Shown: positions 1 through 64,000 of the stretch, in pieces
How the letters are laid out: the number at the start of each line of letters is the position of its first letter
Position numbering within the stretch: the first letter of the stretch is position 1
DNA from: Bacteroidota bacterium
GTDB taxonomy: Bacteria; Bacteroidota; Ignavibacteria; UBA10030; UBA8401
Reading direction: 5' to 3'
DNA: 64,000 nt
Assembly (NCBI GenBank): GCA_035500675.1
Contig: DATJXA010000032.1
Location: 1,021-65,020 of the forward strand
The notes under the pieces: model-generated
The model's database searches: none
The model's input: only the letters and a program-made list of their open reading frames with translations
What the model was told of the DNA's origin: nothing
Translations under genes and position numbers: made by a program

Positions 1-2909
1 ATCGCTACGGTCGTCATCAGAATCGGCCGAAGCCGCGTCTCGCCCGCTTCGAGCAGAGCATCATACGTCGGCATGTTGCGCTCTTCCTTCATTTGATTCG
101 TGCGGTCGACAAGAAGGATCGCATTCTTCCCTACAAGCCCGACGAGCATGATGATGCCGAGCATCGAGAAGATGCTGAGGGCCTTCATCGTAAGCGCCAG
201 AGCCAGCAATGCGCCGATGATCGCAACGGGTATCGAGAATAATACTACGAATGGATAGACGTACGAATCATACAAAGCGACCATGATCAGATACGTAAAC
301 AAGATCGCGGCAAACAGAGCAATACCCATGCTGCCAAAACCCTCCGCCTGATTTTTTAAATCTCCCAAATAACTGATCTGGATGCCGGGAGGCACGACTC
401 CTTTTAACGCTTTCGTGATATCGGCGCCAATACTTCCGCTCGGGCGGCCGACTGCCTGCGAAAAGATGGTCACGGAAAAATTCCGGTCCTGTCTTTGCAG
501 TTTGGTCGGTCCCGTCGTCTGATAAATGTTGGCGAATTGTTTCAACTCCACCAACTCGCCCTTCCTGTTGAGAATGGTGATGCCGCCCACGTCCGCCGTT
601 TTGGATCTGTCGAATTTATCGAGGACGATGCGCATGTCGTACTCCGTCGTTCCCTCGCGAAACTTAGAATCGTCGTCGCCGTCCAACGCAACCCGCAGCG
701 TCGAGCCGACGTCGGCAAGCGTCAATCCGAACGCCGCCATTCGCTGGCGGTCGATCTCGACGCGCGTTTCCGGCTTCCCCTCTTCCGATGAAAGCCGTAC
801 ATCGGCCGTTCCCGGTACGGTCCGCACAACGTCTGCAATTTTTGACGCGGCAGCCCGGACATCGTCGTAGTTTGTCCCGCTGACGACGAGCTGGATCGGC
901 GTTTGGTTTGCCGTCCCGAATAAGCCGATCGGGTTCACGCGGACCTTGACACCGGGGATCTCCGCCGTCTTTGCTTTGATCTCCGCGGCGATATCGTCGG
1001 TCGAACGGGAGCGCTGGTCCTGCGGCACGAGCGTCACGTTCAATTCAGAATTGTTGTTCGACGTTTGCCCCAACAATCCTTCGCTCGATGCGCCGACGTT
1101 GACGAACATTTTTTTCACTTCAGGAATCTCGGAAACAATCTTTTCAACCTTCTGCGTCACAAAGTTCGTGTTGTCGAACGTCGAACCGGGCGGAAGCTCG
1201 AGCGTGACAGTGAACTCCCCGCGGTCTGCGACCGCGATGAATTCCGACCCGATAAAGCCGAGAGGAACGAGCGAGAGCGAAGCAAGGAATAACGCTACCG
1301 CGAGAAGAATGATCCTGGCTCGATGGTGCAAGCTCCATCGGAGAATTTTGCCGTACTCATCCGAGAGCTTCTTGAACATTCCTTCGAACCATACCGCGAA
1401 TTTACCTAAGATCGTCCTGTCGGTGAGCCGTTCGAGTTTCGCAAACCTCGAGGCGAGCAGGGGCGTAATCGTGAATGAGACAAAAAGCGACATGAGGGTC
1501 GAGAAAACGACCGTCAACGCGAATTCGCGCATGATGTTGCCGACAAGGCCGGACACCAGCGATAAGGGAAGGAACACCACAACGTCCACGAGCGTGATCG
1601 AGAGCGCCGCGAAGCCGATTTCGTTCCGTCCTTTGATAGCGGCGTTCCGTTTCTCTTCGCCATGCTCGAGATGGCGATAGATGTTCTCAAGGACGACGAT
1701 CGAATCGTCGACCAGAATGCCAACGACAAGCGACAGTCCGAGCAGGGTCATGAGGTTCAACGACATTCCGAAAACGTACATCCCGATGAACGTCGACACC
1801 ATCGACGCCGGTATTGCGATCATGACAATGATCGAGTTGCGGATGCTGTGGAGAAAACCGAGCATGACGAGCGCCACAAGAAAAATTGCCAGCGTCAAAT
1901 CGTGTTTTACGGCGTCCGCGGCGTCTTTTGTGAACGTTGAACCGTCCTGAGCAATGTCGAATTTCAAATTGACGTTTTTGTATTCCGCTTCTATCTTCGG
2001 CAGTTCGGCCCGGATCGATTCGCTCACCTCGACGGCGTTGGCATCGTTTTGTTTTTGGATCAGCAATCCGACCGACGTGATCCCGTTGATGCGGCTCAGC
2101 GTGGTAAAATCTTTTTCGCCGTCCTGCACTTCAGCCACGTCGGAGAGAGTGATGTCGCCCCCCTGCTTCGATTGTGCGATAACAAGGTTGCGCACATCGT
2201 CTACGGTGGCAAATTTTCCGGCGATGCGGACAATGTATTGAGTCTCGCCCTCTTCCACTTTACCGGTGGGGAAATCGAGATTCGAGGACTTCACTGCCTG
2301 CACGACCTGAAGAATCGACAAGCCGTACGACCGGAGTTTCTGCGCGTCGACATTGATCCTGATCTCACGCTGGTCTCCTCCGACGAGCGTGATCTGCGCA
2401 ACGCCAGGGACTTTCGACAAACGCGGTTGAATGCGGTCCTTGAGGAACTGGTAAAACTCGCGGCTCGGCATCGAGCTCGTCGCTCCCATGCGCATGACAG
2501 GAAGTTCGTCGAGCGCGAATTTTGTGACCGTCGGTGTCTTCGCTCCGTCGGGAAGGTTGTACGAGATCTCGTTCACTTTCCGTTGCGCATCCTGCAGCGC
2601 GACATTGACGTCGGCGGATTGCAGAAATTCGATATTGACGAAAGAGACTCCCTCGGACGATGTTGCATAGACCGCCGACACCTTATCGATGCCGGACACG
2701 GCGTCTTCGATGAGCTTTGTAACGGATGTCTGCACTTCGTTGGGCGATGCTCCAGGATAGATCGTCGTGATCGTCACGTAGGGGGAAGAGATCTTGGGAA
2801 GCAGCTCATATTTCAGCTGAGTGTAACAGTATAGGCCGAGAACGCCGAGCGCGGCGAAAATCACCACGATGAGCGAGGGGCGCTTGATGGACAGTTCAGT
2901 CAATGTCAT
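1..2909 (-). CDS. RND (HAE1/AcrB-CzcA family) multidrug efflux permease; C-terminus runs off the left edge of the window (partial)
   Basis: Reverse-complement translation from ATG (complement of 2907-2909) gives MTLTELSIKRPSLIVVIFAALGVLGLY…PGASPNEVQTSVT…, the typical AcrB N-terminus. It continues for more than 960 aa with the two large periplasmic loops and TM bundles (…LGLSLVVGILVDDSIVVLENI…). It is missing from the ORF track because no stop codon falls inside the window. The plus-strand ORFs at 495-2834 lie antisense within it. Confidence 0.93.
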   Translation of the reverse strand, partial: MTLTELSIKRPSLIVVIFAALGVLGLYCYTQLKYELLPKISSPYVTITTIYPGASPNEVQTSVTKLIEDAVSGIDKVSAVYATSSEGVSFVNIEFLQSADVNVALQDAQRKVNEISYNLPDGAKTPTVTKFALDELPVMRMGATSSMPSREFYQFLKDRIQPRLSKVPGVAQITLVGGDQREIRINVDAQKLRSYGLSILQVVQAVKSSNLDFPTGKVEEGETQYIVRIAGKFATVDDVRNLVIAQSKQGGDITLSDVAEVQDGEKDFTTLSRINGITSVGLLIQKQNDANAVEVSESIRAELPKIEAEYKNVNLKFDIAQDGSTFTKDAADAVKHDLTLAIFLVALVMLGFLHSIRNSIIVMIAIPASMVSTFIGMYVFGMSLNLMTLLGLSLVVGILVDDSIVVLENIYRHLEHGEEKRNAAIKGRNEIGFAALSITLVDVVVFLPLSLVSGLVGNIMREFALTVVFSTLMSLFVSFTITPLLASRFAKLERLTDRTILGKFAVWFEGMFKKLSDEYGKILRWSLHHRARIILLAVALFLASLSLVPLGFIGSEFIAVADRGEFTVTLELPPGSTFDNTNFVTQKVEKIVSEIPEVKKMFVNVGASSEGLLGQTSNNNSELNVTLVPQDQRSRSTDDIAAEIKAKTAEIPGVKVRVNPIGLFGTANQTPIQLVVSGTNYDDVRAAASKIADVVRTVPGTADVRLSSEEGKPETRVEIDRQRMAAFGLTLADVGSTLRVALDGDDDSKFREGTTEYDMRIVLDKFDRSKTADVGGITILNRKGELVELKQFANIYQTTGPTKLQRQDRNFSVTIFSQAVGRPSGSIGADITKALKGVVPPGIQISYLGDLKNQAEGFGSMGIALFAAILFTYLIMVALYDSYVYPFVVLFSIPVAIIGALLALALTMKALSIFSMLGIIMLVGLVGKNAILLVDRTNQMKEERNMPTYDALLEAGETRLRPILMTTVA

Positions 2910-2955
2910 GTTTCATCTTCTCCAAATAGATATGGCGGCATAGAACGCCGTCGTG

Positions 2956-4005
2956 TTATTTCACTACCGTGACAGCAACGTTATCCTTGAGATTGTTTTG
3001 ACCGCTCAACACCACTTGCTCACCCTCTTTCACCCCGGACAGGACTTCGAGATTTGTACCTACTTCAGCTCCAACAACCAGATCGCGTAGATGCGCAACG
3101 CCTTGATCCACCACAAACACTTGCGCGTTTTTCGTGCTGCCGAGAAGCGCTTCGCGGGGAATAGCAAGCACTTTGCCCGACGTTATAGAAATAAAAGAAA
3201 CGCGTCCAAACATCCCCGCCTTCAACGGATGAGTAGCATTATTCGCGAGTTTGATTTGAACCGGATATGTATGCGCTTCGTCCGCTTTATCGCTGATCGT
3301 TTCGATGGTTCCCCGGAACGTGATGCCCGGATAAACGTCGGTCGACACGTCGACAGGGTCGCCCACTTTCAATTTGAACGCGTCCTCTTCAGCGACATTG
3401 AGCTTCACTTTGAGCGTCGAGATATCGACAACATTCGCGATGACGTTATTCTTCTGCACCGTCGCTCCAACGCCCACCGGCCGCGACGTTACGATACCGG
3501 AAATCGGCGTCTTGATTTTTGCATCGTTGTATTGCCTCCGGGCGATGATGTACTGCGCTTCGGCAGATTGATAACCCAGTTTCGCGGTCTCGAGTTGGAT
3601 GTCTGAGACGGAGCCTTCTTTGAACATCTTTGTATACCGTTCGAGGTCCTTCTTCATTTTTTCATAGCTTACTTCCGCGGCGTCGTAATTTGCCTTCTTC
3701 ATTTCATCGTCTAACTGCACAAGCACCTCGCCGGCTTTGACATGGTCGCCGATCTCCACAAATACTTTTGTTACCCGTCCGTCCGTTTCGGAAAGAACGG
3801 CAACATCGTTATTCGCGGCGATCGTGCCGGTCAATGTAAAATCTTCCGAGAGTTGCTTTTTTTCCACGGTCGCGAGCGTGACGGGCAGAAACTTTGCAAT
3901 GTCGTTCTCCGATTTCGCTTGCATCTTCGATTTGTTGTTCAAGAGGACGGCAACGATCAGCGCCAGAACGATGATCGCGCCGGCGATAACTTTTGTCTTT
4001 TTCAT
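2956..4005 (-). CDS. RND efflux periplasmic adaptor (membrane fusion protein, HlyD/AcrA family)
   Basis: 349 aa with an N-terminal TM/signal segment, a coiled-coil hairpin and beta-barrel/lipoyl-like motifs (…PVTLATVEKKQLSEDFTLTGTI…). A GGAG-type RBS (aaagggagc) precedes the ATG. It lies between the tolC-like and RND genes. Confidence 0.9.
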   Translation of the reverse strand: MKKTKVIAGAIIVLALIVAVLLNNKSKMQAKSENDIAKFLPVTLATVEKKQLSEDFTLTGTIAANNDVAVLSETDGRVTKVFVEIGDHVKAGEVLVQLDDEMKKANYDAAEVSYEKMKKDLERYTKMFKEGSVSDIQLETAKLGYQSAEAQYIIARRQYNDAKIKTPISGIVTSRPVGVGATVQKNNVIANVVDISTLKVKLNVAEEDAFKLKVGDPVDVSTDVYPGITFRGTIETISDKADEAHTYPVQIKLANNATHPLKAGMFGRVSFISITSGKVLAIPREALLGSTKNAQVFVVDQGVAHLRDLVVGAEVGTNLEVLSGVKEGEQVVLSGQNNLKDNVAVTVVK

Positions 4006-4052
4006 ATTAAGCTCCCTTTAAGAGATAGATATAAATGGTCAAATCAAAATCG

Positions 4053-5378
4053 TTATTCACCGATCGCCCGTTCCAGCCCCGCTTCCGCAACCTCATAGTC
4101 GACGAGCGATTGAGTATAGTTCGTTTTGGCCTGCAGCAATGCGACCTCGGCGTCGAGCAGGTCCGTATTGAGCGCCAACCCTTGTTTAAATTTTGCATCG
4201 GTGACGCGGTAGTTTTCTTCCGCCTGGCTCACTTCTTTTTCGGCAACAATGATCCGCTCCTGCGCCCTGTGGAGGTTAAGGTAATTCCGCGTCACGTCCA
4301 ATGTCACGCCGTCCTTCAACTGCGCAAGGCCGTCTTCCGCTTGCGAGAGCTGCGCCTTCGCCTGGTCTGTCTGGTGAACCGTCGTTCCCCAATTCCAGAT
4401 GTCAAAGGAGACCCCTATCCCAACGTCCCACGTATCTTTAAAAACGTCCTCCGCCGGAAAAAATCTCTGGTTCGGGCGCGAGGAATAGTAATTCCCCGTA
4501 AAGTACACTTGCGGGAACCAATTCGACTGAGCGATCGCGACCGCGGCGTTTCCCGCTTTGACCTTATATTCCATCGATTTCAATTCTGGCCGCCGGTCCA
4601 TTGCTTGTTGAACAAGTGTAGTGAGGTCGCCAAAAGATTTTGGCTCATGTTTGATGTTGGTAACAGGGTCGACAGCTGTATCCAACGGAAGCCCCAGGAG
4701 ACTGTTAAAACTGATCTTTGCAAGTTGAACATTGTTCTTCATATCGATTTGGCGAAGCTCCGCATCTGAAAGCTGTACCTGGACTTTCAGCACGTCGTTT
4801 ACAGTGATCATCCCCTGACCTTGCCAGCTTTGGACGTCTTTAAGATGGGCTTCCATCTGTTCCACATTTTCATCGACAACTTTTTGGAGCTCGATGGCCT
4901 GAGTAAGGTTCCAGTACGCATTTTTGATATTGTAGATGAGATCGCTTTTATCTTTCTCAAAATCTTTTTGGGCTGAGCTCGCGTTATACTCTGCAATATC
5001 GGCGTTCCGCTGCAACTTGAAGCCGGTAAATATCGGCTGCTGCACTGTCACCTTGAGATTGTAATTGTTGACGACGGACGGAGAGAGTGTGATAGGGTCC
5101 GGAATAAGAGGATAGAGCGAAACCTGCGTCGGTGGAATATCGCTCAACCGTGCATACGCGCCGCTGAATTTTACGGACGGCAGCATCAATGCATTCGCCT
5201 CGCTCGATCTTGAATCTGCATACTGAACGCTCATGAGCGACGCATGGATCGATTTGCTTTTTTCCAGTCCGATTTGAATCGCCTGGTCAAGTGTAAGAGA
5301 CATTTTCTCTTCACCGCGAGCGGAGCCCGCAACCAAAAGCGATGTAATGACGAACAAGAATCTTATGCGGAACTTCAT
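4053..5378 (-). CDS. TolC-family outer-membrane efflux channel
   Basis: Signal peptide MKFRIRFLFVITSLLVAGSARG, followed by a repeated alpha-helical/beta-barrel TolC-like sequence with LTLDQAIQIGLEKSKSI… at the N-terminus. The ORF track starts at 5399 (MAEERVTMKF…), but the ATG at 5378 has a GGAGAGAG RBS and begins directly at the signal peptide. Confidence 0.85.
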   Translation of the reverse strand: MKFRIRFLFVITSLLVAGSARGEEKMSLTLDQAIQIGLEKSKSIHASLMSVQYADSRSSEANALMLPSVKFSGAYARLSDIPPTQVSLYPLIPDPITLSPSVVNNYNLKVTVQQPIFTGFKLQRNADIAEYNASSAQKDFEKDKSDLIYNIKNAYWNLTQAIELQKVVDENVEQMEAHLKDVQSWQGQGMITVNDVLKVQVQLSDAELRQIDMKNNVQLAKISFNSLLGLPLDTAVDPVTNIKHEPKSFGDLTTLVQQAMDRRPELKSMEYKVKAGNAAVAIAQSNWFPQVYFTGNYYSSRPNQRFFPAEDVFKDTWDVGIGVSFDIWNWGTTVHQTDQAKAQLSQAEDGLAQLKDGVTLDVTRNYLNLHRAQERIIVAEKEVSQAEENYRVTDAKFKQGLALNTDLLDAEVALLQAKTNYTQSLVDYEVAEAGLERAIGE

Positions 5379-5488
5379 TGTGACTCTCTCCTCAGCCATA
5401 GTATTGCGTGTACTTGTTTTTGTTCTGTGAGACGATTGTGACGGATAAATATTGTCGACCGATCGATGGCGTCATTTTTTGTAAACGA

Positions 5489-6160
5489 TCATGGGACTAG
5501 TTCATGAAAGCGGACTTTCGCGTCCTCGGTCATCATCGACTCGAGAATCATCGCGTTGGCTTTCCGAAAAGCAGCCTCGAGATCGATTCCCATGACGTCG
5601 TGCCAATATGTGTCTTCCCGGTCCATTTGGCGCATAAGGTGATTCGAACTTGCCCAGAGAATTACCGCTGCCTGTTTAGGGTCGATGTCGCGCTGTATCA
5701 CGCCTTCATCGATCCCTCGCTGGATAAGGTCGATCACAAGCTTCCAGACCTTCTGGTTTTCTCCGGAACACGATTGGAGCATCTCGGGAGATACTTGTTT
5801 ATGAAATTGAGGGTTCTCGAAAAAATAAAACATCCGAAAGTAATTGCGGTGCTCTTTGAAAAATTCGTAATATGCCTCACCCAGGTTTGCGATCGTCTTT
5901 AGAGTTGGGTGGTCTTTAGAAAGAACTTTTCCGAATATATCTGCAAGAACTTCGGTGCCTCGCAGCATCACGGCAAGGTATAAGTCTTCTTTGCTTTTGT
6001 AGTAGAGGTATAATGTTCCCTTGCTTAATTCTGCCGCCTCTGCGATTTCGTCCATTGTGGCAACTAATAGTCCTTTTTGAAAAAAGATCTTCTGGGCTGC
6101 ATCGATGATCTCTTCTCTTCTATGTTCTTTTTCGCGCTCTTTTCTCTCAGTAATTCCCAT
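5489..6160 (-). CDS. TetR/AcrR-family transcriptional repressor, the likely local regulator of the efflux operon
   Basis: N-terminal HTH IIDAAQKIFFQKGLLVATMDEIAEAAELSKGTLYLYYKSKEDLY is a classic TetR motif. It sits first in the minus-strand operon tetR-tolC-MFP-RND. The ORF track start at 6172 is a TTG; the ATG at 6160 has a GGAG upstream. Confidence 0.85.
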   Translation of the reverse strand: MGITERKEREKEHRREEIIDAAQKIFFQKGLLVATMDEIAEAAELSKGTLYLYYKSKEDLYLAVMLRGTEVLADIFGKVLSKDHPTLKTIANLGEAYYEFFKEHRNYFRMFYFFENPQFHKQVSPEMLQSCSGENQKVWKLVIDLIQRGIDEGVIQRDIDPKQAAVILWASSNHLMRQMDREDTYWHDVMGIDLEAAFRKANAMILESMMTEDAKVRFHELVP

Positions 6161-6201
6161 TATTGACTCCAATAAATTTAATAACTATAAGTCAGTAAAT
6201 T

Positions 6202-6213
6202 TATACTAGTATA
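6202..6213. promoter_or_regulatory. Perfect 12-bp palindrome TATACTAGTATA about 45 bp upstream of the tetR start; candidate TetR operator overlapping a -10-like box
   Basis: The palindrome is read directly from an AT-rich intergenic region (6161-6413). Its position relative to the tetR start fits autoregulated TetR operators. Confidence 0.35.
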
Positions 6214-6413
6214 CTCAAACTTGGCAATAAAGTCAAGCAAAAAATAAACTGGGTTTTATTTACTAACTCATGGTCAATAATAACGATCAAAAAACCGAAA
6301 TGTTTCAGTTTTTAGAGAAATTATTATAGAATGGGGGTAACAACTGAAGCCGGGAAGCGCTTACGATAGAACTGGGAGGGTTGGGGGATGAAGAAAATGC
6401 CGGTGACTGCAAC

Positions 6414-7685
6414 CTATTTGGGAACCGCGTCAACGTCAAATCGTACGGTCTTTTCCCATTTCCGCTGATCCTTGCTGACATAATCTGCATAGGCCGCTTT
6501 AATAACAATGTAGATCCAAAGCTGGCAATAAGAAAAATACATCAGGATAAGAAGTCCGATTCTTGGTAAGGTGTCTTCATTGTCATAGGAAATTGCCAGC
6601 ATGATCTCGAAGAGAAAAAGGAAAAACGCCATTATCCAGACGGTCGTATACGGACCCGGAAGAGAGATGCTGACAAGGCTCAGCCCGCTAAGAATAAAGA
6701 GAATGTCCGAAATGATGATCGCAGCAAAGAAAACATAATAGAGCGCTAAAGTGTAGAGGAGGTCGAACGCAAGACGTTTGTTTTTGAAGTTCGGGATGTG
6801 TCTCAAAAATTTTGAGACGACATAATTATTCCCGCGAACCCACCGCATGCGCTGTTTGATCCACACCTTCCATTCCTGGGGTTCCTGTTCGTATGTGATC
6901 GCGTAAGGAATATATTTGATCTTGTAGCCTGCTTCGTAAATGCGGATGCTCAGTTCTGAATCTTCCGTCAACGCTTCTTCATCCCACCCATTAAGCTGCT
7001 CAATGAGGGATCTCCAGATGACAAAATTCGTACCGGGAAGCGTAGCGATATTATGCATCTGCCAACGGCCCGCTTGAAGCATCGATTGGAAGCTCAACGT
7101 CTCGATGTTGATGAACCTCGTCAACAAATTGTGCGCTTTATTCACCGTTCTAAATTTTCCTATCACGGCGCCCAATTCTTTATGGAGCAACAATTGAGCG
7201 ACAAGGTAGCGGAGAGAATTTTCGTCGGGCGTATTGTCGGCGTCGAAGATCGCAATGACATCGGCTTTCACCTTTTTTACGCCGAGGTTCAAAGCCCGCG
7301 ATTTCCCCTTTCCACCCTCGCCTTTCGGCACGTCGAACAGCTGTACTCTTTTGTCCTGCTTGGCATATTTCCGGATGATCTCCTTTGTAGCGTCGGTCGA
7401 GCCGTCGTTGACAACAATGATGCGGAGTTTATTGCGCGGATAATTCAGCTTCAACATCGAGGCGATCGTGGCGCCGATAACTTTCTCTTCGTTGTGGGCA
7501 GGAATAAGTACCGCGCACGTGGGGAATTCAAAGCTCTCGCCGTCGACCTCGTTTTTTTCTTTCATCGACTTGACATAATTGATAAACCCGAACACGGTAA
7601 GGACAAACTGGTAGGCGATCATGAACCAGATAAGGATGACGGCGATGACGAACAAAAAACTGAGATCGACTTCGAGTACCGACAT
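6414..7685 (-). CDS. Membrane-embedded family-2 glycosyltransferase (PgaC/IcaA/BcsA-core-like processive polysaccharide synthase)
   Basis: 423 aa with two N-terminal TM helices (FLFVIAVILIWFMIAYQFVLTVFGFINYV). The GT2 catalytic core has a DxD (IFDADN), a TED motif and QRMRW (the QxxRW signature). Several C-terminal TM helices follow. Its start is 2 nt after the stop of the upstream 1317-aa gene. Confidence 0.85.
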   Translation of the reverse strand: MSVLEVDLSFLFVIAVILIWFMIAYQFVLTVFGFINYVKSMKEKNEVDGESFEFPTCAVLIPAHNEEKVIGATIASMLKLNYPRNKLRIIVVNDGSTDATKEIIRKYAKQDKRVQLFDVPKGEGGKGKSRALNLGVKKVKADVIAIFDADNTPDENSLRYLVAQLLLHKELGAVIGKFRTVNKAHNLLTRFINIETLSFQSMLQAGRWQMHNIATLPGTNFVIWRSLIEQLNGWDEEALTEDSELSIRIYEAGYKIKYIPYAITYEQEPQEWKVWIKQRMRWVRGNNYVVSKFLRHIPNFKNKRLAFDLLYTLALYYVFFAAIIISDILFILSGLSLVSISLPGPYTTVWIMAFFLFLFEIMLAISYDNEDTLPRIGLLILMYFSYCQLWIYIVIKAAYADYVSKDQRKWEKTVRFDVDAVPK

Positions 7686-7687
7686 AA

Positions 7688-10600
7688 TTAGGCAGCCTTT
7701 CTCGATGCATAATTGCGTTTGACGACTTTGAGCATGATGTACATCAAAAAGAGCGACGTCACCGCAAGGAAGCCAAAAATTACGATGGCGGTGGTTGACC
7801 AGAGGCTCGTCACATTAACGCCGAACGAAAACTGATCCCCGGCAGTGAGCTCGACGGCGTGCTGCCCAGGGGGTAAGAAAATGCTAAAGCAGTCGTTCCC
7901 CCTCATGACTGTGAACGGGTAGTCCTCTTGATCCACTGTAACCGAGGATGGGGCAACATTGAATGTGGCGATCGCGCGGGTGTCCGATTGGTATTCGAAG
8001 GTGATATCGCGCAGGCCGTGAGAAGACGAGAGTATGTTCCCCGTAAAGGACATGATCTTTGCCTGCAATTCATGGGTTGAAAACGTGTTTGCCGGCTTCC
8101 GGTCGAGCGTGATGTGGTGTTCTCCGGCCGGAATCATGTACGAATTCTCACCAAAGGGCGACAACGCGACGCCGTCGACATCGATTTCCGAAACTGTTTT
8201 CGGCATCCGGCATTCGACCGAGTACGGCGAGGTGAGCGTGTACCCGTCGTCCGTGTAGGTATAGTGGACACGCGCCGCGAGGGCGTTCGCAAAGAAGCTC
8301 ATATCCTGCGGGTTGACGCTCGACTCGGAATAGATCGTTACTCTCGGCGCGCCCAGCGCTGCGGCATTCACAAGATCGAAACTTTCTGTACCGGTTTGGA
8401 TCAGCGTCGGGAAAGGCGTGATGCTTTCCTTCTTCCGGAAACTGAGGATGTTGAGGTCGAGCGAAAGCTTGTCTTCGTCGCCGATCATGGACGCATATCG
8501 TTTTCCTATTTCAATGTACCTGCCGGGGTCGGTCGACCAGAGGTTTTCCGGGTCTTCAACCTGCAAAACAAAGCCGTATTTCTTCTGGAGTGCGATCACT
8601 TGCCCCATATCGACGCCAAGATATTCGCGTAACTCGGGCGATCCGTAACTGTCCATCGCAGTAACGATTGTCTGGAAGCCGGGCTTTCCGTGTGCAATAT
8701 CCGCGAAGGCCGTGAGAAATGTCTCATAAGCTTTCGTCAGTTGCTCCACCCGGTATTCGACGACTGCATTTTTTGCCGATGGATTGGTCTTCCAATAAAA
8801 AGGGGATTGCGGGTTGAAGATCGCTGCGAGGTCGAACCCGTATTTCTTCTTCACTTCTTTTTGGGCTGAGGGATGCATCGGAGCAAAGATGAGCGGATTG
8901 TCAAACCCTTTACCCGCTTCGAAGTAGAGTTCAGCAAGATTCACTCCGTCCCAATCGTATGCGTTGAGAATCTTCGTATACTCCTCGGTCATCGCCGCGA
9001 GACAGCTGTCGTCCTCCAACGCAACTGCGTACCTCCACATCGGAGGGATATCGTCGCCTTTATAGTTTTTCTCGCGCCACTGCGGATGTTCATCCCAGAA
9101 CTTTTTACTCACCTGGGGAGGCTCAAGCCATGCATAGACAAGCATGCCGTTCGCATGAGCAAGGGTAATGAGTCTCGTATAATCGTACGTATATTTGGGG
9201 AACTGATTCCATCCCGCGACGTGAACGACGCGGATCCCTTCCCTTGCCCACTGCTTGACGAGCGATTCGATGCTGTAGGTTTTGCGGAACCCCGGGTCGA
9301 AGTACATTTCAAGGTTCTCTCTCCGCACAATCGGCCTGAGGTGGAAATATTTCCTCACATACTCCAGCAAATACGGATACTGGCTGTAGCCGCCCTGAGA
9401 ATACGAATCGAAACGGGAATTGAAAAAAATGAGTTTGCCCTTCCCGACATTTTTTCCGATGACCATTGGAGTCTCCGTGACGTCATCCACACAGAATACC
9501 TCGTCGACGCCGTCGGTCTCGAATTTGCTCACGAGTTCGGGATAGCGCCAGACGATCCGCTCTTCCGGAAAATAACGGTCGCGTATCCTGCCGACACGGA
9601 CCCTCGTCTTGGTGAAACTGATGCCGAGCGCCTCCGCTAGGTCGTTCTTCGTGTCGGTGATAATATTTCCCCCATTTTGGACAAAGTCGCTGATGAGGTC
9701 GTAGTCGGTCTGCTTCAGCGAGTCGATGAATGCGTAGGGGGCGATGAGGAGGTTGTACCGCTTGAGGTCGATCGACTGCCCGACGAAAATCGTGTCGACC
9801 TGGATGTTGACGGAACGAAAGACGGATGCCAGCGACGATTCGTCGTGGAACGCTGCCCCTTTCACATGATGGTTCCAGAGGATCACGGGACGGATGTCGT
9901 TCCAGGCTTCGTCTTTCGCAAAAACATTGTCGTAAAATTTCTCTACGTTGTACGCCGTTTTTTCGAAAAAGGAGAGCGGGCGCTCGCGGAACTCGGTCGG
10001 CTCGGCTTTATAGACCTCGCCGGGCTCCAAGTCGATGTATTTGGTAAAAAGGCCTTTGATCCTGTGGTCCGAAACGGATTTACTTTTGATCTCCCCCGAG
10101 CGGTCAAAATAGGATTCGTAAAGATATTGGTCGTCGAGATGAAGGGTGTAACTCTGGCTCCCCGTAAGAATAATTCTGTCTTTCGTTTTGACCCAATTTT
10201 TCTGCTCGCCCAGATCGATGTATGTGTATCCGAGTTTTTGGATTCCGTCGACCAGTTGTTTAAGGAGGTCGAGGTCGAGAAACGGATGGAAGAAAACAGA
10301 GGCGAACCCGTCGCGGACATAGAGGTTCGTCTTTGCATTTTTGATGATGTTCCGGACGTACGCTTCGCTCTCGGCCTTGTTCGGGTTGAGCGGAACGTAC
10401 CCGAGGTTTTCCGGATAGATCTTTTGTCCGAAGAGGTCTTTATTGATGATATACGGAAAGTACTGGCTGTAATCGGCGTCTTCGATCGAGAGGCGCTGTT
10501 CCATCGCCGTGCTGAAATATTTTGAGATCGTGTTGTAGAACGTGAACGACGCGGTATAGTGGGGAGTCTCCCAGATAAGCGGCGAGAGGCCGTTCTTCAT

Positions 10601-11641
10601 AAATTCGGAGATCCCCATCTCGATCCGTTTTGCGTCCCCTTCTGCGGTCTCGTCCTTGATCGGCTTGTTTGTGCTTCCATCCCAGAATTCGAAATCGACG
10701 GCGGTCGTTCCTTTGTACTGATGGGTCACGCCGTGCATGACGATCGTCCCGCCGTTCTTCACCATATACTTGATCGCATCGACAAAATCCGGCTTATCGG
10801 ACAAACTGACGCGGATCCCTTCGGACGGGTCGACGTAGAACGGGATGACTCCGACAAGGAACGGGATCCCGCGCGACGAAAGAATGTCGGCAATGTCGCG
10901 GAGCCGGTCGGGGTCTTGCAACGGGTCGACATCCTCGATGCGGATAAGCGCCGAGTGCGATTCTTCATGCTGTTCGTGGAGAATGTCGTGGAGCATGTCG
11001 GCAAAAAGCAGGTACCGGTCGTTTTCGGTCGCAGACGCGAACGGCGAGTCGGCGATGTACATCAAATTTTTAGATTTAACGATATACGGAATTTCTCTCC
11101 TTGTCTTCGACGAGTATGCGACTGCAAGAACGTCGACGATTTTATGGTTCGTAATTTCGATGATATTGGCGTTCGGCTCCCCTTTCGTGAACACCTTGTT
11201 CCCCGATTTCACAAAATCGAAATTGTTGAGCGAGTCGAGCGTCGATACGATAAAGCCGAATTTCTTACGGAGGTCGTATGAGTGCGAGAACTCGATCATC
11301 CCGGTGTTCATCCAGATGACGGGGTGGTTCGTCATGAAGACGTCGTCCGTAAACCGTGAAGGTACCGGGTCGCGTCCGTTGAAACCGATGTAGAACGTGT
11401 AGTCAAAATTATTCAGCTCGCCCGGGAAATACTTGTTCACCCCTTTGAGCGTGACGGCCGTGTTGAAATGGCCCATGAGGTCTGCAAGCTGTCGCCCGTC
11501 TCCCATGGCGTAGTTTTTCAGCTCGGAATTGCCTTCGACGAGAATGAGAATTTTCTTGAGGGGATAGTCTTGGCCGGCGCTGGGGAACGAAAGGATTGCG
11601 ATCGATGTGAGGATGAACGCAAATCGAATATATTTCTTCAT
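7688..11641 (-). CDS. 1317-aa exported polysaccharide-modifying protein: DUF2334/CE4-like deacetylase-like domain, a putative TIM-barrel glycosidase-like region and a C-terminal single TM anchor
   Basis: Signal peptide MKKYIRFAFILTSIAILSFPSAGQ. A segment LIRIEDVDPLQDPDRL…VGVIPFYVDPSEG…MHGVTHQY resembles DUF2334/polysaccharide-deacetylase-like proteins. A central ~400-aa region (…VVHVAGWNQFPKYTYDY…LVYAWLEPPQ…DWDGVNLAELYFE…) has TIM-barrel hydrolase character. The C-terminal hydrophobic anchor is AIVIFGFLAVTSLFLMYIML. Functional assignment comes from motif recall, not a search. Confidence 0.5.
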   Translation of the reverse strand: MKKYIRFAFILTSIAILSFPSAGQDYPLKKILILVEGNSELKNYAMGDGRQLADLMGHFNTAVTLKGVNKYFPGELNNFDYTFYIGFNGRDPVPSRFTDDVFMTNHPVIWMNTGMIEFSHSYDLRKKFGFIVSTLDSLNNFDFVKSGNKVFTKGEPNANIIEITNHKIVDVLAVAYSSKTRREIPYIVKSKNLMYIADSPFASATENDRYLLFADMLHDILHEQHEESHSALIRIEDVDPLQDPDRLRDIADILSSRGIPFLVGVIPFYVDPSEGIRVSLSDKPDFVDAIKYMVKNGGTIVMHGVTHQYKGTTAVDFEFWDGSTNKPIKDETAEGDAKRIEMGISEFMKNGLSPLIWETPHYTASFTFYNTISKYFSTAMEQRLSIEDADYSQYFPYIINKDLFGQKIYPENLGYVPLNPNKAESEAYVRNIIKNAKTNLYVRDGFASVFFHPFLDLDLLKQLVDGIQKLGYTYIDLGEQKNWVKTKDRIILTGSQSYTLHLDDQYLYESYFDRSGEIKSKSVSDHRIKGLFTKYIDLEPGEVYKAEPTEFRERPLSFFEKTAYNVEKFYDNVFAKDEAWNDIRPVILWNHHVKGAAFHDESSLASVFRSVNIQVDTIFVGQSIDLKRYNLLIAPYAFIDSLKQTDYDLISDFVQNGGNIITDTKNDLAEALGISFTKTRVRVGRIRDRYFPEERIVWRYPELVSKFETDGVDEVFCVDDVTETPMVIGKNVGKGKLIFFNSRFDSYSQGGYSQYPYLLEYVRKYFHLRPIVRRENLEMYFDPGFRKTYSIESLVKQWAREGIRVVHVAGWNQFPKYTYDYTRLITLAHANGMLVYAWLEPPQVSKKFWDEHPQWREKNYKGDDIPPMWRYAVALEDDSCLAAMTEEYTKILNAYDWDGVNLAELYFEAGKGFDNPLIFAPMHPSAQKEVKKKYGFDLAAIFNPQSPFYWKTNPSAKNAVVEYRVEQLTKAYETFLTAFADIAHGKPGFQTIVTAMDSYGSPELREYLGVDMGQVIALQKKYGFVLQVEDPENLWSTDPGRYIEIGKRYASMIGDEDKLSLDLNILSFRKKESITPFPTLIQTGTESFDLVNAAALGAPRVTIYSESSVNPQDMSFFANALAARVHYTYTDDGYTLTSPYSVECRMPKTVSEIDVDGVALSPFGENSYMIPAGEHHITLDRKPANTFSTHELQAKIMSFTGNILSSSHGLRDITFEYQSDTRAIATFNVAPSSVTVDQEDYPFTVMRGNDCFSIFLPPGQHAVELTAGDQFSFGVNVTSLWSTTAIVIFGFLAVTSLFLMYIMLKVVKRNYASRKAA

Positions 11642-11652
11642 CTTTTGTGAAA

Positions 11653-12804
11653 TTACCGTGGTCTGAATTCGCGAATAATGCTTCGAGAGTAACCGAAATA
11701 TTTTTTTATGATGGCGACCGTCCTTTGCGCGGCGCGGCCGTCGCCGTAAGGGTTCGTTGCAGAGGCCATTGCCGCGTACGCCGCTTTGTTCTCGATGAGT
11801 TTCTTTGCCGCATCCAGTATTTTCTTTTTGTCGAGACCGACAAGTTTAACGGTGCCGAAGTCGACGGCCTCGGGCCTCTCGGTGACCTCCCGCAACACGA
11901 GAATCGGTTTTCCGAGGGACGGGCCTTCTTCCTGAACTCCTCCCGAATCGGTGATGATGAGAAACGACCGCGCCATGAGGTTCACAAAGTCCAAATAATC
12001 GAGCGGCTCGATGAGAAAAACATTGCTCATGGATCCGAGGACGCCGTAAACGACCTCACGCACGCGCGGGTTAAGGTGAACGGGAAAAATAAAATTCATC
12101 CCGCGGTATCGTGCGGCAAGCTCTTTGACCGCCTCGCATGCATTGCGCATCGGCTCGCCCCAGTTTTCACGCCGATGCATCGTGAGAAGAACTATCCGTT
12201 TGTTTTCTGCGGTGAGACGGTTCAACGTATGAATGCCGAAGGCATATTTTTTTTTGACGGAGAGCTTTAACGCGTCGATAACGGAGTTCCCCGTCACGTA
12301 CACTCTCGAACGGTCGACGTGTTCGTGAAGCAGCGCTTTCCGCGCTGTGTCAGTCGGAGCAAAATGGATGTCCGCGATGCAGCTCGTGAGCCGCCGGTTG
12401 ATCTCCTCAGGAAAAGGGTTCGCTTTATCGTGCGTGCGCAAGCCGGCTTCAACATGCCCGACCGGGATCTGCCTGTAGAATGCGGCAAGACCTCCGACGA
12501 ACGTCGTCGTCGTATCCCCCTGCACAAGGACGAGGTCCGGCAATTCTTTTTGAAGCACCTCATCGAGCGCGACGATGGTGTTCTGCGTCAACGTTGCGAG
12601 GGACTGCTTCGGCTGCATGATATTTAAATCATAATCCGGCGCGATGTCAAAGACGTCGAGCACCTGGTCGAGCATATGGCGATGCTGGGCCGTCGCGATT
12701 GTCACAATGGTGAAAAATCTTTTCTCCCTTCTCAATGCGAGAATGATCGGGGCAAGTTTGATAGTGTCGGGGCGCGTCCCAAAAATGACGGCGATCTTCT
12801 TCAA
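11653..12804 (-). CDS. wecB: UDP-N-acetylglucosamine 2-epimerase (non-hydrolysing)
   Basis: 383 aa beginning MKKIAVIFGTRPDTIKLAPII, with …HVEAGLRT…, …TDSGGVQEE… and …NPYGDG… signature stretches. It lies 11 nt upstream of the 1317-aa gene. Confidence 0.92.
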   Translation of the reverse strand: MKKIAVIFGTRPDTIKLAPIILALRREKRFFTIVTIATAQHRHMLDQVLDVFDIAPDYDLNIMQPKQSLATLTQNTIVALDEVLQKELPDLVLVQGDTTTTFVGGLAAFYRQIPVGHVEAGLRTHDKANPFPEEINRRLTSCIADIHFAPTDTARKALLHEHVDRSRVYVTGNSVIDALKLSVKKKYAFGIHTLNRLTAENKRIVLLTMHRRENWGEPMRNACEAVKELAARYRGMNFIFPVHLNPRVREVVYGVLGSMSNVFLIEPLDYLDFVNLMARSFLIITDSGGVQEEGPSLGKPILVLREVTERPEAVDFGTVKLVGLDKKKILDAAKKLIENKAAYAAMASATNPYGDGRAAQRTVAIIKKYFGYSRSIIREFRPR

Positions 12805-13119
12805 TACGTTCTCCGGGAATGACGCTTTTTCTGTACCTTGCAGCGGGGCGTTCTATGGGTATGACGCTGAAGAAATACAGGGGCAACAGCTCGAAAACCT
12901 CCACGTCAATAAAATATGAATATTTCATCTCTATTGCTGTTAAAAAATCTTAAGAAAACAAACGCCGGACGCCGTTTTTGAGCCGCATTATGCACAACGC
13001 GCATTCCAAGCGACCTTGAAATTAAGGTATAGTCTTTCTATCTTCATACACCTATGGACGCCCCCTTGTCTCTTTGAGTTCCGCGTTCAAAGAGCCTCTC
13101 CAGGAAGAGAAGCACGACC

Positions 13120-14589
13120 ATGAATCCAACACTCGAAAAAATCGCCAAGCATCTTCGCAATGCGGAAGATTTTATCCGCTCGCGGCGTTATTCGGAAGCG
13201 ATGATCGAAGTCGAGTACATCTTCCAGATCGACCCGAAAAATTATCAGGGACGTACGCTTCAAGAACGAATTCGCTCGCTGCAGAAAAAGGAAGAGGATG
13301 CGGCAAAAAATCCCGTCGTGACCACACTTTCTCGAGAAGGCATCTACCGACATCTGAGACTTGCCGAAGAGCATTATCTTGGCGGGCGTTACGACGAAGC
13401 GCTCATCGAAACAGAACGGGTGCTCCAGAGCGACGCCGATAATTATCAGGCCCGGTCGATGATGGATCGGATCCACGCGGGGCAGAAAAAAATGGAATCC
13501 GTTCTTCAGCAGCGGAACCAAACGCAAGCGCTCTCGCTGGACAGAAGGATCCAATTAATCTCTCAGTTCCTGAAGGAAGCGGACAAGTTCATTCAGCAAC
13601 AGGAGTACCGTCTGGCGCTGGAACAGGTCGCAAAGGTCTTCAACCTTGATCCGACGAATCATTTTGCGCAGGCATACTCGCAGAGCATCGAAATGATGAT
13701 GAAGAAGCCGCCTGCGCCAAAGGTTGCACCTCATCCACAGCCGCCTCGTCCGGCTGCGGCGGCTCCTCCTCCAACACCGCCTCAACCTCCAAAAGCTCCA
13801 GACACACCCGCACCTCCGCCGGTAGCACAGCCGCAAGCGGCGCCACCGCCAATCCCGGCTCCTCCACCGAAGCCGCTCCCGCAGGAAGCTCCCGCGGATT
13901 TGGACGGAAGAGTAAAGATGTACCGCGAGATCCTCAACGAAATGTGGTTTGACGGCATGCTTTCGGAAAAAGAAATTGCCGAATTGAAAAAAGTACGGAG
14001 TCTATTCAACATCACCGACGAACAGCACGCTCAACTCGAAAAGGAGATCAAGACCGAGGCGTACGTCGAAGCTCTTCGTATCGTCTTGCACGACGGCGTC
14101 GTGAGCCAGAACGAGGAACGTGTCCTTGAACTGATGCGCAAGCGTTACGGCATTACGATGGACGAACACAACAGTGCTCAGGCGAAAATTCTCGAAGCAA
14201 AACGCGCGCCGTCGTCCGCCCAATCGCTTCTTATTGTGGATGATGAAAGAACGATCCTCTTGACGTACGCGGCCATCCTTCGGAGACACGGATATATGGT
14301 GTTTACCGCCGAGACGATACACGACGCGATGGTGATCCTCGAGAAACAAACTCCCGACCTTATTCTGTCCGACGTCATGTTCCCCTCGCCGACAGAAGGC
14401 GGCTTTGAGTTTTATAACCAGATTCGGAATAATGCCCGTTTCAACAAAGTCCCGTTTCTTCTCATGTCGGGAATCGACGATGAATTCGTCGTACGCGCCG
14501 GTATGAGGCTGGGCATCGACGGCTATCTCACCAAGCCGTTTGATAACGAACTGCTCCTTGCAACAATCGAGGGGAAACTGAAGCGCTAG
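13120..14589 (+). CDS. Atypical response regulator: three ~55-aa TPR-like repeats, a Pro-rich linker, a TerB/DjlA-N-like helical region and a C-terminal receiver (REC) domain
   Basis: Repeats of the form …HLRxAExxxxxxRYxEAxIExExxxQxDxxNYQxR…. The linker is PAPKVAPHPQPPRPAAAAPPPTPPQPPKAPDTPAPPP…. The REC domain is LLIVDDERTILLTYAAILRRHGYMVFTAE…DLILSDVMFP…LTKPF, with a phospho-acceptor Asp present and no DNA-binding output domain. It is transcribed divergently from wecB. Confidence 0.7.
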   Translation: MNPTLEKIAKHLRNAEDFIRSRRYSEAMIEVEYIFQIDPKNYQGRTLQERIRSLQKKEEDAAKNPVVTTLSREGIYRHLRLAEEHYLGGRYDEALIETERVLQSDADNYQARSMMDRIHAGQKKMESVLQQRNQTQALSLDRRIQLISQFLKEADKFIQQQEYRLALEQVAKVFNLDPTNHFAQAYSQSIEMMMKKPPAPKVAPHPQPPRPAAAAPPPTPPQPPKAPDTPAPPPVAQPQAAPPPIPAPPPKPLPQEAPADLDGRVKMYREILNEMWFDGMLSEKEIAELKKVRSLFNITDEQHAQLEKEIKTEAYVEALRIVLHDGVVSQNEERVLELMRKRYGITMDEHNSAQAKILEAKRAPSSAQSLLIVDDERTILLTYAAILRRHGYMVFTAETIHDAMVILEKQTPDLILSDVMFPSPTEGGFEFYNQIRNNARFNKVPFLLMSGIDDEFVVRAGMRLGIDGYLTKPFDNELLLATIEGKLKR

Positions 14590-14661
14590 GCCGTCCTTCA
14601 CGCTTCGGTATTGACCTGCTTTAAACCGCTAGCTGTTTTCCACAATCATCAGGGGGGCCTC

Positions 14662-17600
14662 ATGATCCGCAAAGCGTTGTACTCGGCTGTATTGTTTTCC
14701 CTTTTATTTCCTCTCTCTTTACGCTCGCAGAATATGTCGTTTCCGTATGTCGAGCAATTTGACACTGTTTCTGCGCCGGGTTTGCCGACGGGATGGATTT
14801 CAACGACGAATAAATCTGCCTCCGGTGATTTTGTCATTTCGTCCTCGACTCCGTACAGCAGTCCGAACGATGTCGTCACGACCGATGCAAAGGTCGCTCA
14901 AAGTCTCCTCTCGCCGCAAATCGATTTCACCAGAATGATCGTTGGGTCGCTCGAGTACCGTGAGCGGCGGACATCATCCCATAATTCGGGGTTGATCGTT
15001 GAAGCGGTGCTCGATAACGATACTTCTTCCGCTATCGTTTTGGGCGATACGCTGAAAAATCCGGGAAGCACAAGTTACGTCCTCCGGAGCTTCACACTGC
15101 CGCAATCCCTGAATGGCCGTCCAAACGTGCGCTTCCGTTGGCGCGTGGTGGGAAACGGAACCGGATCGACGGGAACATTGCGTATCGATGATGTAGAGAT
15201 CACGGTTCAAAAACAGCGCGACCTTGCGATCACAGCTCTTCAGCTCCAGCCCGCAACGGTCCGAAGCGGACAAACTGTGACGGTCTTTGTCGGCGTCTCC
15301 AACCGGGCGCTTGGCGGTACTTTTTCATTCTCCGTTCAACTATTCGACGATAAGGATGTGGATTTACCCGGTGCGTCGGCAAAAAAAGTCGATGAGTTGG
15401 ATATCGTCCGCATCTTTGCCGCCGCGGAATCGACCACGTTTACACTCAACTATCCTAACGTCGCTCCGGGAAGTCACCGCCTGATCGTTCAACTAAATTT
15501 TGCCGGGGATGAGGATACGACGAATAACACCGCCGCAAAAACAATTCTCGTCGGTTATTCTCCGCGTTCAGTGCTTATCAACGAAATAATGTTCGCTCCG
15601 ACCGCGGGCCCTGAGTGGGTTGAGTATATCAACAACTCTTCAGATTCAATCCCGCTTGCGCAATGGAAGATGGGAGACAACTCGGGCACGCGAGCGACGC
15701 TCACTTCGCAATCCATACAAATCCCACCCAAGCAATTCTTCATCGTTGCCAAAGACACCTCCATCTTTTCGGCATTTCCGTCTATTATATGCCCGGTTGT
15801 CGCTGCGTCATTTCCGGCATTGAATAACGACGGAGATGCCGTCGTTGTCGAAGACCCTGCCGGGTTCACGATCGACAGCGTCGCGTACTCATCCGCATGG
15901 GGAGGCACAGGAGGGAGGTCGCTCGAAAGAATCGATACGGCAGACGCTTCGAACTCTCCATCCAATTGGGGAAGTTCACGCAGCACTTACGGCGCAACGC
16001 CGGGACGCATCAATAGCCTGACGAAAAAAGAGTACGATGTATCGGTCTCAGGGATTTCTTTATCTAATCCGCAGCTCGATATCGGCCAAGCGTTTCAAGT
16101 CACCGCGACAATTAAGAACGTCGGACGCGAACCTTTGTCTGCGATCTCGGCGCAGTTCTTTCTGGATGAGAACAACGATTCGATCCCTCAATCCGACGAA
16201 TTGGTTGGGCAGAACACGATCAACCAGCTCATGCCCGCGGATTCGCAGGCCGTTTTACAAACGCTGAAACTGACCTCACAAGGAAAACACCGGATCATTG
16301 CCGTTGCCGGCGTTGAACGTGACGATGATTCTTCAAACAACAGCGTGGCGATCTCGTTTGAGACGGGCATTGCGTCCCATTCCATGATCATCAATGAAAT
16401 TATGTACGCGCCGCCCGGAAATATGCCCGAATGGATCGAGCTCTATAACGCCGATACGATTGCCGTTGACCTTGCAGGATGGAAGGTATCCGATTCAAAC
16501 ATAAAGTCCAGGGCGTCCGTGACAGGCCGCCAAACAAAGGTCGGCCCGGGCAGTTATTGTGTGGTGAGTTCCGATTCAACGCTCGGAAATTTTTATTCGG
16601 TGACCGTCCCGCTTCTTGTTTCATCCTTCCCGGCGCTTAACAACAGCACGGCCGACGCGGTTGTTCTCTACGACGACCGTGGACTGACCATCGATAGCGT
16701 GTGGTACAAACCATCGTGGGGCGGATCGAACGGCCGATCACTGGAGCGTGTAGACTATCTTGCCTCATCGGTCGATTCATCAAATTGGAGGAATTCTCCG
16801 CCGACGCCGGGGGCCGAAAACAGCGTTGCGAAGAAAAATTTCGACCTCGAGGTCGCGAGCTTTGACGGAGTGTTGAATCAACATGGGTTGTATTTATCCG
16901 CAACAGTCCATAATGCGGGAAGAAAGCCCGCAACGGCGTTCCGCGTTCAATTTTTCCTCGACCGTAACCGGGATCATACCGGTTCGCCGGAAGAATTATT
17001 GTATAGCGTCGATGAGCCGATGCTCGCATCTGGAGATTCACTCACGGTCGAATACGAATGGCGATCTGAGGTTGAAGGCGCGATCCCTTTTGTGTGCGTT
17101 GTAGATTTTCCGGAGGATGAACGGCCGTCAAACAACATAAAAAACGGATTGTTCTCAAACAGTTTTATGCCGCAATCGGTTATCATCAACGAAATAATGT
17201 ACGACCCGCTCCCCGGCCGATCGGAATTCGTTGAACTCTTCAACCGGAGCGGCGATACGCTCGACCTTCAGGGCTGGAAAATGATGGACACGCCGACGAG
17301 CTCCGGCAACAGAACGGTCACACGGATTGCAGATACGTCTTTTCTTTTGCGGCCTGGGGAGTTCCTTGTCATCGGAGCCGATTCGACGCTCTTGATTCAA
17401 TTTCCAAACCTTTCCAGCCTTCCCGATGGCAAAGTAATTATTGCCGGCAGTGATCTCTCCTTGAATAATTCAGGCGATGATATTATTCTCGTCGATTTGA
17501 CGGGAACGAAAATCGACAGTGTGCGATATTCGCCGTCGTGGCACAACCCGGGTCTTCATATTTCAACTTCCGGCAAATCGCTCGAGCGGATCAATCCTTC

Positions 17601-18021
17601 TCTCGGAAGCAACGACCGTCAAAATTGGAGCACTTCGATCGCCTCACAGGGCGGGACTCCGGGGGAACAAAATAGCATTTACACGAACGTTATTCCTTCG
17701 ACAGCACAGCTTCGTCTGTCTCCGAACCCTTTTTCCCCGGACGGTGACGGCGTTGAGGATTTTCTTTCTGTCGCGTATGCCCTTCCCATGACAGTATCGA
17801 TGATCCGCGTTCGATGCTTCGACGTCCAGGGACGGCTGGTAAGAACGCTTGCCAACAATGAACCCGCCGCCGCAACGGGAACTATTCTCTGGGACGGACT
17901 GGACGATGCTCAGCGGCGCGTGAGAATCGGGATGTATATTATTCTTTTCGAGGCGCTCGATCAGAACGGAGGCGTTCTGAGAACGATGAAAGATGTTGCC
18001 GTCGTCGCACGGAAATTATAA
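14662..18021 (+). CDS. Large secreted protein with three lamin-tail-domain (LTD) repeats interleaved with CARDB-like Ig modules and a C-terminal FlgD-Ig/gliding-CTD-like domain
   Basis: The ORF track begins at 14611, but a signal peptide (MIRKALYSAVLFSLLFPLSLRSQ) starts at 14662 after a G-rich RBS. The LTD signature (V/M)xINEIM(Y/F)xP…EW(I/V)ELxN…(L/I)xGWK appears three times. It alternates with …NNDGDAVV…IDSVxYSxSWGG…GRSLERID… blocks and CARDB-like 'DLAITALQLQP…GQTVTV' modules. The C-terminus is SPNPFSPDGDGVEDF…. Confidence 0.7.
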   Translation: MIRKALYSAVLFSLLFPLSLRSQNMSFPYVEQFDTVSAPGLPTGWISTTNKSASGDFVISSSTPYSSPNDVVTTDAKVAQSLLSPQIDFTRMIVGSLEYRERRTSSHNSGLIVEAVLDNDTSSAIVLGDTLKNPGSTSYVLRSFTLPQSLNGRPNVRFRWRVVGNGTGSTGTLRIDDVEITVQKQRDLAITALQLQPATVRSGQTVTVFVGVSNRALGGTFSFSVQLFDDKDVDLPGASAKKVDELDIVRIFAAAESTTFTLNYPNVAPGSHRLIVQLNFAGDEDTTNNTAAKTILVGYSPRSVLINEIMFAPTAGPEWVEYINNSSDSIPLAQWKMGDNSGTRATLTSQSIQIPPKQFFIVAKDTSIFSAFPSIICPVVAASFPALNNDGDAVVVEDPAGFTIDSVAYSSAWGGTGGRSLERIDTADASNSPSNWGSSRSTYGATPGRINSLTKKEYDVSVSGISLSNPQLDIGQAFQVTATIKNVGREPLSAISAQFFLDENNDSIPQSDELVGQNTINQLMPADSQAVLQTLKLTSQGKHRIIAVAGVERDDDSSNNSVAISFETGIASHSMIINEIMYAPPGNMPEWIELYNADTIAVDLAGWKVSDSNIKSRASVTGRQTKVGPGSYCVVSSDSTLGNFYSVTVPLLVSSFPALNNSTADAVVLYDDRGLTIDSVWYKPSWGGSNGRSLERVDYLASSVDSSNWRNSPPTPGAENSVAKKNFDLEVASFDGVLNQHGLYLSATVHNAGRKPATAFRVQFFLDRNRDHTGSPEELLYSVDEPMLASGDSLTVEYEWRSEVEGAIPFVCVVDFPEDERPSNNIKNGLFSNSFMPQSVIINEIMYDPLPGRSEFVELFNRSGDTLDLQGWKMMDTPTSSGNRTVTRIADTSFLLRPGEFLVIGADSTLLIQFPNLSSLPDGKVIIAGSDLSLNNSGDDIILVDLTGTKIDSVRYSPSWHNPGLHISTSGKSLERINPSLGSNDRQNWSTSIASQGGTPGEQNSIYTNVIPSTAQLRLSPNPFSPDGDGVEDFLSVAYALPMTVSMIRVRCFDVQGRLVRTLANNEPAAATGTILWDGLDDAQRRVRIGMYIILFEALDQNGGVLRTMKDVAVVARKL

Positions 18022-18066
18022 ACACGTCCGGTTCAATATATGATAGTGGGTCACTTTGACGATTGA

Positions 18067-18156
18067 CCAGAAACCTTCCGAAGGCTTTTTGATCGAACCG
18101 TGAAGGAACTTTAGCATTCACTCATTATAATTAGAAAACCTTCGGAAGGTTTCTGA
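18067..18156. repeat. ~90-bp paired-hairpin intergenic element, copy 1
   Basis: AGAAACCTTCCGAAGGcTTTTTGA…AGCATTCacTCATT…AGAAAACCTTCGGAAGGTTTCTGAA. The two terminal hairpins are reverse complements of each other. A second copy with roughly 70% identity lies at 22526-22612. Confidence 0.6.
18069..18090 (+). terminator. Intrinsic terminator-like hairpin plus T-run immediately after the LTD gene; it also forms the left hairpin of a repeated element
   Basis: GAAACCTTCCGAAGGCTTTTT: a stem (AACCTTC/GAAGGCTT, one mismatch) with a CG loop, followed by TTTTT, 48 nt after the stop at 18021. Confidence 0.5.
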
Positions 18157-18365
18157 ATGTCTCCATTTGGTAGTGACGCATTTTGATCTTCTTAGCCCAT
18201 TCCATGCTGGATGCCCGCCAGAAACATGCGGGCATGACGCAAATTCGGGACCGTCATTCCCGAATGATTCTATCGGAAATCCAAAATGCGTCACGATCCT
18301 TCATTTGTATATCGTACTCCCCTTTTTTATATTAGTGCATTGTCAACTCTCTTTGTTCATCCCCA

Positions 18366-21011
18366 GTGACCATCAAAGAACGATTCACTTCTGGCTCAGC
18401 GGAAATATTTCAACTCCACCGCAACGGAGCGGACGGCTTCACGGTAGCGTCTCGCCTCACCTCGCTTGTCGATACAACGCTTGCCGATCTGTGGAACGTA
18501 AACCCGATGCATGACAATTTCGCCGTCGTTGCCCTCGGCGGCTACGGCCGCTGCGAGCTGTGCCCGCACTCGGACTTCGACCTCATGGTTCTCGCCGAGA
18601 ACGAAAAGGCAAAGAACGCCGGTTCGGCGACGATCCAGGAATTTTTGAGGTCGCTATGGGACGCCGGTTTCAACGTAGGCCATAGCGTGCGGACGATCCA
18701 GGACTGCGTCAATTTATACGAAACCGACGTCGATTCCTGGGCGTCGATCCTCGAGAGCCGGTTCGTCTCCGGAAGCCGGCAGGTGCTGCGTGTGTACGCC
18801 GATGCAGTCTTCAAACAGATCCAAAAAAAATTCGACCTCGTGTTCGTGAAAGCGATCATGGTCGGGATGGACGAGAGGCATGAGAAGTACGGCAACTCGG
18901 TGAAGCTGCTCGAACCGAACGTGAAGAACAGCGCCGGCGGCCTGCGCGATCTTCATAATCTCCTGTGGGTATACCGTTCGACCGACACCGACTATTTTTC
19001 TGACTCGCCGTTCCTCAGTGGCGAATCCTCGTGTAAATTGATGCTCGACACTTTCTACAGGAAGAACGTCATCTCAAAAGAAGAACGGGATGCGGTCACC
19101 AGCGCCCTTAATTTCCTCCTTCGGACGCGGCACGAGACCCACTACCTTGCGAAAACAATACACGATTCTCTCGATTTTTCCATCCAGCGGGAAATCGCCA
19201 CGGGGCTTGGTTATGGAGAGGATAAAGAGCTCCAGTACGTCGAGAAATTCATGCGCGAGTATTTTCTCCATGCGAGAAGCATTTTTCGGTTGAACCAGCG
19301 CCTCATCAATCATTTCAGAAAGAGCGTCGAGCCATCCTCCTGGAGAAAACCGAAGGAGCAGATCCTTGATACGCATTTTATCGCGCGGGGTGACGAACTG
19401 CTGCAACGGAACACCGCTGTGGAGATCTCAACTCCCGCAGAAATTTTGAAAGCGTTCTACTGGTGCGGAAAACTTTCCTTTAACCTCGGCCACTCCCTCC
19501 AGGGGAAGCTCGCCTCTCTGGGAAGCTCTCCGCACATTTTCAACGAACAGACCATCACATCCGAAGAAGCGGCGAACGTCTTTCTCGACATTTTGCGCCT
19601 GCCATCGAACGTCGCATCCACGTTGACGATGATGAATGATTTCGACGTGCTCGGAAAATATATTCCGGAATGGGGCGAGCTCGTCGCGTTCGTTCAGCAC
19701 AGCATCTATCATTATTATACCGCGGATGCGCACACGCTCATCGCGCTCGAGCATGCGGAGCGGTTGTCGGAAGGCAAGGGAATTCTTTCGCGCGTGTACC
19801 GCGGCCTCGAAAAAAAGGAAATTCTCTACCTTGCTCTCCTTCTCCACGATATCGAAAAACCAAACGGAATTCAGGAGCACGAGATTCGCGGCGTCGATAC
19901 TGCCCGGCGCGTGCTCGAACGGATCCATTACCGCGACGAATTCGGCGACGTCGCGTTCCTTATCCGCAACCATCTCATGATGGAGCAAATCGCGTTTCGG
20001 CGCAACATCAGCGACCCCAAAACCATCGCCGAGTTCGCCGAAATGTTCCAGCGCCCCGAACAGCTCGACCTCTTGTTCCTCGTGACGTACTGCGACCTCT
20101 CCGCTGTGAACAAAAACGTCTGGACAAGCTGGAAGGAAATGCTGCTCCAGGAATTGTATGTCCGCACCAGACGCATCCTCGAACGGAAGCTGCCGTTCAA
20201 AGAAGCGGTCTCGTTCCAGCGTGAACAGTATCAGGAGGCGGCGCGTGCGCTCGTCCAATCGATGTCCGAACACATACCCCGCGAAGAGGTCGAGCACCAT
20301 ATTTCTTCGATCCACAACGAGGCGTACATCCAGATCTTCACCGAGAACGAGATCGCCGAACATCTCGCACACATCCGCAAGCTCGACACGCTCTCGTCGA
20401 TCGTGAGCCATGAGGACTCGCACAGCGCGGTCACGGTCATCACGCAGGATGCCCCTTTCCTGCTTTCCAACTTATGCGGCGTGCTCTCGGCGAACGACGC
20501 GAATATTTTCGACGCACAGATCTTTACACGCGACGACGGCATCGTCATCGACCGGTTCCGCGTCGTCAACGTGTCGACGAAAGCGGGGCTCCAGGACGAA
20601 CAGGTCGAGAAGATCAAGCAGGACTTTGACGACGTCATGCGCGGAAACGTCACGCTTGAGCATCTTTTCGAAAAGCACCATCGCAGGTGGAAGCGCCGCG
20701 TGCAGCCGCTGTTCCATCCCAACATCCGCATCGACGTCGTCTTCGAGGACGCTCAGGATTTCACCATCGCCGACGTCTATGCGCCGGACGCGGTCGGATT
20801 TCTCTATAAGGTCACCCGCACGTTCTCGCAGCTCGGGCTCAATATCCATTTTGCAAAAATTGCCACGCGCGTCGACGGCATCGTCGATTCGTTCTACATT
20901 CTCGACGCAGACGGGAAACCCATCCGCAGCAAAGAACGGAAGGAACAAATCAAAGAAAGAGTGCTTCACAGGGTGTATCAACTCATCAACATTCAGCTCT
21001 CGACGCAATAA
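18366..21011 (+). CDS. glnD: [Protein-PII] uridylyltransferase / uridylyl-removing enzyme
   Basis: 881 aa with an N-terminal nucleotidyltransferase (…VVALGGYGRCELCPHSDFDLMVL…), a central HD domain (…LLLHDIEKP…) and two C-terminal ACT-like domains. It uses a GTG start. Confidence 0.88.
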   Translation: MTIKERFTSGSAEIFQLHRNGADGFTVASRLTSLVDTTLADLWNVNPMHDNFAVVALGGYGRCELCPHSDFDLMVLAENEKAKNAGSATIQEFLRSLWDAGFNVGHSVRTIQDCVNLYETDVDSWASILESRFVSGSRQVLRVYADAVFKQIQKKFDLVFVKAIMVGMDERHEKYGNSVKLLEPNVKNSAGGLRDLHNLLWVYRSTDTDYFSDSPFLSGESSCKLMLDTFYRKNVISKEERDAVTSALNFLLRTRHETHYLAKTIHDSLDFSIQREIATGLGYGEDKELQYVEKFMREYFLHARSIFRLNQRLINHFRKSVEPSSWRKPKEQILDTHFIARGDELLQRNTAVEISTPAEILKAFYWCGKLSFNLGHSLQGKLASLGSSPHIFNEQTITSEEAANVFLDILRLPSNVASTLTMMNDFDVLGKYIPEWGELVAFVQHSIYHYYTADAHTLIALEHAERLSEGKGILSRVYRGLEKKEILYLALLLHDIEKPNGIQEHEIRGVDTARRVLERIHYRDEFGDVAFLIRNHLMMEQIAFRRNISDPKTIAEFAEMFQRPEQLDLLFLVTYCDLSAVNKNVWTSWKEMLLQELYVRTRRILERKLPFKEAVSFQREQYQEAARALVQSMSEHIPREEVEHHISSIHNEAYIQIFTENEIAEHLAHIRKLDTLSSIVSHEDSHSAVTVITQDAPFLLSNLCGVLSANDANIFDAQIFTRDDGIVIDRFRVVNVSTKAGLQDEQVEKIKQDFDDVMRGNVTLEHLFEKHHRRWKRRVQPLFHPNIRIDVVFEDAQDFTIADVYAPDAVGFLYKVTRTFSQLGLNIHFAKIATRVDGIVDSFYILDADGKPIRSKERKEQIKERVLHRVYQLINIQLSTQ

Positions 21012-21012
21012 C

Positions 21013-21822
21013 ATGACGACCGAAAAGCCCATCGGCGTCTTCGATTCGGGGATCGGAGGACTCACCGTCGTGCGCGCTCTTTTACAGCGCCTGCCGCACG
21101 AGAATATCGTGTACTTCGGCGACACGGCACGCGTGCCCTACGGTCCCAAATCGCCTCAGGTCGTCCGCGAGTATGCAAAGGACGACGCGGAGTTCCTTCT
21201 TTCGAAAAACGTGAAGATGATCGTCGTCGCCTGCAACACCGTGTCGGCGGTCGCTCTCGACGTCGTGCAGAAGCAGGCGGACATTCCCGTCGTCGGCGTC
21301 ATCGTGCCGGGGGCGAAAGCCGCGATGGCTGCGTCGAAGAAAAAGCGGATCGGCGTCGTCGGTACCGTCGGCACAATTTCAAGCAGCGCGTATGCCAACG
21401 CGCTGAGGCAGATCGACGACGAGGCAACCGTGTTTAGCCGGCCCTGCCCTCTTTTTGTTCCTCTTGTGGAGGAGGGCTGGATCGATCACAAAGCGACAGA
21501 GATGATCGCCAAAGAATATCTCTTTCCGTTCATCGGCGAAAAGATCGACACGCTTGTTCTCGGCTGCACGCATTATCCCCTCCTTAAGAACGTCATTTCG
21601 CGCGCATTAAAAGGCGGAGTGACGCTCATCGATTCCGGCGAAGCGACGGCGATAGAGGTGCAGAATGTCCTTGAGGAACGCTGCCTTAAAAATCCGAGCA
21701 GGGAAAAGCCGAACTTACAATTTTTCGTCAGCGATATTCCGTCGAAGTTTTCGGAGATCGGCGAGCGATTCCTGGGGTCGAAAATGGGGGTAGTCAAAAA
21801 GGTCGGCGTGGGGAGGTCGTAA
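21013..21822 (+). CDS. murI: Glutamate racemase
   Basis: MTTEKPIGVFDSGIGGLTVV…MIVVACNTVSA…LVLGCTHYPLL… are the classic MurI motifs. The track ORF 20410-21822 is an upstream read-through of the same frame; the true ATG is at 21013, 1 nt after the glnD stop. Confidence 0.9.
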   Translation: MTTEKPIGVFDSGIGGLTVVRALLQRLPHENIVYFGDTARVPYGPKSPQVVREYAKDDAEFLLSKNVKMIVVACNTVSAVALDVVQKQADIPVVGVIVPGAKAAMAASKKKRIGVVGTVGTISSSAYANALRQIDDEATVFSRPCPLFVPLVEEGWIDHKATEMIAKEYLFPFIGEKIDTLVLGCTHYPLLKNVISRALKGGVTLIDSGEATAIEVQNVLEERCLKNPSREKPNLQFFVSDIPSKFSEIGERFLGSKMGVVKKVGVGRS

Positions 21823-21833
21823 CAACATCCGCA

Positions 21834-22424
21834 TCAAGCATTTCTGTCCATCTTTTTTTGCAGTTCCCTTCGTACAGTATCCCACTCCGAATCGATAATG
21901 CTGAAGTACACGGAATGACGAATGCGTCCGTCGGGCACGATCATGTGGTTGCGGAAGGTCCCTTCTTCTTTCGCGCCGATGCGAAGCAGAGCGTTGCGCG
22001 ACCGCGTATTTGTCGAGTCGGTCTTGAACTCAACCCTGATGCACCCAAGCGTGTCAAACGCATGAGAGAGCAGGAGATATTTTGCTTCCGTGTTGACGGC
22101 GCTGCGCTGCCATCGGCGCGCGATCCACGTCCAGCCGATCTCGACGCGGCGATGCGTGAGATCAATATTTCCAAACCGGGTGCTGCCGACGACGGTCTCA
22201 CTCCCTCGCTCGACGACGACAAACGGCAGCGCTTTCCCTTGTGCAAAATCGTTTAATGCCGTATCGATGTATCGCTTCATGTCCTGCGCCGTCCGAATAT
22301 TCACCGTCGTAAGTTTCCACAGATCCTCATCCAACCCGACCTCGCACAGCCGATCAAGATGCGCGTGCGTCATAGGTTCGAGCCGCACGACTTTTCCTTC
22401 GAGGGTGACAGGATGAATGTTCAT
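21834..22424 (-). CDS. GNAT-family N-acetyltransferase (RimJ/RimL-like)
   Basis: 196 aa with …VVRLEPMTHAHLDRL… and …YLLLSHAFDTLGCIRVEFKTDSTNTRSRNALLRIGAKEEGTFRNH…, a typical acetyl-CoA-binding fold sequence. Confidence 0.8.
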   Translation of the reverse strand: MNIHPVTLEGKVVRLEPMTHAHLDRLCEVGLDEDLWKLTTVNIRTAQDMKRYIDTALNDFAQGKALPFVVVERGSETVVGSTRFGNIDLTHRRVEIGWTWIARRWQRSAVNTEAKYLLLSHAFDTLGCIRVEFKTDSTNTRSRNALLRIGAKEEGTFRNHMIVPDGRIRHSVYFSIIDSEWDTVRRELQKKMDRNA

Positions 22425-22525
22425 TGCGAATGATTTCCCGCTTTTTAATGTTTACAGGAATAAACGGCGACCGATTCTTTTACGGATAAAATATACGCAA
22501 GCCGGCAGCGAACTTCCATCAACAG

Positions 22526-22612
22526 TTAGAAACCTTCCGAAGGTTTTTTGAAAGGGCTTTGAAAAAGCATAAGCATTCGTTCATTGCGAATAGAGAACCT
22601 TCGGAAGGTTCA
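22526..22612. repeat. ~90-bp paired-hairpin intergenic element, copy 2
   Basis: TTAGAAACCTTCCGAAGGTTTTTTGAAAGG…AGCATTCGTTCATTGCGAAT…AGAGAACCTTCGGAAGGTTCAGCA. It has the same architecture as copy 1 and lies in the divergent region between the GNAT gene and the TPR lipoprotein gene. Confidence 0.6.
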
Positions 22613-22691
22613 GCACTATCGTCTTTTTACGCTGCTTGTAACTCAACGTTGAAAGTGATATATTTTTTACAATGATGAAGGAAGAACTTGT

Positions 22692-24413
22692 ATGAGAATG
22701 ACGTATGGCATTGCTGTTTGCGGAATTTCGCTGGCGTTAAGTATTGCAGGATGTTCTGCCGCGAAAGAAGCGCAAGCTCAGAAACCGACCGTTCAAAAGG
22801 AAGACCGCGGACGGAGCGATCAAAAATCGGTCGCGTTGCAGCGTTTTATCGACGGATCGCTCTTTGAGAGTAAGAATCAATATGCAGAGGCGGTGATCGA
22901 ATATCTCGACGCGCTGCGGTACGACCATGACCCCGCGATCTACTATGCCTTGGCAAAGGACTATTCCGCTCTTAACAAGCAGGGGTTGGCCATCGACGCC
23001 GGAAAGGAAGCGGTCAGGCTCGATTCCGCCAATGTGACGTACCGCGAGACGCTCGCGGATATTTACGTCAAAGCTTATCAGATCGACGATGCGATCGCGG
23101 AATACAGCGCCGTGCTCAAGATCGACTCGACCCATGTGCAGAGCATGTTCAACATCGCACAGTTGCTCTCGCAGAAACACCCTCTTCAGGCGCTCGACAT
23201 GTACGATAAAATTCTACAGCGGAACGGACCTAATTGGGAAGTGCTCTTTAAGGTTGCGGAACTGAATTCTAGTCTCCGGCACTATGACAAGGCGGCGGCG
23301 GCCTTTGAGCAAATGGTGAAGATCGACCCCAGCAATGTATCGTTGAAGCAAAACCTCGGAGAGATGTATGTCCGGTCCGAGCAATACGACAAGGCTCTCG
23401 CGCTGTTCAACGGCCTCCTTGAAGCGGATTCCAACAGCGTTGAGATCCGCGGCGCGTTGGCGGAGCTGTATCTGCAGCAGAATAAATGGGACGACGCACG
23501 CGCGCAATTTGAGAACATTCTGAAGACCGATTCGCTTTCCGCCGACGTTCGCTTCCGGATCGCCATGGCGTATCTCGCACAAAGCGAAAAAGATTCAACG
23601 CTCCTCTTGAACGTCAAGGATCAATTCCAGGAATTTCTTAAAGATTATCCGGACGATTGGAGGCCGATGTTTTACCTTGGCCGGCTCGCTATCGTCGACA
23701 AAAACGATTCCCTCGCTTTTCAATATTTCGACAAGGTGACAAAAGTTGCAGGGTGGAACGCGGAAGCATGGTGGTACCTCGGGTCGATCCTTTTCGATAA
23801 AAAAGATTACGACCAGGCGATCGCGGTCCTTGAAAAGGCCCACCAGATGGTACCGAACGACGGGGGAATTAATTTCCTTCTCGGATACGGCTACACCCGC
23901 GTCGACCGCAACGTCGACGCCATCGTCCCTCTTGAACGCGCTATTGAAATCAACCCGAAGGACATCAACGCCCTCTCGACGCTCGCCTCGACCTACGACG
24001 CGCTGAAACGTTACAAAGAGTCCGATAAAACGTTTGAGGCTGCCCTGGGAGTAGATTCTGTTAATGCGATGGTGCTCAATAACTATGCGTACAGCCTCGC
24101 GGAACGGGGAGTGCAGCTCGACCGCGCTCTTGCCATGTCGAAACAATCCCTCCAAGGGGATTCATCAAACGCCGCGTACCTCGACACCTTCGGATGGATC
24201 TACTACAAACTCGGGAACTTCACCGAAGCCGAGCGCTATGTCAAGAAGGCGATCGATGCAGGAGAAGCAAGCGCCGTTGTCTATGAACACCTGGGCGACA
24301 TTTATTCCCGACTCAGCCAAGACGAGAAAGCGAAAGAATATTGGACCAAAGCGCTCGAGCGAGATTCAAAGAACACGCTTCTCAAAGAAAAATTGGCGCG
24401 CGGCTCGCTATGA
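22692..24413 (+). CDS. TPR-repeat lipoprotein
   Basis: Lipoprotein signal with lipobox (…LALSIAGCSA…) followed by more than 10 TPR units. Its stop overlaps the next start (ATGA). Confidence 0.75.
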   Translation: MRMTYGIAVCGISLALSIAGCSAAKEAQAQKPTVQKEDRGRSDQKSVALQRFIDGSLFESKNQYAEAVIEYLDALRYDHDPAIYYALAKDYSALNKQGLAIDAGKEAVRLDSANVTYRETLADIYVKAYQIDDAIAEYSAVLKIDSTHVQSMFNIAQLLSQKHPLQALDMYDKILQRNGPNWEVLFKVAELNSSLRHYDKAAAAFEQMVKIDPSNVSLKQNLGEMYVRSEQYDKALALFNGLLEADSNSVEIRGALAELYLQQNKWDDARAQFENILKTDSLSADVRFRIAMAYLAQSEKDSTLLLNVKDQFQEFLKDYPDDWRPMFYLGRLAIVDKNDSLAFQYFDKVTKVAGWNAEAWWYLGSILFDKKDYDQAIAVLEKAHQMVPNDGGINFLLGYGYTRVDRNVDAIVPLERAIEINPKDINALSTLASTYDALKRYKESDKTFEAALGVDSVNAMVLNNYAYSLAERGVQLDRALAMSKQSLQGDSSNAAYLDTFGWIYYKLGNFTEAERYVKKAIDAGEASAVVYEHLGDIYSRLSQDEKAKEYWTKALERDSKNTLLKEKLARGSL

Positions 24414-25174
24414 AGGGAGTCCTTATTCTCTCCCTCGTATTGCTTTCAAGCTGTGCTCCTACCAAAGAACTCCGTAAACCCGCCATCAGCAGATCGGCGC
24501 GGGAAGTTATCGACGCCGTCAACAACAACCGCTACGCGGTCTCAACGTTCGACGCAAAAGGCTCGATCTCCGTCGAAACGCCTTCCTTTATGAATTCCGG
24601 TTCGTTCGAGCTGTGGCTGAAAAGGCCCGATTCCGTCCGCGTAGACGTTGAAGGTCCCTTCGGAATCCATGTGGCCTCCGCGCTGTTTGCACATGACCGG
24701 TATGTATTCTATAATAGCTTTAAGAATGAGGTGATGGAAGGGAAGTTCGACGTCCGGAATATGCCTGACTTTATGAACATCCGCCTCGATCCCTCAGACA
24801 TCGTGGATACCTTCTGCGGCACGAGGCGTTTTTTGCCCGACGAATCGCTGCCCGATAGCTTTTCCATCGACCGCGATTCATACATGCTTCTCTTCCGGCA
24901 CGACAACGGCACAACGCGGTACCGCGTCGACGGCGAAAATTTACGCATTACGAGCGTCGAGCATATCGACTTCACCGGCAATGTGTGGAGCGAAGAACAT
25001 TTCGAGTTTGAGAAGGATGGCAACGGCGCCGTCGTCCCGGAATCGATCGAACTCAATGAGGTGTCCGCCCAATCGTCCGTTTCGCTCTTTTACGACAAGG
25101 TCCACATCAACAAGCCCGTCAGCGCCATGGTGCTCGACGTGCCTGCGGACGCTCAACGCATCACCAGAAAATAA
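24410..25174 (+). CDS. DUF4292-like (LolA-fold) outer-membrane lipoprotein
   Basis: MKGVLILSLVLLSSCAPTKEL… with a lipobox. The protein is about 255 aa. The track ORF at 24341 is an in-frame upstream extension. Confidence 0.55.
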   Translation: MKGVLILSLVLLSSCAPTKELRKPAISRSAREVIDAVNNNRYAVSTFDAKGSISVETPSFMNSGSFELWLKRPDSVRVDVEGPFGIHVASALFAHDRYVFYNSFKNEVMEGKFDVRNMPDFMNIRLDPSDIVDTFCGTRRFLPDESLPDSFSIDRDSYMLLFRHDNGTTRYRVDGENLRITSVEHIDFTGNVWSEEHFEFEKDGNGAVVPESIELNEVSAQSSVSLFYDKVHINKPVSAMVLDVPADAQRITRK

Positions 25175-25198
25175 ACCCGTTTCGTTCCGACGAGATCA

Positions 25199-26434
25199 AT
25201 GAACAAGCTTCTATCGGTCCTCTTTGCCTTTCTGCTTATCGTTCCTTCGATGGTGAACGGGGGAAGTCAGGACATCAAAAAAAAGCAGCGGGCGCTTGAA
25301 CAGCTGCGAAAAGAGATCGACGAGTACGAGACGCGCATCAGGGAGAGCGAGAAGAAGGAAAAAGCCACGCTCGAACGGCTCGATGATTACGAGAAGCAAA
25401 GCAACCTCGTTCGTTCGCTCCTTTCGGGACTCGTCGATGAAGAAGAACAGCTTCAAGCGTCGATCGCACTCGCATCGGATAACATTACCTTCCTTGAGAA
25501 ACAGATCTCCTTTCTCAAACTCCATTACGCAAAATACGTGACCGCGGTGTACAAATTTGGTAGAGTGTACGACCTCGAGACACTGTTGTCGTCGAACTCC
25601 ATCAATCAACTTTATATTCGTATCGAATATCTTAAACGGTTCTCGGAGCAACGTCAGAGGGATTTGCAGAAGATCCAGGAAAAACGGCAGATCCTCGAGA
25701 CCGAAAAGGCCGACCTGGAACAGAAGCTCGACGAGCAGCGCGACGTCATTTCGAGCAAAGAAAAGGAAAAGGAGTTTCTCGATTACAAAAAGAAAAAGCG
25801 CGCACAGGTATTACGGGCGATCCGTAAAGACAAAGCGACGATGAAAAAGGCGCTTGTGCGGAAAAATCATGCGGCGGAAGAGCTGGAGGGGCTGATCACC
25901 GACCTCGTCGAGAAGGAGCGTATCCGGAAGGAACATGAGGCCGAGCTTGCACGGGAACGGTCTGCGGAGCGTGAACGATTGAAGCTCAAGCCTGTGGAGG
26001 AACCGCCGACCGAACCGGGCATCCCATTTCAGTCGTTGAAAGGGAAGCTGCCGTGGCCGGTTGCAACGGGTGCCGTCGTCGCGCATTTCGGCAACCAGGT
26101 GCATCCCGTGCTAAAAACGATAACACAGAATACGGGGATCGATATCGCCATTAAATCCGGCAGTACGGTGAAATCCGTCGCGGACGGCGAAGTTGCGATG
26201 ATCCATTGGCTCCCCTCGTACGGCAACCTTGTCATTCTTCGTCATCCCGGCGGATTTCATACGGTGTATGCGCACCTCTCTGAAATTTCCGTGGCAGAAG
26301 GCCAGACAGTGTCCAAAGGAACGGTCATCGGCAAAAGCGGTGAATCGATCGGCGGAAGCCTTCTCCATTTCGAAGTGTGGAAGGAGAAAGAAAAGCAAAA
26401 CCCGGAGTCGTGGCTTTCGAGACGGGGCGAATAA
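25199..26434 (+). CDS. M23/LytM-family peptidase with an N-terminal coiled coil (EnvC-like murein hydrolase activator)
   Basis: Signal peptide, a long coiled-coil region (…QRALEQLRKEIDEYETRIRESEKK…) and a C-terminal LytM domain (GIDIAIKSGSTVKSVADGEVAMI…GNLVILRHPGGFHTVYAHL). Confidence 0.85.
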   Translation: MNKLLSVLFAFLLIVPSMVNGGSQDIKKKQRALEQLRKEIDEYETRIRESEKKEKATLERLDDYEKQSNLVRSLLSGLVDEEEQLQASIALASDNITFLEKQISFLKLHYAKYVTAVYKFGRVYDLETLLSSNSINQLYIRIEYLKRFSEQRQRDLQKIQEKRQILETEKADLEQKLDEQRDVISSKEKEKEFLDYKKKKRAQVLRAIRKDKATMKKALVRKNHAAEELEGLITDLVEKERIRKEHEAELARERSAERERLKLKPVEEPPTEPGIPFQSLKGKLPWPVATGAVVAHFGNQVHPVLKTITQNTGIDIAIKSGSTVKSVADGEVAMIHWLPSYGNLVILRHPGGFHTVYAHLSEISVAEGQTVSKGTVIGKSGESIGGSLLHFEVWKEKEKQNPESWLSRRGE

Positions 26435-26632
26435 TTATCCGACATTTGGAAAGACAATGAGGCATGGGCAGCGAATCTTTCATGGAATAATAAGAGAGAA
26501 CAATTTGAAGTACCGCGTCTATTATATCTGCACGAGAATCCAACTTTATCCCCCTTCCTTGATTCTTTTATCAACTTTAAGCTAATTACAAGAGCTATTC
26601 TCCGTTCCACTCATTCTTAAGCAGAAAACAAC

Positions 26633-27637
26633 GTGGCAACAAGCTCAGCCGCAACAAAAACCGATGACGTCGGTGCAGCGCACGAACTCACGTCGGCATA
26701 CAAATCGATCAAAGGCGAAATCGGGAAAGTCATCATCGGGCAGGATGCCATTATCGAGCAGTTGCTCGTCTCTCTTCTCGCCCGCGGCCATTGTTTGCTG
26801 ATCGGCGTCCCAGGACTCGCAAAGACGCTCCTCATCAAAACTCTCGCCGACGTCCTCGACCTCAAGTTCAGCCGGATCCAGTTCACACCGGACCTCATGC
26901 CGAGCGACATCAGCGGCACTGAGATCATCGAGGAAAATGTGTCGACGGGGCAAAAAGATTTTAAGTTTGTCAAGGGACCAATTTTCGGAAATATCATTCT
27001 TGCGGACGAGATCAACCGCACGCCTCCAAAAACTCAGGCCGCGCTGCTCGAGGCGATGCAGGAACACAAAGTGACCGCCGCGGGACAATCGTACACACTC
27101 GTCGAGCCGTTCTTTGTTCTCGCAACCCAAAACCCGATCGAGCAAGAAGGAACGTACCCGCTTCCCGAAGCGCAGCTTGACCGTTTCATGTTCAACCTGT
27201 GGCTTGAGTACCCTTCGTTCAACGAAGAGGTCGATATTGTCAAAGCGACAACAAGCCCATACTCGCCCGCTCTCCAGCGTATCCTTGGCGCGAAAGAAAT
27301 TATCGCGTATCAAGAACTCATTCGCCGCGTCCCGGTCGCGGATGCAGTCGTGCAATACGCAGTCCAGCTTGTGGGGCGCACGCGACCCAAGGAAGACGGC
27401 GCTCCGAAATTTATCAGAGATTGGCTCACGTGGGGCGCGGGTCCGCGAGCGTCCCAATATCTCATCCTCGGCGCAAAGACACGCACGATCCTGTCGGGAC
27501 GCTATAATCCGGACATCGACGATGTGCGCGCTATGGCTGTCGCAGTGCTGCGGCATCGCATTATTCCGAATTTCAACGCCGAGGCAGACGGTGTAACGGC
27601 GGTTGCAATCGTCGAGAAGCTGTTGGCAAGCGCATAA
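26633..27637 (+). CDS. MoxR-family AAA+ ATPase
   Basis: Walker A (GVPGLAKT), Walker B (ILADEINR) and a sensor region (…LATQNPIEQEGTYPLPEAQLDRF…). It uses a GTG start. Confidence 0.88.
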   Translation: MATSSAATKTDDVGAAHELTSAYKSIKGEIGKVIIGQDAIIEQLLVSLLARGHCLLIGVPGLAKTLLIKTLADVLDLKFSRIQFTPDLMPSDISGTEIIEENVSTGQKDFKFVKGPIFGNIILADEINRTPPKTQAALLEAMQEHKVTAAGQSYTLVEPFFVLATQNPIEQEGTYPLPEAQLDRFMFNLWLEYPSFNEEVDIVKATTSPYSPALQRILGAKEIIAYQELIRRVPVADAVVQYAVQLVGRTRPKEDGAPKFIRDWLTWGAGPRASQYLILGAKTRTILSGRYNPDIDDVRAMAVAVLRHRIIPNFNAEADGVTAVAIVEKLLASA

Positions 27638-27713
27638 ACGTTGTGTGTGCCCCTGAGCAGGCGGCGGGAATTTCTTTCTACTTTGTCATTTTCATAAACG
27701 GAAAAAGTGTTGT

Positions 27714-29804
27714 ATGCCGTTACGTGTACAACGATACATTGCGTTGAGTATTTTTGTCTCTCAACTTGCATTCTCTCAGAGTAACGCTCAGAGATGCTGG
27801 ATCTATTTTCGTGACAAAGATGTGAGCTCGCGGCAACTCCTGTCAAAGAGCGCATCGATGAATAACGTTGCCAGTGCATTCGGAATATCTCCGCGCGCGA
27901 TGGCTCGCCGGGCAAAAGTGCTCCCGCCTAACCGCCTCATCACCGACGAAGACGTGCCGGTTTCTCGTGCTTACCTCAGCCAACTCGCTAGTATGGGAAT
28001 ATCCGTGCTGAATACGTCGCGGTGGTTTAACGCTGCCTCCGCAATCTTAACGCCTTCACAGCGAGCGAGTGTCCTGTCGCTCCCCTTTGTGGACCATATC
28101 GATCCGGTCCGGTCTTTCAGGCGGTCGGCTCCAATCCAATCGGAGATATTTTCCTTACGAAAAGCTGCATCATTATTGGTGCAGCCGCTCCATGATTACG
28201 GCCCGTCTTTCACACAACTCGATCAAATCAAGGTCGTGGATATCCACAACCTACGGATTACCGGGAGGGGCGTGCTTGTGGGAATGCTCGACGACGGGTT
28301 TCGGTGGAAGGTTCACGAGGCGACAAAGAATATGAATGTGATTGCAGAGTACGACTTTATACAACACGACTCCGTAACTGCGGATGAGCCGGGCAAAACT
28401 CCAGTCGATGTTCCATTGCAAGACGAACACGGTACTATCACCCTCTCTACTGTCGGAGGCCATTTTGAAGGACAGCTTGTGAGCCCCGCCTTCGAGTCTG
28501 ACTTCATTCTTTCAAAAACAGAATACTATCCTTCCGAGACGAATATTGAGGAAGACAATTGGGTCGCGGGAATCGAATGGGAAGAGCTCAACGGCGCGGA
28601 TGTCGTCAGCAGTTCGCTCGGTTACAGCGAGTTCGATGCGACGGACTCAAATGGGGTCCCGCAGCATAGTTATACATATGCCGATATGAATGGACGCACT
28701 GCGACAACGTCGAAGGCGGCGGTGCTTGCAGCCCGGAGAGGCGTCGTTGTATGCAGCGCAATGGGAAACGAAGGGCTTTCGTCGTGGCACTATCTTACTT
28801 CTCCAGCGGATGCCGACAGTATCATTTCCGTGGGAGCCGCCAGCTCGACAGGAACAATCGCAAAATTTAGCTCGGTTGGTCCTACCTCAGACGGGAGAAC
28901 AAAACCCGATGTTCTTGCTCAAGGCATTGATACGTACGCGGCCGATACGGATCCATCGGCAAATCCGGGGGTTGGGGATCTTTATGACTTTTTTAGCGGC
29001 ACATCTCTTTCAACGCCGCTTGTCGCGGGAGCCGCCGCGCTCATTCTTTCCGTCCATCCCGAGCTCACGCCGATCCAAGTGCGGGATGCGCTAAGAAATA
29101 CGGCGAGCAACGCATCCTCCCCGAACGATACCCTTGGCTGGGGGGTGATCAATGCATACCAAGCAATGTTGTATTATGGAATGGTCTTGAGCACGGACCC
29201 GGATGTTACCACGAATAGTGACGGTAATACGAATGTCGCTGTCTTCGTTGTCTCGAATTCGGTCGTCAAAAAAGACTCGGTGAAACTATTCTATTCCACC
29301 GATAACGGCGCATCTTTTACATCCGCTCCGATGACCCTCGGCGAATTGGTCGATTCATCGAAAAATGCCGGAGAGTATACCGGCATCATCCCGAAACAAT
29401 CCGGCGGCTCTAGTGTGAAGTTCTATGTTTCGGCTGTCGACGCAACAAATTTGCCGCGCACAACTCCGTATGGCGCCCCCGCAAATCTGTTCGACGTAAG
29501 CAAAGAATTGACCGGGGTGAAAACGTCGGTCGTCCCGACCGGCTTTGTGTTGTATCAAAATTTCCCCAACCCGTTTAATTCATCGACGTTGATCCAGTAC
29601 TCCCTTGCCCGTTCAAACTTTACCACGCTGAAGGTGTACGATCTTTTGGGACGGGAGGTCGTCACGCTGGTGAACGAATATGAAATTGCGGGAACGCAAA
29701 AATCTATTCGCTTCGACGGAGCGGGGCTCGCAAGCGGAGTATACTTCTACCGGTTGAGGTCGGGGGGGTTCAGCGCGGTGAAAAAATTTGTGTTATTGAA
29801 ATAA
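27714..29804 (+). CDS. Subtilisin-like S8 serine peptidase with a T9SS C-terminal sorting domain
   Basis: Signal peptide, Asp (VGMLDDGF), His (DEHGT) and Ser (GTSLSTP) catalytic motifs. The C-terminal ~85 aa (LYQNFPNPFNSSTLIQYSL…GVYFYRL…) match the Por/T9SS CTD. Confidence 0.85.
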   Translation: MPLRVQRYIALSIFVSQLAFSQSNAQRCWIYFRDKDVSSRQLLSKSASMNNVASAFGISPRAMARRAKVLPPNRLITDEDVPVSRAYLSQLASMGISVLNTSRWFNAASAILTPSQRASVLSLPFVDHIDPVRSFRRSAPIQSEIFSLRKAASLLVQPLHDYGPSFTQLDQIKVVDIHNLRITGRGVLVGMLDDGFRWKVHEATKNMNVIAEYDFIQHDSVTADEPGKTPVDVPLQDEHGTITLSTVGGHFEGQLVSPAFESDFILSKTEYYPSETNIEEDNWVAGIEWEELNGADVVSSSLGYSEFDATDSNGVPQHSYTYADMNGRTATTSKAAVLAARRGVVVCSAMGNEGLSSWHYLTSPADADSIISVGAASSTGTIAKFSSVGPTSDGRTKPDVLAQGIDTYAADTDPSANPGVGDLYDFFSGTSLSTPLVAGAAALILSVHPELTPIQVRDALRNTASNASSPNDTLGWGVINAYQAMLYYGMVLSTDPDVTTNSDGNTNVAVFVVSNSVVKKDSVKLFYSTDNGASFTSAPMTLGELVDSSKNAGEYTGIIPKQSGGSSVKFYVSAVDATNLPRTTPYGAPANLFDVSKELTGVKTSVVPTGFVLYQNFPNPFNSSTLIQYSLARSNFTTLKVYDLLGREVVTLVNEYEIAGTQKSIRFDGAGLASGVYFYRLRSGGFSAVKKFVLLK

Positions 29805-30062
29805 CGGCTGACAACATCATGGGGCAAAGTTTCTAACGGAACGCAGGATGTTATTTACCTTCGTTGCTTGTTCCTCTAGTTTTCAGTAATTTGCTGTACG
29901 GGGTTGGCTGGGGTCTACGCTTAACACTCACATCTTGCCTTGCTTCCCATCCGAACCTGACGAGAAATACATTGTTCTAATTCCCTGCAAGATGCTTGGA
30001 TCGTCCTAACCGATTTAATGATTTAGGTCCATCGGATCGCTTTCCGGAAGGAGTCCTCAATC

Positions 30063-33000
30063 ATGAGAATGCTTATTGCTTTCATCGCCCTCGGAATACC
30101 ACCTGTTGTTTTTTCGCAACAAGAAATCCAACAGTCTATTCCCCTGCAAAAATCTCCAATTACAAAGCAGTCCCCCGCTTCTCCAACGCAGCTAAATCGT
30201 ATATCGACAAAAGAATGGAAGTTCTTCGATGCAAATACAATACAATGTACAATAAACAGCGCTGGTCCCTATTGCGATTATTTAAAAACGGGTAATGGAG
30301 GATTGACATGGCCAAAAGGGAGCAACACTACTGCAGTTTTCACTGCGGGCATTTGGGTCACCGGAATTCATCAGCCTACAGACAGCTTAAGGACTGCAGT
30401 GCAGGACTATTTTAGCGAATTTCAACCGGGACCAATAGTCTCGACCTTTAACACGACCACTAATTCTCCGGCTGCGGCAGGAAATCCGAACGATCCCAGG
30501 TACCACATCTATAAAATACAAAAGGGGGACGTGAATCTTCCCACTTCAGCACGCAATCCGGACTATGACAATTGGCCGGGCGATCTCGGTGCGCCATATA
30601 TCGATGTTAATGGCAATGGTAAGTGGGATCAGGGCGTTGATAAACCAAAGCTCTATGGCGACCAGGAATTGTGGTGCGTCTACAACGATGTAAGCGAAAG
30701 CAACCACATGCAGGTGGGCGAAACCGCTCCAATGGGAATAGAGGTACAGGCGACGTATTTCGGGTTTAGTTCTGCCCTTACCAATATTATGTATGTTCGA
30801 TGGAAATTCATTAACAAAAGCGACGCCGATTATGACAGCGTTTTTGTTTCGCTCTGGTCGGACACGGATCTGGGGGACGCGAACGACGATTTAATTGCAT
30901 GCGACACAGTCCGTCAGCTAACCTATGTGTACAACGGCGACAACAACGATGGGGGCTCAAATGGTTACGCGAGTAGGCCGCCATCGGACGGATTTGTCTT
31001 GCTTGAGGGGCCAAAAGTTTCAGGCACGCCAGTTGACAGCGCGCTTATGGAAGGCGTGTGGAGAAAGGGGTATAGAAATTTGAGCGCAGTTTCGCACGTA
31101 CCTTTTTTTAACGGACCCCAACAGTACGAGGATCCCCCTTTTCAGGCTCCTGCGTTTGCAAGGGTTGCGCACGCCTATCAAAGCGGGATCTCCGGCTACA
31201 CGCTTCTTCCTTTTACAGATCCGACAAATTCTAACAGAGTGACCAAGTTTGTTTTTCCCGGAGACCCTGTCACCGAAACAGGATGGACGATGACAAAAAA
31301 CGGAGTTAATCCTCAAGATGTGCGTGGCATGATTTCCGTTGGCCCCTTTACCCTCGCGAAAGGAGACACCCAGGAAATTGTCGGCGAGTTTGCAATCGCA
31401 CAGGGATCGGACCGCCTCAACAGCATCGTTCTGCTTCGGCAATCCGTGGACGTCGCCCGAAAAGCATTTATCAATAATTTTGCGACTCTCCCTTCCGTTT
31501 CGGCGACGGTCGATACCAATATGATGAACCCTCAGATTTCTATCATTTGCGCAACGAATGACCACGATGCGCAATCGGTCGCCGTCACCTTAAGGAAGAG
31601 AGACGGCTCGGTGTTTGCACAAGCAAATCTTTTTGATGATGGAAATCACGGAGATGGGGCCGCCGGCGATAAGATCTTCGGCAACACGATCTCCGTGACT
31701 CCGCAGAATCAAAGCCTTGCCGTTGACGTTGCCATTACTCTTGACAACAGCGAAACCGATGTTTGGCAAGATATGGCCAATATCACAACAACGCGGTTGG
31801 CATATTCGAACCCCGTAATTTTATCGGACAATCTGAACGAAAACGGGATGGTGAATCCAGGGGAGAACGTGCGGTTCAACGTCACCTTGGCCAACCCGTA
31901 CTCGTTTCCGCTGGGAGGCATCAGCCTTAAAGCGAGCACTCCCTTTACGCAGACGACGGTTTCCGTTCCTCTGTTGCAGGCAAATTCACAATTCACACCG
32001 GTCTATAATCCTCTCGATACCAATACGTTCCTCGACTTCACACTCCCTTCAAATTTTTCTTCAAGCGAAATCGTGGTTCAGCTTTCTCTTAGCGATACCG
32101 CGGGGAACGAGTGGAGCGATTCGGTGACATTTCCTGTTTTTCCCCTTGTCCGAGAGGATGCTGTGATTCAGCGACTTCGAGGACACAGCGACGTGATGCC
32201 TTCGGTCATCATCACGGACAAACCAGCAACAGAAAACAAGAACTACGTCATCTATGGAGTTGATTCTGCCGACGCAAACGCTACTCCGGGGTACAGCGTC
32301 AAAGATTCCCTGACCGGAAGTCTCGTCATACAGCAAGTTCCTTTGACGGAAGCCGAATTCCTCGGGCATGGTTCTCTGCCGGTTGACGGATTCAAAGTCA
32401 ATTGGGAAGGAACGTATACTCGTGATCTTACGCCGCAGATGCCGACCTATGCCTCGTCGAGCCTGGCGAACTTTCCGTGGTTTGCATCAAGCTCCCCACG
32501 CGATTCATCTTTTGCGTATACGGGAAAACAGTTCCCATCCGGCCTTGCCGGCGCGACGGGGAGCAGTCTGAACGCCGGAGATTTTAGGAATGTTCTCGTC
32601 CATTTTTCTACGATCAACGGGTACACGGATCTCAATGCAAACGGGGTATACGACGTCGGCGAGCCATACAGCTTCGACACGTTGAACACATCGCGCTCTC
32701 AAAAAGCATATTTTTACAGACAAGAAAACGCCATTGCACCATTCCACCTCGTGGGATATTTCAACGTTCCTCTGGCTGCCTACGATGTGACATCCGATCC
32801 TCCGAGACAACTTAGTTTAGTCGTCATCGATAAAGACAAGAACAATCAATGGGATGTGGATGTAGACGCTTCCGGAAAATTTAACAACTTCATCTATGTT
32901 TTGCCGGACACATACGACCCATCGGGCAAAACTTATGACTCTACTAAAGGGGGGATAGATCTAGGCAATGCATTGCGACTTCACCTTCCAATACCGAGCT

Positions 33001-33431
33001 ATTGGATGCTCTGGATGATGACTGACGGCATTCATACTCCGTATAGCGCGGCAGGCGATTGCAATCTCAACGTATTGCTCCCCTTGACTTCACGCGACGC
33101 TTTTTTGTTCAATCCAACCACAACAACTGGGGTTCCATCCTCCAGCCTCCCATCCGGGTTTGCATTGCAACAATGTTATCCTAACCCGTTTAATCCATCG
33201 ACAACAATATTGTATTCTCTTGAGAAAGCGGTAAATGTGAAACTTTTACTGTATAATGTACTTGGCCAGCGTGTGAAAACCCTTGTCGACGAAAAGCAAT
33301 TGAGCGGAGAACATATCGCGGTGTGGGACGGCACGGATCGCCTGGGACAGAAGGTTGCCTCGGGTGTCTATTTTTATAGGCTGGAGGCCGGCCCTTTTGT
33401 CTCAACGAAGAAAATGATATTGATCAAATAA
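30063..33431 (+). CDS. 1122-aa secreted protein of unknown function carrying a T9SS C-terminal sorting domain
   Basis: GGAAGGAG RBS and signal peptide MRMLIAFIALGIPPVVFSQ. I recognised no catalytic motif. The C-terminus (QQCYPNPFNPSTTILYSL…GVYFYRL…KKMILIK) is a T9SS CTD. Confidence 0.7.
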   Translation: MRMLIAFIALGIPPVVFSQQEIQQSIPLQKSPITKQSPASPTQLNRISTKEWKFFDANTIQCTINSAGPYCDYLKTGNGGLTWPKGSNTTAVFTAGIWVTGIHQPTDSLRTAVQDYFSEFQPGPIVSTFNTTTNSPAAAGNPNDPRYHIYKIQKGDVNLPTSARNPDYDNWPGDLGAPYIDVNGNGKWDQGVDKPKLYGDQELWCVYNDVSESNHMQVGETAPMGIEVQATYFGFSSALTNIMYVRWKFINKSDADYDSVFVSLWSDTDLGDANDDLIACDTVRQLTYVYNGDNNDGGSNGYASRPPSDGFVLLEGPKVSGTPVDSALMEGVWRKGYRNLSAVSHVPFFNGPQQYEDPPFQAPAFARVAHAYQSGISGYTLLPFTDPTNSNRVTKFVFPGDPVTETGWTMTKNGVNPQDVRGMISVGPFTLAKGDTQEIVGEFAIAQGSDRLNSIVLLRQSVDVARKAFINNFATLPSVSATVDTNMMNPQISIICATNDHDAQSVAVTLRKRDGSVFAQANLFDDGNHGDGAAGDKIFGNTISVTPQNQSLAVDVAITLDNSETDVWQDMANITTTRLAYSNPVILSDNLNENGMVNPGENVRFNVTLANPYSFPLGGISLKASTPFTQTTVSVPLLQANSQFTPVYNPLDTNTFLDFTLPSNFSSSEIVVQLSLSDTAGNEWSDSVTFPVFPLVREDAVIQRLRGHSDVMPSVIITDKPATENKNYVIYGVDSADANATPGYSVKDSLTGSLVIQQVPLTEAEFLGHGSLPVDGFKVNWEGTYTRDLTPQMPTYASSSLANFPWFASSSPRDSSFAYTGKQFPSGLAGATGSSLNAGDFRNVLVHFSTINGYTDLNANGVYDVGEPYSFDTLNTSRSQKAYFYRQENAIAPFHLVGYFNVPLAAYDVTSDPPRQLSLVVIDKDKNNQWDVDVDASGKFNNFIYVLPDTYDPSGKTYDSTKGGIDLGNALRLHLPIPSYWMLWMMTDGIHTPYSAAGDCNLNVLLPLTSRDAFLFNPTTTTGVPSSSLPSGFALQQCYPNPFNPSTTILYSLEKAVNVKLLLYNVLGQRVKTLVDEKQLSGEHIAVWDGTDRLGQKVASGVYFYRLEAGPFVSTKKMILIK

Positions 33432-33434
33432 GTT

Positions 33435-35597
33435 TTGTCCATCATTATTCAAATTCCGTGGCTCATTCTTTGTCTGGCGGCCTTTCTATGTGCCGCCATT
33501 TCTTATTTCGTCTATCGCTACACGGTGCCGCCAGTCGGCCGCGGCAGGCGCCTTACGCTCAGCGGCCTCCGGGGGGTTGCCCTCACTCTCATCGTGTTCG
33601 CAATGTGTGAGCCTCTCTTCAGGTTCACTCGCTCCTCGACATTGAAACCTGTTATCGCCGTCCTCATGGATAATTCCCTCAGCATGTCCCTCACGGACGA
33701 TAACGGAAACCGCGAGCAGATGGCCCGGTCTCTTATTTCGGATAACTCGTTGAAAGAGTTATCGGGTGCCGCTCGCTTTGATTTTTTTTCAATTTCCCCA
33801 TCGCTTCATGCGATAAATAAGGATTCGCTCCGCTTCAACGGCGCGACCACGGACATCGCTTCCGCTCTTCATGACTTGAACAATGCGTCGTTGCCGCAGC
33901 TCAAGGCAGTCATCCTCGTCAGCGACGGAGAATTCAACTCGGGTGAAAACCCGTTATACGAAGCCGAGGGGTTCGGACTGCCGATATTTACCGTCGGCAT
34001 AGGCGACTCCCTCGACCAAAGGGACGTGGCGATCCAAAAGTTAGCGACAAATTCTGTCGCCTATATGCAGTCTTCCGTTCCCGTCGACGCAACTGTCAAA
34101 ATCTCCGGATACGAGAATCGGAAAATTCCCGTGACGTTATCCGAAGAAGGAAGGGTCATCGGGCGGCAGGAAATTACGGTGCCGCCGTCTGCCAAAGGTC
34201 GAACCGGGGAATATGCCGTCCATTTTTCTTTCGTGCCCACCACCGCCGGAGTAAAAAAATATTCAGTGAGCATTCCAACCCAGGGGGGCGAAGTTACCGG
34301 AAAAAATAATACGAGGTCGGCGATAATAAAAATCCTTAAAAACAAAATGCAGGTGTTTGTCGTTGCCGGCGCGCCGAGTCCGGATGTTGCCGCCGTCATG
34401 CAGGCACTGCATGCGGACCCTAATATTCAGGCAACGCTGGCTGTTCAGCGGCCCGATGGACTTTTCGCGCAGAAACAACTTTCGAATTTCGAAGCACTTT
34501 CTTCTGCGGATTGCATTGTCCTTGTCGGCTTTCCCACAGAAACCTCGACAGAGTCGTCGGTCGGGTCGATCATCCAACCGCTCAGGTCGAAGGGAATTCC
34601 TCTTCTTTTCGTCATGTCCAGAACTTTGAGTCTCTCGAAGCTCCGTCGGTTGGACTCTTTTCTGCCTTTTAATGTTACAGGGGATGTCATCGATGAGCAA
34701 ACAGTTTTTCCGAATATCGCGCCTTTAGAGCAGAACAACGTCCTTGTCCAGGCCGGTGAAAATGTTCTGTTCGATTGGAGCAAACTGCCACCCGTTTACT
34801 CATCGCTTGGAGTTTTCGCGGCGAAGCCCGAAGCGATCACATTAGCCACGACAAAGATCCAGGGAGTGGCGATCAATAACCCGCTGCTCGTGGCAAGAAA
34901 TATTCTTCACTCGAAAACGTTCGCGATACTTGGCTATGGCGTATGGCGATGGAAACTCTTGGCGGGGGCGAGTCCTGAAACCGAAAATTTTTTTGACCCA
35001 TGGATGTCGAATGTTGTACGGTGGCTTGTCACACGGGATGACGATCAACACGTTCGCATAAACACTTCAAAAGAAGTTTTTTCGCAGGGAGAGCCGATCG
35101 ATTTTCTCGGGCAGGTCTATGATGACGACTACCGCCCTGTTGACAATGCGGAGGTTCGCGTCGATATTGTATCGCTCTCGACCAAGCAGCACTTCGAAAT
35201 CATTCTCCATCTGCTCGACAACGGCCGCTACGAAGGACAAGCCGAAACGTTGCCCGAAGGAGAGTATGCGTTCCATGCATCAGCAAAAACGGGGGGCATC
35301 GAGCTGGGAAAAACCGAGGGACGTTTTTCTGTAGGAGAAGAGTCGATCGAATTTTTCGATACGAAAATGAATAAGCCGCTGCTTCAGCAAATTGCATCCG
35401 TTTCGGGGGGCAAATATGCCGACGGCGATCAATTTCCAGCGTTAGTCCATGATATTGAAAAATTGCCGCTTATGAAGCCTGAGCGTCAGTTGGCAACAAA
35501 TGAATTTGAATTGTGGAACCTTCCACTCCTTCTCTCGGTTATTGTTGCGTTGTTTGGCGTCGAATGGTTTGTGAGGAAACGGAGCGGGATGCTGTGA
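33435..35597 (+). CDS. BatA-like membrane protein with an N-terminal double-TM domain and a VWA domain
   Basis: TTG start. Two N-terminal TM helices, a VWA region with MIDAS-like D-x-S-x-S (VLMDNSLSMS…VILVSDGEFNSG) and a C-terminal TM (LWNLPLLLSVIVALFGVEWFV). The start codon is uncertain. Confidence 0.55.
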   Translation: MSIIIQIPWLILCLAAFLCAAISYFVYRYTVPPVGRGRRLTLSGLRGVALTLIVFAMCEPLFRFTRSSTLKPVIAVLMDNSLSMSLTDDNGNREQMARSLISDNSLKELSGAARFDFFSISPSLHAINKDSLRFNGATTDIASALHDLNNASLPQLKAVILVSDGEFNSGENPLYEAEGFGLPIFTVGIGDSLDQRDVAIQKLATNSVAYMQSSVPVDATVKISGYENRKIPVTLSEEGRVIGRQEITVPPSAKGRTGEYAVHFSFVPTTAGVKKYSVSIPTQGGEVTGKNNTRSAIIKILKNKMQVFVVAGAPSPDVAAVMQALHADPNIQATLAVQRPDGLFAQKQLSNFEALSSADCIVLVGFPTETSTESSVGSIIQPLRSKGIPLLFVMSRTLSLSKLRRLDSFLPFNVTGDVIDEQTVFPNIAPLEQNNVLVQAGENVLFDWSKLPPVYSSLGVFAAKPEAITLATTKIQGVAINNPLLVARNILHSKTFAILGYGVWRWKLLAGASPETENFFDPWMSNVVRWLVTRDDDQHVRINTSKEVFSQGEPIDFLGQVYDDDYRPVDNAEVRVDIVSLSTKQHFEIILHLLDNGRYEGQAETLPEGEYAFHASAKTGGIELGKTEGRFSVGEESIEFFDTKMNKPLLQQIASVSGGKYADGDQFPALVHDIEKLPLMKPERQLATNEFELWNLPLLLSVIVALFGVEWFVRKRSGML

Positions 35598-35608
35598 GAG
35601 GTGTGAGA

Positions 35609-35641
35609 ACCGTTAAAACTGTAAAGCGAACGGTTTTTTTA
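35609..35641 (+). terminator. Rho-independent terminator after the VWA membrane protein gene
   Basis: GAACCGTT-AAAACTGTAAAGCG-AACGGTT followed by TTTTTTT. Confidence 0.6.
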
Positions 35642-35765
35642 TATTTCCCATCTAGCGTACACAGGGTAGGTCCATTTGAAATTTTGAACTGTAATTTTTC
35701 CCTTTGCGCTTTTCACCTTTAACTTATTTTATCATACGGCGCATTCTCTGTCATCACAAACGCCA

Positions 35766-36134
35766 ATGTCAAAACTTTTTTTCCTTTTCGCTTGTGGGTT
35801 CTCTCTGTTAGGTGTAGCCTTCGGCGCGTTCGGGGCACACGCCTTAAAGGATAAGCTCACTCCCGAAATGCACCAAGTTTTCGAAACAGCGGTCCGATAT
35901 CAAATGTATCATGCGTTCGCTCTGTTTATCGTTGCATGGGCGCTTCATACGTGGAACATCGGCGCCGCGTCAGGCTGGTGGTTTACTGCAGGAATCGTTT
36001 TTTTCTCGGGAAGCCTGTATGCGTTAGCTCTCAGCGGAACTCTTTGGCTGGGAGCGATAACTCCTGTTGGAGGGATCTGCTTTTTGATCGGCTGGTTTTG
36101 GCTGGCTTGGGGGGTATGGAAAAGCATTCAATAG
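35766..36134 (+). CDS. DUF423-family small membrane protein
   Basis: 122 aa with 4 TM helices and a GAFGAHAL motif. Confidence 0.7.
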   Translation: MSKLFFLFACGFSLLGVAFGAFGAHALKDKLTPEMHQVFETAVRYQMYHAFALFIVAWALHTWNIGAASGWWFTAGIVFFSGSLYALALSGTLWLGAITPVGGICFLIGWFWLAWGVWKSIQ

Positions 36135-36192
36135 AACTATAGTCCATGAAGCAATCTTGGTTTTTATTCCAGTACAGTTAAGGAGGCCATTT

Positions 36193-37041
36193 ATGAAAAA
36201 TGTTCGCTTTGTTTTAGTTCCGGCAGCGTTGGTCATCGCGCTGGTTTCGTTTGTGAGTATCGGAACTGCGCAGCAGAAAATGTATCAGCTGAGCCCTGCT
36301 GCCTCTGTTTCGCAGACGGCTGGTGTGACGGACATTTCCGTAACCTATCATTGTCCCGGCGTTAAGGGAAGAGAAATCTGGGGTAAGCTTGTTCCGTACG
36401 ATCAAGTGTGGCGGGCGGGTGCAAACGAGGCGACAACGGTAAGCTTCAGTACGGATGTTACTGTAGGCGGAAAACAACTGAAAGCCGGGACATACGGTTT
36501 CTTTGTGATCCCAAAGCACGGGCAGTGGATAGCGATCTTCAACGCTCAACCAAAGCAATGGGGAGCTTTCAGTTATGATTCCACAAAGGATGTTGTGAGA
36601 GTACCCGTTACGCCGGAGACCATCCCAAATCAGGAACGGCTTTCATATATCTTCGCGGATATGACACCAACTTCGATAAAACTCGTGCTGCAGTGGGAAA
36701 AGGTTGCTCTCCCCGTGACCATCGACCTTAACACCGGGGCAAACCTCGCAAAGGCCGCCAAAGATGCGATCTCTATGACCTGGCAGGAATATAACAACTA
36801 CGCTCTGTTCTGTCTCGACTCAAAAATAGATTGGGACAAAGGGATGGAGGCGGTCGACAAATCGATCGCGATCGATGAAAATGCTTCTAACCTCCGGATG
36901 AAAGCCGAGCTCCTGGCTCAGGGGGGAAAAACGAAGGAAGCTATTGAGACAGCAGAAAAGGCGATAGCGGTCGGGAAAGCTGCGAGCCCGAGGTTCAACG
37001 CATCTGAAATTCAGGATCTTATTGATGGGTGGAAAAAATAA
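36193..37041 (+). CDS. DUF2911 domain-containing secreted protein
   Basis: AGGAGG RBS 7 nt before the ATG (MKNVRFVL…, signal peptide). …VPYDQVWRAGANEATTVSFSTDVTVGGKQLKAGTYGFFVIPK… matches my recollection of DUF2911. The C-terminal portion is helical/TPR-like. Confidence 0.6.
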   Translation: MKNVRFVLVPAALVIALVSFVSIGTAQQKMYQLSPAASVSQTAGVTDISVTYHCPGVKGREIWGKLVPYDQVWRAGANEATTVSFSTDVTVGGKQLKAGTYGFFVIPKHGQWIAIFNAQPKQWGAFSYDSTKDVVRVPVTPETIPNQERLSYIFADMTPTSIKLVLQWEKVALPVTIDLNTGANLAKAAKDAISMTWQEYNNYALFCLDSKIDWDKGMEAVDKSIAIDENASNLRMKAELLAQGGKTKEAIETAEKAIAVGKAASPRFNASEIQDLIDGWKK

Positions 37042-37086
37042 TAGAATTTTTCTGCGGCTCGCGGAGAGAGCGAGCCGCAGAGTTTT

Positions 37087-38073
37087 TCATGCCGCTCCAA
37101 TTACCGCATTGATCGCAACCACATTCACGATATCATCAACACTGCACCCTCGGGAAAGATCGAACGCCGGACGTTTCAACCCTTGAACGATCGGCCCAAT
37201 CGCCTCCGCTCCCCCAAGCCTTTGTGCAAGTTTATAGCCGATGTTGCCCGCATTGAGGTCGGGAAAGATAAGGACGTTTGCGCTCCCGGCGACCTCGCTC
37301 TGCGGCGCTTTTTGCTTTGCGACTGAGCCGACGATCGCTGCATCGAGTTGAAGCTCGCCGTCGAGGCATAATTGCGGCGCTTTCTTTTTTGCCAGATCAG
37401 TGGCTTGTTGTACTTTCTCCACCAGCGGATGCGATGCGCTCCCCTTCGTCGAGAACGACAACATCGCAACCCGCGGCTCCTCTCCCGTCAGCTTCTTGTG
37501 ATTCTCTGCCGTCGTGATGGCGATATCTGCAAGCTGTTCTGCCGTCGGGTCCGGAACTACGGCACAGTCTGCGAACGTATAAATGCGTGCGGGAAACACC
37601 ATCACAAAAAAGCTCGAGACAACGCTGATCCCATCCTGAACTCCGATGATCTGAAGTCCGGCGCGGAGCACATCGCCCGTGGTCGAAAGCGATCCTGCCA
37701 CACTCCCGTCCGCCATTCCCTCATGCACCATCATCGCCCCAAAAAAAAGAGGCTTCTTCATTATTTCCTGGGCCTCTGTAAATTGGATTCCCTTTGCCTT
37801 TCGCAAATTGAAATAAATATGTGAAAAGTCGGAAAGCTTATCCGACTTCGCCGGATCCATAATTCGCACTCCATTTAGCGTTACGGACAATGATTCCGCC
37901 TTTGCTCGAATTTGGACTTCGTCCCCGACAAGAACGGGAGAGGCGAGCTCCTTGTCTGCAACAATTCTCGCTGCATTGATCGCACGCGGATCCGTCGCAT
38001 CGGGTAATACGATCGTTTTATGGAGTTGCTTTGATTTCTTGTGTATCTCAGGAATAAAATTCTTTGGGTTCAT
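37087..38073 (-). CDS. pta: Phosphate acetyltransferase (phosphotransacetylase; could equally be a phosphate butyryltransferase)
   Basis: 328 aa; …[18 protein letters not shown]… and …SVVSSFFVM…[17 protein letters not shown]…[35 protein letters not shown]… are the typical motifs. Confidence 0.85.
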
Positions 38074-38303
38074 ATTCTTGTAATAAAAGGCTTCTTAAAT
38101 TCTTGGATGAAGTTGATTACATCACAATATAGCCCAACATTTGTTGACATTCAACGAATCCGTCAAAAATGTGACGAATTGTCAATGAAATTTCTATTTT
38201 TTTCTCAAAAAAACACTGATTTCTATTAATTTTCATTAATGAACTTTTGTTCCGTTGACTATCTGTCAGGTAAAGGGTATATTTATGTTCCAGAAGCAAT
38301 GGC

Positions 38304-39653
38304 ATGAGAAAAAAACAGGTCTATATAGAAACGTACGGCTGCCAGATGAACGTAGCCGATTCAGAAGTCGTCTTGAGCATTCTCGGCGACAATGGTTACG
38401 CTATAGCTCAGGAAGCAGGCGCTGCCGACCTGATACTTGTCAACACCTGCAGTGTCCGTGACAACGCGGAGCAACGCGTCCATCAACGCATCAGCACCCT
38501 GAAAAATTATAAAAGGCAGAATCCCGGAGTGCTGATCGGGGTTCTCGGCTGCATGGCTGAACGGTTACGGACGGAGCTCATTGACAAAGGCAATGTCGTC
38601 GATCTCGTCGTCGGTCCGGATGAGTATCGAAAATTACCAGGCCTCGTCGAGCATGCAATCAACGGCGAGAGGGGAATTGCGGTTAAGCTCTCGCGCGTAG
38701 AAAATTATGACGACATTATGCCTTTGCGGACTGACGGGGTCTGCGCGTGGCTTTCGGTAATGCGGGGTTGCGACAAGTTTTGCACTTTTTGCGTTGTTCC
38801 TTTTACACGTGGAAGAGAACGAAGCCGAAGCCTCCACAGTGTGGTCGAGGAGGTCGAACGGTTAAGCGACCGCGGGTTCAAAGAAATCACTTTGCTCGGA
38901 CAGAATGTCAATTCTTATCACGATGGGGAGTTCGATTTTGCAGATTTGATACAGGCCGTCGCGCGGGTCGACTCTTCACTTCGAATCCGTTTTATGACGC
39001 CTCATCCGCAAGACATGTCGGAAAAACTGATCCACGCAATAGCGGACAACGACAACGTCTGTAAGTCTGTGCATCTCCCAGTACAGTCTGGCTCGGATAG
39101 AATTCTTTCGTTAATGAATCGGACGTACACGACAGAACGTTACATCCGGCTAGTCGAAAAAATCAGAAAGAATATTCCGGATGTAAGCCTTTCAACCGAT
39201 ATTATCGCAGGCTTCCCGACGGAGACTTCCGAGGACCACGAGAAGACCCTCGACCTCATCCGGCACATTGGCTACGACGGCGCGTTCACGTTCAAATATT
39301 CTCCCCGTGAAAATACAAAGGCGTGGGAGATGGGGGACGACGTACCGGAAGAGTTGAAGATCGACCGTCTCAACGAGATCATAGAACTTCAGCAGACAAT
39401 TTCGTTTCAAAAAAACGAGAGCTTGGTCGGCACCGTGGTGGAAGTTCTGGTAGAGCGCGAGAGCGCGAAGTCGAGCGCCGATTGGATGGGACGGATGGAT
39501 TCGAACAAGGTTGTGATATTTCCCAAGAGCACGGCCGGCGCCGGGGACTTCGTACCGGTCAAAATCGAGCGCTGCAATTCCGCGACGCTTTTCGGAGTTG
39601 TCGCAGATGAGCCCGCGGCGTTACGGGAATACCGTATCGCAGTAAACAATTGA
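38304..39653 (+). CDS. miaB: tRNA-2-methylthio-N6-dimethylallyladenosine synthase (radical SAM methylthiotransferase)
   Basis: MRKKQVYIETYGCQMN… (MTTase N-domain), a radical-SAM CxxxCxxC (GCDKFCTFCVVP) and a TRAM domain at the C-terminus. Confidence 0.9.
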   Translation: MRKKQVYIETYGCQMNVADSEVVLSILGDNGYAIAQEAGAADLILVNTCSVRDNAEQRVHQRISTLKNYKRQNPGVLIGVLGCMAERLRTELIDKGNVVDLVVGPDEYRKLPGLVEHAINGERGIAVKLSRVENYDDIMPLRTDGVCAWLSVMRGCDKFCTFCVVPFTRGRERSRSLHSVVEEVERLSDRGFKEITLLGQNVNSYHDGEFDFADLIQAVARVDSSLRIRFMTPHPQDMSEKLIHAIADNDNVCKSVHLPVQSGSDRILSLMNRTYTTERYIRLVEKIRKNIPDVSLSTDIIAGFPTETSEDHEKTLDLIRHIGYDGAFTFKYSPRENTKAWEMGDDVPEELKIDRLNEIIELQQTISFQKNESLVGTVVEVLVERESAKSSADWMGRMDSNKVVIFPKSTAGAGDFVPVKIERCNSATLFGVVADEPAALREYRIAVNN

Positions 39654-39666
39654 CGTCATACATTGC

Positions 39667-40464
39667 ATGGATCGATCGCCGATGAAAACTCGCACGCTGT
39701 TTCTTCTGATTCTCGCCAACATTCTGGCCGGCACCTTACCGGCATTCGCACAGATGCCGGAGAGTGAGGTACGGAAACGACTGGACTTTATTTACAGCGG
39801 ACAAGCGGAGAGGGTGCGCATTGAACTTCCGGGGCTCGAGAAACAATATCCGAACGATCCCGGCGTGAGTTATCTCGATGCAATCCTCACCACGGACGGC
39901 GTCGCGGCGGTAAAGAAATTCCAAGCGATCGTCGACCAATTTCCTCAGAACGAATGGGCCGACGATGCGCTTTACAAAGTGTATCAATATTATTATTCGG
40001 TTGGCCTCTACAAAACAGCCGATGAAAAATTTGCCCAGTTGAAACGCGATTACCCAAACTCTTTATACGTCGTCGGACTGGAGCAGGAAGAAAAACCGGC
40101 CGCCGTTCAGCAGGCGCCTGCAGTTGAGGCAAAGACGCCGGATACAGCGATGGCCCAACCCGCCGAGCAACCGGCCGTCTCCGAGCAGACACAAAATTCA
40201 TCCCCCGACACCATGACGGCCTCTGCGCCTGTTGGCAAGTATGCAGTTCAGGCGGGCGCATTCTCCGACGAAAAAAACGCCCAGAAGCAGGTCGATTTCT
40301 TCCGGACGATCGGAAAAAGCGCGATCATCACTCAAAAAGCGATAGGCGACAAAACGCTATTTGTCGTTTCGATCGAGGGCTTTGCCACCGAGCAGGAAGC
40401 ACGAAGTTTCATCGCAGAACTTAAATCACAACACAACATCGAATCAATTATCGTGACGAGATAA
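39667..40464 (+). CDS. SPOR-domain protein with an N-terminal TPR-like region
   Basis: Signal peptide MKTRTLFLLILANILAGTLPAFAQ (the alternative ATG at 39682 may be the real start), a low-complexity linker and a C-terminal SPOR fold (…YAVQAGAFSDEKNAQKQVDFF…). Confidence 0.75.
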   Translation: MDRSPMKTRTLFLLILANILAGTLPAFAQMPESEVRKRLDFIYSGQAERVRIELPGLEKQYPNDPGVSYLDAILTTDGVAAVKKFQAIVDQFPQNEWADDALYKVYQYYYSVGLYKTADEKFAQLKRDYPNSLYVVGLEQEEKPAAVQQAPAVEAKTPDTAMAQPAEQPAVSEQTQNSSPDTMTASAPVGKYAVQAGAFSDEKNAQKQVDFFRTIGKSAIITQKAIGDKTLFVVSIEGFATEQEARSFIAELKSQHNIESIIVTR

Positions 40465-40465
40465 C

Positions 40466-41644
40466 GTGAGAGACGGAGACGAAAGCGTGGAGAGGATGGC
40501 TTTTCAAGAGGAACATAAGATCATCGGGCAATCGTTGGAGATGCAGGAAATCGTCGAGGTGATCCAGCAGGTCGCCCCGACCGATATCACCGTGCTCATC
40601 AGCGGCGAAAGCGGCGTCGGCAAAGAAATCGTCGCTCAAGCTATCCATGCGGCCAGCCGGAGAGCGAACAAACCGATCGTCACCGTCAACTGCGGCGCGA
40701 TCCCCGAAGGGATCATCGAGAGCGAATTGTTCGGGCATGAAAAGGGTTCGTTTACGGGAGCCAGCGATTCCCGTAAAGGTTATTTTGAGCTGGCCGACGG
40801 CGGAACGATCTTTCTCGACGAAATCGGAGAGCTTCCGCTCGCGACTCAGGTAAAGTTTTTACGAATCCTCGAGAACGGCGAATTCATGCGCGTCGGTTCT
40901 TCAACGGCAAAAAAGGTTGACGTCCGCGTTATCGCCGCGACAAACAAAGACCTCGAACGCGAAGTATACACAAAGCATTTCCGGCCCGACCTTTTTTATC
41001 GCCTTCGATCCGTCAACATCCGCATCCCTCCCCTGAGAGACCGCCGGGAAGATATCCCCGTATTTTTCACGAAGTTCGCAAAAGAATTCGCCGAAAAAAA
41101 CGCCATCACATTTTTAGGCATCACCGACGAGGCAATGGAACTTTTGAGCCAGTACTATTGGCCGGGGAATGTCCGGGAATTGCGCAACGTCGTCGAGAGT
41201 ATGCTGGTCATCGAAAACGGGAAGAAACTTACTGCAGAGGATGTACGGAAGTATCTCAAAGGGGCGCACCCCAACGGCGAAGAACGCAATCTGCCGGTGT
41301 ACGTGCCCAGGTCGTCGGAATTAGCCGAGCGCGAGCTCATCTACCGCGCGCTCGTCGACCTTAAAACGGATATTGTCGACGTCAAGAATTTACTGGTGAA
41401 TGCGGATGGCGCCTCCTCTGCATTGGTACGGAGAAACGGGGGCGGCGCCGCTGAGATCCAAGAAGGGGCCATCGTTCAACCGCGGGCGGCGGAAGAGGAG
41501 AACATTTCCCTTGAAGAGATGGAGCGGAGGATGATCATCGGATCTCTGCAAAAATACGAGGGCAATCGACGGCTTGCGGCCCAGGCGCTCAAGATCAGCG
41601 AGCGGACGCTGTACAGAAAGATCAAAGAGTACGGCCTGCAGTGA
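40466..41644 (+). CDS. Sigma-54-dependent transcriptional activator (AAA+ central domain and Fis-type HTH; no receiver domain)
   Basis: …VLISGESGVGKEIVA…GAFTGA… (GAFTGA-like), ESELFGHEKGSFTGA and a C-terminal HTH (…RLAAQALKISERTLYRKIKE). It uses a GTG start; an alternative ATG is at 40496 (MAFQEE…). Confidence 0.85.
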   Translation: MRDGDESVERMAFQEEHKIIGQSLEMQEIVEVIQQVAPTDITVLISGESGVGKEIVAQAIHAASRRANKPIVTVNCGAIPEGIIESELFGHEKGSFTGASDSRKGYFELADGGTIFLDEIGELPLATQVKFLRILENGEFMRVGSSTAKKVDVRVIAATNKDLEREVYTKHFRPDLFYRLRSVNIRIPPLRDRREDIPVFFTKFAKEFAEKNAITFLGITDEAMELLSQYYWPGNVRELRNVVESMLVIENGKKLTAEDVRKYLKGAHPNGEERNLPVYVPRSSELAERELIYRALVDLKTDIVDVKNLLVNADGASSALVRRNGGGAAEIQEGAIVQPRAAEEENISLEEMERRMIIGSLQKYEGNRRLAAQALKISERTLYRKIKEYGLQ

Positions 41645-42183
41645 AAGTGCTCGATGAAAAATGCAAAGCGAAAGGTTATGGCATAACAGCAGGCTCTTTA
41701 CTGTTCATTGTTCACTGTTCACTGTTCACTGTTGTGTGGGGATGTTCGTACTCGTTCACGGGTTCGTCCGTCCCAAAACATCTGAAGACCATCGCCATAC
41801 CGCTTTTCGAAGACCAAAGCGGTTTTGGCGAACCGGGGTTGAAAGAAAGTTTTACACAACAACTCATCAACCTGTTCGTTAACGACAACAGCCTGCAGAT
41901 CGCAGAGCGGAATACGGCCGACTCGATACTGGAGGGATCAATTACGGCGGTGACCGACGCTCCGTCGGTGATCGAACCGGGCGAACAGGTGAGCAAGCGA
42001 CGCATCACCATTACGGTGCACGTTGTGTATCAGGACCTTAAGCTCAGAAAAAAAGTGTGGGAAAAAGATTTCACAAACTGGGGTGAGTATAGTCTTGGCA
42101 CTGAAACGCGGACTGTCGCCCTCACCCAGGCAGTCAATAAAGTAACAGAGGACGTCCTGAACGAAACTGTTTCAGGATGGTAG
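41641..42183 (+). CDS. LptE-like lipoprotein (LPS-assembly lipoprotein family)
   Basis: Lipobox (…TVVWGCSYSFTGSS…) and …IPLFEDQS…; I recall both as LptE hallmarks (CGYxF…PxFEN). GTG start overlapping the upstream stop. The signal-peptide coding region contains a heptamer tandem repeat. Confidence 0.55.
   Translation: MKVLDEKCKAKGYGITAGSLLFIVHCSLFTVVWGCSYSFTGSSVPKHLKTIAIPLFEDQSGFGEPGLKESFTQQLINLFVNDNSLQIAERNTADSILEGSITAVTDAPSVIEPGEQVSKRRITITVHVVYQDLKLRKKVWEKDFTNWGEYSLGTETRTVALTQAVNKVTEDVLNETVSGW
41702..41736 (+). repeat. Heptanucleotide tandem repeat (TGTTCAT-TGTTCAC-TGTTCAC-TGTTCAC-TGTTGTG) inside the LptE-like signal-peptide coding region
   Basis: Read directly from the sequence: three perfect copies of TGTTCAC flanked by two imperfect copies. 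The unit length is not a multiple of three. Confidence 0.8.
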
Positions 42184-42229
42184 CGGGGTATCGAATAACT
42201 CAATTCTACGAGGTTGAAAGAAAACAACA

Positions 42230-43735
42230 ATGAATGATATAATTCTGGCAACATATTTTATTTCTCTTCTCATCCTTTTTATTTTCGGCTCGCACGGCTT
42301 CGTCATGGTGTTCCATTATTTCAAGCACCACGACGCCGAAGAGGCCGATAATTTATCGCTGCCGGAATACCCGGCGGTCACGATCCAGCTTCCTATCTAC
42401 AACGAACTCTATGTCGTCCGGCGCCTCATCGAGGCCTCGTGCGCAATGACGTACCCCGCGGACAAACTTGAGATCCAGGTATTGGATGATTCAACCGACG
42501 AAACCGTCGCCCTCGTCGAGTCGATCGTCGAAGAAATGAGGGGTCGTGGACACAATATCCATCACATCTGCCGCAAGTCGCGGACCGGGTTCAAAGCGGG
42601 CGCGCTCCGCGAGGGGCTTGAGCGGGCAACGGGAGAGTTTATCGCCATCTTCGACGCCGATTTCGTACCCCGCAAAGAATTCCTCCTGAAAACTTTGCCG
42701 TATTTCTATACGGGTGAAAAAATTGGGATGGTGCAAACCCGGTGGGAACACCTCAACGGAGAATATTCTCTTCTCACACGCACACAAGCGATGGCGCTTG
42801 ACGGGCATTTCGTCATCGAGCAAGCGATCCGCAACAAGGCCGGCTTTTTCATCAATTTTAACGGGACCGGCGGCATCTGGAGAAAATCGTGCATTGAAGA
42901 CGCGGGGAATTGGCATTCCGACACGCTGACCGAAGACCTCGACCTGAGCTACCGCGCCCAGTTGCGCGGATGGAAATTTAAATTCCTCAAAAACGTTACA
43001 TCCCCTGCGGAGCTGCCGTCCGAAATCAACGCGCTCAAGTCGCAGCAATTCCGCTGGACAAAAGGGGCGATCGAAACGGCGCGCAAAATGCTTCCCGCCG
43101 TCTGGAGATCCGATCTTCCGTTCAAGTTAAAATGGCACTCGACGTTCCATCTCACGAACAATATCGTTTTCCCCTTTATCCTTGTCGCGGGGATTCTCAA
43201 CATACCGCTCATGTTCATCAAGCATGCAGGCGGATATGAATTCTATTTCGAAATGATGTCCGTCTTTGTGTTCGCTTTCATCGGATCGTTCCTTTTCTAC
43301 ATGTTTTCGCAAAAGGATGTCTACCCGGATTGGCGCCGGCGGATATTCCTGTTCCCCCTCTTCATGGCCGGAAGCATGGGTTTTGCGGTCAACAACAGCA
43401 AAGCGGTCCTCGAGGGGCTGTTTAAAAAGAAAAGCGATTTTGTCCGCACGCCAAAGTACAGCATCGAAGAGAAGAACGATTCATGGGTCGATAAAAAATA
43501 TGTGCCGGTAAAATTCAATTGGACGGTGATCGTCGAAATTGCCCTTGCGATCTATTGTCTCTTCGGCGTGATCTCGTCTTTGTATTATCTTGAGATTGCG
43601 GCCATCCCTTTCCAGCTGTTGTTCCTTATGGGATTCGGTTTCGTCTCCTATCTCTCCGTCCAACAGGCCCTTCAAGCCAGAAAATTAAAAGCCGGAAAAA
43701 TTCTCGAGGGAGAAACTGCTGCAGCCCATGCTTGA
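42230..43735 (+). CDS. Membrane family-2 glycosyltransferase (CslA/cellulose-synthase-like processive beta-glycan synthase type)
   Basis: 501 aa with N-terminal TM, DxD (IFDADF), TED (LTEDLDLSYR) and QQFRW (QxxRW), followed by multiple C-terminal TM helices. Confidence 0.8.
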   Translation: MNDIILATYFISLLILFIFGSHGFVMVFHYFKHHDAEEADNLSLPEYPAVTIQLPIYNELYVVRRLIEASCAMTYPADKLEIQVLDDSTDETVALVESIVEEMRGRGHNIHHICRKSRTGFKAGALREGLERATGEFIAIFDADFVPRKEFLLKTLPYFYTGEKIGMVQTRWEHLNGEYSLLTRTQAMALDGHFVIEQAIRNKAGFFINFNGTGGIWRKSCIEDAGNWHSDTLTEDLDLSYRAQLRGWKFKFLKNVTSPAELPSEINALKSQQFRWTKGAIETARKMLPAVWRSDLPFKLKWHSTFHLTNNIVFPFILVAGILNIPLMFIKHAGGYEFYFEMMSVFVFAFIGSFLFYMFSQKDVYPDWRRRIFLFPLFMAGSMGFAVNNSKAVLEGLFKKKSDFVRTPKYSIEEKNDSWVDKKYVPVKFNWTVIVEIALAIYCLFGVISSLYYLEIAAIPFQLLFLMGFGFVSYLSVQQALQARKLKAGKILEGETAAAHA

Positions 43736-43798
43736 TTTTGACGGCCCCATCGCCTATACTAAAATCGGCGGTGCGCGATCGGCTTTCTTACTTTTCTG

Positions 43799-44737
43799 AT
43801 GATTATGGATTTATCGGAATTCGATATAGATTTTCTGAGCCAGAAGCTCTCTGACAATCCACAGTCTCCTCTTTTTGCGCGCCTCGCAGACCTCTATCTC
43901 TCTAAAAATCAATCTTCAGAGGCATTGAAGATATGCGAAGCCGGCGTGCAAACGTATCCGGCGTACCCGACGGGGTACGTTGTCCTCGGAAAATGTTACC
44001 TTGCGCTGAACGAAAACTCAAAGGCGCGTCTTGCGTTTTCTCAGGCAATTCATTTCGCGCCGTTCAACCAGGTGGCCAGGAAACTTCTCCAAGAAATACC
44101 GGCCTCAGCGGAGGAGCCGATAGCACCGGTAGTCGAGGAGCCCGCGGCCCAGGTGCAACCACCGGTGGAAGAAATTGCTGCGCCCGAACCGGTCGCGCCT
44201 GAGATCGTTCCACAAGAACATGTCTTACCTCAAGAAGAGCCGCTGCCGCAAGAAGCTGTTTCAGAACCCGAACCGATGCTCCCGCCTCCTGTTGCCGAAG
44301 AGCCGGTACAAGAACATGTCGTCGAGGCCGCTCCCGCCGTTGAAGAAGTTCCTCCTGCAGAGGCGGGACCTTTGCCTGGAGTGGACGAATATATTCAAGA
44401 GCGTGCCCGTCTTCTCGCAAACGAAAAACTTATCTCCCTCGACGAATATCTTGGCGGTGCAACGGAAGCTCCGAAAGAGCCAACGACAGAACTCGATACT
44501 CTTGCTGAAAAGCTAGAAAACGCTCCGCGCATCGTGCCTCCTGAACCGCAACCATCTCCCCAGGATGCTTCTCCACTCGATTCAACGGTCATCACTCCCA
44601 CTCTCGCCGAAATCTATGCCTCGCAGGGAGAATACAGCGCGGCGATTCAGGCGTACGAGATCCTTATCCTGTCGAAGCCGGATGATCGCGAGCGATTTGA
44701 ACAACGAATTAAGGAATTACAGGCGAAATTGTTTTAG
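43799..44737 (+). CDS. TPR-domain protein with a Pro/Glu-rich low-complexity middle region
   Basis: N-terminal and C-terminal TPR-like helices flank …EEPIAPVVEEPAAQVQPPVEEIAAPEPVAPEIVPQEHVLPQEEPLPQEAVSEPEP…. Confidence 0.6.
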   Translation: MIMDLSEFDIDFLSQKLSDNPQSPLFARLADLYLSKNQSSEALKICEAGVQTYPAYPTGYVVLGKCYLALNENSKARLAFSQAIHFAPFNQVARKLLQEIPASAEEPIAPVVEEPAAQVQPPVEEIAAPEPVAPEIVPQEHVLPQEEPLPQEAVSEPEPMLPPPVAEEPVQEHVVEAAPAVEEVPPAEAGPLPGVDEYIQERARLLANEKLISLDEYLGGATEAPKEPTTELDTLAEKLENAPRIVPPEPQPSPQDASPLDSTVITPTLAEIYASQGEYSAAIQAYEILILSKPDDRERFEQRIKELQAKLF

Positions 44738-44747
44738 GAGGGACCGT

Positions 44748-44771
44748 GAGCGAGGTCGTGCGACCTCGCTT
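44748..44771. terminator. GC-rich hairpin between two convergent genes (43799-44737 on + and rpsT on -); possible bidirectional terminator
   Basis: GAGCGAGGTCG-TG-CGACCTCGCTT forms a 10-11-bp stem. No strong U-tract follows on either strand, so confidence is modest. Confidence 0.4.
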
Positions 44772-44779
44772 CGGGAAAA

Positions 44780-45034
44780 TTACTTTATTGCGTTGACCAC
44801 ACGGGTGAGTTTAGATTTTTGATTCGCAGCTTTGTTCGGGTGGATAACTCTTTTCTGAGCGAGCGTGTCGAGCATCGAAACCGCCTTTTTTAACGCCGCT
44901 TCCGCTTTCGTTTTATCCTTCTCCGCCCTCACCTTTTTGATCATAGTCTTCAACGCAGACTCCTGGGTAGCATTACGCTTCTGTCTGCGCGCTGAAGAAC
45001 GTATTCGCTTGAGCGCCGATTTATGTTGTGCCAT
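44780..45034 (-). CDS. rpsT: 30S ribosomal protein S20
   Basis: 84 aa: MAQHKSALKRIRSSARRQKRN…, basic, with typical S20 length and sequence. Confidence 0.92.
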   Translation of the reverse strand: MAQHKSALKRIRSSARRQKRNATQESALKTMIKKVRAEKDKTKAEAALKKAVSMLDTLAQKRVIHPNKAANQKSKLTRVVNAIK

Positions 45035-45115
45035 TCCAATCCTTTATTCTGATTTGATGCTTATTGTACTCTCAATATACGCAAAAGACCGACGACCCGC
45101 AAGAACAAGGAGGAA

Positions 45116-46408
45116 TTACAGCTTCTTCTCCCAATAGATGTTCTTCTTCATCTCTTCCACCCATTGCTGAAAATTCTCGTTGATCTTAAATTGAAGGGCG
45201 AACTGTTCCAACCGCTGATAGTCGTCGGTGAGGTTCATCGCGTGTTCCGGCGTGATCGACCGCACCCAAACGATGTGATACCCGTACGAACTTCCTAGAG
45301 GGACTTTTACCGGCTCGCTGATCTCGCCCGCCTTCATCGTTTTCAGTACGTCCAGAAAGGATGCTTCGATCTGGTCGACCCCAATTTTTCCAAGGTCTCC
45401 TCCGATATCCTTTGTTTCCTCATCCTCGGAATAGCGTCGCGCCAGCGCCGCAAAATTTTCCCCCGCAAGCGCACGCGCCCTTAACCGTTGCAGTTCGGCG
45501 ATTGTCGAATCGTCGTCCGCTTTCGATTGCACGATCGAAAATAAAATATGCCGCGTGTGGACAGACTCTCCTCTGCGTTCTATGAGTTGAATAAGATGGT
45601 ACCCATAGGATGTCCTTACCGGCTCCGAAATTTCGCTGTCCTTGAGCGCATAAGCGGCTTCTTCAAATTCTTTCTCAAACACTCCGCGCCTAATCCAACC
45701 CAAGTCGCCTCCAGCAGCAGCCGAACCGGGATCCGAAGAGTACCTCTTTGCAAAATCGGCAAAGTTTCCTCCTGCCAAAATGCTGTCGCGTATGAGAAGT
45801 GCTTTATTGTAGACTGCCTCGACCACCGACGTATCGGGTTTTGGTTTCATGAAGATATGGCTCAACTCGTATTCAGTCGGGATCGTAGGAAGGCTGTCCT
45901 TGTGGGCCTCGAAGAACTCTTCTACCTCGCGACGCGTCACCGTGATGGATGCCTGGTGTGTCTGCCGCACTTTCTCGACCAACAGCTGATTGCGGATCAG
46001 ATCGCGGAAGTCTCTCTTCATGCGGCTTATGGGCATATTATACATCTCCTCTAACCGCTGCTCCGACCCGGCTTGCTGGACGAGCATCTTGATCTGGCGG
46101 TCAAGCCTATCCGTCACCTCATCGTTCGTAACTTCCACGCTGTCCCGGATCGCCTGGGCGAGTATCAGTTTCTCATTGATCATTCCGTCAAGAACACGGT
46201 CGCGCAACCCGGGAGCATTAGGGTCGATCCTGTTCTGCATGGCCATCGACTGGATCGTCAGGTTCAAATCCGACAATGTGATGATCTCTTTTCCCACGAC
46301 CGCCACAATACGGTCGACGACTGTTTGTGCGTTTACAACCCCGCCTGCGGACAGAAGAAAGATGGCGATTGCGAACGAGCAGACATGTAATTTCTTTTTC
46401 AGTTCCAT
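45116..46408 (-). CDS. SurA-like periplasmic chaperone/peptidyl-prolyl isomerase (SurA N-domain plus two parvulin domains)
   Basis: Signal peptide and a SurA N-terminal domain. Two PpiC/parvulin domains follow (…GGDLGWIRRGVFEKEFEEAAYAL…SYGYHLIQLIER… and …GGDLGKIGVDQ…SYGYHIVWVRS…). Confidence 0.85.
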   Translation of the reverse strand: MELKKKLHVCSFAIAIFLLSAGGVVNAQTVVDRIVAVVGKEIITLSDLNLTIQSMAMQNRIDPNAPGLRDRVLDGMINEKLILAQAIRDSVEVTNDEVTDRLDRQIKMLVQQAGSEQRLEEMYNMPISRMKRDFRDLIRNQLLVEKVRQTHQASITVTRREVEEFFEAHKDSLPTIPTEYELSHIFMKPKPDTSVVEAVYNKALLIRDSILAGGNFADFAKRYSSDPGSAAAGGDLGWIRRGVFEKEFEEAAYALKDSEISEPVRTSYGYHLIQLIERRGESVHTRHILFSIVQSKADDDSTIAELQRLRARALAGENFAALARRYSEDEETKDIGGDLGKIGVDQIEASFLDVLKTMKAGEISEPVKVPLGSSYGYHIVWVRSITPEHAMNLTDDYQRLEQFALQFKINENFQQWVEEMKKNIYWEKKL

Positions 46409-46423
46409 AAATGCCGTTGATTT

Positions 46424-47257
46424 CTATTCACCCGAGGGAAGCAGTGTGTCGTGGTCCGTTGCCGCTCCCGAAAGATTGATCTGAACTGTATGTTTCTTCC
46501 GTGTCGCTTCTAAATATTGAGTGAATCGTTCCTGACGATGCTCCATGACGAGCCTTCCTCTAATTGCATCTTCAGCATATTCTATCGGCGGAGTTGCTCC
46601 GTGTGAATAACTCCCCAATAGGAGAATGACAAAATAACCGGCGCTGGTCTTCACGGGAAATGAAACTTCCCCCGGCCCAAGCGCCGACGTGACTTTCCAC
46701 AATTTCGCCGGAAAGAGCGTCTCTTGAGTATAGAAGGTCGAGTCCGCTTTCGTGATCAGCGTTGATTTTTCGTCTTGAGGTTTTTGCGCTGCAGCTATCG
46801 CAGCATCCCATCCTCCGCCCTGGAGCGCCGCCGCCCGGAATGTTGCCGCCGGCTCCCTCTCGGAAAATACCGCCAACGATACCTCCACAATGTCGTCGCG
46901 AAGCGCGAATTCCTCGAGATGGCTCTTAAAATACGACGCTATTTCATCGTTTGAAATCGACCGGGGACTGTCGGTGAAAACTTCTTTTTCGAGCAACGCA
47001 TTGATCGAGAGCTGACGCTTTGCATCCTCAAGATTGCGAAGCACGCTTTCAGAATGATCGAGCCCTTCTCTTTTTGCCTCTTGATACAGGATTTCGGAGT
47101 TGACCCATTGCCGTGCAAACATACGCATCTGCATTTCCGAAACGCCGCCTGCAGTATCGATCTGTCGATGCATTTCATCAGAGGTCAACACCTGGTCATC
47201 GACGCGGGCAATCTCCTCCCCTTGGTCGCTATTATGCGAACAAGATGAGAATATCAA
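46424..47257 (-). CDS. SurA-N/parvulin-like periplasmic chaperone lipoprotein (degenerate PPIase domain); start codon unresolved
   Basis: SurA-N-like helical region and a degenerate parvulin segment (…TSAGYFVILLLGS…). The first canonical start in frame is the TTG at 47257, which falls inside the lipobox (…LIFSSC…). The in-frame sequence upstream (HVKQIAIISNLAALSIAAVCGLIFSSC) encodes the rest of the signal peptide but contains no ATG/GTG/TTG. Confidence 0.6.
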   Translation of the reverse strand: MIFSSCSHNSDQGEEIARVDDQVLTSDEMHRQIDTAGGVSEMQMRMFARQWVNSEILYQEAKREGLDHSESVLRNLEDAKRQLSINALLEKEVFTDSPRSISNDEIASYFKSHLEEFALRDDIVEVSLAVFSEREPAATFRAAALQGGGWDAAIAAAQKPQDEKSTLITKADSTFYTQETLFPAKLWKVTSALGPGEVSFPVKTSAGYFVILLLGSYSHGATPPIEYAEDAIRGRLVMEHRQERFTQYLEATRKKHTVQINLSGAATDHDTLLPSGE

Positions 47258-47304
47258 ACCGCAAACTGCTGCGATCGAAAGGGCGGCGAGATTCGAGATA
47301 ATGG

Positions 47305-49308
47305 CTATTTGTTTAACGTGGACTCCTGCGATGTCATCAGCACTTCTTTATAGAGTGTGACCGGGTATTTCTTTCTTAGTGAATTTTCCCACTCGTTCTC
47401 CAGTAGTTTTGACTCATACTCCTGGAATGCACTCGAAAGCTCCGAGCCGGCTTCCGCGAATGTCTTTTCGCGCGCAGGCTCCTTCGATAAAACCTTAATG
47501 ATGGAGAACCCATGTTCATACGGGAAAAATTCCGATACATCGCCTTCGTTAAGCGTCCATGCTTTTTCTGTCAAAGCATTCGTCGAATCGGGCAACAGCC
47601 CCCATTCACCGTTCTTTGCCTTTGTCGTCGGCCTGGTATTAAACTGCGCCGCCACCGAATCGAACGGAAGGTGCTGCTTCTTGAGAAGAAAGGTCACCAC
47701 CTGTGCAACGCTATCGTTCGGTACAAAGATCTCTTGAAGATCGACCCTGTTCGGCCATGTATACGCGGACCGGTTTGCGTCAAAATAAATGTGCATCGTC
47801 GAATCGTTGATACTGATCTTGTCCCACACCGCCTTCTGTTCCGCTTTAAAAAGCATGCTTCCTTCTTTATACTCTTCAATAGTCTCGGCAAAATTCGGGA
47901 AGGTCGATTCCATGCTCACCGCTTTATACTCCATGACAAGCTTTTTAGAGATCTTGTCGAATATTTTTTCCGAACTGAAGCGATTGGAAAAGGGAAGCCC
48001 CTGAAGTTCCGATTCTAACTTCGTAAGATGGATCACTGAGTCGATCGATATTTTCTGTCCGGCGAATGAAAAGATTTCCTTCGCGCGCGTCATTGCGCTG
48101 AAAGAACTGTCCCAATTGCTGTCGCCTGTCGTCTTTGTCGAATCTACCGAGTTGTACCAGGCGGAAACCGCTTCCGGCGATTCTAAAAATCTGTACGCTT
48201 TCTTTAGACTGTCGACATACCGGTCGTAATCCGCTTGAAAGCCCGAGCGTTGGTACGATGTCTTAAGTTCCTGTTCCATCGATTCAAAAGACCCGACCGG
48301 TTTTGCATCCGTTACTTCGATAATGTGAAGACCATACGGACTCTTGATGATACCGGAATGTTCGCCGGGCTTCAGCTTGAACGCCGCTTCGTCGAACTCT
48401 TTGATCGTTCGCCTCCGGGTAATGAATCCGAGGTCTCCCCCGTTGTGTTTGCTGAACGTATCGTCCGAATATTCTCTGGCGAGGTCGGCAAAGTTAACCC
48501 CGTGCGCCAAAGAATCGAGAACCATTTCCATTTCCTCCCAGGCCTTCGCCGAGTCCTGTGGAGTCGATCCCGGCGTCAGTCTCTTCATAATATGGCTGAC
48601 GCGAATAGCGCCGGGGTTCGCATCGCGCGCCGTCACCTTTATAACATGGTAGCCGTATTGGGTTCGCACAGGGTACGGGACGACGGTCCCCGGCGGCACA
48701 GAGAACGCCGCATTTTCGAACTCCGGCACGATCGATCCGGCGGTAAAAAAGTAAAGATCCCCCTTGTTATTTTTGACGCTCGGATCCTCGGAATTGTTCA
48801 AGGCCAATTCCTCGAAGGAACGGCCGCTTTTTAATGAGTCGATAATCTTCATCGCCTTTTCGTAAGCCCGCAATGTATCGGGAGGGATTGCGTTTGGCGG
48901 CATCTTGATCAGAATATGGCTTGCCCGTAACTCGAAAAGTTGTTTGTCATACATCCGATGAATGGCCGGGTCGGTAATCTCGTTTGCGATAAGATAAGTT
49001 ACGGCAAGGTCTTTACTGTATTGCTGAAGCTCTCCCTGAACGTCGGGATCGTTCTGATAGCCATGGGCGTACGCATCGAGCACTTTCATCCTGAAAATCG
49101 TGTAGAGGTCTAAAAATTTTTCACGGTCTTCAATCGTTGCCTTGTGTGACGCGTCTTTCCCGCCGTTATTTTTCTCGAATTGTTTGTTGAATTCATCGAG
49201 TGTTATTTTCTCTCCGTCGACCGTCGCCACAACGGCGCTTTGCTGCGATGCACATCCCGCCATGATGAGCCCAGCCACAAGAAATGCAAGGTGAAAACGA
49301 TAACGCAT
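47305..49308 (-). CDS. PpiC-type peptidyl-prolyl isomerase lipoprotein with two parvulin domains (SurA/PpiD-like)
   Basis: Lipoprotein signal MRYRFHLAFLVAGLIMAGC. Two parvulin domains (…LRASHILIKM…QYGYHVIKV… and …IRVSHIMKRL…PYGLHIIEV…) and SurA-N-like helices. Confidence 0.8.
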   Translation of the reverse strand: MRYRFHLAFLVAGLIMAGCASQQSAVVATVDGEKITLDEFNKQFEKNNGGKDASHKATIEDREKFLDLYTIFRMKVLDAYAHGYQNDPDVQGELQQYSKDLAVTYLIANEITDPAIHRMYDKQLFELRASHILIKMPPNAIPPDTLRAYEKAMKIIDSLKSGRSFEELALNNSEDPSVKNNKGDLYFFTAGSIVPEFENAAFSVPPGTVVPYPVRTQYGYHVIKVTARDANPGAIRVSHIMKRLTPGSTPQDSAKAWEEMEMVLDSLAHGVNFADLAREYSDDTFSKHNGGDLGFITRRRTIKEFDEAAFKLKPGEHSGIIKSPYGLHIIEVTDAKPVGSFESMEQELKTSYQRSGFQADYDRYVDSLKKAYRFLESPEAVSAWYNSVDSTKTTGDSNWDSSFSAMTRAKEIFSFAGQKISIDSVIHLTKLESELQGLPFSNRFSSEKIFDKISKKLVMEYKAVSMESTFPNFAETIEEYKEGSMLFKAEQKAVWDKISINDSTMHIYFDANRSAYTWPNRVDLQEIFVPNDSVAQVVTFLLKKQHLPFDSVAAQFNTRPTTKAKNGEWGLLPDSTNALTEKAWTLNEGDVSEFFPYEHGFSIIKVLSKEPAREKTFAEAGSELSSAFQEYESKLLENEWENSLRKKYPVTLYKEVLMTSQESTLNK

Positions 49309-49410
49309 ACGCCACTTCTCCTTATTTAGACATATAAATGCGAAAATTTCCTGCTGAGTTAGTAATAGTAACGATTAGTACGTTGAAAATCAACGGGACG
49401 ATCGAGAGAT

Positions 49411-50082
49411 CTATTTCGCGCGTAAGAGGTCGACAAGGCGTTTCACAAAAAGTGCGGTGGCGCCCCACACCGGTTCTTTCCAGACGTCGTAAAAATAGAC
49501 TTCCACCGGAACTCCCCGGCGTTCGCGAACTTCAGAACGACGGAGCGAATCATCAAAGAATTTTTCAAGGGGGATGAAAATGACTTCGGCCACCTCATCG
49601 GCATTTAGATGAATCGCCGGGCGATGATGGAGGAACCCGATCACGGGCGTAACGACAAAACCGCTCGGCGTTTGTAAATCGTCCATGACGCCAAGAACGG
49701 AAATTTCAGATGCGGTGAGTCCAATCTCTTCGGATGATTCCCGCAGCGCCGTCTCAATCAAGGATTTGTCGGAGGGGTCGGCGGCGCCACCGGGAAAAGA
49801 AATCTGACCTTTATGATGTTCGACGCTCTGAGTGCGTTTCGTGAAGAGCAATTCTAATCCATCCAGCGACTCAACAATTGGAACGAGAACTGCAGATCTA
49901 GTTAAAGAATCGTCTTGAATTTTCCGGCGGTTGTAACGGGCGATCTTCGCTTTAATCGTCTTTTCGGTGAGCAACGGCACTCTACTCATTGTGGCATAAA
50001 CGGGAGCGGCAAGCTGAATTCCTACAGAAAGATACTGTTTCTCGTTATGATCATCAAATTGTTTTCTCTTGATGTGCGTCAT
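49411..50082 (-). CDS. NUDIX hydrolase (CoA pyrophosphatase NudL-like)
   Basis: Nudix box GGAADPSDKSLIETALRESSEEIGL within …LLFTKRTQSVEHHKGQISFPGG…. The track ORF extends to 50460, but the ATG at 50080-50082 (MTHIKRK…) has an AAGGGG RBS; the extension would overlap the divergent promoter and start of the lipoprotein gene. Confidence 0.75.
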   Translation of the reverse strand: MTHIKRKQFDDHNEKQYLSVGIQLAAPVYATMSRVPLLTEKTIKAKIARYNRRKIQDDSLTRSAVLVPIVESLDGLELLFTKRTQSVEHHKGQISFPGGAADPSDKSLIETALRESSEEIGLTASEISVLGVMDDLQTPSGFVVTPVIGFLHHRPAIHLNADEVAEVIFIPLEKFFDDSLRRSEVRERRGVPVEVYFYDVWKEPVWGATALFVKRLVDLLRAK

Positions 50083-50157
50083 AGCGTTAAACCCCTTTAT
50101 TCTCATGATTGTCATATCGTTTATATTGAACTGGTTTGCAATTATCAAGGAGATCGT

Positions 50158-51042
50158 ATGGGTGCAAGAGATCGCAAGAAAAAGTTTAGGGCGAGCATAT
50201 ATCTGTTGTGTGGACTGCTCATGGCGGCCGTCTTTGTCGCCGGTTGCAAGAAGAACGACAGTAATCCTGTGGGCGACGTGGCAACCACCACGGTGTCGGA
50301 CGACGTTGCAGATGCAGCGGATGCTGTATCGGACGCACTTGCGAGCAACAACGGCGGGGCAATAGACGAGGTGAACGATGTTTTTGAAATTGCCGGTGGG
50401 GTAACTGTCGGCGGCACTCTGGGAAAAGTCGATAACGATTCCACTATCATCGGCGGGCAATACGATAGCGCTCAGGTCGCCTGGATATTAAGCGTTTCGA
50501 AAAAAGATTCCGTCTCCTCGGTTTATTATGGCGCATGGACACGGAAGTATTGGTTACAATTTCGAGCAAATGGCATCCCCCAAGAATTCAGAAGAACAAA
50601 AGGGGTCCTGGCCGACACAATTGAACACCGTTTGCTAGACGCGACCGGTTATTTCCGGACGCCGCGTCTTATGCATCACTTGACCTCGTTAACTAGCGAT
50701 TGGATCGTATCCGATATCAATGCCGATACGGTAACGATAAACGGAACATATTCATGGTCGGGCATCGACACGATCATGGCGACAGCACGCAAGGGAAGGG
50801 TGCTCGATCGCACGATCTCGCTCACCTTTGAAAATGTCAGAGGACCTCGCGGCAGCAGGCTAAACCGTTCACAAAAGACGAGCGGAACTATCGAAGGAAG
50901 TTACACGGCGACGGTCACCGTGCCGGGCAAGGCCCCGTATACCGTCACTGAAACTTTTACAATTGTGTTGGGGAATGGAGAGGCGAGCTTCACTATCGGC
51001 GGAGCGCATTTCATTTCTGACTTGACCACCGGGGACCATTAG
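50158..51042 (+). CDS. Hypothetical lipoprotein (294 aa)
   Basis: AAGGAG RBS; MGARDRKKKFRASIYLLCGLLMAAVFVAGC lipoprotein signal. No recognisable domain. The track ORF at 49915 is an upstream extension. Confidence 0.55.
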   Translation: MGARDRKKKFRASIYLLCGLLMAAVFVAGCKKNDSNPVGDVATTTVSDDVADAADAVSDALASNNGGAIDEVNDVFEIAGGVTVGGTLGKVDNDSTIIGGQYDSAQVAWILSVSKKDSVSSVYYGAWTRKYWLQFRANGIPQEFRRTKGVLADTIEHRLLDATGYFRTPRLMHHLTSLTSDWIVSDINADTVTINGTYSWSGIDTIMATARKGRVLDRTISLTFENVRGPRGSRLNRSQKTSGTIEGSYTATVTVPGKAPYTVTETFTIVLGNGEASFTIGGAHFISDLTTGDH

Positions 51043-51086
51043 TCGGCAATTCTATTTTCTGTTTATAGCCGTCTGTTTAAGACCAA

Positions 51087-51872
51087 CTACTTTTGGCCCG
51101 CATTCTTCCTGTGTACGAGGATGGTCGAAGCTTGGTCGGTGGGCGTCAGCATCAGTTGCTGGACGTTCACAGCAAGGGGTCTCGTTGCGCAGTAGAGCAC
51201 GGCGTCGGCGACGTCATCCGGAGTCAACGGCGTCATGCCTTCGTATGTTTTATCCGCGCGCGTCTTATCTCCGTGGAACCGTACAATGCTGAACTCCGTC
51301 TCCACTAAACCGGGGTCGATCGATGTCACGCGCAAGGGAGTTCCGTTCAGGTCCAGCCGGAGGCTGTTCGTGAGGGCATGAACCGCTGCCTTCGTCGCGC
51401 TGTACACGTTTCCTTTCGGATAAAATTCATACGCGGCGATCGAGCTGATATTGATGATATGCCCTTCGCCCCTCTCGATCATTCCGGGAACGACCGCGCG
51501 TGTCGTGTAGAGCAGGCCTTTGAAATTCGTGTCGATCATCTTTTCCCAATCGTCAACATCCCCTTCCTGGAAAACGGAGAGCCCGCTCGCAAGTCCTGCG
51601 TTGTTCACGAGCACGGAAATTTTTTTCCACTGGTCGGGCAGAGTCGCGATCATCGACTCAACATCGTTTCTATTCCGAACGTCCAGATGAAGTGTGTGGA
51701 CAAGAATGGCATACTTTTCCCTTAGCCCCTCCGCGAGCACTTCGAGCTTTTCCATTCTTCTCGCCGCCAGCAAGAGCTTCGCTCCATGCTGAGCAAATTG
51801 CACGGCGCATGAAGCTCCGATGCCGGCGGTTGCTCCGGTAATGAAAACGACTTTATTTTTCAGGGAGTGCAT
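51087..51872 (-). CDS. SDR-family NADP-dependent oxidoreductase (YdfG-like)
   Basis: TGATAGIG cofactor motif (VVFITGATAGIGAS), NNAG and the catalytic YxxxK (YSATKAA). ATG at 51872 (MHSLKNK…); the track start at 51881 is a TTG. Confidence 0.85.
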   Translation of the reverse strand: MHSLKNKVVFITGATAGIGASCAVQFAQHGAKLLLAARRMEKLEVLAEGLREKYAILVHTLHLDVRNRNDVESMIATLPDQWKKISVLVNNAGLASGLSVFQEGDVDDWEKMIDTNFKGLLYTTRAVVPGMIERGEGHIINISSIAAYEFYPKGNVYSATKAAVHALTNSLRLDLNGTPLRVTSIDPGLVETEFSIVRFHGDKTRADKTYEGMTPLTPDDVADAVLYCATRPLAVNVQQLMLTPTDQASTILVHRKNAGQK

Positions 51873-51897
51873 CGAGTTCAATCCAGGGGGAGGTCTC

Positions 51898-52422
51898 TTA
51901 CCACTTCATTCTTTCTCTCAACGAAGTAATGTGGGCTACATGATGACGTCCGTGCCATGAGTACAGCTGAAGGAGCCAATCGATGTTCCGCACTCCGTTC
52001 TCCGGATGGCGGAATGTTCGTGAAAAATCGGTCGGACCGAGGGAACGGAGCAGCATCACCCACCGCTCGTGGAGAGATTCAAGCATTTGAACCGATGGAG
52101 CCACGGGGGCGTTTTTTGCGTCGTACAGTTCAGCCCACAGACGCTCTTCATAGGGTTTGATCGTCGGCTCGTTTTCGGTGAGAGCAAGCCGCATACGGAC
52201 GTACGAATTGAGGTGGCTGTCGGGAAGATGATGGACAACTTGCCGAATGGTCCATCCTCCATCGCGGTAGGGCGTATTGATCTGCTGTTCGGTCAATCCC
52301 TTGATTGCCGCCTTCAAATTCGACGGCGTTTCTGCGATGTGCCGTATAGCTTCCTGACGCGCGGCATCGTCAATATGCTCTTTGGGTTGGAATTTACCGA
52401 TGGGGTAACGAAGGTCTGACAT
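51898..52422 (-). CDS. DinB_2/YfiT-family putative metal-dependent hydrolase (bacillithiol-transferase-like fold)
   Basis: 174 aa: …YPIGKFQPKE…TPYRDGGWTIRQVVHHLPDSHLNSYVRMRLALTE…HHVAHITSLRERM…, matching my recollection of B. subtilis YfiT throughout. Confidence 0.75.
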   Translation of the reverse strand: MSDLRYPIGKFQPKEHIDDAARQEAIRHIAETPSNLKAAIKGLTEQQINTPYRDGGWTIRQVVHHLPDSHLNSYVRMRLALTENEPTIKPYEERLWAELYDAKNAPVAPSVQMLESLHERWVMLLRSLGPTDFSRTFRHPENGVRNIDWLLQLYSWHGRHHVAHITSLRERMKW

Positions 52423-52460
52423 ATGTTTATTGTTGAGGTCCTGTGGGTTTATAGAAAAAT

Positions 52461-53141
52461 TTATTTTCCGTCCAGCGCTTTTCCGGATAGATCGACCATT
52501 TTCGTCTCGGAATTCTTGAGGTACGGCATCAGCCGCGGGTTGTCGAGGTTCGACAGTTTCTTCACGATCTCAGCGATCCGATTGCCGTTTTCGGCCACCG
52601 TCCTCAGTTCTTTGCGGATTTCGGCGATGGTATCCGTATCGCTTTTCTTTTGGAGCACCTGAAGAACGAGCATCATGATGCCGAGGGGATTATTGATCTC
52701 ATGTCCAAGCGTCATCGCAAGTTCTGTGATTGCCTTTTGATGCTGGAGATGCGCATTCTCTTTTTGGAGCGCGTTGATGCGTAAACCGGCCCTCACTCGC
52801 GTCAGGAGTTCCCGGTCGTTGAACGGCTTGGTGACGAAATCGTCTGCGCCTATTTCGATCCCCTCGATCTTATCATCCTGCGTATCGCGCGCAGTCAGCA
52901 GGATGAAATACGTGAAGCGGAGCTTCTCGTCCTGCTTGGCCAGCCGGCAAAATTCCAATCCGTCCATTCTCGGCATCATCCAATCCGAGACGATCAAATT
53001 CGGCGTTTCTTTCTTTGCGACGGCAAGCCCTTCCTCTCCGTCGTTTGCAAGAAAAACGGTGTACCCCTGAGAAAGGAATTTCTTTTGAAGAATTACCCTG
53101 ATGTACTGATCGTCATCCACAACAAGAACTTTTGCCGTCAT
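52461..53141 (-). CDS. Receiver (REC) domain fused to a HisKA dimerisation/phospho-acceptor domain with no HATPase_c catalytic domain
   Basis: REC: KVLVVDDDQYIRVIL…LIVSDWMMP…LTARD…KPF. Then a coiled coil and an H-box (ELAMTLGHEINNPLGIM). The protein ends about 60 aa later with no N/G1/G2 boxes. Confidence 0.7.
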   Translation of the reverse strand: MTAKVLVVDDDQYIRVILQKKFLSQGYTVFLANDGEEGLAVAKKETPNLIVSDWMMPRMDGLEFCRLAKQDEKLRFTYFILLTARDTQDDKIEGIEIGADDFVTKPFNDRELLTRVRAGLRINALQKENAHLQHQKAITELAMTLGHEINNPLGIMMLVLQVLQKKSDTDTIAEIRKELRTVAENGNRIAEIVKKLSNLDNPRLMPYLKNSETKMVDLSGKALDGK

Positions 53142-53147
53142 ACAAAC

Positions 53148-54875
53148 TCACTCCGTGCGAAGAGAGGGTGGGAGTTTTGGTTCGACGAAAAGGATCTTTT
53201 CCCTTTCGAGAATTACGGTACCCGCCGGAACCCCTTTTGGTTTACGGACGAATTTTTTTTCCGCCATCGCGACGGGCACAGAGGACGCGTTCTTCATCTT
53301 GCTGTAGTAAGCCGCAATGGACGCTGCCTGATGGATCGCCTTTTTCGAAGGGTCTCCGGGAGCGCTGTTGACCTTCAGGACAACATGTGAACCGCTCGAG
53401 CCGCGGCAATGAAACCAGAGGTCGTTCGGCTTTGCATAATTCACTGTGAGCATGTCGTTATTTTCGCTGCTCTTTCCTGCCAGAACCTGAAAGCCGCCTT
53501 CCACCGTAAAAATGCGGAAGGGCGGCAACTCGTCTTTCTCTTTCGTCGTCATGAACCCCAGGCGATGCAATTCCTTGTCGTTCGAGCGGGCAAATTCGCG
53601 GAGTGAATCGGGGGACGAAACGTCCGCCAGATCGTCCTTCAATGAACGCAACACTGCGAGCCGTCCTTCGAGGCTTCGAACCCGTTCTTCAGATTCTTCT
53701 CTCGTAATTTTTGCCCGTTTTGCTTTTTCGAAATATCGCTCGGCATTTGCCGCCGGGGAAAGAGAAGCGTCGAGTTGAACGGCGATGTGGCTCTTACTCT
53801 CGTCAGTAGAAAGAACATTTTCGAGTGAAGCAGAGTTCAGGCCTTTCCGAAGTTCGTGGATGTGGGCCATGATGAGCCTGCCGTTCCGTTCATACTCTGC
53901 TCCTCGCTGCGATTCGGCGAGATCGACAGCAATTTTTTCGCGGGTTTGATCGGCTTTCTTTTCTTCCTTTTCCAGCCATGTAAAAATTTTTTCTTTCGCG
54001 TTGCCGAAGGAAGAAACGGAATGCCTGCGGCCAACATAGCGTTGAATTGCAGTCCCAATATCGGGAAACTTTTCTTCTCTTAAACCCTCATACGTGCGGA
54101 GCGCGATCGGCGAAACGCATACCGGCAGATCGCCTTCATAATAAATTCTCGCTTCAGCGTCGGCTTTCAGAGCGGTCAGCGTCATGACGACCTTCGACAT
54201 CTCCGTAAAAATCTTTCTTAGCTCGGCGTCTGCAACTGACGCGGCTGGAGAAGGTGTTGAGATGCCCGCACGCAACATCACTTCACGGCTGAGGGTCGGG
54301 CCGAGCGAGGGGAGCGATTTTTTGAGCGCATGGGATACATCGTCATCGCCATGCGCGCGGATCGTTCGACCGAAAAGATCTTCGTCCTGCATCAAGCGCA
54401 GATATGGCGGCCGATGAAGCGGATCATCCTTCATCGCTCGCCGACCGTCGATCTCCTTCTTCTTCAAAAAACTATCCTCAAGAACTTGCACTGTTCCCTC
54501 CGCCTCTTTCTCCGTCTTCCACAACCCGACATTTGCACGAGACCCGAACATCTCACATTCCAGTGACAGGCCGTTGTCGAGCGAGATCAGCACGCGCCGG
54601 TCGTCCGGCGCACAGGCGACGTTTCGTATCGCCTTCCCGATTGCCTCGGGGAGAAGGTCCACGGAATTTTTCCGCGCTCGGAAATTCCCTTCACGAATGT
54701 AGAGATAGTTTTGTGAAGGTTCACAGGAGATAACGATCGTCTGCAGCGGGGCGGCTTCGACGACAACGCAGAGCTGCTGCTTCTGTTGAGAATAGATCTC
54801 GGAGATTGTATGGCCAACGCATCGCTGGTGGATGAGACGGGAGATGTGAAGGAGCGTAAAGTAATTGCCGAGCAT
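53148..54875 (-). CDS. NFACT-family protein (FbpA N-domain plus C-terminal DUF814/NFACT-R; RqcH-like)
   Basis: 575 aa with an N-terminal FbpA-like domain and a C-terminal DUF814 block (…NDLWFHCRGSSGSHVVLKVNSAPGDPSKKAIHQAASIAAYYSK…). Confidence 0.7.
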   Translation of the reverse strand: MLGNYFTLLHISRLIHQRCVGHTISEIYSQQKQQLCVVVEAAPLQTIVISCEPSQNYLYIREGNFRARKNSVDLLPEAIGKAIRNVACAPDDRRVLISLDNGLSLECEMFGSRANVGLWKTEKEAEGTVQVLEDSFLKKKEIDGRRAMKDDPLHRPPYLRLMQDEDLFGRTIRAHGDDDVSHALKKSLPSLGPTLSREVMLRAGISTPSPAASVADAELRKIFTEMSKVVMTLTALKADAEARIYYEGDLPVCVSPIALRTYEGLREEKFPDIGTAIQRYVGRRHSVSSFGNAKEKIFTWLEKEEKKADQTREKIAVDLAESQRGAEYERNGRLIMAHIHELRKGLNSASLENVLSTDESKSHIAVQLDASLSPAANAERYFEKAKRAKITREESEERVRSLEGRLAVLRSLKDDLADVSSPDSLREFARSNDKELHRLGFMTTKEKDELPPFRIFTVEGGFQVLAGKSSENNDMLTVNYAKPNDLWFHCRGSSGSHVVLKVNSAPGDPSKKAIHQAASIAAYYSKMKNASSVPVAMAEKKFVRKPKGVPAGTVILEREKILFVEPKLPPSLRTE

Positions 54876-55049
54876 TTCCGGTTATCCACACAGTATGTAA
54901 AAATATATCAAAAAACGCTCTAAAAGCAAAGTTCCGCTGAATAACTTGTGGACAAGTCGGTGCTTAACGTGTCGAGAACTTTCCCTTGCCTGCCACAGCG
55001 GATTTTCGTATTTTTATTGTGAAATTAAGAATTTTCACATTGGCACGCT

Positions 55050-55931
55050 ATGATTCAGAGCATGACGGGTTACGGGCGCGGCGAGTGCCTCAAAAACGGC
55101 ATTTCCGCAGTCGTCGAACTCCGGAGTGTCAACAGTCGTTTTTTTGAATTAGGAACCCGGCTGCCGCGGTCACTAGCCCTCCGGGAAAACGAAATCAAAG
55201 AAATTGTGCGGTCGAAAGTCGTTCGTGGAAAGATCTCTCTCACGACGTCGCTCCAAAGCGACGCGAACGGCAAAGTTCCTCTCAAGGTCAACACGGCGGC
55301 GGCCCAATCGTATTACAAACTCCTGAGCCAGCTTCGAAAATCGCTTAAGCTCAAAGAAAAGGTAAAGCTTGAGCATCTCCTTCGCTTCTCTGAGGTCTTC
55401 GAAGGCGGGGAGGATGAAGAAGAAGCGAGCGCGGAATGGGAGGCCTTTGAAGGCGCCCTCCAGCTCGCGGTGAAGGAGTTGCAATCGATGCGCGCGAAAG
55501 AGGGCGGAGAAATTTCAAAAGATATTATCGACCGCGTAGAGGATATTCAACGGCGTCTCGAGAGCATCGAATCGATCTCGAAGGAGCGAATTCCCGAGGA
55601 GCGGAGCCGCCTTCATGAACGCATCGGACAACTACTCGGGGATAAATTTCCCGTCGACGCGCAGCGGCTCGAACTCGAAATCGCACTTCTTGCCGACAAA
55701 CTCGACGTGACGGAAGAATGTGTCCGGTTCCGCTCGCACAATAAATTCTTTCTCGAAGCGCTCCGGAACGGCGACGCTGCCGGACGTAAGCTCAATTTTT
55801 TGATCCAGGAAATGAACCGTGAAGCAAACACTGTTGGTTCAAAATCGAACGATACCGCGATCGCGCACCACGTCATTGCCATTAAAGAAGAACTCGAGAA
55901 GATCCGCGAGCAGCTGCAGAACATCGAATAA
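55050..55931 (+). CDS. yicC: YicC-family stress-induced protein (YicC_N plus DUF1732)
   Basis: MIQSMTGYGRGE…VVELRSVNSRFFEL… is the canonical YicC N-terminus, and …NREANTVGSKSND… is the C-terminal motif. Confidence 0.88.
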   Translation: MIQSMTGYGRGECLKNGISAVVELRSVNSRFFELGTRLPRSLALRENEIKEIVRSKVVRGKISLTTSLQSDANGKVPLKVNTAAAQSYYKLLSQLRKSLKLKEKVKLEHLLRFSEVFEGGEDEEEASAEWEAFEGALQLAVKELQSMRAKEGGEISKDIIDRVEDIQRRLESIESISKERIPEERSRLHERIGQLLGDKFPVDAQRLELEIALLADKLDVTEECVRFRSHNKFFLEALRNGDAAGRKLNFLIQEMNREANTVGSKSNDTAIAHHVIAIKEELEKIREQLQNIE

Positions 55932-55950
55932 TTGCGCTGCGGCGGACTGA

Positions 55951-56517
55951 ATGAAGCACCCTGCGCTGTTTGTCATCTCCGCCCCGAGCGGCGGCGGAAA
56001 GACAACGATTGTCAAAGCGGTGCTGTCGCGCCATCCCGATTTTGAATTTTCCGTCTCGGCGACAACGAGGCCGCGAAGGACGAACGAAGAGGAAGGGAAA
56101 GATTATTTCTTCCTCGGCAAAAAAGATTTTGAGCGTCTCATCAAGCAGGACGCGCTGGCCGAACACGAAGAGATCTACGGCAATTTTTACGGCACCTTGA
56201 AGCGTGAAATCCAGCGGGCGCGCAACCGCGGAAGGTGCATGGTGTTCGACGTCGATGTGAAGGGAGGGCTTTCAATAAAAAAGTTATACGGAGCCGATGC
56301 GGTGCTCATCTTCATCGAACCCCCGTCGATCGACGTCCTTGAAGAGCGGCTCCGCAACCGGCAAACGGAGGACGAGAAAGCTTTTCGGAAACGGATGGCG
56401 AGGGTTGCGTCGGAACTGGAGATCGGAAAGCAGTTCGATTTCAGGGTCGTGAACGATTCGCTTCCCAAGGCGATCGACGAGGTCGATAAAATTATTTTAC
56501 ATCACATACAACAATAA
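55951..56517 (+). CDS. gmk: Guanylate kinase
   Basis: P-loop SAPSGGGKTT and …SATTRPRR…EEGKDYFF…. The protein is 188 aa. Confidence 0.92.
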   Translation: MKHPALFVISAPSGGGKTTIVKAVLSRHPDFEFSVSATTRPRRTNEEEGKDYFFLGKKDFERLIKQDALAEHEEIYGNFYGTLKREIQRARNRGRCMVFDVDVKGGLSIKKLYGADAVLIFIEPPSIDVLEERLRNRQTEDEKAFRKRMARVASELEIGKQFDFRVVNDSLPKAIDEVDKIILHHIQQ

Positions 56518-56529
56518 CAAGAGGGTTTC

Positions 56530-56841
56530 ATGGCAATCAAATCTCTGGAAATACGGACGCTTGAATCGAAAGCCGCGAACGTCTACGAAGCGATCGTCGT
56601 CCTTTCGAAACGCGCGCGCCAGATCAACGAAGAAACGAAGATCGAATTCAATCAGCAGATCGAGACGATCGCAGCGCTTCCGACGATGACGAACGGCGAC
56701 GAAGAGGAGGTCGATGCAAACCCCGATCAGCTGAAAATCAGCCTCGAGTTTGAGAAGCGCCCCAAGGCAACCGAAGAAGCGATCGACGAGTTAATGAAGG
56801 ACAAGCTCGAATTTCATTACAAGCAAGAAAACGAGCAGTAA
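56530..56841 (+). CDS. rpoZ: DNA-directed RNA polymerase omega subunit
   Basis: 103 aa with …NVYEAIVVLSKRARQINEE… (omega signature Y-x-L-V/I-x-x-A/S-KRARQ). The conserved gmk-rpoZ-coaBC order supports the call. Confidence 0.7.
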   Translation: MAIKSLEIRTLESKAANVYEAIVVLSKRARQINEETKIEFNQQIETIAALPTMTNGDEEEVDANPDQLKISLEFEKRPKATEEAIDELMKDKLEFHYKQENEQ

Positions 56842-56865
56842 GACCTTCCGTCACTGGACTATCCC

Positions 56866-58077
56866 GTGCTCAAAAATAAAAAAATTCTTCTCGGCATTAC
56901 CGGCGGAATTTCGGTGTACAAAATGTGCACGGTTGTACGCCTGTTGAAAAAAGCCGGGGCAGATGTGCGCGTCCTCATGACCCCGGCGGCCACGCAGTTC
57001 GTCACACCGTTGACATTTTCCACGTTATCGCAGAGGGAGGTCGTCACATCGCTATGGCCTGAGGCCAAAGAGGCAACGACCCGCGCGAGCGTTGAGCACG
57101 TCAACCTGGCCTTGTGGGGAGATATTATGCTCGTTGCGCCCGCAACCGCGAATACGATCGCAAAAATCGCCCATGGCGCTGCGGACGATGTCGTCTCGTC
57201 GACGATCCTTGCGCTCCGATGCCCGCTTCTTATCGCCCCGGCCATGGATGTCGATATGTATCTCAACGATGCTACGCAGGAAAACCTGCGAGTCCTCCGC
57301 GAGCGGGGGCACCATATCTTGCCGCCGGTGGAAGGCGAGCTGGCAAGCGGACTCGTCGGACCGGGGCGATTGCCCGAGCCGGAGGTCGTTGCCGCGTTCG
57401 TCGAATCGATCCTCGAAAAAACTCCTTTAGACCTTCGTGGGAAAAAAATTCTTGTGACCGCGGGACCTACGCACGAGCCCATCGACCCTGTGCGATTCAT
57501 CGGAAACCGTTCATCCGGAAAAATGGGCTTTGCCATCGCCAACGCTGCAGCGCAACGCGGCGCCGATGTCACTCTTATCGCGGGACCAGTGACGCTTGGC
57601 ACCCCGCACCATGTTTCACGCATCGACGTTGAGACCGCTGAACAAATGCATGCGGCCGTCAAGCAGCATGCAAAGAAATGCGACGCAGTCATTATGTCCG
57701 CCGCAGTGGCTGATTACACGCCGAAAAAAACGGCCGCGAATAAGATCAAAAAGGGGGCGAACGGCGCCGGACTGAGCCTTGAACTTGGATCCACGTCGGA
57801 CATTCTCAAAGAACTCGGCGCGCACAAAAACGGGACCGTCCTCGTTGGGTTCGCTCTCGAGACACAAGACGAACTTAAGAATGCAAAGGCAAAGCTACAA
57901 AGCAAAAACCTCGATTTCGTCGTTCTCAACAGCCCGCGCGTCGAAGGAGCTGCTTTCGGGTCGGACACCAATGTTGTCACTATCATCTCAAAGGGCGGCG
58001 CCGTTGAAAAGCTTCCCCGTTTGTCGAAATTTGATGTTGCCGTTGAAATCCTCAACCGCGTAGCCAAATTATTGTAA
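56866..58077 (+). CDS. coaBC: Bifunctional phosphopantothenoylcysteine decarboxylase/phosphopantothenate-cysteine ligase
   Basis: Flavoprotein N-domain (…KKILLGITGGISVYK…PAMDVDMY…) and DFP C-domain (…KILVTAGPTHEPIDPVRFIGNRSSGKMG…). GTG start. Confidence 0.9.
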   Translation: MLKNKKILLGITGGISVYKMCTVVRLLKKAGADVRVLMTPAATQFVTPLTFSTLSQREVVTSLWPEAKEATTRASVEHVNLALWGDIMLVAPATANTIAKIAHGAADDVVSSTILALRCPLLIAPAMDVDMYLNDATQENLRVLRERGHHILPPVEGELASGLVGPGRLPEPEVVAAFVESILEKTPLDLRGKKILVTAGPTHEPIDPVRFIGNRSSGKMGFAIANAAAQRGADVTLIAGPVTLGTPHHVSRIDVETAEQMHAAVKQHAKKCDAVIMSAAVADYTPKKTAANKIKKGANGAGLSLELGSTSDILKELGAHKNGTVLVGFALETQDELKNAKAKLQSKNLDFVVLNSPRVEGAAFGSDTNVVTIISKGGAVEKLPRLSKFDVAVEILNRVAKLL

Positions 58078-58129
58078 TCGTTGCCACAAAAAACGCGCGA
58101 CGGCATTATGCTTCCTGTCTTCTCATCGC

Positions 58130-58888
58130 ATGTCCAACGATCATCCTTCGTCGGAAGACGACCATGAACACGTAGCTCAAGAGTTCGCGCAACTCGTCAC
58201 GGGCGTTCAACAGTACCTCATGCAAGAACAGGATCTATTCGGAAACATCATCTATCCGGCGGACGGGCATCTGGAATCGAAAAAGGAAATTCCTTCTGCC
58301 GGTTATCCCAAGGAACCATGGACGGGAAAGGCGTCGCTCCAGGAACTTAATTCGGCAATTTGTGAGTGCCAAAAATGTCCTCTGGGCGCCACGCGCAATA
58401 AGTTCGTTTTCGGTGTTGGCAATCCGCATGCAGGACTGGTCCTGGTCGGAGAGGCTCCCGGCGCAGACGAAGACGCTCAAGGAGAGCCGTTCGTCGGACG
58501 GGCGGGACAACTGCTCAATAAAATTCTTGAGGCGATCAACTTCAAACGGGAAGATGTGTACATCTGCAATATCCTGAAGTGCCGGCCGCCGAATAATCGC
58601 GACCCGCAGCCGGCCGAAGTCGAACAATGCGAGCCGTACTTGTGGAAGCAGTTGGAAATCATCAAACCAAAAATTATTTTGTGCCTCGGCAGGATCTCTG
58701 CGCAAGTGCTGCTGAAGACGACGGACTCGCTGACGAAGCTCCGTGAAGGCGTGCACGATTATCGGGGAATACCGTTGATGGTCACCTACCATCCGGCGGC
58801 GCTCCTGCGCAACCCAAATTGGAAACGACCGACATGGGAAGACGTTCAAAGGATGCGAAAGATGTACGACGAGTTAAAAAGCAAGTAA
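58130..58888 (+). CDS. Family-4 uracil-DNA glycosylase (4Fe-4S, UdgA type)
   Basis: CxxC…C cluster ligands and GEAPG, with …CECQKCPLG…LVGEAPGADEDAQGEPFVGRAGQLL…CNILKCRPP…. Confidence 0.88.
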   Translation: MSNDHPSSEDDHEHVAQEFAQLVTGVQQYLMQEQDLFGNIIYPADGHLESKKEIPSAGYPKEPWTGKASLQELNSAICECQKCPLGATRNKFVFGVGNPHAGLVLVGEAPGADEDAQGEPFVGRAGQLLNKILEAINFKREDVYICNILKCRPPNNRDPQPAEVEQCEPYLWKQLEIIKPKIILCLGRISAQVLLKTTDSLTKLREGVHDYRGIPLMVTYHPAALLRNPNWKRPTWEDVQRMRKMYDELKSK

Positions 58889-58963
58889 GAATTATGAATG
58901 AGGAATTACGAATTAAAGAAATGGCGATTTGCTTTTCTTCATGCGGTCTAAACATCATCTACA

Positions 58964-60388
58964 ATGGCTGAAATTCTTAGACATAGCGTCACGCCGAACG
59001 AAAACCTGAGCGAGGGGAGGGTCCCGCCGCAGGCTGTAGAGATCGAGATGGCCGTTCTCGGGGCAATGCTCCTCGAAAAGGAGGCGATCTCAAAAGCTCT
59101 TGAGATCCTCGACGATACGGTCTTTTACAAGCCGGCGCATCAGAATATTTTTAAGGCGATGGTCGGCCTCTTCGAGAAAAGCGAAGCGGTGGATTCCATT
59201 ACCCTCGTCGAGGAACTCCGCCGGCGCGGGAAGCTGGACGAAATCGGCGGACCGGTCTATATCTCCGAGCTGACGATGCGCGTCACCTCCGCAGCGAACG
59301 TCGAGTATCATGCAAAAATCGTTTTGGAAAAAGCGCTCCTCCGCAACCTTATCTCCGCAAGCACCGAGGTGACGAGCCGCGCCTTCAACGAAACGGAAGA
59401 CGCGCTCGACCTGCTCGACGACGCCGAACAGAAGATCTTCCAGATCTCCGAAAAGCGCATGAAGAAAAGTTTTCTTTCCATGCGCGACGCCGTCTTCACG
59501 ACGATGGAAATGCTCGAGAGCATCCATGGCAAACATAGCGGAGTCACCGGAGTGCCGTCGGGTTTTTCGCAGTTAGATAACTGGACGGGGGGCTTTCAGG
59601 CCTCTGACCTCGTGATTGTTGCCGGGCGACCGAGCATGGGCAAGACGGCATTCGTTCTTTCTGCGGCCCGCAATGCCGCTATCGACCACGGGATCCCCGT
59701 CGCGTTTTTCAGCCTCGAAATGTCCTCTCAGCAGCTCGTTCTACGGCTCATCTGCGCGGAGGCGCGCGTAAACGCACACAACGTTCGCACGGGACGTTTG
59801 CCGGACGACCAGTGGCGTCAGCTCAGTACGCGGATTGGAAAACTGCACGCGGCAAAAATATTTATCGACGACACGCCGGCGCTCGGGATCCTTGAGCTTC
59901 GCGCAAAAGCCCGTCGCCTGAAGATCGAGCACAACATTGGAATGGTGATCGTCGACTATCTCCAACTCATGCAGGGACCGAAAAGCGCGCAGAGCCGCGA
60001 GCAGGAGATCTCCATGATCTCGCGTTCGTTAAAGGCGCTTGCAAAAGAACTCAACGTGCCGGTCCTCGCCCTGTCGCAGTTGAACCGCGCCGTCGAAGCG
60101 CGCAGCGACAAGCGCCCCGTCCTTGCCGACCTCCGCGAATCCGGCGCCATCGAACAGGACGCGGACGTCGTGCTCTTCGTCCATCGGCCGGAAATGTACG
60201 GCATTAAGATCGAAGGAGATAAATCGGTCGAAAACATCGCCGATATTATTATCGGCAAGCAGCGAAACGGCCCGACGGCAGACGTCCAGCTTTCCTTCAT
60301 CAAGGAATTTGCCCGCTTTGAGAACCTTTCTCTCAAAGTCTTCGACGAATACGGCCCGCCTGCCACGACGGGCGATGCTCCTTTCTGA
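58964..60388 (+). CDS. dnaB: Replicative DNA helicase
   Basis: N-terminal DnaB domain (…PPQAVEIEMAVLGAMLL…), Walker A GRPSMGKTAF, an arginine finger region and …SQLNR… motifs. The length (474 aa) is intein-free. Confidence 0.93.
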   Translation: MAEILRHSVTPNENLSEGRVPPQAVEIEMAVLGAMLLEKEAISKALEILDDTVFYKPAHQNIFKAMVGLFEKSEAVDSITLVEELRRRGKLDEIGGPVYISELTMRVTSAANVEYHAKIVLEKALLRNLISASTEVTSRAFNETEDALDLLDDAEQKIFQISEKRMKKSFLSMRDAVFTTMEMLESIHGKHSGVTGVPSGFSQLDNWTGGFQASDLVIVAGRPSMGKTAFVLSAARNAAIDHGIPVAFFSLEMSSQQLVLRLICAEARVNAHNVRTGRLPDDQWRQLSTRIGKLHAAKIFIDDTPALGILELRAKARRLKIEHNIGMVIVDYLQLMQGPKSAQSREQEISMISRSLKALAKELNVPVLALSQLNRAVEARSDKRPVLADLRESGAIEQDADVVLFVHRPEMYGIKIEGDKSVENIADIIIGKQRNGPTADVQLSFIKEFARFENLSLKVFDEYGPPATTGDAPF

Positions 60389-60469
60389 TGCAACCGCTGC
60401 TCGGTCGGCCAAAAGCCGCGAGCGCTTTCTCCTCGATTTCCTTTATCAAAACAAGATGAGACAACGACG

Positions 60470-61375
60470 ATGAACCGGCGAGACTTTATCGGCCGCGGGG
60501 CACTTGCCGCGCTCGTTCCCTTGCTTTCCGCCAGGCTGAATACATCGTTCGGGTCTGCGCTGTTCGCGACCCCAGACGATGCCGATGAGACAATTTGTGG
60601 GAAGAAGTTCTCCCTGGCGCTTTCGGACCGTCTCGAAGATAAACCGATCAATCAAGCGATCGTTGAGATCGGAAAATCTTTCATCGGCACCGACTACGCC
60701 GAGCATACGCTCGAGGAAGGCGGAGAAGAGCATCTCGTCGTCAACCTTCGCGTGCTCGACTGCGTTTCGTTCTATGAGAATGTGCTTGCGCTCGCTCGGT
60801 GCGTTAAAATGAAAACGCTCACCTTCGAGGCGTACAAAGCGCAGCTTCAATTTATCCGCTATCGGGGCGGCGTCATCGACGGTTATGCAAGCCGGCTTCA
60901 TTACACCACCGACTATTGGTTTGACAACGAAAAGAAGGGCGTGCTAAAAGTTGTGACGAAGGAGCTGTTCGGAGAAAAAGCAGTACAGCGGATTCCTACT
61001 CCGATCAATTTCATGTCGACACATCGAAGATCTTACCGGCAACTTTCGGACGATTCCGTTCTGGCAGAAATAGAAAAGCGGGAACAAGAGATCGGCAAGC
61101 GCGAGATGTTTTTTCTCCCCAAAGAAAGCGTTCATCTGTTCGCCGACCGCGTAAAAACGGGGTCGTTGATCGGGATAACGACGAGCATTCCGGGGCTCGA
61201 TGTATCACACACCGGCATTGCCCTGCGGACGGAAAGCGGTTCACTTCACCTTCTCCACGCCCCCGATGTCGGTCAAAAAGTTCAAATCACAAAGATGCCG
61301 CTGCACGAGTATCTTGCGAGAAATACGAAGCAGACGGGCATTATCGTTGCAGAAGCGCTGGAACCCCATCGATGA
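60470..61375 (+). CDS. Tat-signal exported protein, DUF1460-like (amidase-like fold), function unknown
   Basis: Twin-arginine motif MNRRDFIGRGALAALVP. The remainder (…ASRLHYTTDYWFDNEKKG…) resembles DUF1460-family proteins as I recall them; this is weak. Confidence 0.4.
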   Translation: MNRRDFIGRGALAALVPLLSARLNTSFGSALFATPDDADETICGKKFSLALSDRLEDKPINQAIVEIGKSFIGTDYAEHTLEEGGEEHLVVNLRVLDCVSFYENVLALARCVKMKTLTFEAYKAQLQFIRYRGGVIDGYASRLHYTTDYWFDNEKKGVLKVVTKELFGEKAVQRIPTPINFMSTHRRSYRQLSDDSVLAEIEKREQEIGKREMFFLPKESVHLFADRVKTGSLIGITTSIPGLDVSHTGIALRTESGSLHLLHAPDVGQKVQITKMPLHEYLARNTKQTGIIVAEALEPHR

Positions 61376-61400
61376 TCGTTGTATCAACCCATTAAGCAGC

Positions 61401-62099
61401 TTACTTCAGGGTCACCCAGTCAGCGATCGAACCTTCCTTGAGAAACGTATCCCCCGAACAGTGAAGCGTATCGGCATCGCGCGCTTCCTTAGAGATGATA
61501 AAATCTTCGCGTGTTCCGGCCCCCTTTGAGCGATACTGTTGAAACAATGAATCGGTCATGACGTCGAAGTACGAAATGAGCGCCCAACCGCTGTCCGACG
61601 CAACGCCCACCGCGATGTCGGACATCGTCTGAGAACCGATGTGGGTTCCAAGAGTGTCGCCTTCCTGAATCGTGTCGCCTACCGCGAGCGCCTTGCGAAG
61701 GTTAATATGGAAGATGATGAAATACAAAGAGGGGTATGCCTTTGACTCGATTTGTACCTGTGTTCCCGCCCATTCTTCAATCATCCGTGAAACTGTTCCA
61801 CCCACAGGCGCAATAATTTTTATCGCCGACCAATCGATATTTTCTTTCGGTTCGAAATAGTGTTTCATGCTCCGGCATTGTTCGAAATCGTCGTGGTAGT
61901 CGTGTCCAACCGAGGAGCGGAATTTCGAGACCCTGCCGATTTTATCAAGATCAATATAATTCGTAGCGACAAAATGAGGGGGAAAGGAGAATACCGCCGC
62001 CGAATCCACTGCGGTGACCGGAGAAGATCCTTCGCTTCGCGTATGACAACCCGCAAGTGCAAGAAAGAAGAGGGGAATGAGAATAATCCACTTTTCCAT
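61401..62099 (-). CDS. Lipoprotein with a degenerate LytM/M23-like domain
   Basis: Lipobox FFLALAGC. HxxxD (VGHDYHDD), …IIAPVGGTVSRM… and …FHINL… loosely follow the M23 motif order. Confidence 0.4.
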   Translation of the reverse strand: MEKWIILIPLFFLALAGCHTRSEGSSPVTAVDSAAVFSFPPHFVATNYIDLDKIGRVSKFRSSVGHDYHDDFEQCRSMKHYFEPKENIDWSAIKIIAPVGGTVSRMIEEWAGTQVQIESKAYPSLYFIIFHINLRKALAVGDTIQEGDTLGTHIGSQTMSDIAVGVASDSGWALISYFDVMTDSLFQQYRSKGAGTREDFIISKEARDADTLHCSGDTFLKEGSIADWVTLK

Positions 62100-62122
62100 T
62101 CTCAGTTCTGAATTCCTAATTC

Positions 62123-62998
62123 TTAATCATTAATTAAGCTCTTGAGTATTTTCATGTTCTCGACGTCTTCGTGTAAATCTTCGCTTTTAGGCGTTTCTAA
62201 AATTTTTGGAACTCTTGCAAATCGCCGGTCATTCATCAAAAGCGAAAACCCTTCGAGACCGATCATTCCCTTTCCGATGTGTTCATGCCTGTCCACATGA
62301 GAACCAAGTCCCTTCTTTGAATCGTTGCAGTGAAAAGCAACGAGCCGATCCAGGCCGATGATTCTCTCAAATTCACCGAAGGTTTCTTCATACCCCTTTG
62401 CCGTACGTATATCATAGCCGGCGGCAAAAACGTGGCACGTGTCGATGCACACTCCCATCCGATGTGGCTCATCAACCCCGTCAATAATTTTCGCCAAATG
62501 TTCAAACTTGTAACCAACCGCCGTTCCTTGTCCTGCTGTCGCCTCAACAACACTCAACACTTTAAATCCTTGCGTTCTCTCGTGGGCGATATTCAGGCTT
62601 TCGATGATTCGTTTTATTCCTTCTTCTTCGCCCGCGCCTCCATGCGCACCCGGATGAAAATTCAGAAGCTGTATGCCGAGTTGTTCGCACCGTGTGAGTT
62701 CGTCAACTAGCGCAGCACGCGACTTTTCAAGGATGTCTGGTTTGACAGCGCAGAGATTGATAAGGTAGGAATCATGGGCAACGACCGGTGCGATCCCAGC
62801 GGCCGTAATTTTCTTCCTGTAATTTTCCACCTCGGCGTCGCTGAGCGGCTTGGCGCTCCATTGGTTGTTATTTTTCGTGAACACCTGGAGCGCCGTACAG
62901 CCGATCGATGTTGCACGCTCGACTGCCTTATACATGCCTCCACTGATGGACATGTGGGCGCCGAGAAGGAGGGGTTTGGGCGAAGACGGAGTTGGCAT
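62123..62998 (-). CDS. nfo: Endonuclease IV (deoxyribonuclease IV, AP endonuclease family 2)
   Basis: …LLGAHMSISGG…, …HDSYLINL…, …NFHPGAH…, …LSVVEATAGQG…, …VCIDTCHVFAAGYD… and …VDRHEHIGKG… are the Nfo metal-ligand blocks in order. ATG at 62998 (MPTPSS…); the track start at 63019 is a TTG. Confidence 0.88.
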   Translation of the reverse strand: MPTPSSPKPLLLGAHMSISGGMYKAVERATSIGCTALQVFTKNNNQWSAKPLSDAEVENYRKKITAAGIAPVVAHDSYLINLCAVKPDILEKSRAALVDELTRCEQLGIQLLNFHPGAHGGAGEEEGIKRIIESLNIAHERTQGFKVLSVVEATAGQGTAVGYKFEHLAKIIDGVDEPHRMGVCIDTCHVFAAGYDIRTAKGYEETFGEFERIIGLDRLVAFHCNDSKKGLGSHVDRHEHIGKGMIGLEGFSLLMNDRRFARVPKILETPKSEDLHEDVENMKILKSLIND

Positions 62999-63010
62999 GG
63001 AAGAAAGTGA

Positions 63011-63119
63011 AAAGTGCAAAGGGCAAAATTACAATTAAAATTGGAAAATTATTTTCACTGTAGAATTGGCACAGGTTAAAATTTTTAACTTTACACTGTA
63101 ACTTTGCCCTTTGCACTTT
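63011..63119. repeat. 17-bp inverted repeat (AAAGTGCAAAGGGCAAA … TTTGCCCTTTGCACTTT) with an AT-rich ~75-nt spacer, between the methyltransferase stop and the nfo start
   Basis: Read directly from the sequence. The left arm lies 13-29 nt upstream of the nfo ATG at 62998 and overlaps the alternative TTG at 63019. Confidence 0.7.
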
Positions 63120-63132
63120 AACCTTTAAACTG

Positions 63133-64000
63133 TCATCGCCCTCTCGGCCGCAGAATAAAAAGAAAATCCAGCCCGAAATCATGAAGGCCGGGGATCATTT
63201 GCAAGTTGCCTTGAATGAACCGGTAGCGATAATAAAGATCCGAATGACGTTTCTTTTGTTCCGGAATGTGAACGTCGGACGAGGTCTGAGCTTTGGGGGT
63301 TTTGTGAGGGAAATAGTCGGTTTTCCAATCTCTTTTTCTCGGTAAAAGCCCGCTGCTCCTCATCCCTCTTTTGAGGCTATAGGTTTTCCGCTTTTCAACA
63401 ATGAAATTGAATTGGTCGAAAAGCTTCAGCAGGGTCCGTGCGGGGAAAAAAAAGATGTGTCCGTTTTTACTGCGGGCGGGTTTGTGTTCGAGGCGTGCAA
63501 ATTCAATCAGGTCGAGACTGTCGTTGTATCCGTTTGGAACCGAAAGAAAAAAGACGCCGTCGGGTTTGATGATGCGGCGGCATTCCTTCAAAAGCGAAAG
63601 GGGGTCGAGGACATGTTCAAGAACGTTGTTGACATGAACATAATCGAAGTAGGCGTCGGGGAACCGTGCGTCGGCGAGATCGCCTTGAACGACGTTGAGA
63701 TGGAGAACGTCGTGCGCATACCGCACGGCGCTTTCCCCAAAATCGGTCCCATACACTTCCCATTGAGAGTTATTCTTTATCCCATTGAGAAAAAAGCCGG
63801 TGGCGCATCCAACGTCGATGAAGCGCCCGTTCGTTTTCCAGCGCTTCAATCGTTGAGCAAACGCCATCCCTTTACCCTCTTCACGACCTCTGTCGAAATC
63901 GTAGTACGAAGCAGAATAAAACGCGGCTAGCTGTGCCGAGGACGGCATGGGATCAAAATAAACGACCCCGCAGCCATTGCACTCCGCAAGATCAAACTGA
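63133..64000 (-). CDS. Class I SAM-dependent methyltransferase; N-terminus continues beyond the right edge of the window (partial)
   Basis: SAM motif I (FIDVGCATGFF), …VHVNNVLEHV… and …DGVFFLSVPN…. Upstream of the first ATG (63948) the frame stays open to the window end and encodes …QFDLAECNGCGVVYFDP, a Zn-ribbon-like N-terminal extension, so the true start is probably outside the window. Confidence 0.75.
   Translation of the reverse strand, partial: QFDLAECNGCGVVYFDPMPSSAQLAAFYSASYYDFDRGREEGKGMAFAQRLKRWKTNGRFIDVGCATGFFLNGIKNNSQWEVYGTDFGESAVRYAHDVLHLNVVQGDLADARFPDAYFDYVHVNNVLEHVLDPLSLLKECRRIIKPDGVFFLSVPNGYNDSLDLIEFARLEHKPARSKNGHIFFFPARTLLKLFDQFNFIVEKRKTYSLKRGMRSSGLLPRKRDWKTDYFPHKTPKAQTSSDVHIPEQKKRHSDLYYRYRFIQGNLQMIPGLHDFGLDFLFILRPRGR

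Follow-up and report, generated by a model that had tools for sequence, protein, structure and literature searches.

Three tightly spaced genes on the minus strand of a 64,000-nt stretch of DNA from an uncultured diderm bacterium of Ignavibacteria/Bacteroidota type (hereafter the window) raise the question of which glycan might be made by an epimerase, a membrane glycosyltransferase and an unusually large exported protein acting together. To our knowledge few synthase-dependent exopolysaccharide (EPS) systems have been characterised, namely those for cellulose, PNAG, alginate, Pel, Pss/Yda and Nfr. A first-pass annotation of the window had proposed an undescribed variant of such a system, and here we investigate the genes, their products, their neighbours in related genomes and their relation to the known systems.

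Operon layout and conservation

The genes and the predicted domains of the large protein, which we call the giant, are collected in Table 1. The spacer between wecB and the giant gene is 11 nt (11642-11652) and that between the giant gene and the GT2 gene only 2 nt (7686-7687), which confirms the dense packing described at first, and a GGAG is found 7 nt 5' of the wecB start codon. Scans for promoters and terminators gave sites no more numerous than in shuffled sequence.

Table 1. Genes of the operon and predicted domains of the giant protein (positions in the window)
Feature	Position	Strand	Product or residues	Basis or remark
wecB	11653..12804	-	383 aa, TTG start	TIGR00236 and Pfam Epimerase_2
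Giant gene	7688..11641	-	1317 aa, ATG start	
Signal peptide and N-terminal GATase1/ThuA-like (GIFT-like) alpha/beta domain with beta subdomain	10943..11641	-	aa 1-233	
DUF2334 domain, CE4-fold	10199..10942	-	aa 234-481	predicted metal-dependent (de-N-acetylase-like)
Beta-sandwich and linker helix, closing the YdaL-like half	9887..10198	-	aa 482-585	model secondary structure
Second GATase1-like (GH42M/DUF4350-like) domain, (beta/alpha)8 barrel of GH153/GHL type and two beta-sandwiches	7844..9886	-	aa 586-1266	
C-terminal TM helix (~aa 1279-1308) and short K/R-rich cytoplasmic tail	7688..7843	-	aa 1267-1317 and stop	hydropathy, model
GT2 gene	6414..7685	-	423 aa, ATG start	predicted YdaM/PssC type

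To see how far the neighbourhood is conserved we scanned a genome collection for the DUF2334 signature motif, which was found in 441 species-representative genomes; the locus counts given here are drawn from the best 80 of these 441 matches, all of them in MAGs of Ignavibacteriota and Bacteroidota. In 61 of the 64 assessable related loci the giant gene is immediately followed by the GT2 gene, and the two stay adjacent in relatives at 28-36% identity, even where the gene order is inverted. Given this recurrence across genomes the arrangement is not due to chance. The gene for wecB is found immediately 5' of the giant gene in approximately 40-42 of 74 assessable loci (~55%), and is thus an accessory, often-linked first gene of the operon. 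The divergent response regulator at 13120, previously thought to belong to the system, was found beside the operon in 8 of 80 loci, all from the closest clade, hence we place it outside the conserved system.

Pfam scans of 38 of the larger ORFs in the window detected neither a PgaA/BcsC/PelB-like porin nor any GGDEF, EAL or PilZ domain, and no PgaD-like small ORF follows the GT2 gene, in accordance with what the first-pass annotation had reported. It should be noted that the scanned set is incomplete: small ORFs of PilZ size were not covered systematically, and ORFs of approximately 200-330 aa at 946-2834, 24341-25174, 26633-27637 and 62123-63948 lie outside it.

The synthase and the giant protein

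The GT2 carries the motifs DAD148, TED240 and QRMRW278 and thereby the pattern of the processive membrane GT2 class that includes BcsA, PgaC, IcaA, NodC and HAS (D, DxD, (T)ED, Q(Q/R)xRW). It matches Pfam Glyco_tranf_2_3 and Glyco_trans_2_3, and its hydropathy profile has one N-terminal and about three to four C-terminal hydrophobic or TM segments, which may form a translocation channel. The closest PDB sequence match is BcsA (E 3e-18) and the top NCBIfam model is PgaC_IcaA (TIGR03937). The protein is accordingly placed with the processive synthases and not with GT2s of the Dol-P type, a grouping that had been named in advance as speaking against a polymerising role.

The top NCBIfam model brings up the alternative of a PNAG-type system, in which the GT2, as a PgaC/IcaA orthologue, would make beta-1,6-GlcNAc, the giant would be a PgaB analogue combining deacetylase and GH153 hydrolase, and wecB would belong to some other pathway. 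The score against PgaC_IcaA, however, is 161.3 bits, far under the cut-off of 422.3, and the identity to E. coli PgaC is only 26%, against 42-45% to GT2s of the YdaM type. The latter are the GT2 of a Salibacterium cluster with the order YdaL-GT2-WecB-GH8 (45% over the full length, E 8e-127) and an Oceanobacillus GT2 encoded beside genes for a DUF2334 'YdaL' and a GH8 (42% over the full length). The early description of a PgaC-like synthase therefore holds for the architecture, that is the motifs and the flanking hydrophobic segments, but not for any particular likeness to PgaC. We regard the protein as a predicted processive synthase of the YdaM/PssC type, which resembles PgaC/IcaA in architecture. 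No significant similarity links the GT2 to NfrB (E 0.01), and an Nfr-type synthase was rejected on that account.

For the giant, a deacetylase-like domain, a central TIM-barrel region resembling glycosidases and a C-terminal single-pass anchor had been postulated, and all three were recovered. In the HMM search Pfam DUF2334 (PF10096) matched residues 231-466 with 174 bits, covering 'RIEDV' at residue 234 and 'HGVTHQY' at residue 303. The domain shows the traits of the CE4 type, a distorted (beta/alpha) barrel in which an Asp-His-His triad for the metal is accompanied by residues suited as catalytic base and acid. In the Pfam search only PF10096 matched; Polysacc_deac_1 (PF01522) gave no match. 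The N-terminus is signal-peptide-like, and hydropathy places the sole TM segment at residues 1279-1308, ahead of the K/R-rich tail. In the structure model one long helix, spanning model residues 696-742, corresponds to this anchor.

The barrel itself seems to be of the GH153/GHL type, and its nearest structure is the GH153 domain of PgaB. The catalytic Asp of that domain, D474 in Bordetella and D466 in E. coli, sits where the 'DG...HD' strand ends. An hhalign match pairs it with E904 of the giant at just 10.6% probability. The sequence searches gave little: phmmer against the PDB sequences found no match, a profile search returned only marginal GH36 and GH42M matches, and BLASTP against E. coli PgaB and E. 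coli YbcH was not significant in either case.

The nearest structure, together with the combination of deacetylase and hydrolase, is what one would expect of a PgaB analogue. On the other hand the deacetylase domain is DUF2334, unlike the Polysacc_deac_1 domain of PgaB and IcaB, significant sequence similarity between the giant and PgaB is missing, and the giant adds two GATase1-like domains and a TM anchor. With PgaA and PgaD also not found among the ORFs examined, and with the recurrent wecB linkage and the in-frame WecB fusions described below hard to account for, we find a PNAG-type system unlikely.

Standalone DUF2334 proteins, which carry the name YdaL at NCBI and JGI, share 27-31% identity with the N-terminal half of the giant across approximately 460-530 aa and stop near the aa 585 boundary. 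The hydrolase module (aa 586-1266) is likewise known as separate proteins of approximately 720 aa. The giant is thus a fusion of two units, each of which is also found as a protein of its own. A fusion of YdaL with the BcsB-like YdaN was considered and rejected because the C-terminal half is a GH-type TIM-barrel module.

A probable ManNAc-linked relative of Yda and Pss

The first gene had been annotated as wecB, and this was substantiated by a TIGR00236 score of 494.6 bits, which passes the equivalog threshold of 210.15, and by 402 bits against Pfam Epimerase_2. Its product is predicted to be a non-hydrolysing UDP-GlcNAc 2-epimerase supplying UDP-ManNAc. In three related loci (L002, L039 and L043) WecB is fused in frame to the giant, and two distant loci, L008 and L009, show wecB linked in another arrangement. 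The suggestion of a ManNAc polymer, made at first from the presence of wecB, is strengthened by this recurrent linkage and by the in-frame fusions, and points away from the GlcNAc of PNAG. An adjacent wecB is missing from ~45% of the related loci, and ManNAc as universal substrate is therefore unproven.

Since the GT2 is 42-45% identical to those of Bacillales clusters of the type DUF2334-GT2-(WecB)-GH8, the window system appears to have a studied relative in YdaJKLMN of B. subtilis and PssA-E (with PssZ) of L. monocytogenes; the link to YdaL/YdaM and PssB/PssC is made via the Bacillales homologues and the database names. The first-pass reading as a variant synthase-dependent EPS system is supported. 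Most likely the operon represents a previously undescribed Gram-negative relative of Listeria Pss and Bacillus Yda. The core pair is the same, an exported DUF2334 (YdaL/COG5298) protein and an adjoining membrane GT2 of approximately 420 aa, and each system pairs its synthase with a dedicated glycoside hydrolase. The Listeria Pss product has a beta-1,4-ManNAc backbone with Gal (PMC13492145), which fits the wecB linkage. In the published structure the ManNAc is drawn acetylated (PMC13492145), so that de-N-acetylation by DUF2334 is not proven.

There are also differences. The window host is diderm, wecB lies within the operon, and a GH153-like TIM-barrel module with a TM anchor continues the YdaL-like unit in one polypeptide. 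The operon and the scanned ORFs of the window contain no GH8 (YdaJ/PssZ), no BcsB-like YdaN/PssD and no c-di-GMP receptor with degenerate GGDEF (YdaK/PssE). It seems that the core has here been rebuilt as a module of two or three genes around an unusual fused deacetylase/hydrolase/anchor protein.

Other systems were compared as well. The E. coli Nfr glycan (NfrB-NfrA-YbcH, with a corresponding Ralstonia cluster) is synthase-dependent and requires WecB and UDP-ManNAc (PMC8669472), but the window GT2 lacks the MshEN c-di-GMP domain, and neither an NfrA-type porin nor YbcH is found in the window. PelA and the fungal Agd3 differ from the giant in domain order and accessory domains; PelA is moreover soluble or PelB-associated where the giant is TM-anchored, and synthesis of Pel falls to PelF, a GT4 of the cytoplasm, where the window has a membrane GT2.

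Proposed pathway and export

The evidence taken together makes it probable, in our view, that the operon encodes a minimal synthase-dependent pathway whose product is an EPS that contains ManNAc and is deacetylated and trimmed, a relative of Yda/Pss in diderm bacteria (Ignavibacteriota/FCB-group). WecB would convert UDP-GlcNAc to UDP-ManNAc in the cytoplasm, and the GT2 would polymerise the sugar and thread the chain through its own TM channel to the periplasm. The giant, anchored next to the synthase through its one C-terminal TM helix, would modify the chain as it emerges by means of two catalytic domains, whose folds carry conserved catalytic-type residues: the DUF2334 domain would strip some of the N-acetyl groups and the GH153/PgaB-like barrel would cleave or trim the polymer. 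The fused hydrolase may thereby take the role of the separate GH8 (YdaJ/PssZ) in Bacillales and of PgaB and PelA in the PNAG and Pel systems.

The window holds no outer-membrane porin among the scanned ORFs, which counts against an exported polymer in a diderm host. This absence would be accounted for if the product were not a secreted EPS but a glycan of the periplasm or cell envelope, or else short oligosaccharides that the hydrolase sets free. No porin is conserved across most of the related loci either, the hydrolase module is tethered permanently beside the synthase, and standalone copies of this module occur without any GT2, all of which would suit such a product. Against it, a conserved signal-peptide protein of approximately 447 aa ending in ...IGIGF directly follows the GT2 gene in 22 of 63 related loci and is a candidate outer-membrane barrel, and the homologous Gram-positive systems make surface EPS (PMC13492145, PMC13274460). 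The approximately 447-aa protein has no Pfam or PDB match and no similarity to PgaA or NfrA, and a homologue was not found in the window. On balance we consider a non-secreted product quite improbable, and keep to the Yda/Pss-like EPS pathway.

The giant had also been compared with BcsB and with PgaB-type modifiers. Here the topology with a single-pass anchor stands: as in BcsA-BcsB, a processive GT2 is accompanied by a large periplasmic partner held by one C-terminal TM helix. Homology to BcsB does not, as the giant has neither a sequence match (Pfam PF03170) nor a fold match to it. The window system also differs in having no PilZ domain and in a partner that carries enzyme domains, and we see very little chance that the giant is chiefly a non-catalytic, BcsB-like scaffold or translocation partner with degenerate enzyme-like domains.

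If the Yda/Pss-like reading is correct, the little studied core of a DUF2334 protein and a GT2 reaches the diderm FCB-group bacteria. These are abundant in soils and sediments. In the literature searched DUF2334 is essentially absent, and nothing relevant was found on YdaL as a deacetylase. The independent linkage of DUF2334 to wecB in four phyla gives the family a concrete, testable hypothesis, namely modification of ManNAc-containing polymers. Were this to hold, it would help to annotate thousands of genes labelled only 'DUF2334' and would be relevant to YdaL and PssB, whose roles in Bacillus and Listeria biofilms are unexplained. The giant would then also offer a further PgaB/PelA-like enzyme scaffold, possibly of use as a biofilm-degrading tool.

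Further, as a reading that we hold to be less likely than not, DUF2334 may represent a carbohydrate-esterase family not described before and specialised for ManNAc-containing polymers (a poly-ManNAc de-N-acetylase). It would follow that the giant and the GT2 may form a self-sufficient two-protein machine in which one polypeptide serves as deacetylase, hydrolase and BcsB/PgaD-like partner. Export might then proceed without a PgaA/BcsC-type porin, or via the approximately 447-aa barrel in sister lineages. On the same reading, a common DUF2334-WecB logic would join Listeria Pss, Bacillus Yda, Streptomyces, Ralstonia Nfr-type systems and the Ignavibacteria in one cross-phylum class of ManNAc EPS that has gone largely unrecognised.

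The co-occurrence itself was observed in several settings. DUF2334 ('YdaL') and WecB share one cluster with a GT2 and a GH8 in Salibacterium, and DUF2334, WecB and a GT2 are found together on a Streptomyces plasmid. The GT2s beside DUF2334 on this plasmid and on a B. tropicus plasmid share no more than 26% identity with the window GT2; they fall in a different clade, with the XrtP-associated GT as best model. The Ralstonia nfrB-nfrA cluster likewise contains wecB and a 578-aa DUF2334 protein, which is 31% identical to the N-terminal half of the giant.

The operon and its fused giant protein

The three minus-strand open reading frames called in the first-pass annotation were confirmed, with its spacers (2 nt between GT2 and giant, 11 nt between giant and wecB). 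The GC content of the window is about 52% with the composition unbroken at the operon, and several metagenome contigs carry identical copies of the locus. The wecB product scored 494.6 bits against TIGR00236 (cut-off 210) and 402 bits against Pfam Epimerase_2, hence its sequence identifies it as a bona fide non-hydrolysing UDP-GlcNAc 2-epimerase, as first annotated.

Features of the window referred to in the text
Feature	Position	Strand	Length (aa)	Description
Efflux operon	2956-6172	-		TetR regulator, TolC-like OEP, HlyD-type membrane-fusion protein; immediately downstream of GT2
GT2	6414-7685	-	423	proposed synthase
Giant	7688-11641	-	1317	DUF2334, hydrolase-like half, anchor
wecB	11653-12804	-	383	TTG start, GGAG 7 nt upstream
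Response regulator	13120-14589	+	489	N-terminal TPR-like repeats, long Pro/Ala-rich linker, helical repeats, C-terminal REC
Large secreted protein 1	14611-18021	+		3x Lamin-tail-domain, CARDB
GlnD-like uridylyltransferase	18366-21011	+	881	
Asp/Glu racemase-family protein	20410-21822	+	470	
Large secreted protein 2	27714-29804	+		subtilase S8, Por_Secre_tail
Large secreted protein 3	30063-33431	+	1122	FlgD_ig, Por_Secre_tail
SPOR	39667-40464			5' of second GT2
Sigma-54 activator	40466-41644			5' of second GT2
Second membrane GT2	42230-43735	+	501	Glyco_tranf_2_3, Glyco_trans_2_3
TPR protein	43799-44737	+	312	after second GT2

In the giant, Pfam placed DUF2334 at aa 231-466 (174 bits) and a weak GH42M match at aa 608-662, while NCBIfam and PDB sequence searches gave no match. 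Hydropathy indicated a signal-peptide-like N-terminus and, towards the other end, a single TM helix (1279-1308) followed by a K/R-rich tail, which implies a predicted periplasmic body held by the C-terminal single-pass anchor proposed earlier. Residues R234, E236, D237, H303, H307, Q308, E318, P360, H361, Y362, E411 and H452 do not vary between the giant and five standalone DUF2334 proteins (four phyla). They reproduce the CE4 logic, in which an ED pair resembling 'TFDD' is joined by an HxxxH pair and a late His. Two AlphaFold models built from diverse alignments were of high confidence (aa 575-1317, pLDDT 96 and pTM 0.93; aa 1-600, pLDDT 93), and structural comparison returned PelA (14.4) and Agd3 (13.8).

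An exhaustive homologue search with aa 470-1317 recovered three architectures: full-length giants with identity down to 28%, many standalone proteins of ~700-730 aa spanning giant aa ~585-1265, and proteins of ~1650-1700 aa that are extended N-terminally by a GHL6/GHL10 domain. Standalone DUF2334 proteins of 550-580 aa, named 'YdaL' by NCBI and JGI, are 27-31% identical to giant aa ~20-510 and occur in Burkholderia, Ralstonia, Bacillus, Salibacterium and Oceanobacillus. As both parts are found on their own, we read the giant as a YdaL-type unit fused to a hydrolase-like module that also occurs independently, and to a TM anchor. The hydrolase-like module (GATase1-like/DUF4350 plus GHL barrel, ~720 aa) is also a separate gene in L031-type loci, the P0155 locus and L010:1666-3792, all loci from outside the window. 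Some copies adjoin a giant and GT2 pair (as in L010) and others lie away from any GT2, suggesting an independent enzyme family.

The synthase and its relatives

GT2 carries the motifs DAD148, TED240 and QRMRW278, with one N-terminal and ~3-4 C-terminal hydrophobic segments by hydropathy. Its top NCBIfam model was PgaC_IcaA, at 161 bits against a cut-off of 422, followed by mycofactocin-associated MftF (98 bits), CelA (94 bits) and NodC (86 bits), and the closest solved relative by sequence was BcsA (E 3e-18). Identity was 45% over 408 aa to a GT2 of Salibacterium salarium (E 8e-127) and 42% to one of Oceanobacillus iheyensis (E 1e-112), as against 26% over 320 aa to E. coli PgaC (E 2e-29); direct comparison with E. 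coli NfrB was not significant (E 0.01). GT2 does not group with non-processive GT2s. It is a processive-type synthase, but these identities, taken through Bacillales homologues, point to the YdaM/PssC kind rather than to the PgaC proper of the first-pass label.

The two Bacillales clusters, ordered DUF2334('YdaL')-GT2-WecB-GH8 in Salibacterium and DUF2334-DUF2334-GT2-GH8 in Oceanobacillus, match in gene content the B. subtilis ydaJ(GH)-K-L-M-N operon and Listeria pss. The Salibacterium GT2 is a member of a Bacillaceae family whose sequences share 68-80% identity, consistent with the reported high conservation of YdaM (PMC13274460).

Conservation of the locus and the proposed pathway

The DUF2334 signature motif was found in 441 of 185,579 species-representative genomes, and the best 80 were all Ignavibacteriota/Bacteroidota-type MAGs (a few labelled otherwise). 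Among these 80 the giant-GT2 neighbourhood was well kept, with GT2 directly downstream in 61 of 64 assessable loci, and wecB lay directly upstream in ~40-42 of 74. Even distant giants (28-36% identity) lie directly next to a GT2 48-51% identical to that of the window, and adjacency survives a reversed gene order in L096; L008 and L009 also have wecB in the cluster, here on the downstream side. The divergent response regulator, earlier taken as part of the system, adjoins the operon only in the 8 closest relatives, and the TetR/efflux genes are not conserved across the 80 loci. In three loci (L002:10001-15127, L039:6843-11969 and L043:3136-8178) WecB and giant form one continuous ORF of ~1680-1708 aa, and the junction lacks a start codon. 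This is plausibly a cytoplasmic WecB/TM/periplasmic-enzyme fusion, in which the former signal peptide would be the TM segment joining epimerase to periplasmic enzymes.

Directly 3' of GT2, 22 loci (about a third) encode a conserved signal-peptide protein of ~447 aa ending ...IGIGF (e.g. L041:13204-14547, L077:13372-14715), followed in 14 of the 22 by a BNR/Ycf48-type propeller with a T9SS sorting tail (e.g. L067:14491-16650). The ~447-aa protein has no Pfam match, PDB-chain match or detectable PgaA/NfrA similarity and is a candidate for a new type of outer-membrane barrel used in export; both genes are absent from the window.

Searching plasmids by tblastn gave three further DUF2334 contexts. 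On the Ralstonia solanacearum megaplasmid CP047137.1 (676786-693628, locus L092) an nfrB-like GT with an MshEN c-di-GMP motif is followed in order by nfrA, wecB, a small ORF, DUF2334 (578 aa) and a 299-aa ORF; 136 Ralstonia plasmid records contain this DUF2334 gene. The Nfr-type cluster suggests that in Ralstonia a DUF2334 enzyme modifies the counterpart of the phage-N4 receptor glycan. On a plasmid of Streptomyces sp. NBC_01237 (91389-108213, locus L097) DUF2334 is divergent from GT2-wecB-GH16, which gives a further compact module of DUF2334, GT2 and WecB, and this GT2 is of a different clade with the XrtP-associated GT as best model. In the B. tropicus plasmid an IS element separates GT2 and DUF2334.

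Counting Salibacterium, the DUF2334-WecB linkage spans four phyla and three different glycosyltransferase types. In Listeria, the Pss polymer has the structure [-4)-beta-ManNAc-(1-4)-[alpha-Gal-(1-6)]-beta-ManNAc-(1-] (PMC13492145); the Nfr glycan of E. coli depends on WecB (PMC8669472). Most economically, DUF2334 enzymes would act on polymers that contain ManNAc, and the product of the window operon would be such a polymer.

We regard as likely a pathway in which WecB would supply UDP-ManNAc and GT2 would polymerise and translocate the chain. The giant, which its TM helix would keep next to the synthase, would partially de-N-acetylate the chain through DUF2334 and cleave or trim it with a GH153-like barrel. 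A PNAG-type (PgaABCD) system, to which the PgaB-like fold of the giant and the PgaC_IcaA model of GT2 would be suited, seems improbable in view of the identity values and the wecB linkage. Compared with Yda/Pss, the fused barrel of our proposed ManNAc pathway takes the place of the separate GH8 (YdaJ/PssZ), the anchored body may also stand in for the BcsB-like YdaN/PssD, and the window operon is without a c-di-GMP receptor.

Synthase-dependent exopolysaccharide systems with a PgaB/PelA-like modifier, related to Pss/Yda, are already known, hence the operon adds a new variant to that kind and does not open a category of its own. Its novelty lies in the architecture, with putative deacetylase, putative hydrolase and anchor in one protein, in the host group of diderm FCB bacteria, and in the cross-phylum DUF2334-WecB association; the literature searched holds only incidental mentions of DUF2334, and database names are generic.

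Other features of the window

The 489-aa response regulator has no recognisable output domain. The best NCBIfam models of the second membrane GT2 were CelA (114 bits) and PgaC_IcaA (104 bits), both far under cut-off, and its region may be a second, unrelated synthase-type polysaccharide locus. The T9SS C-terminal sorting domains on two of the three large secreted proteins, the subtilase and the FlgD_ig protein, indicate that the host belongs to the FCB group and has a type IX secretion system. The GlnD-like and racemase-family ORFs overlap by ~600 nt; as the racemase domain begins only at aa 222, the start of the latter was probably over-extended by mechanical ORF calling.
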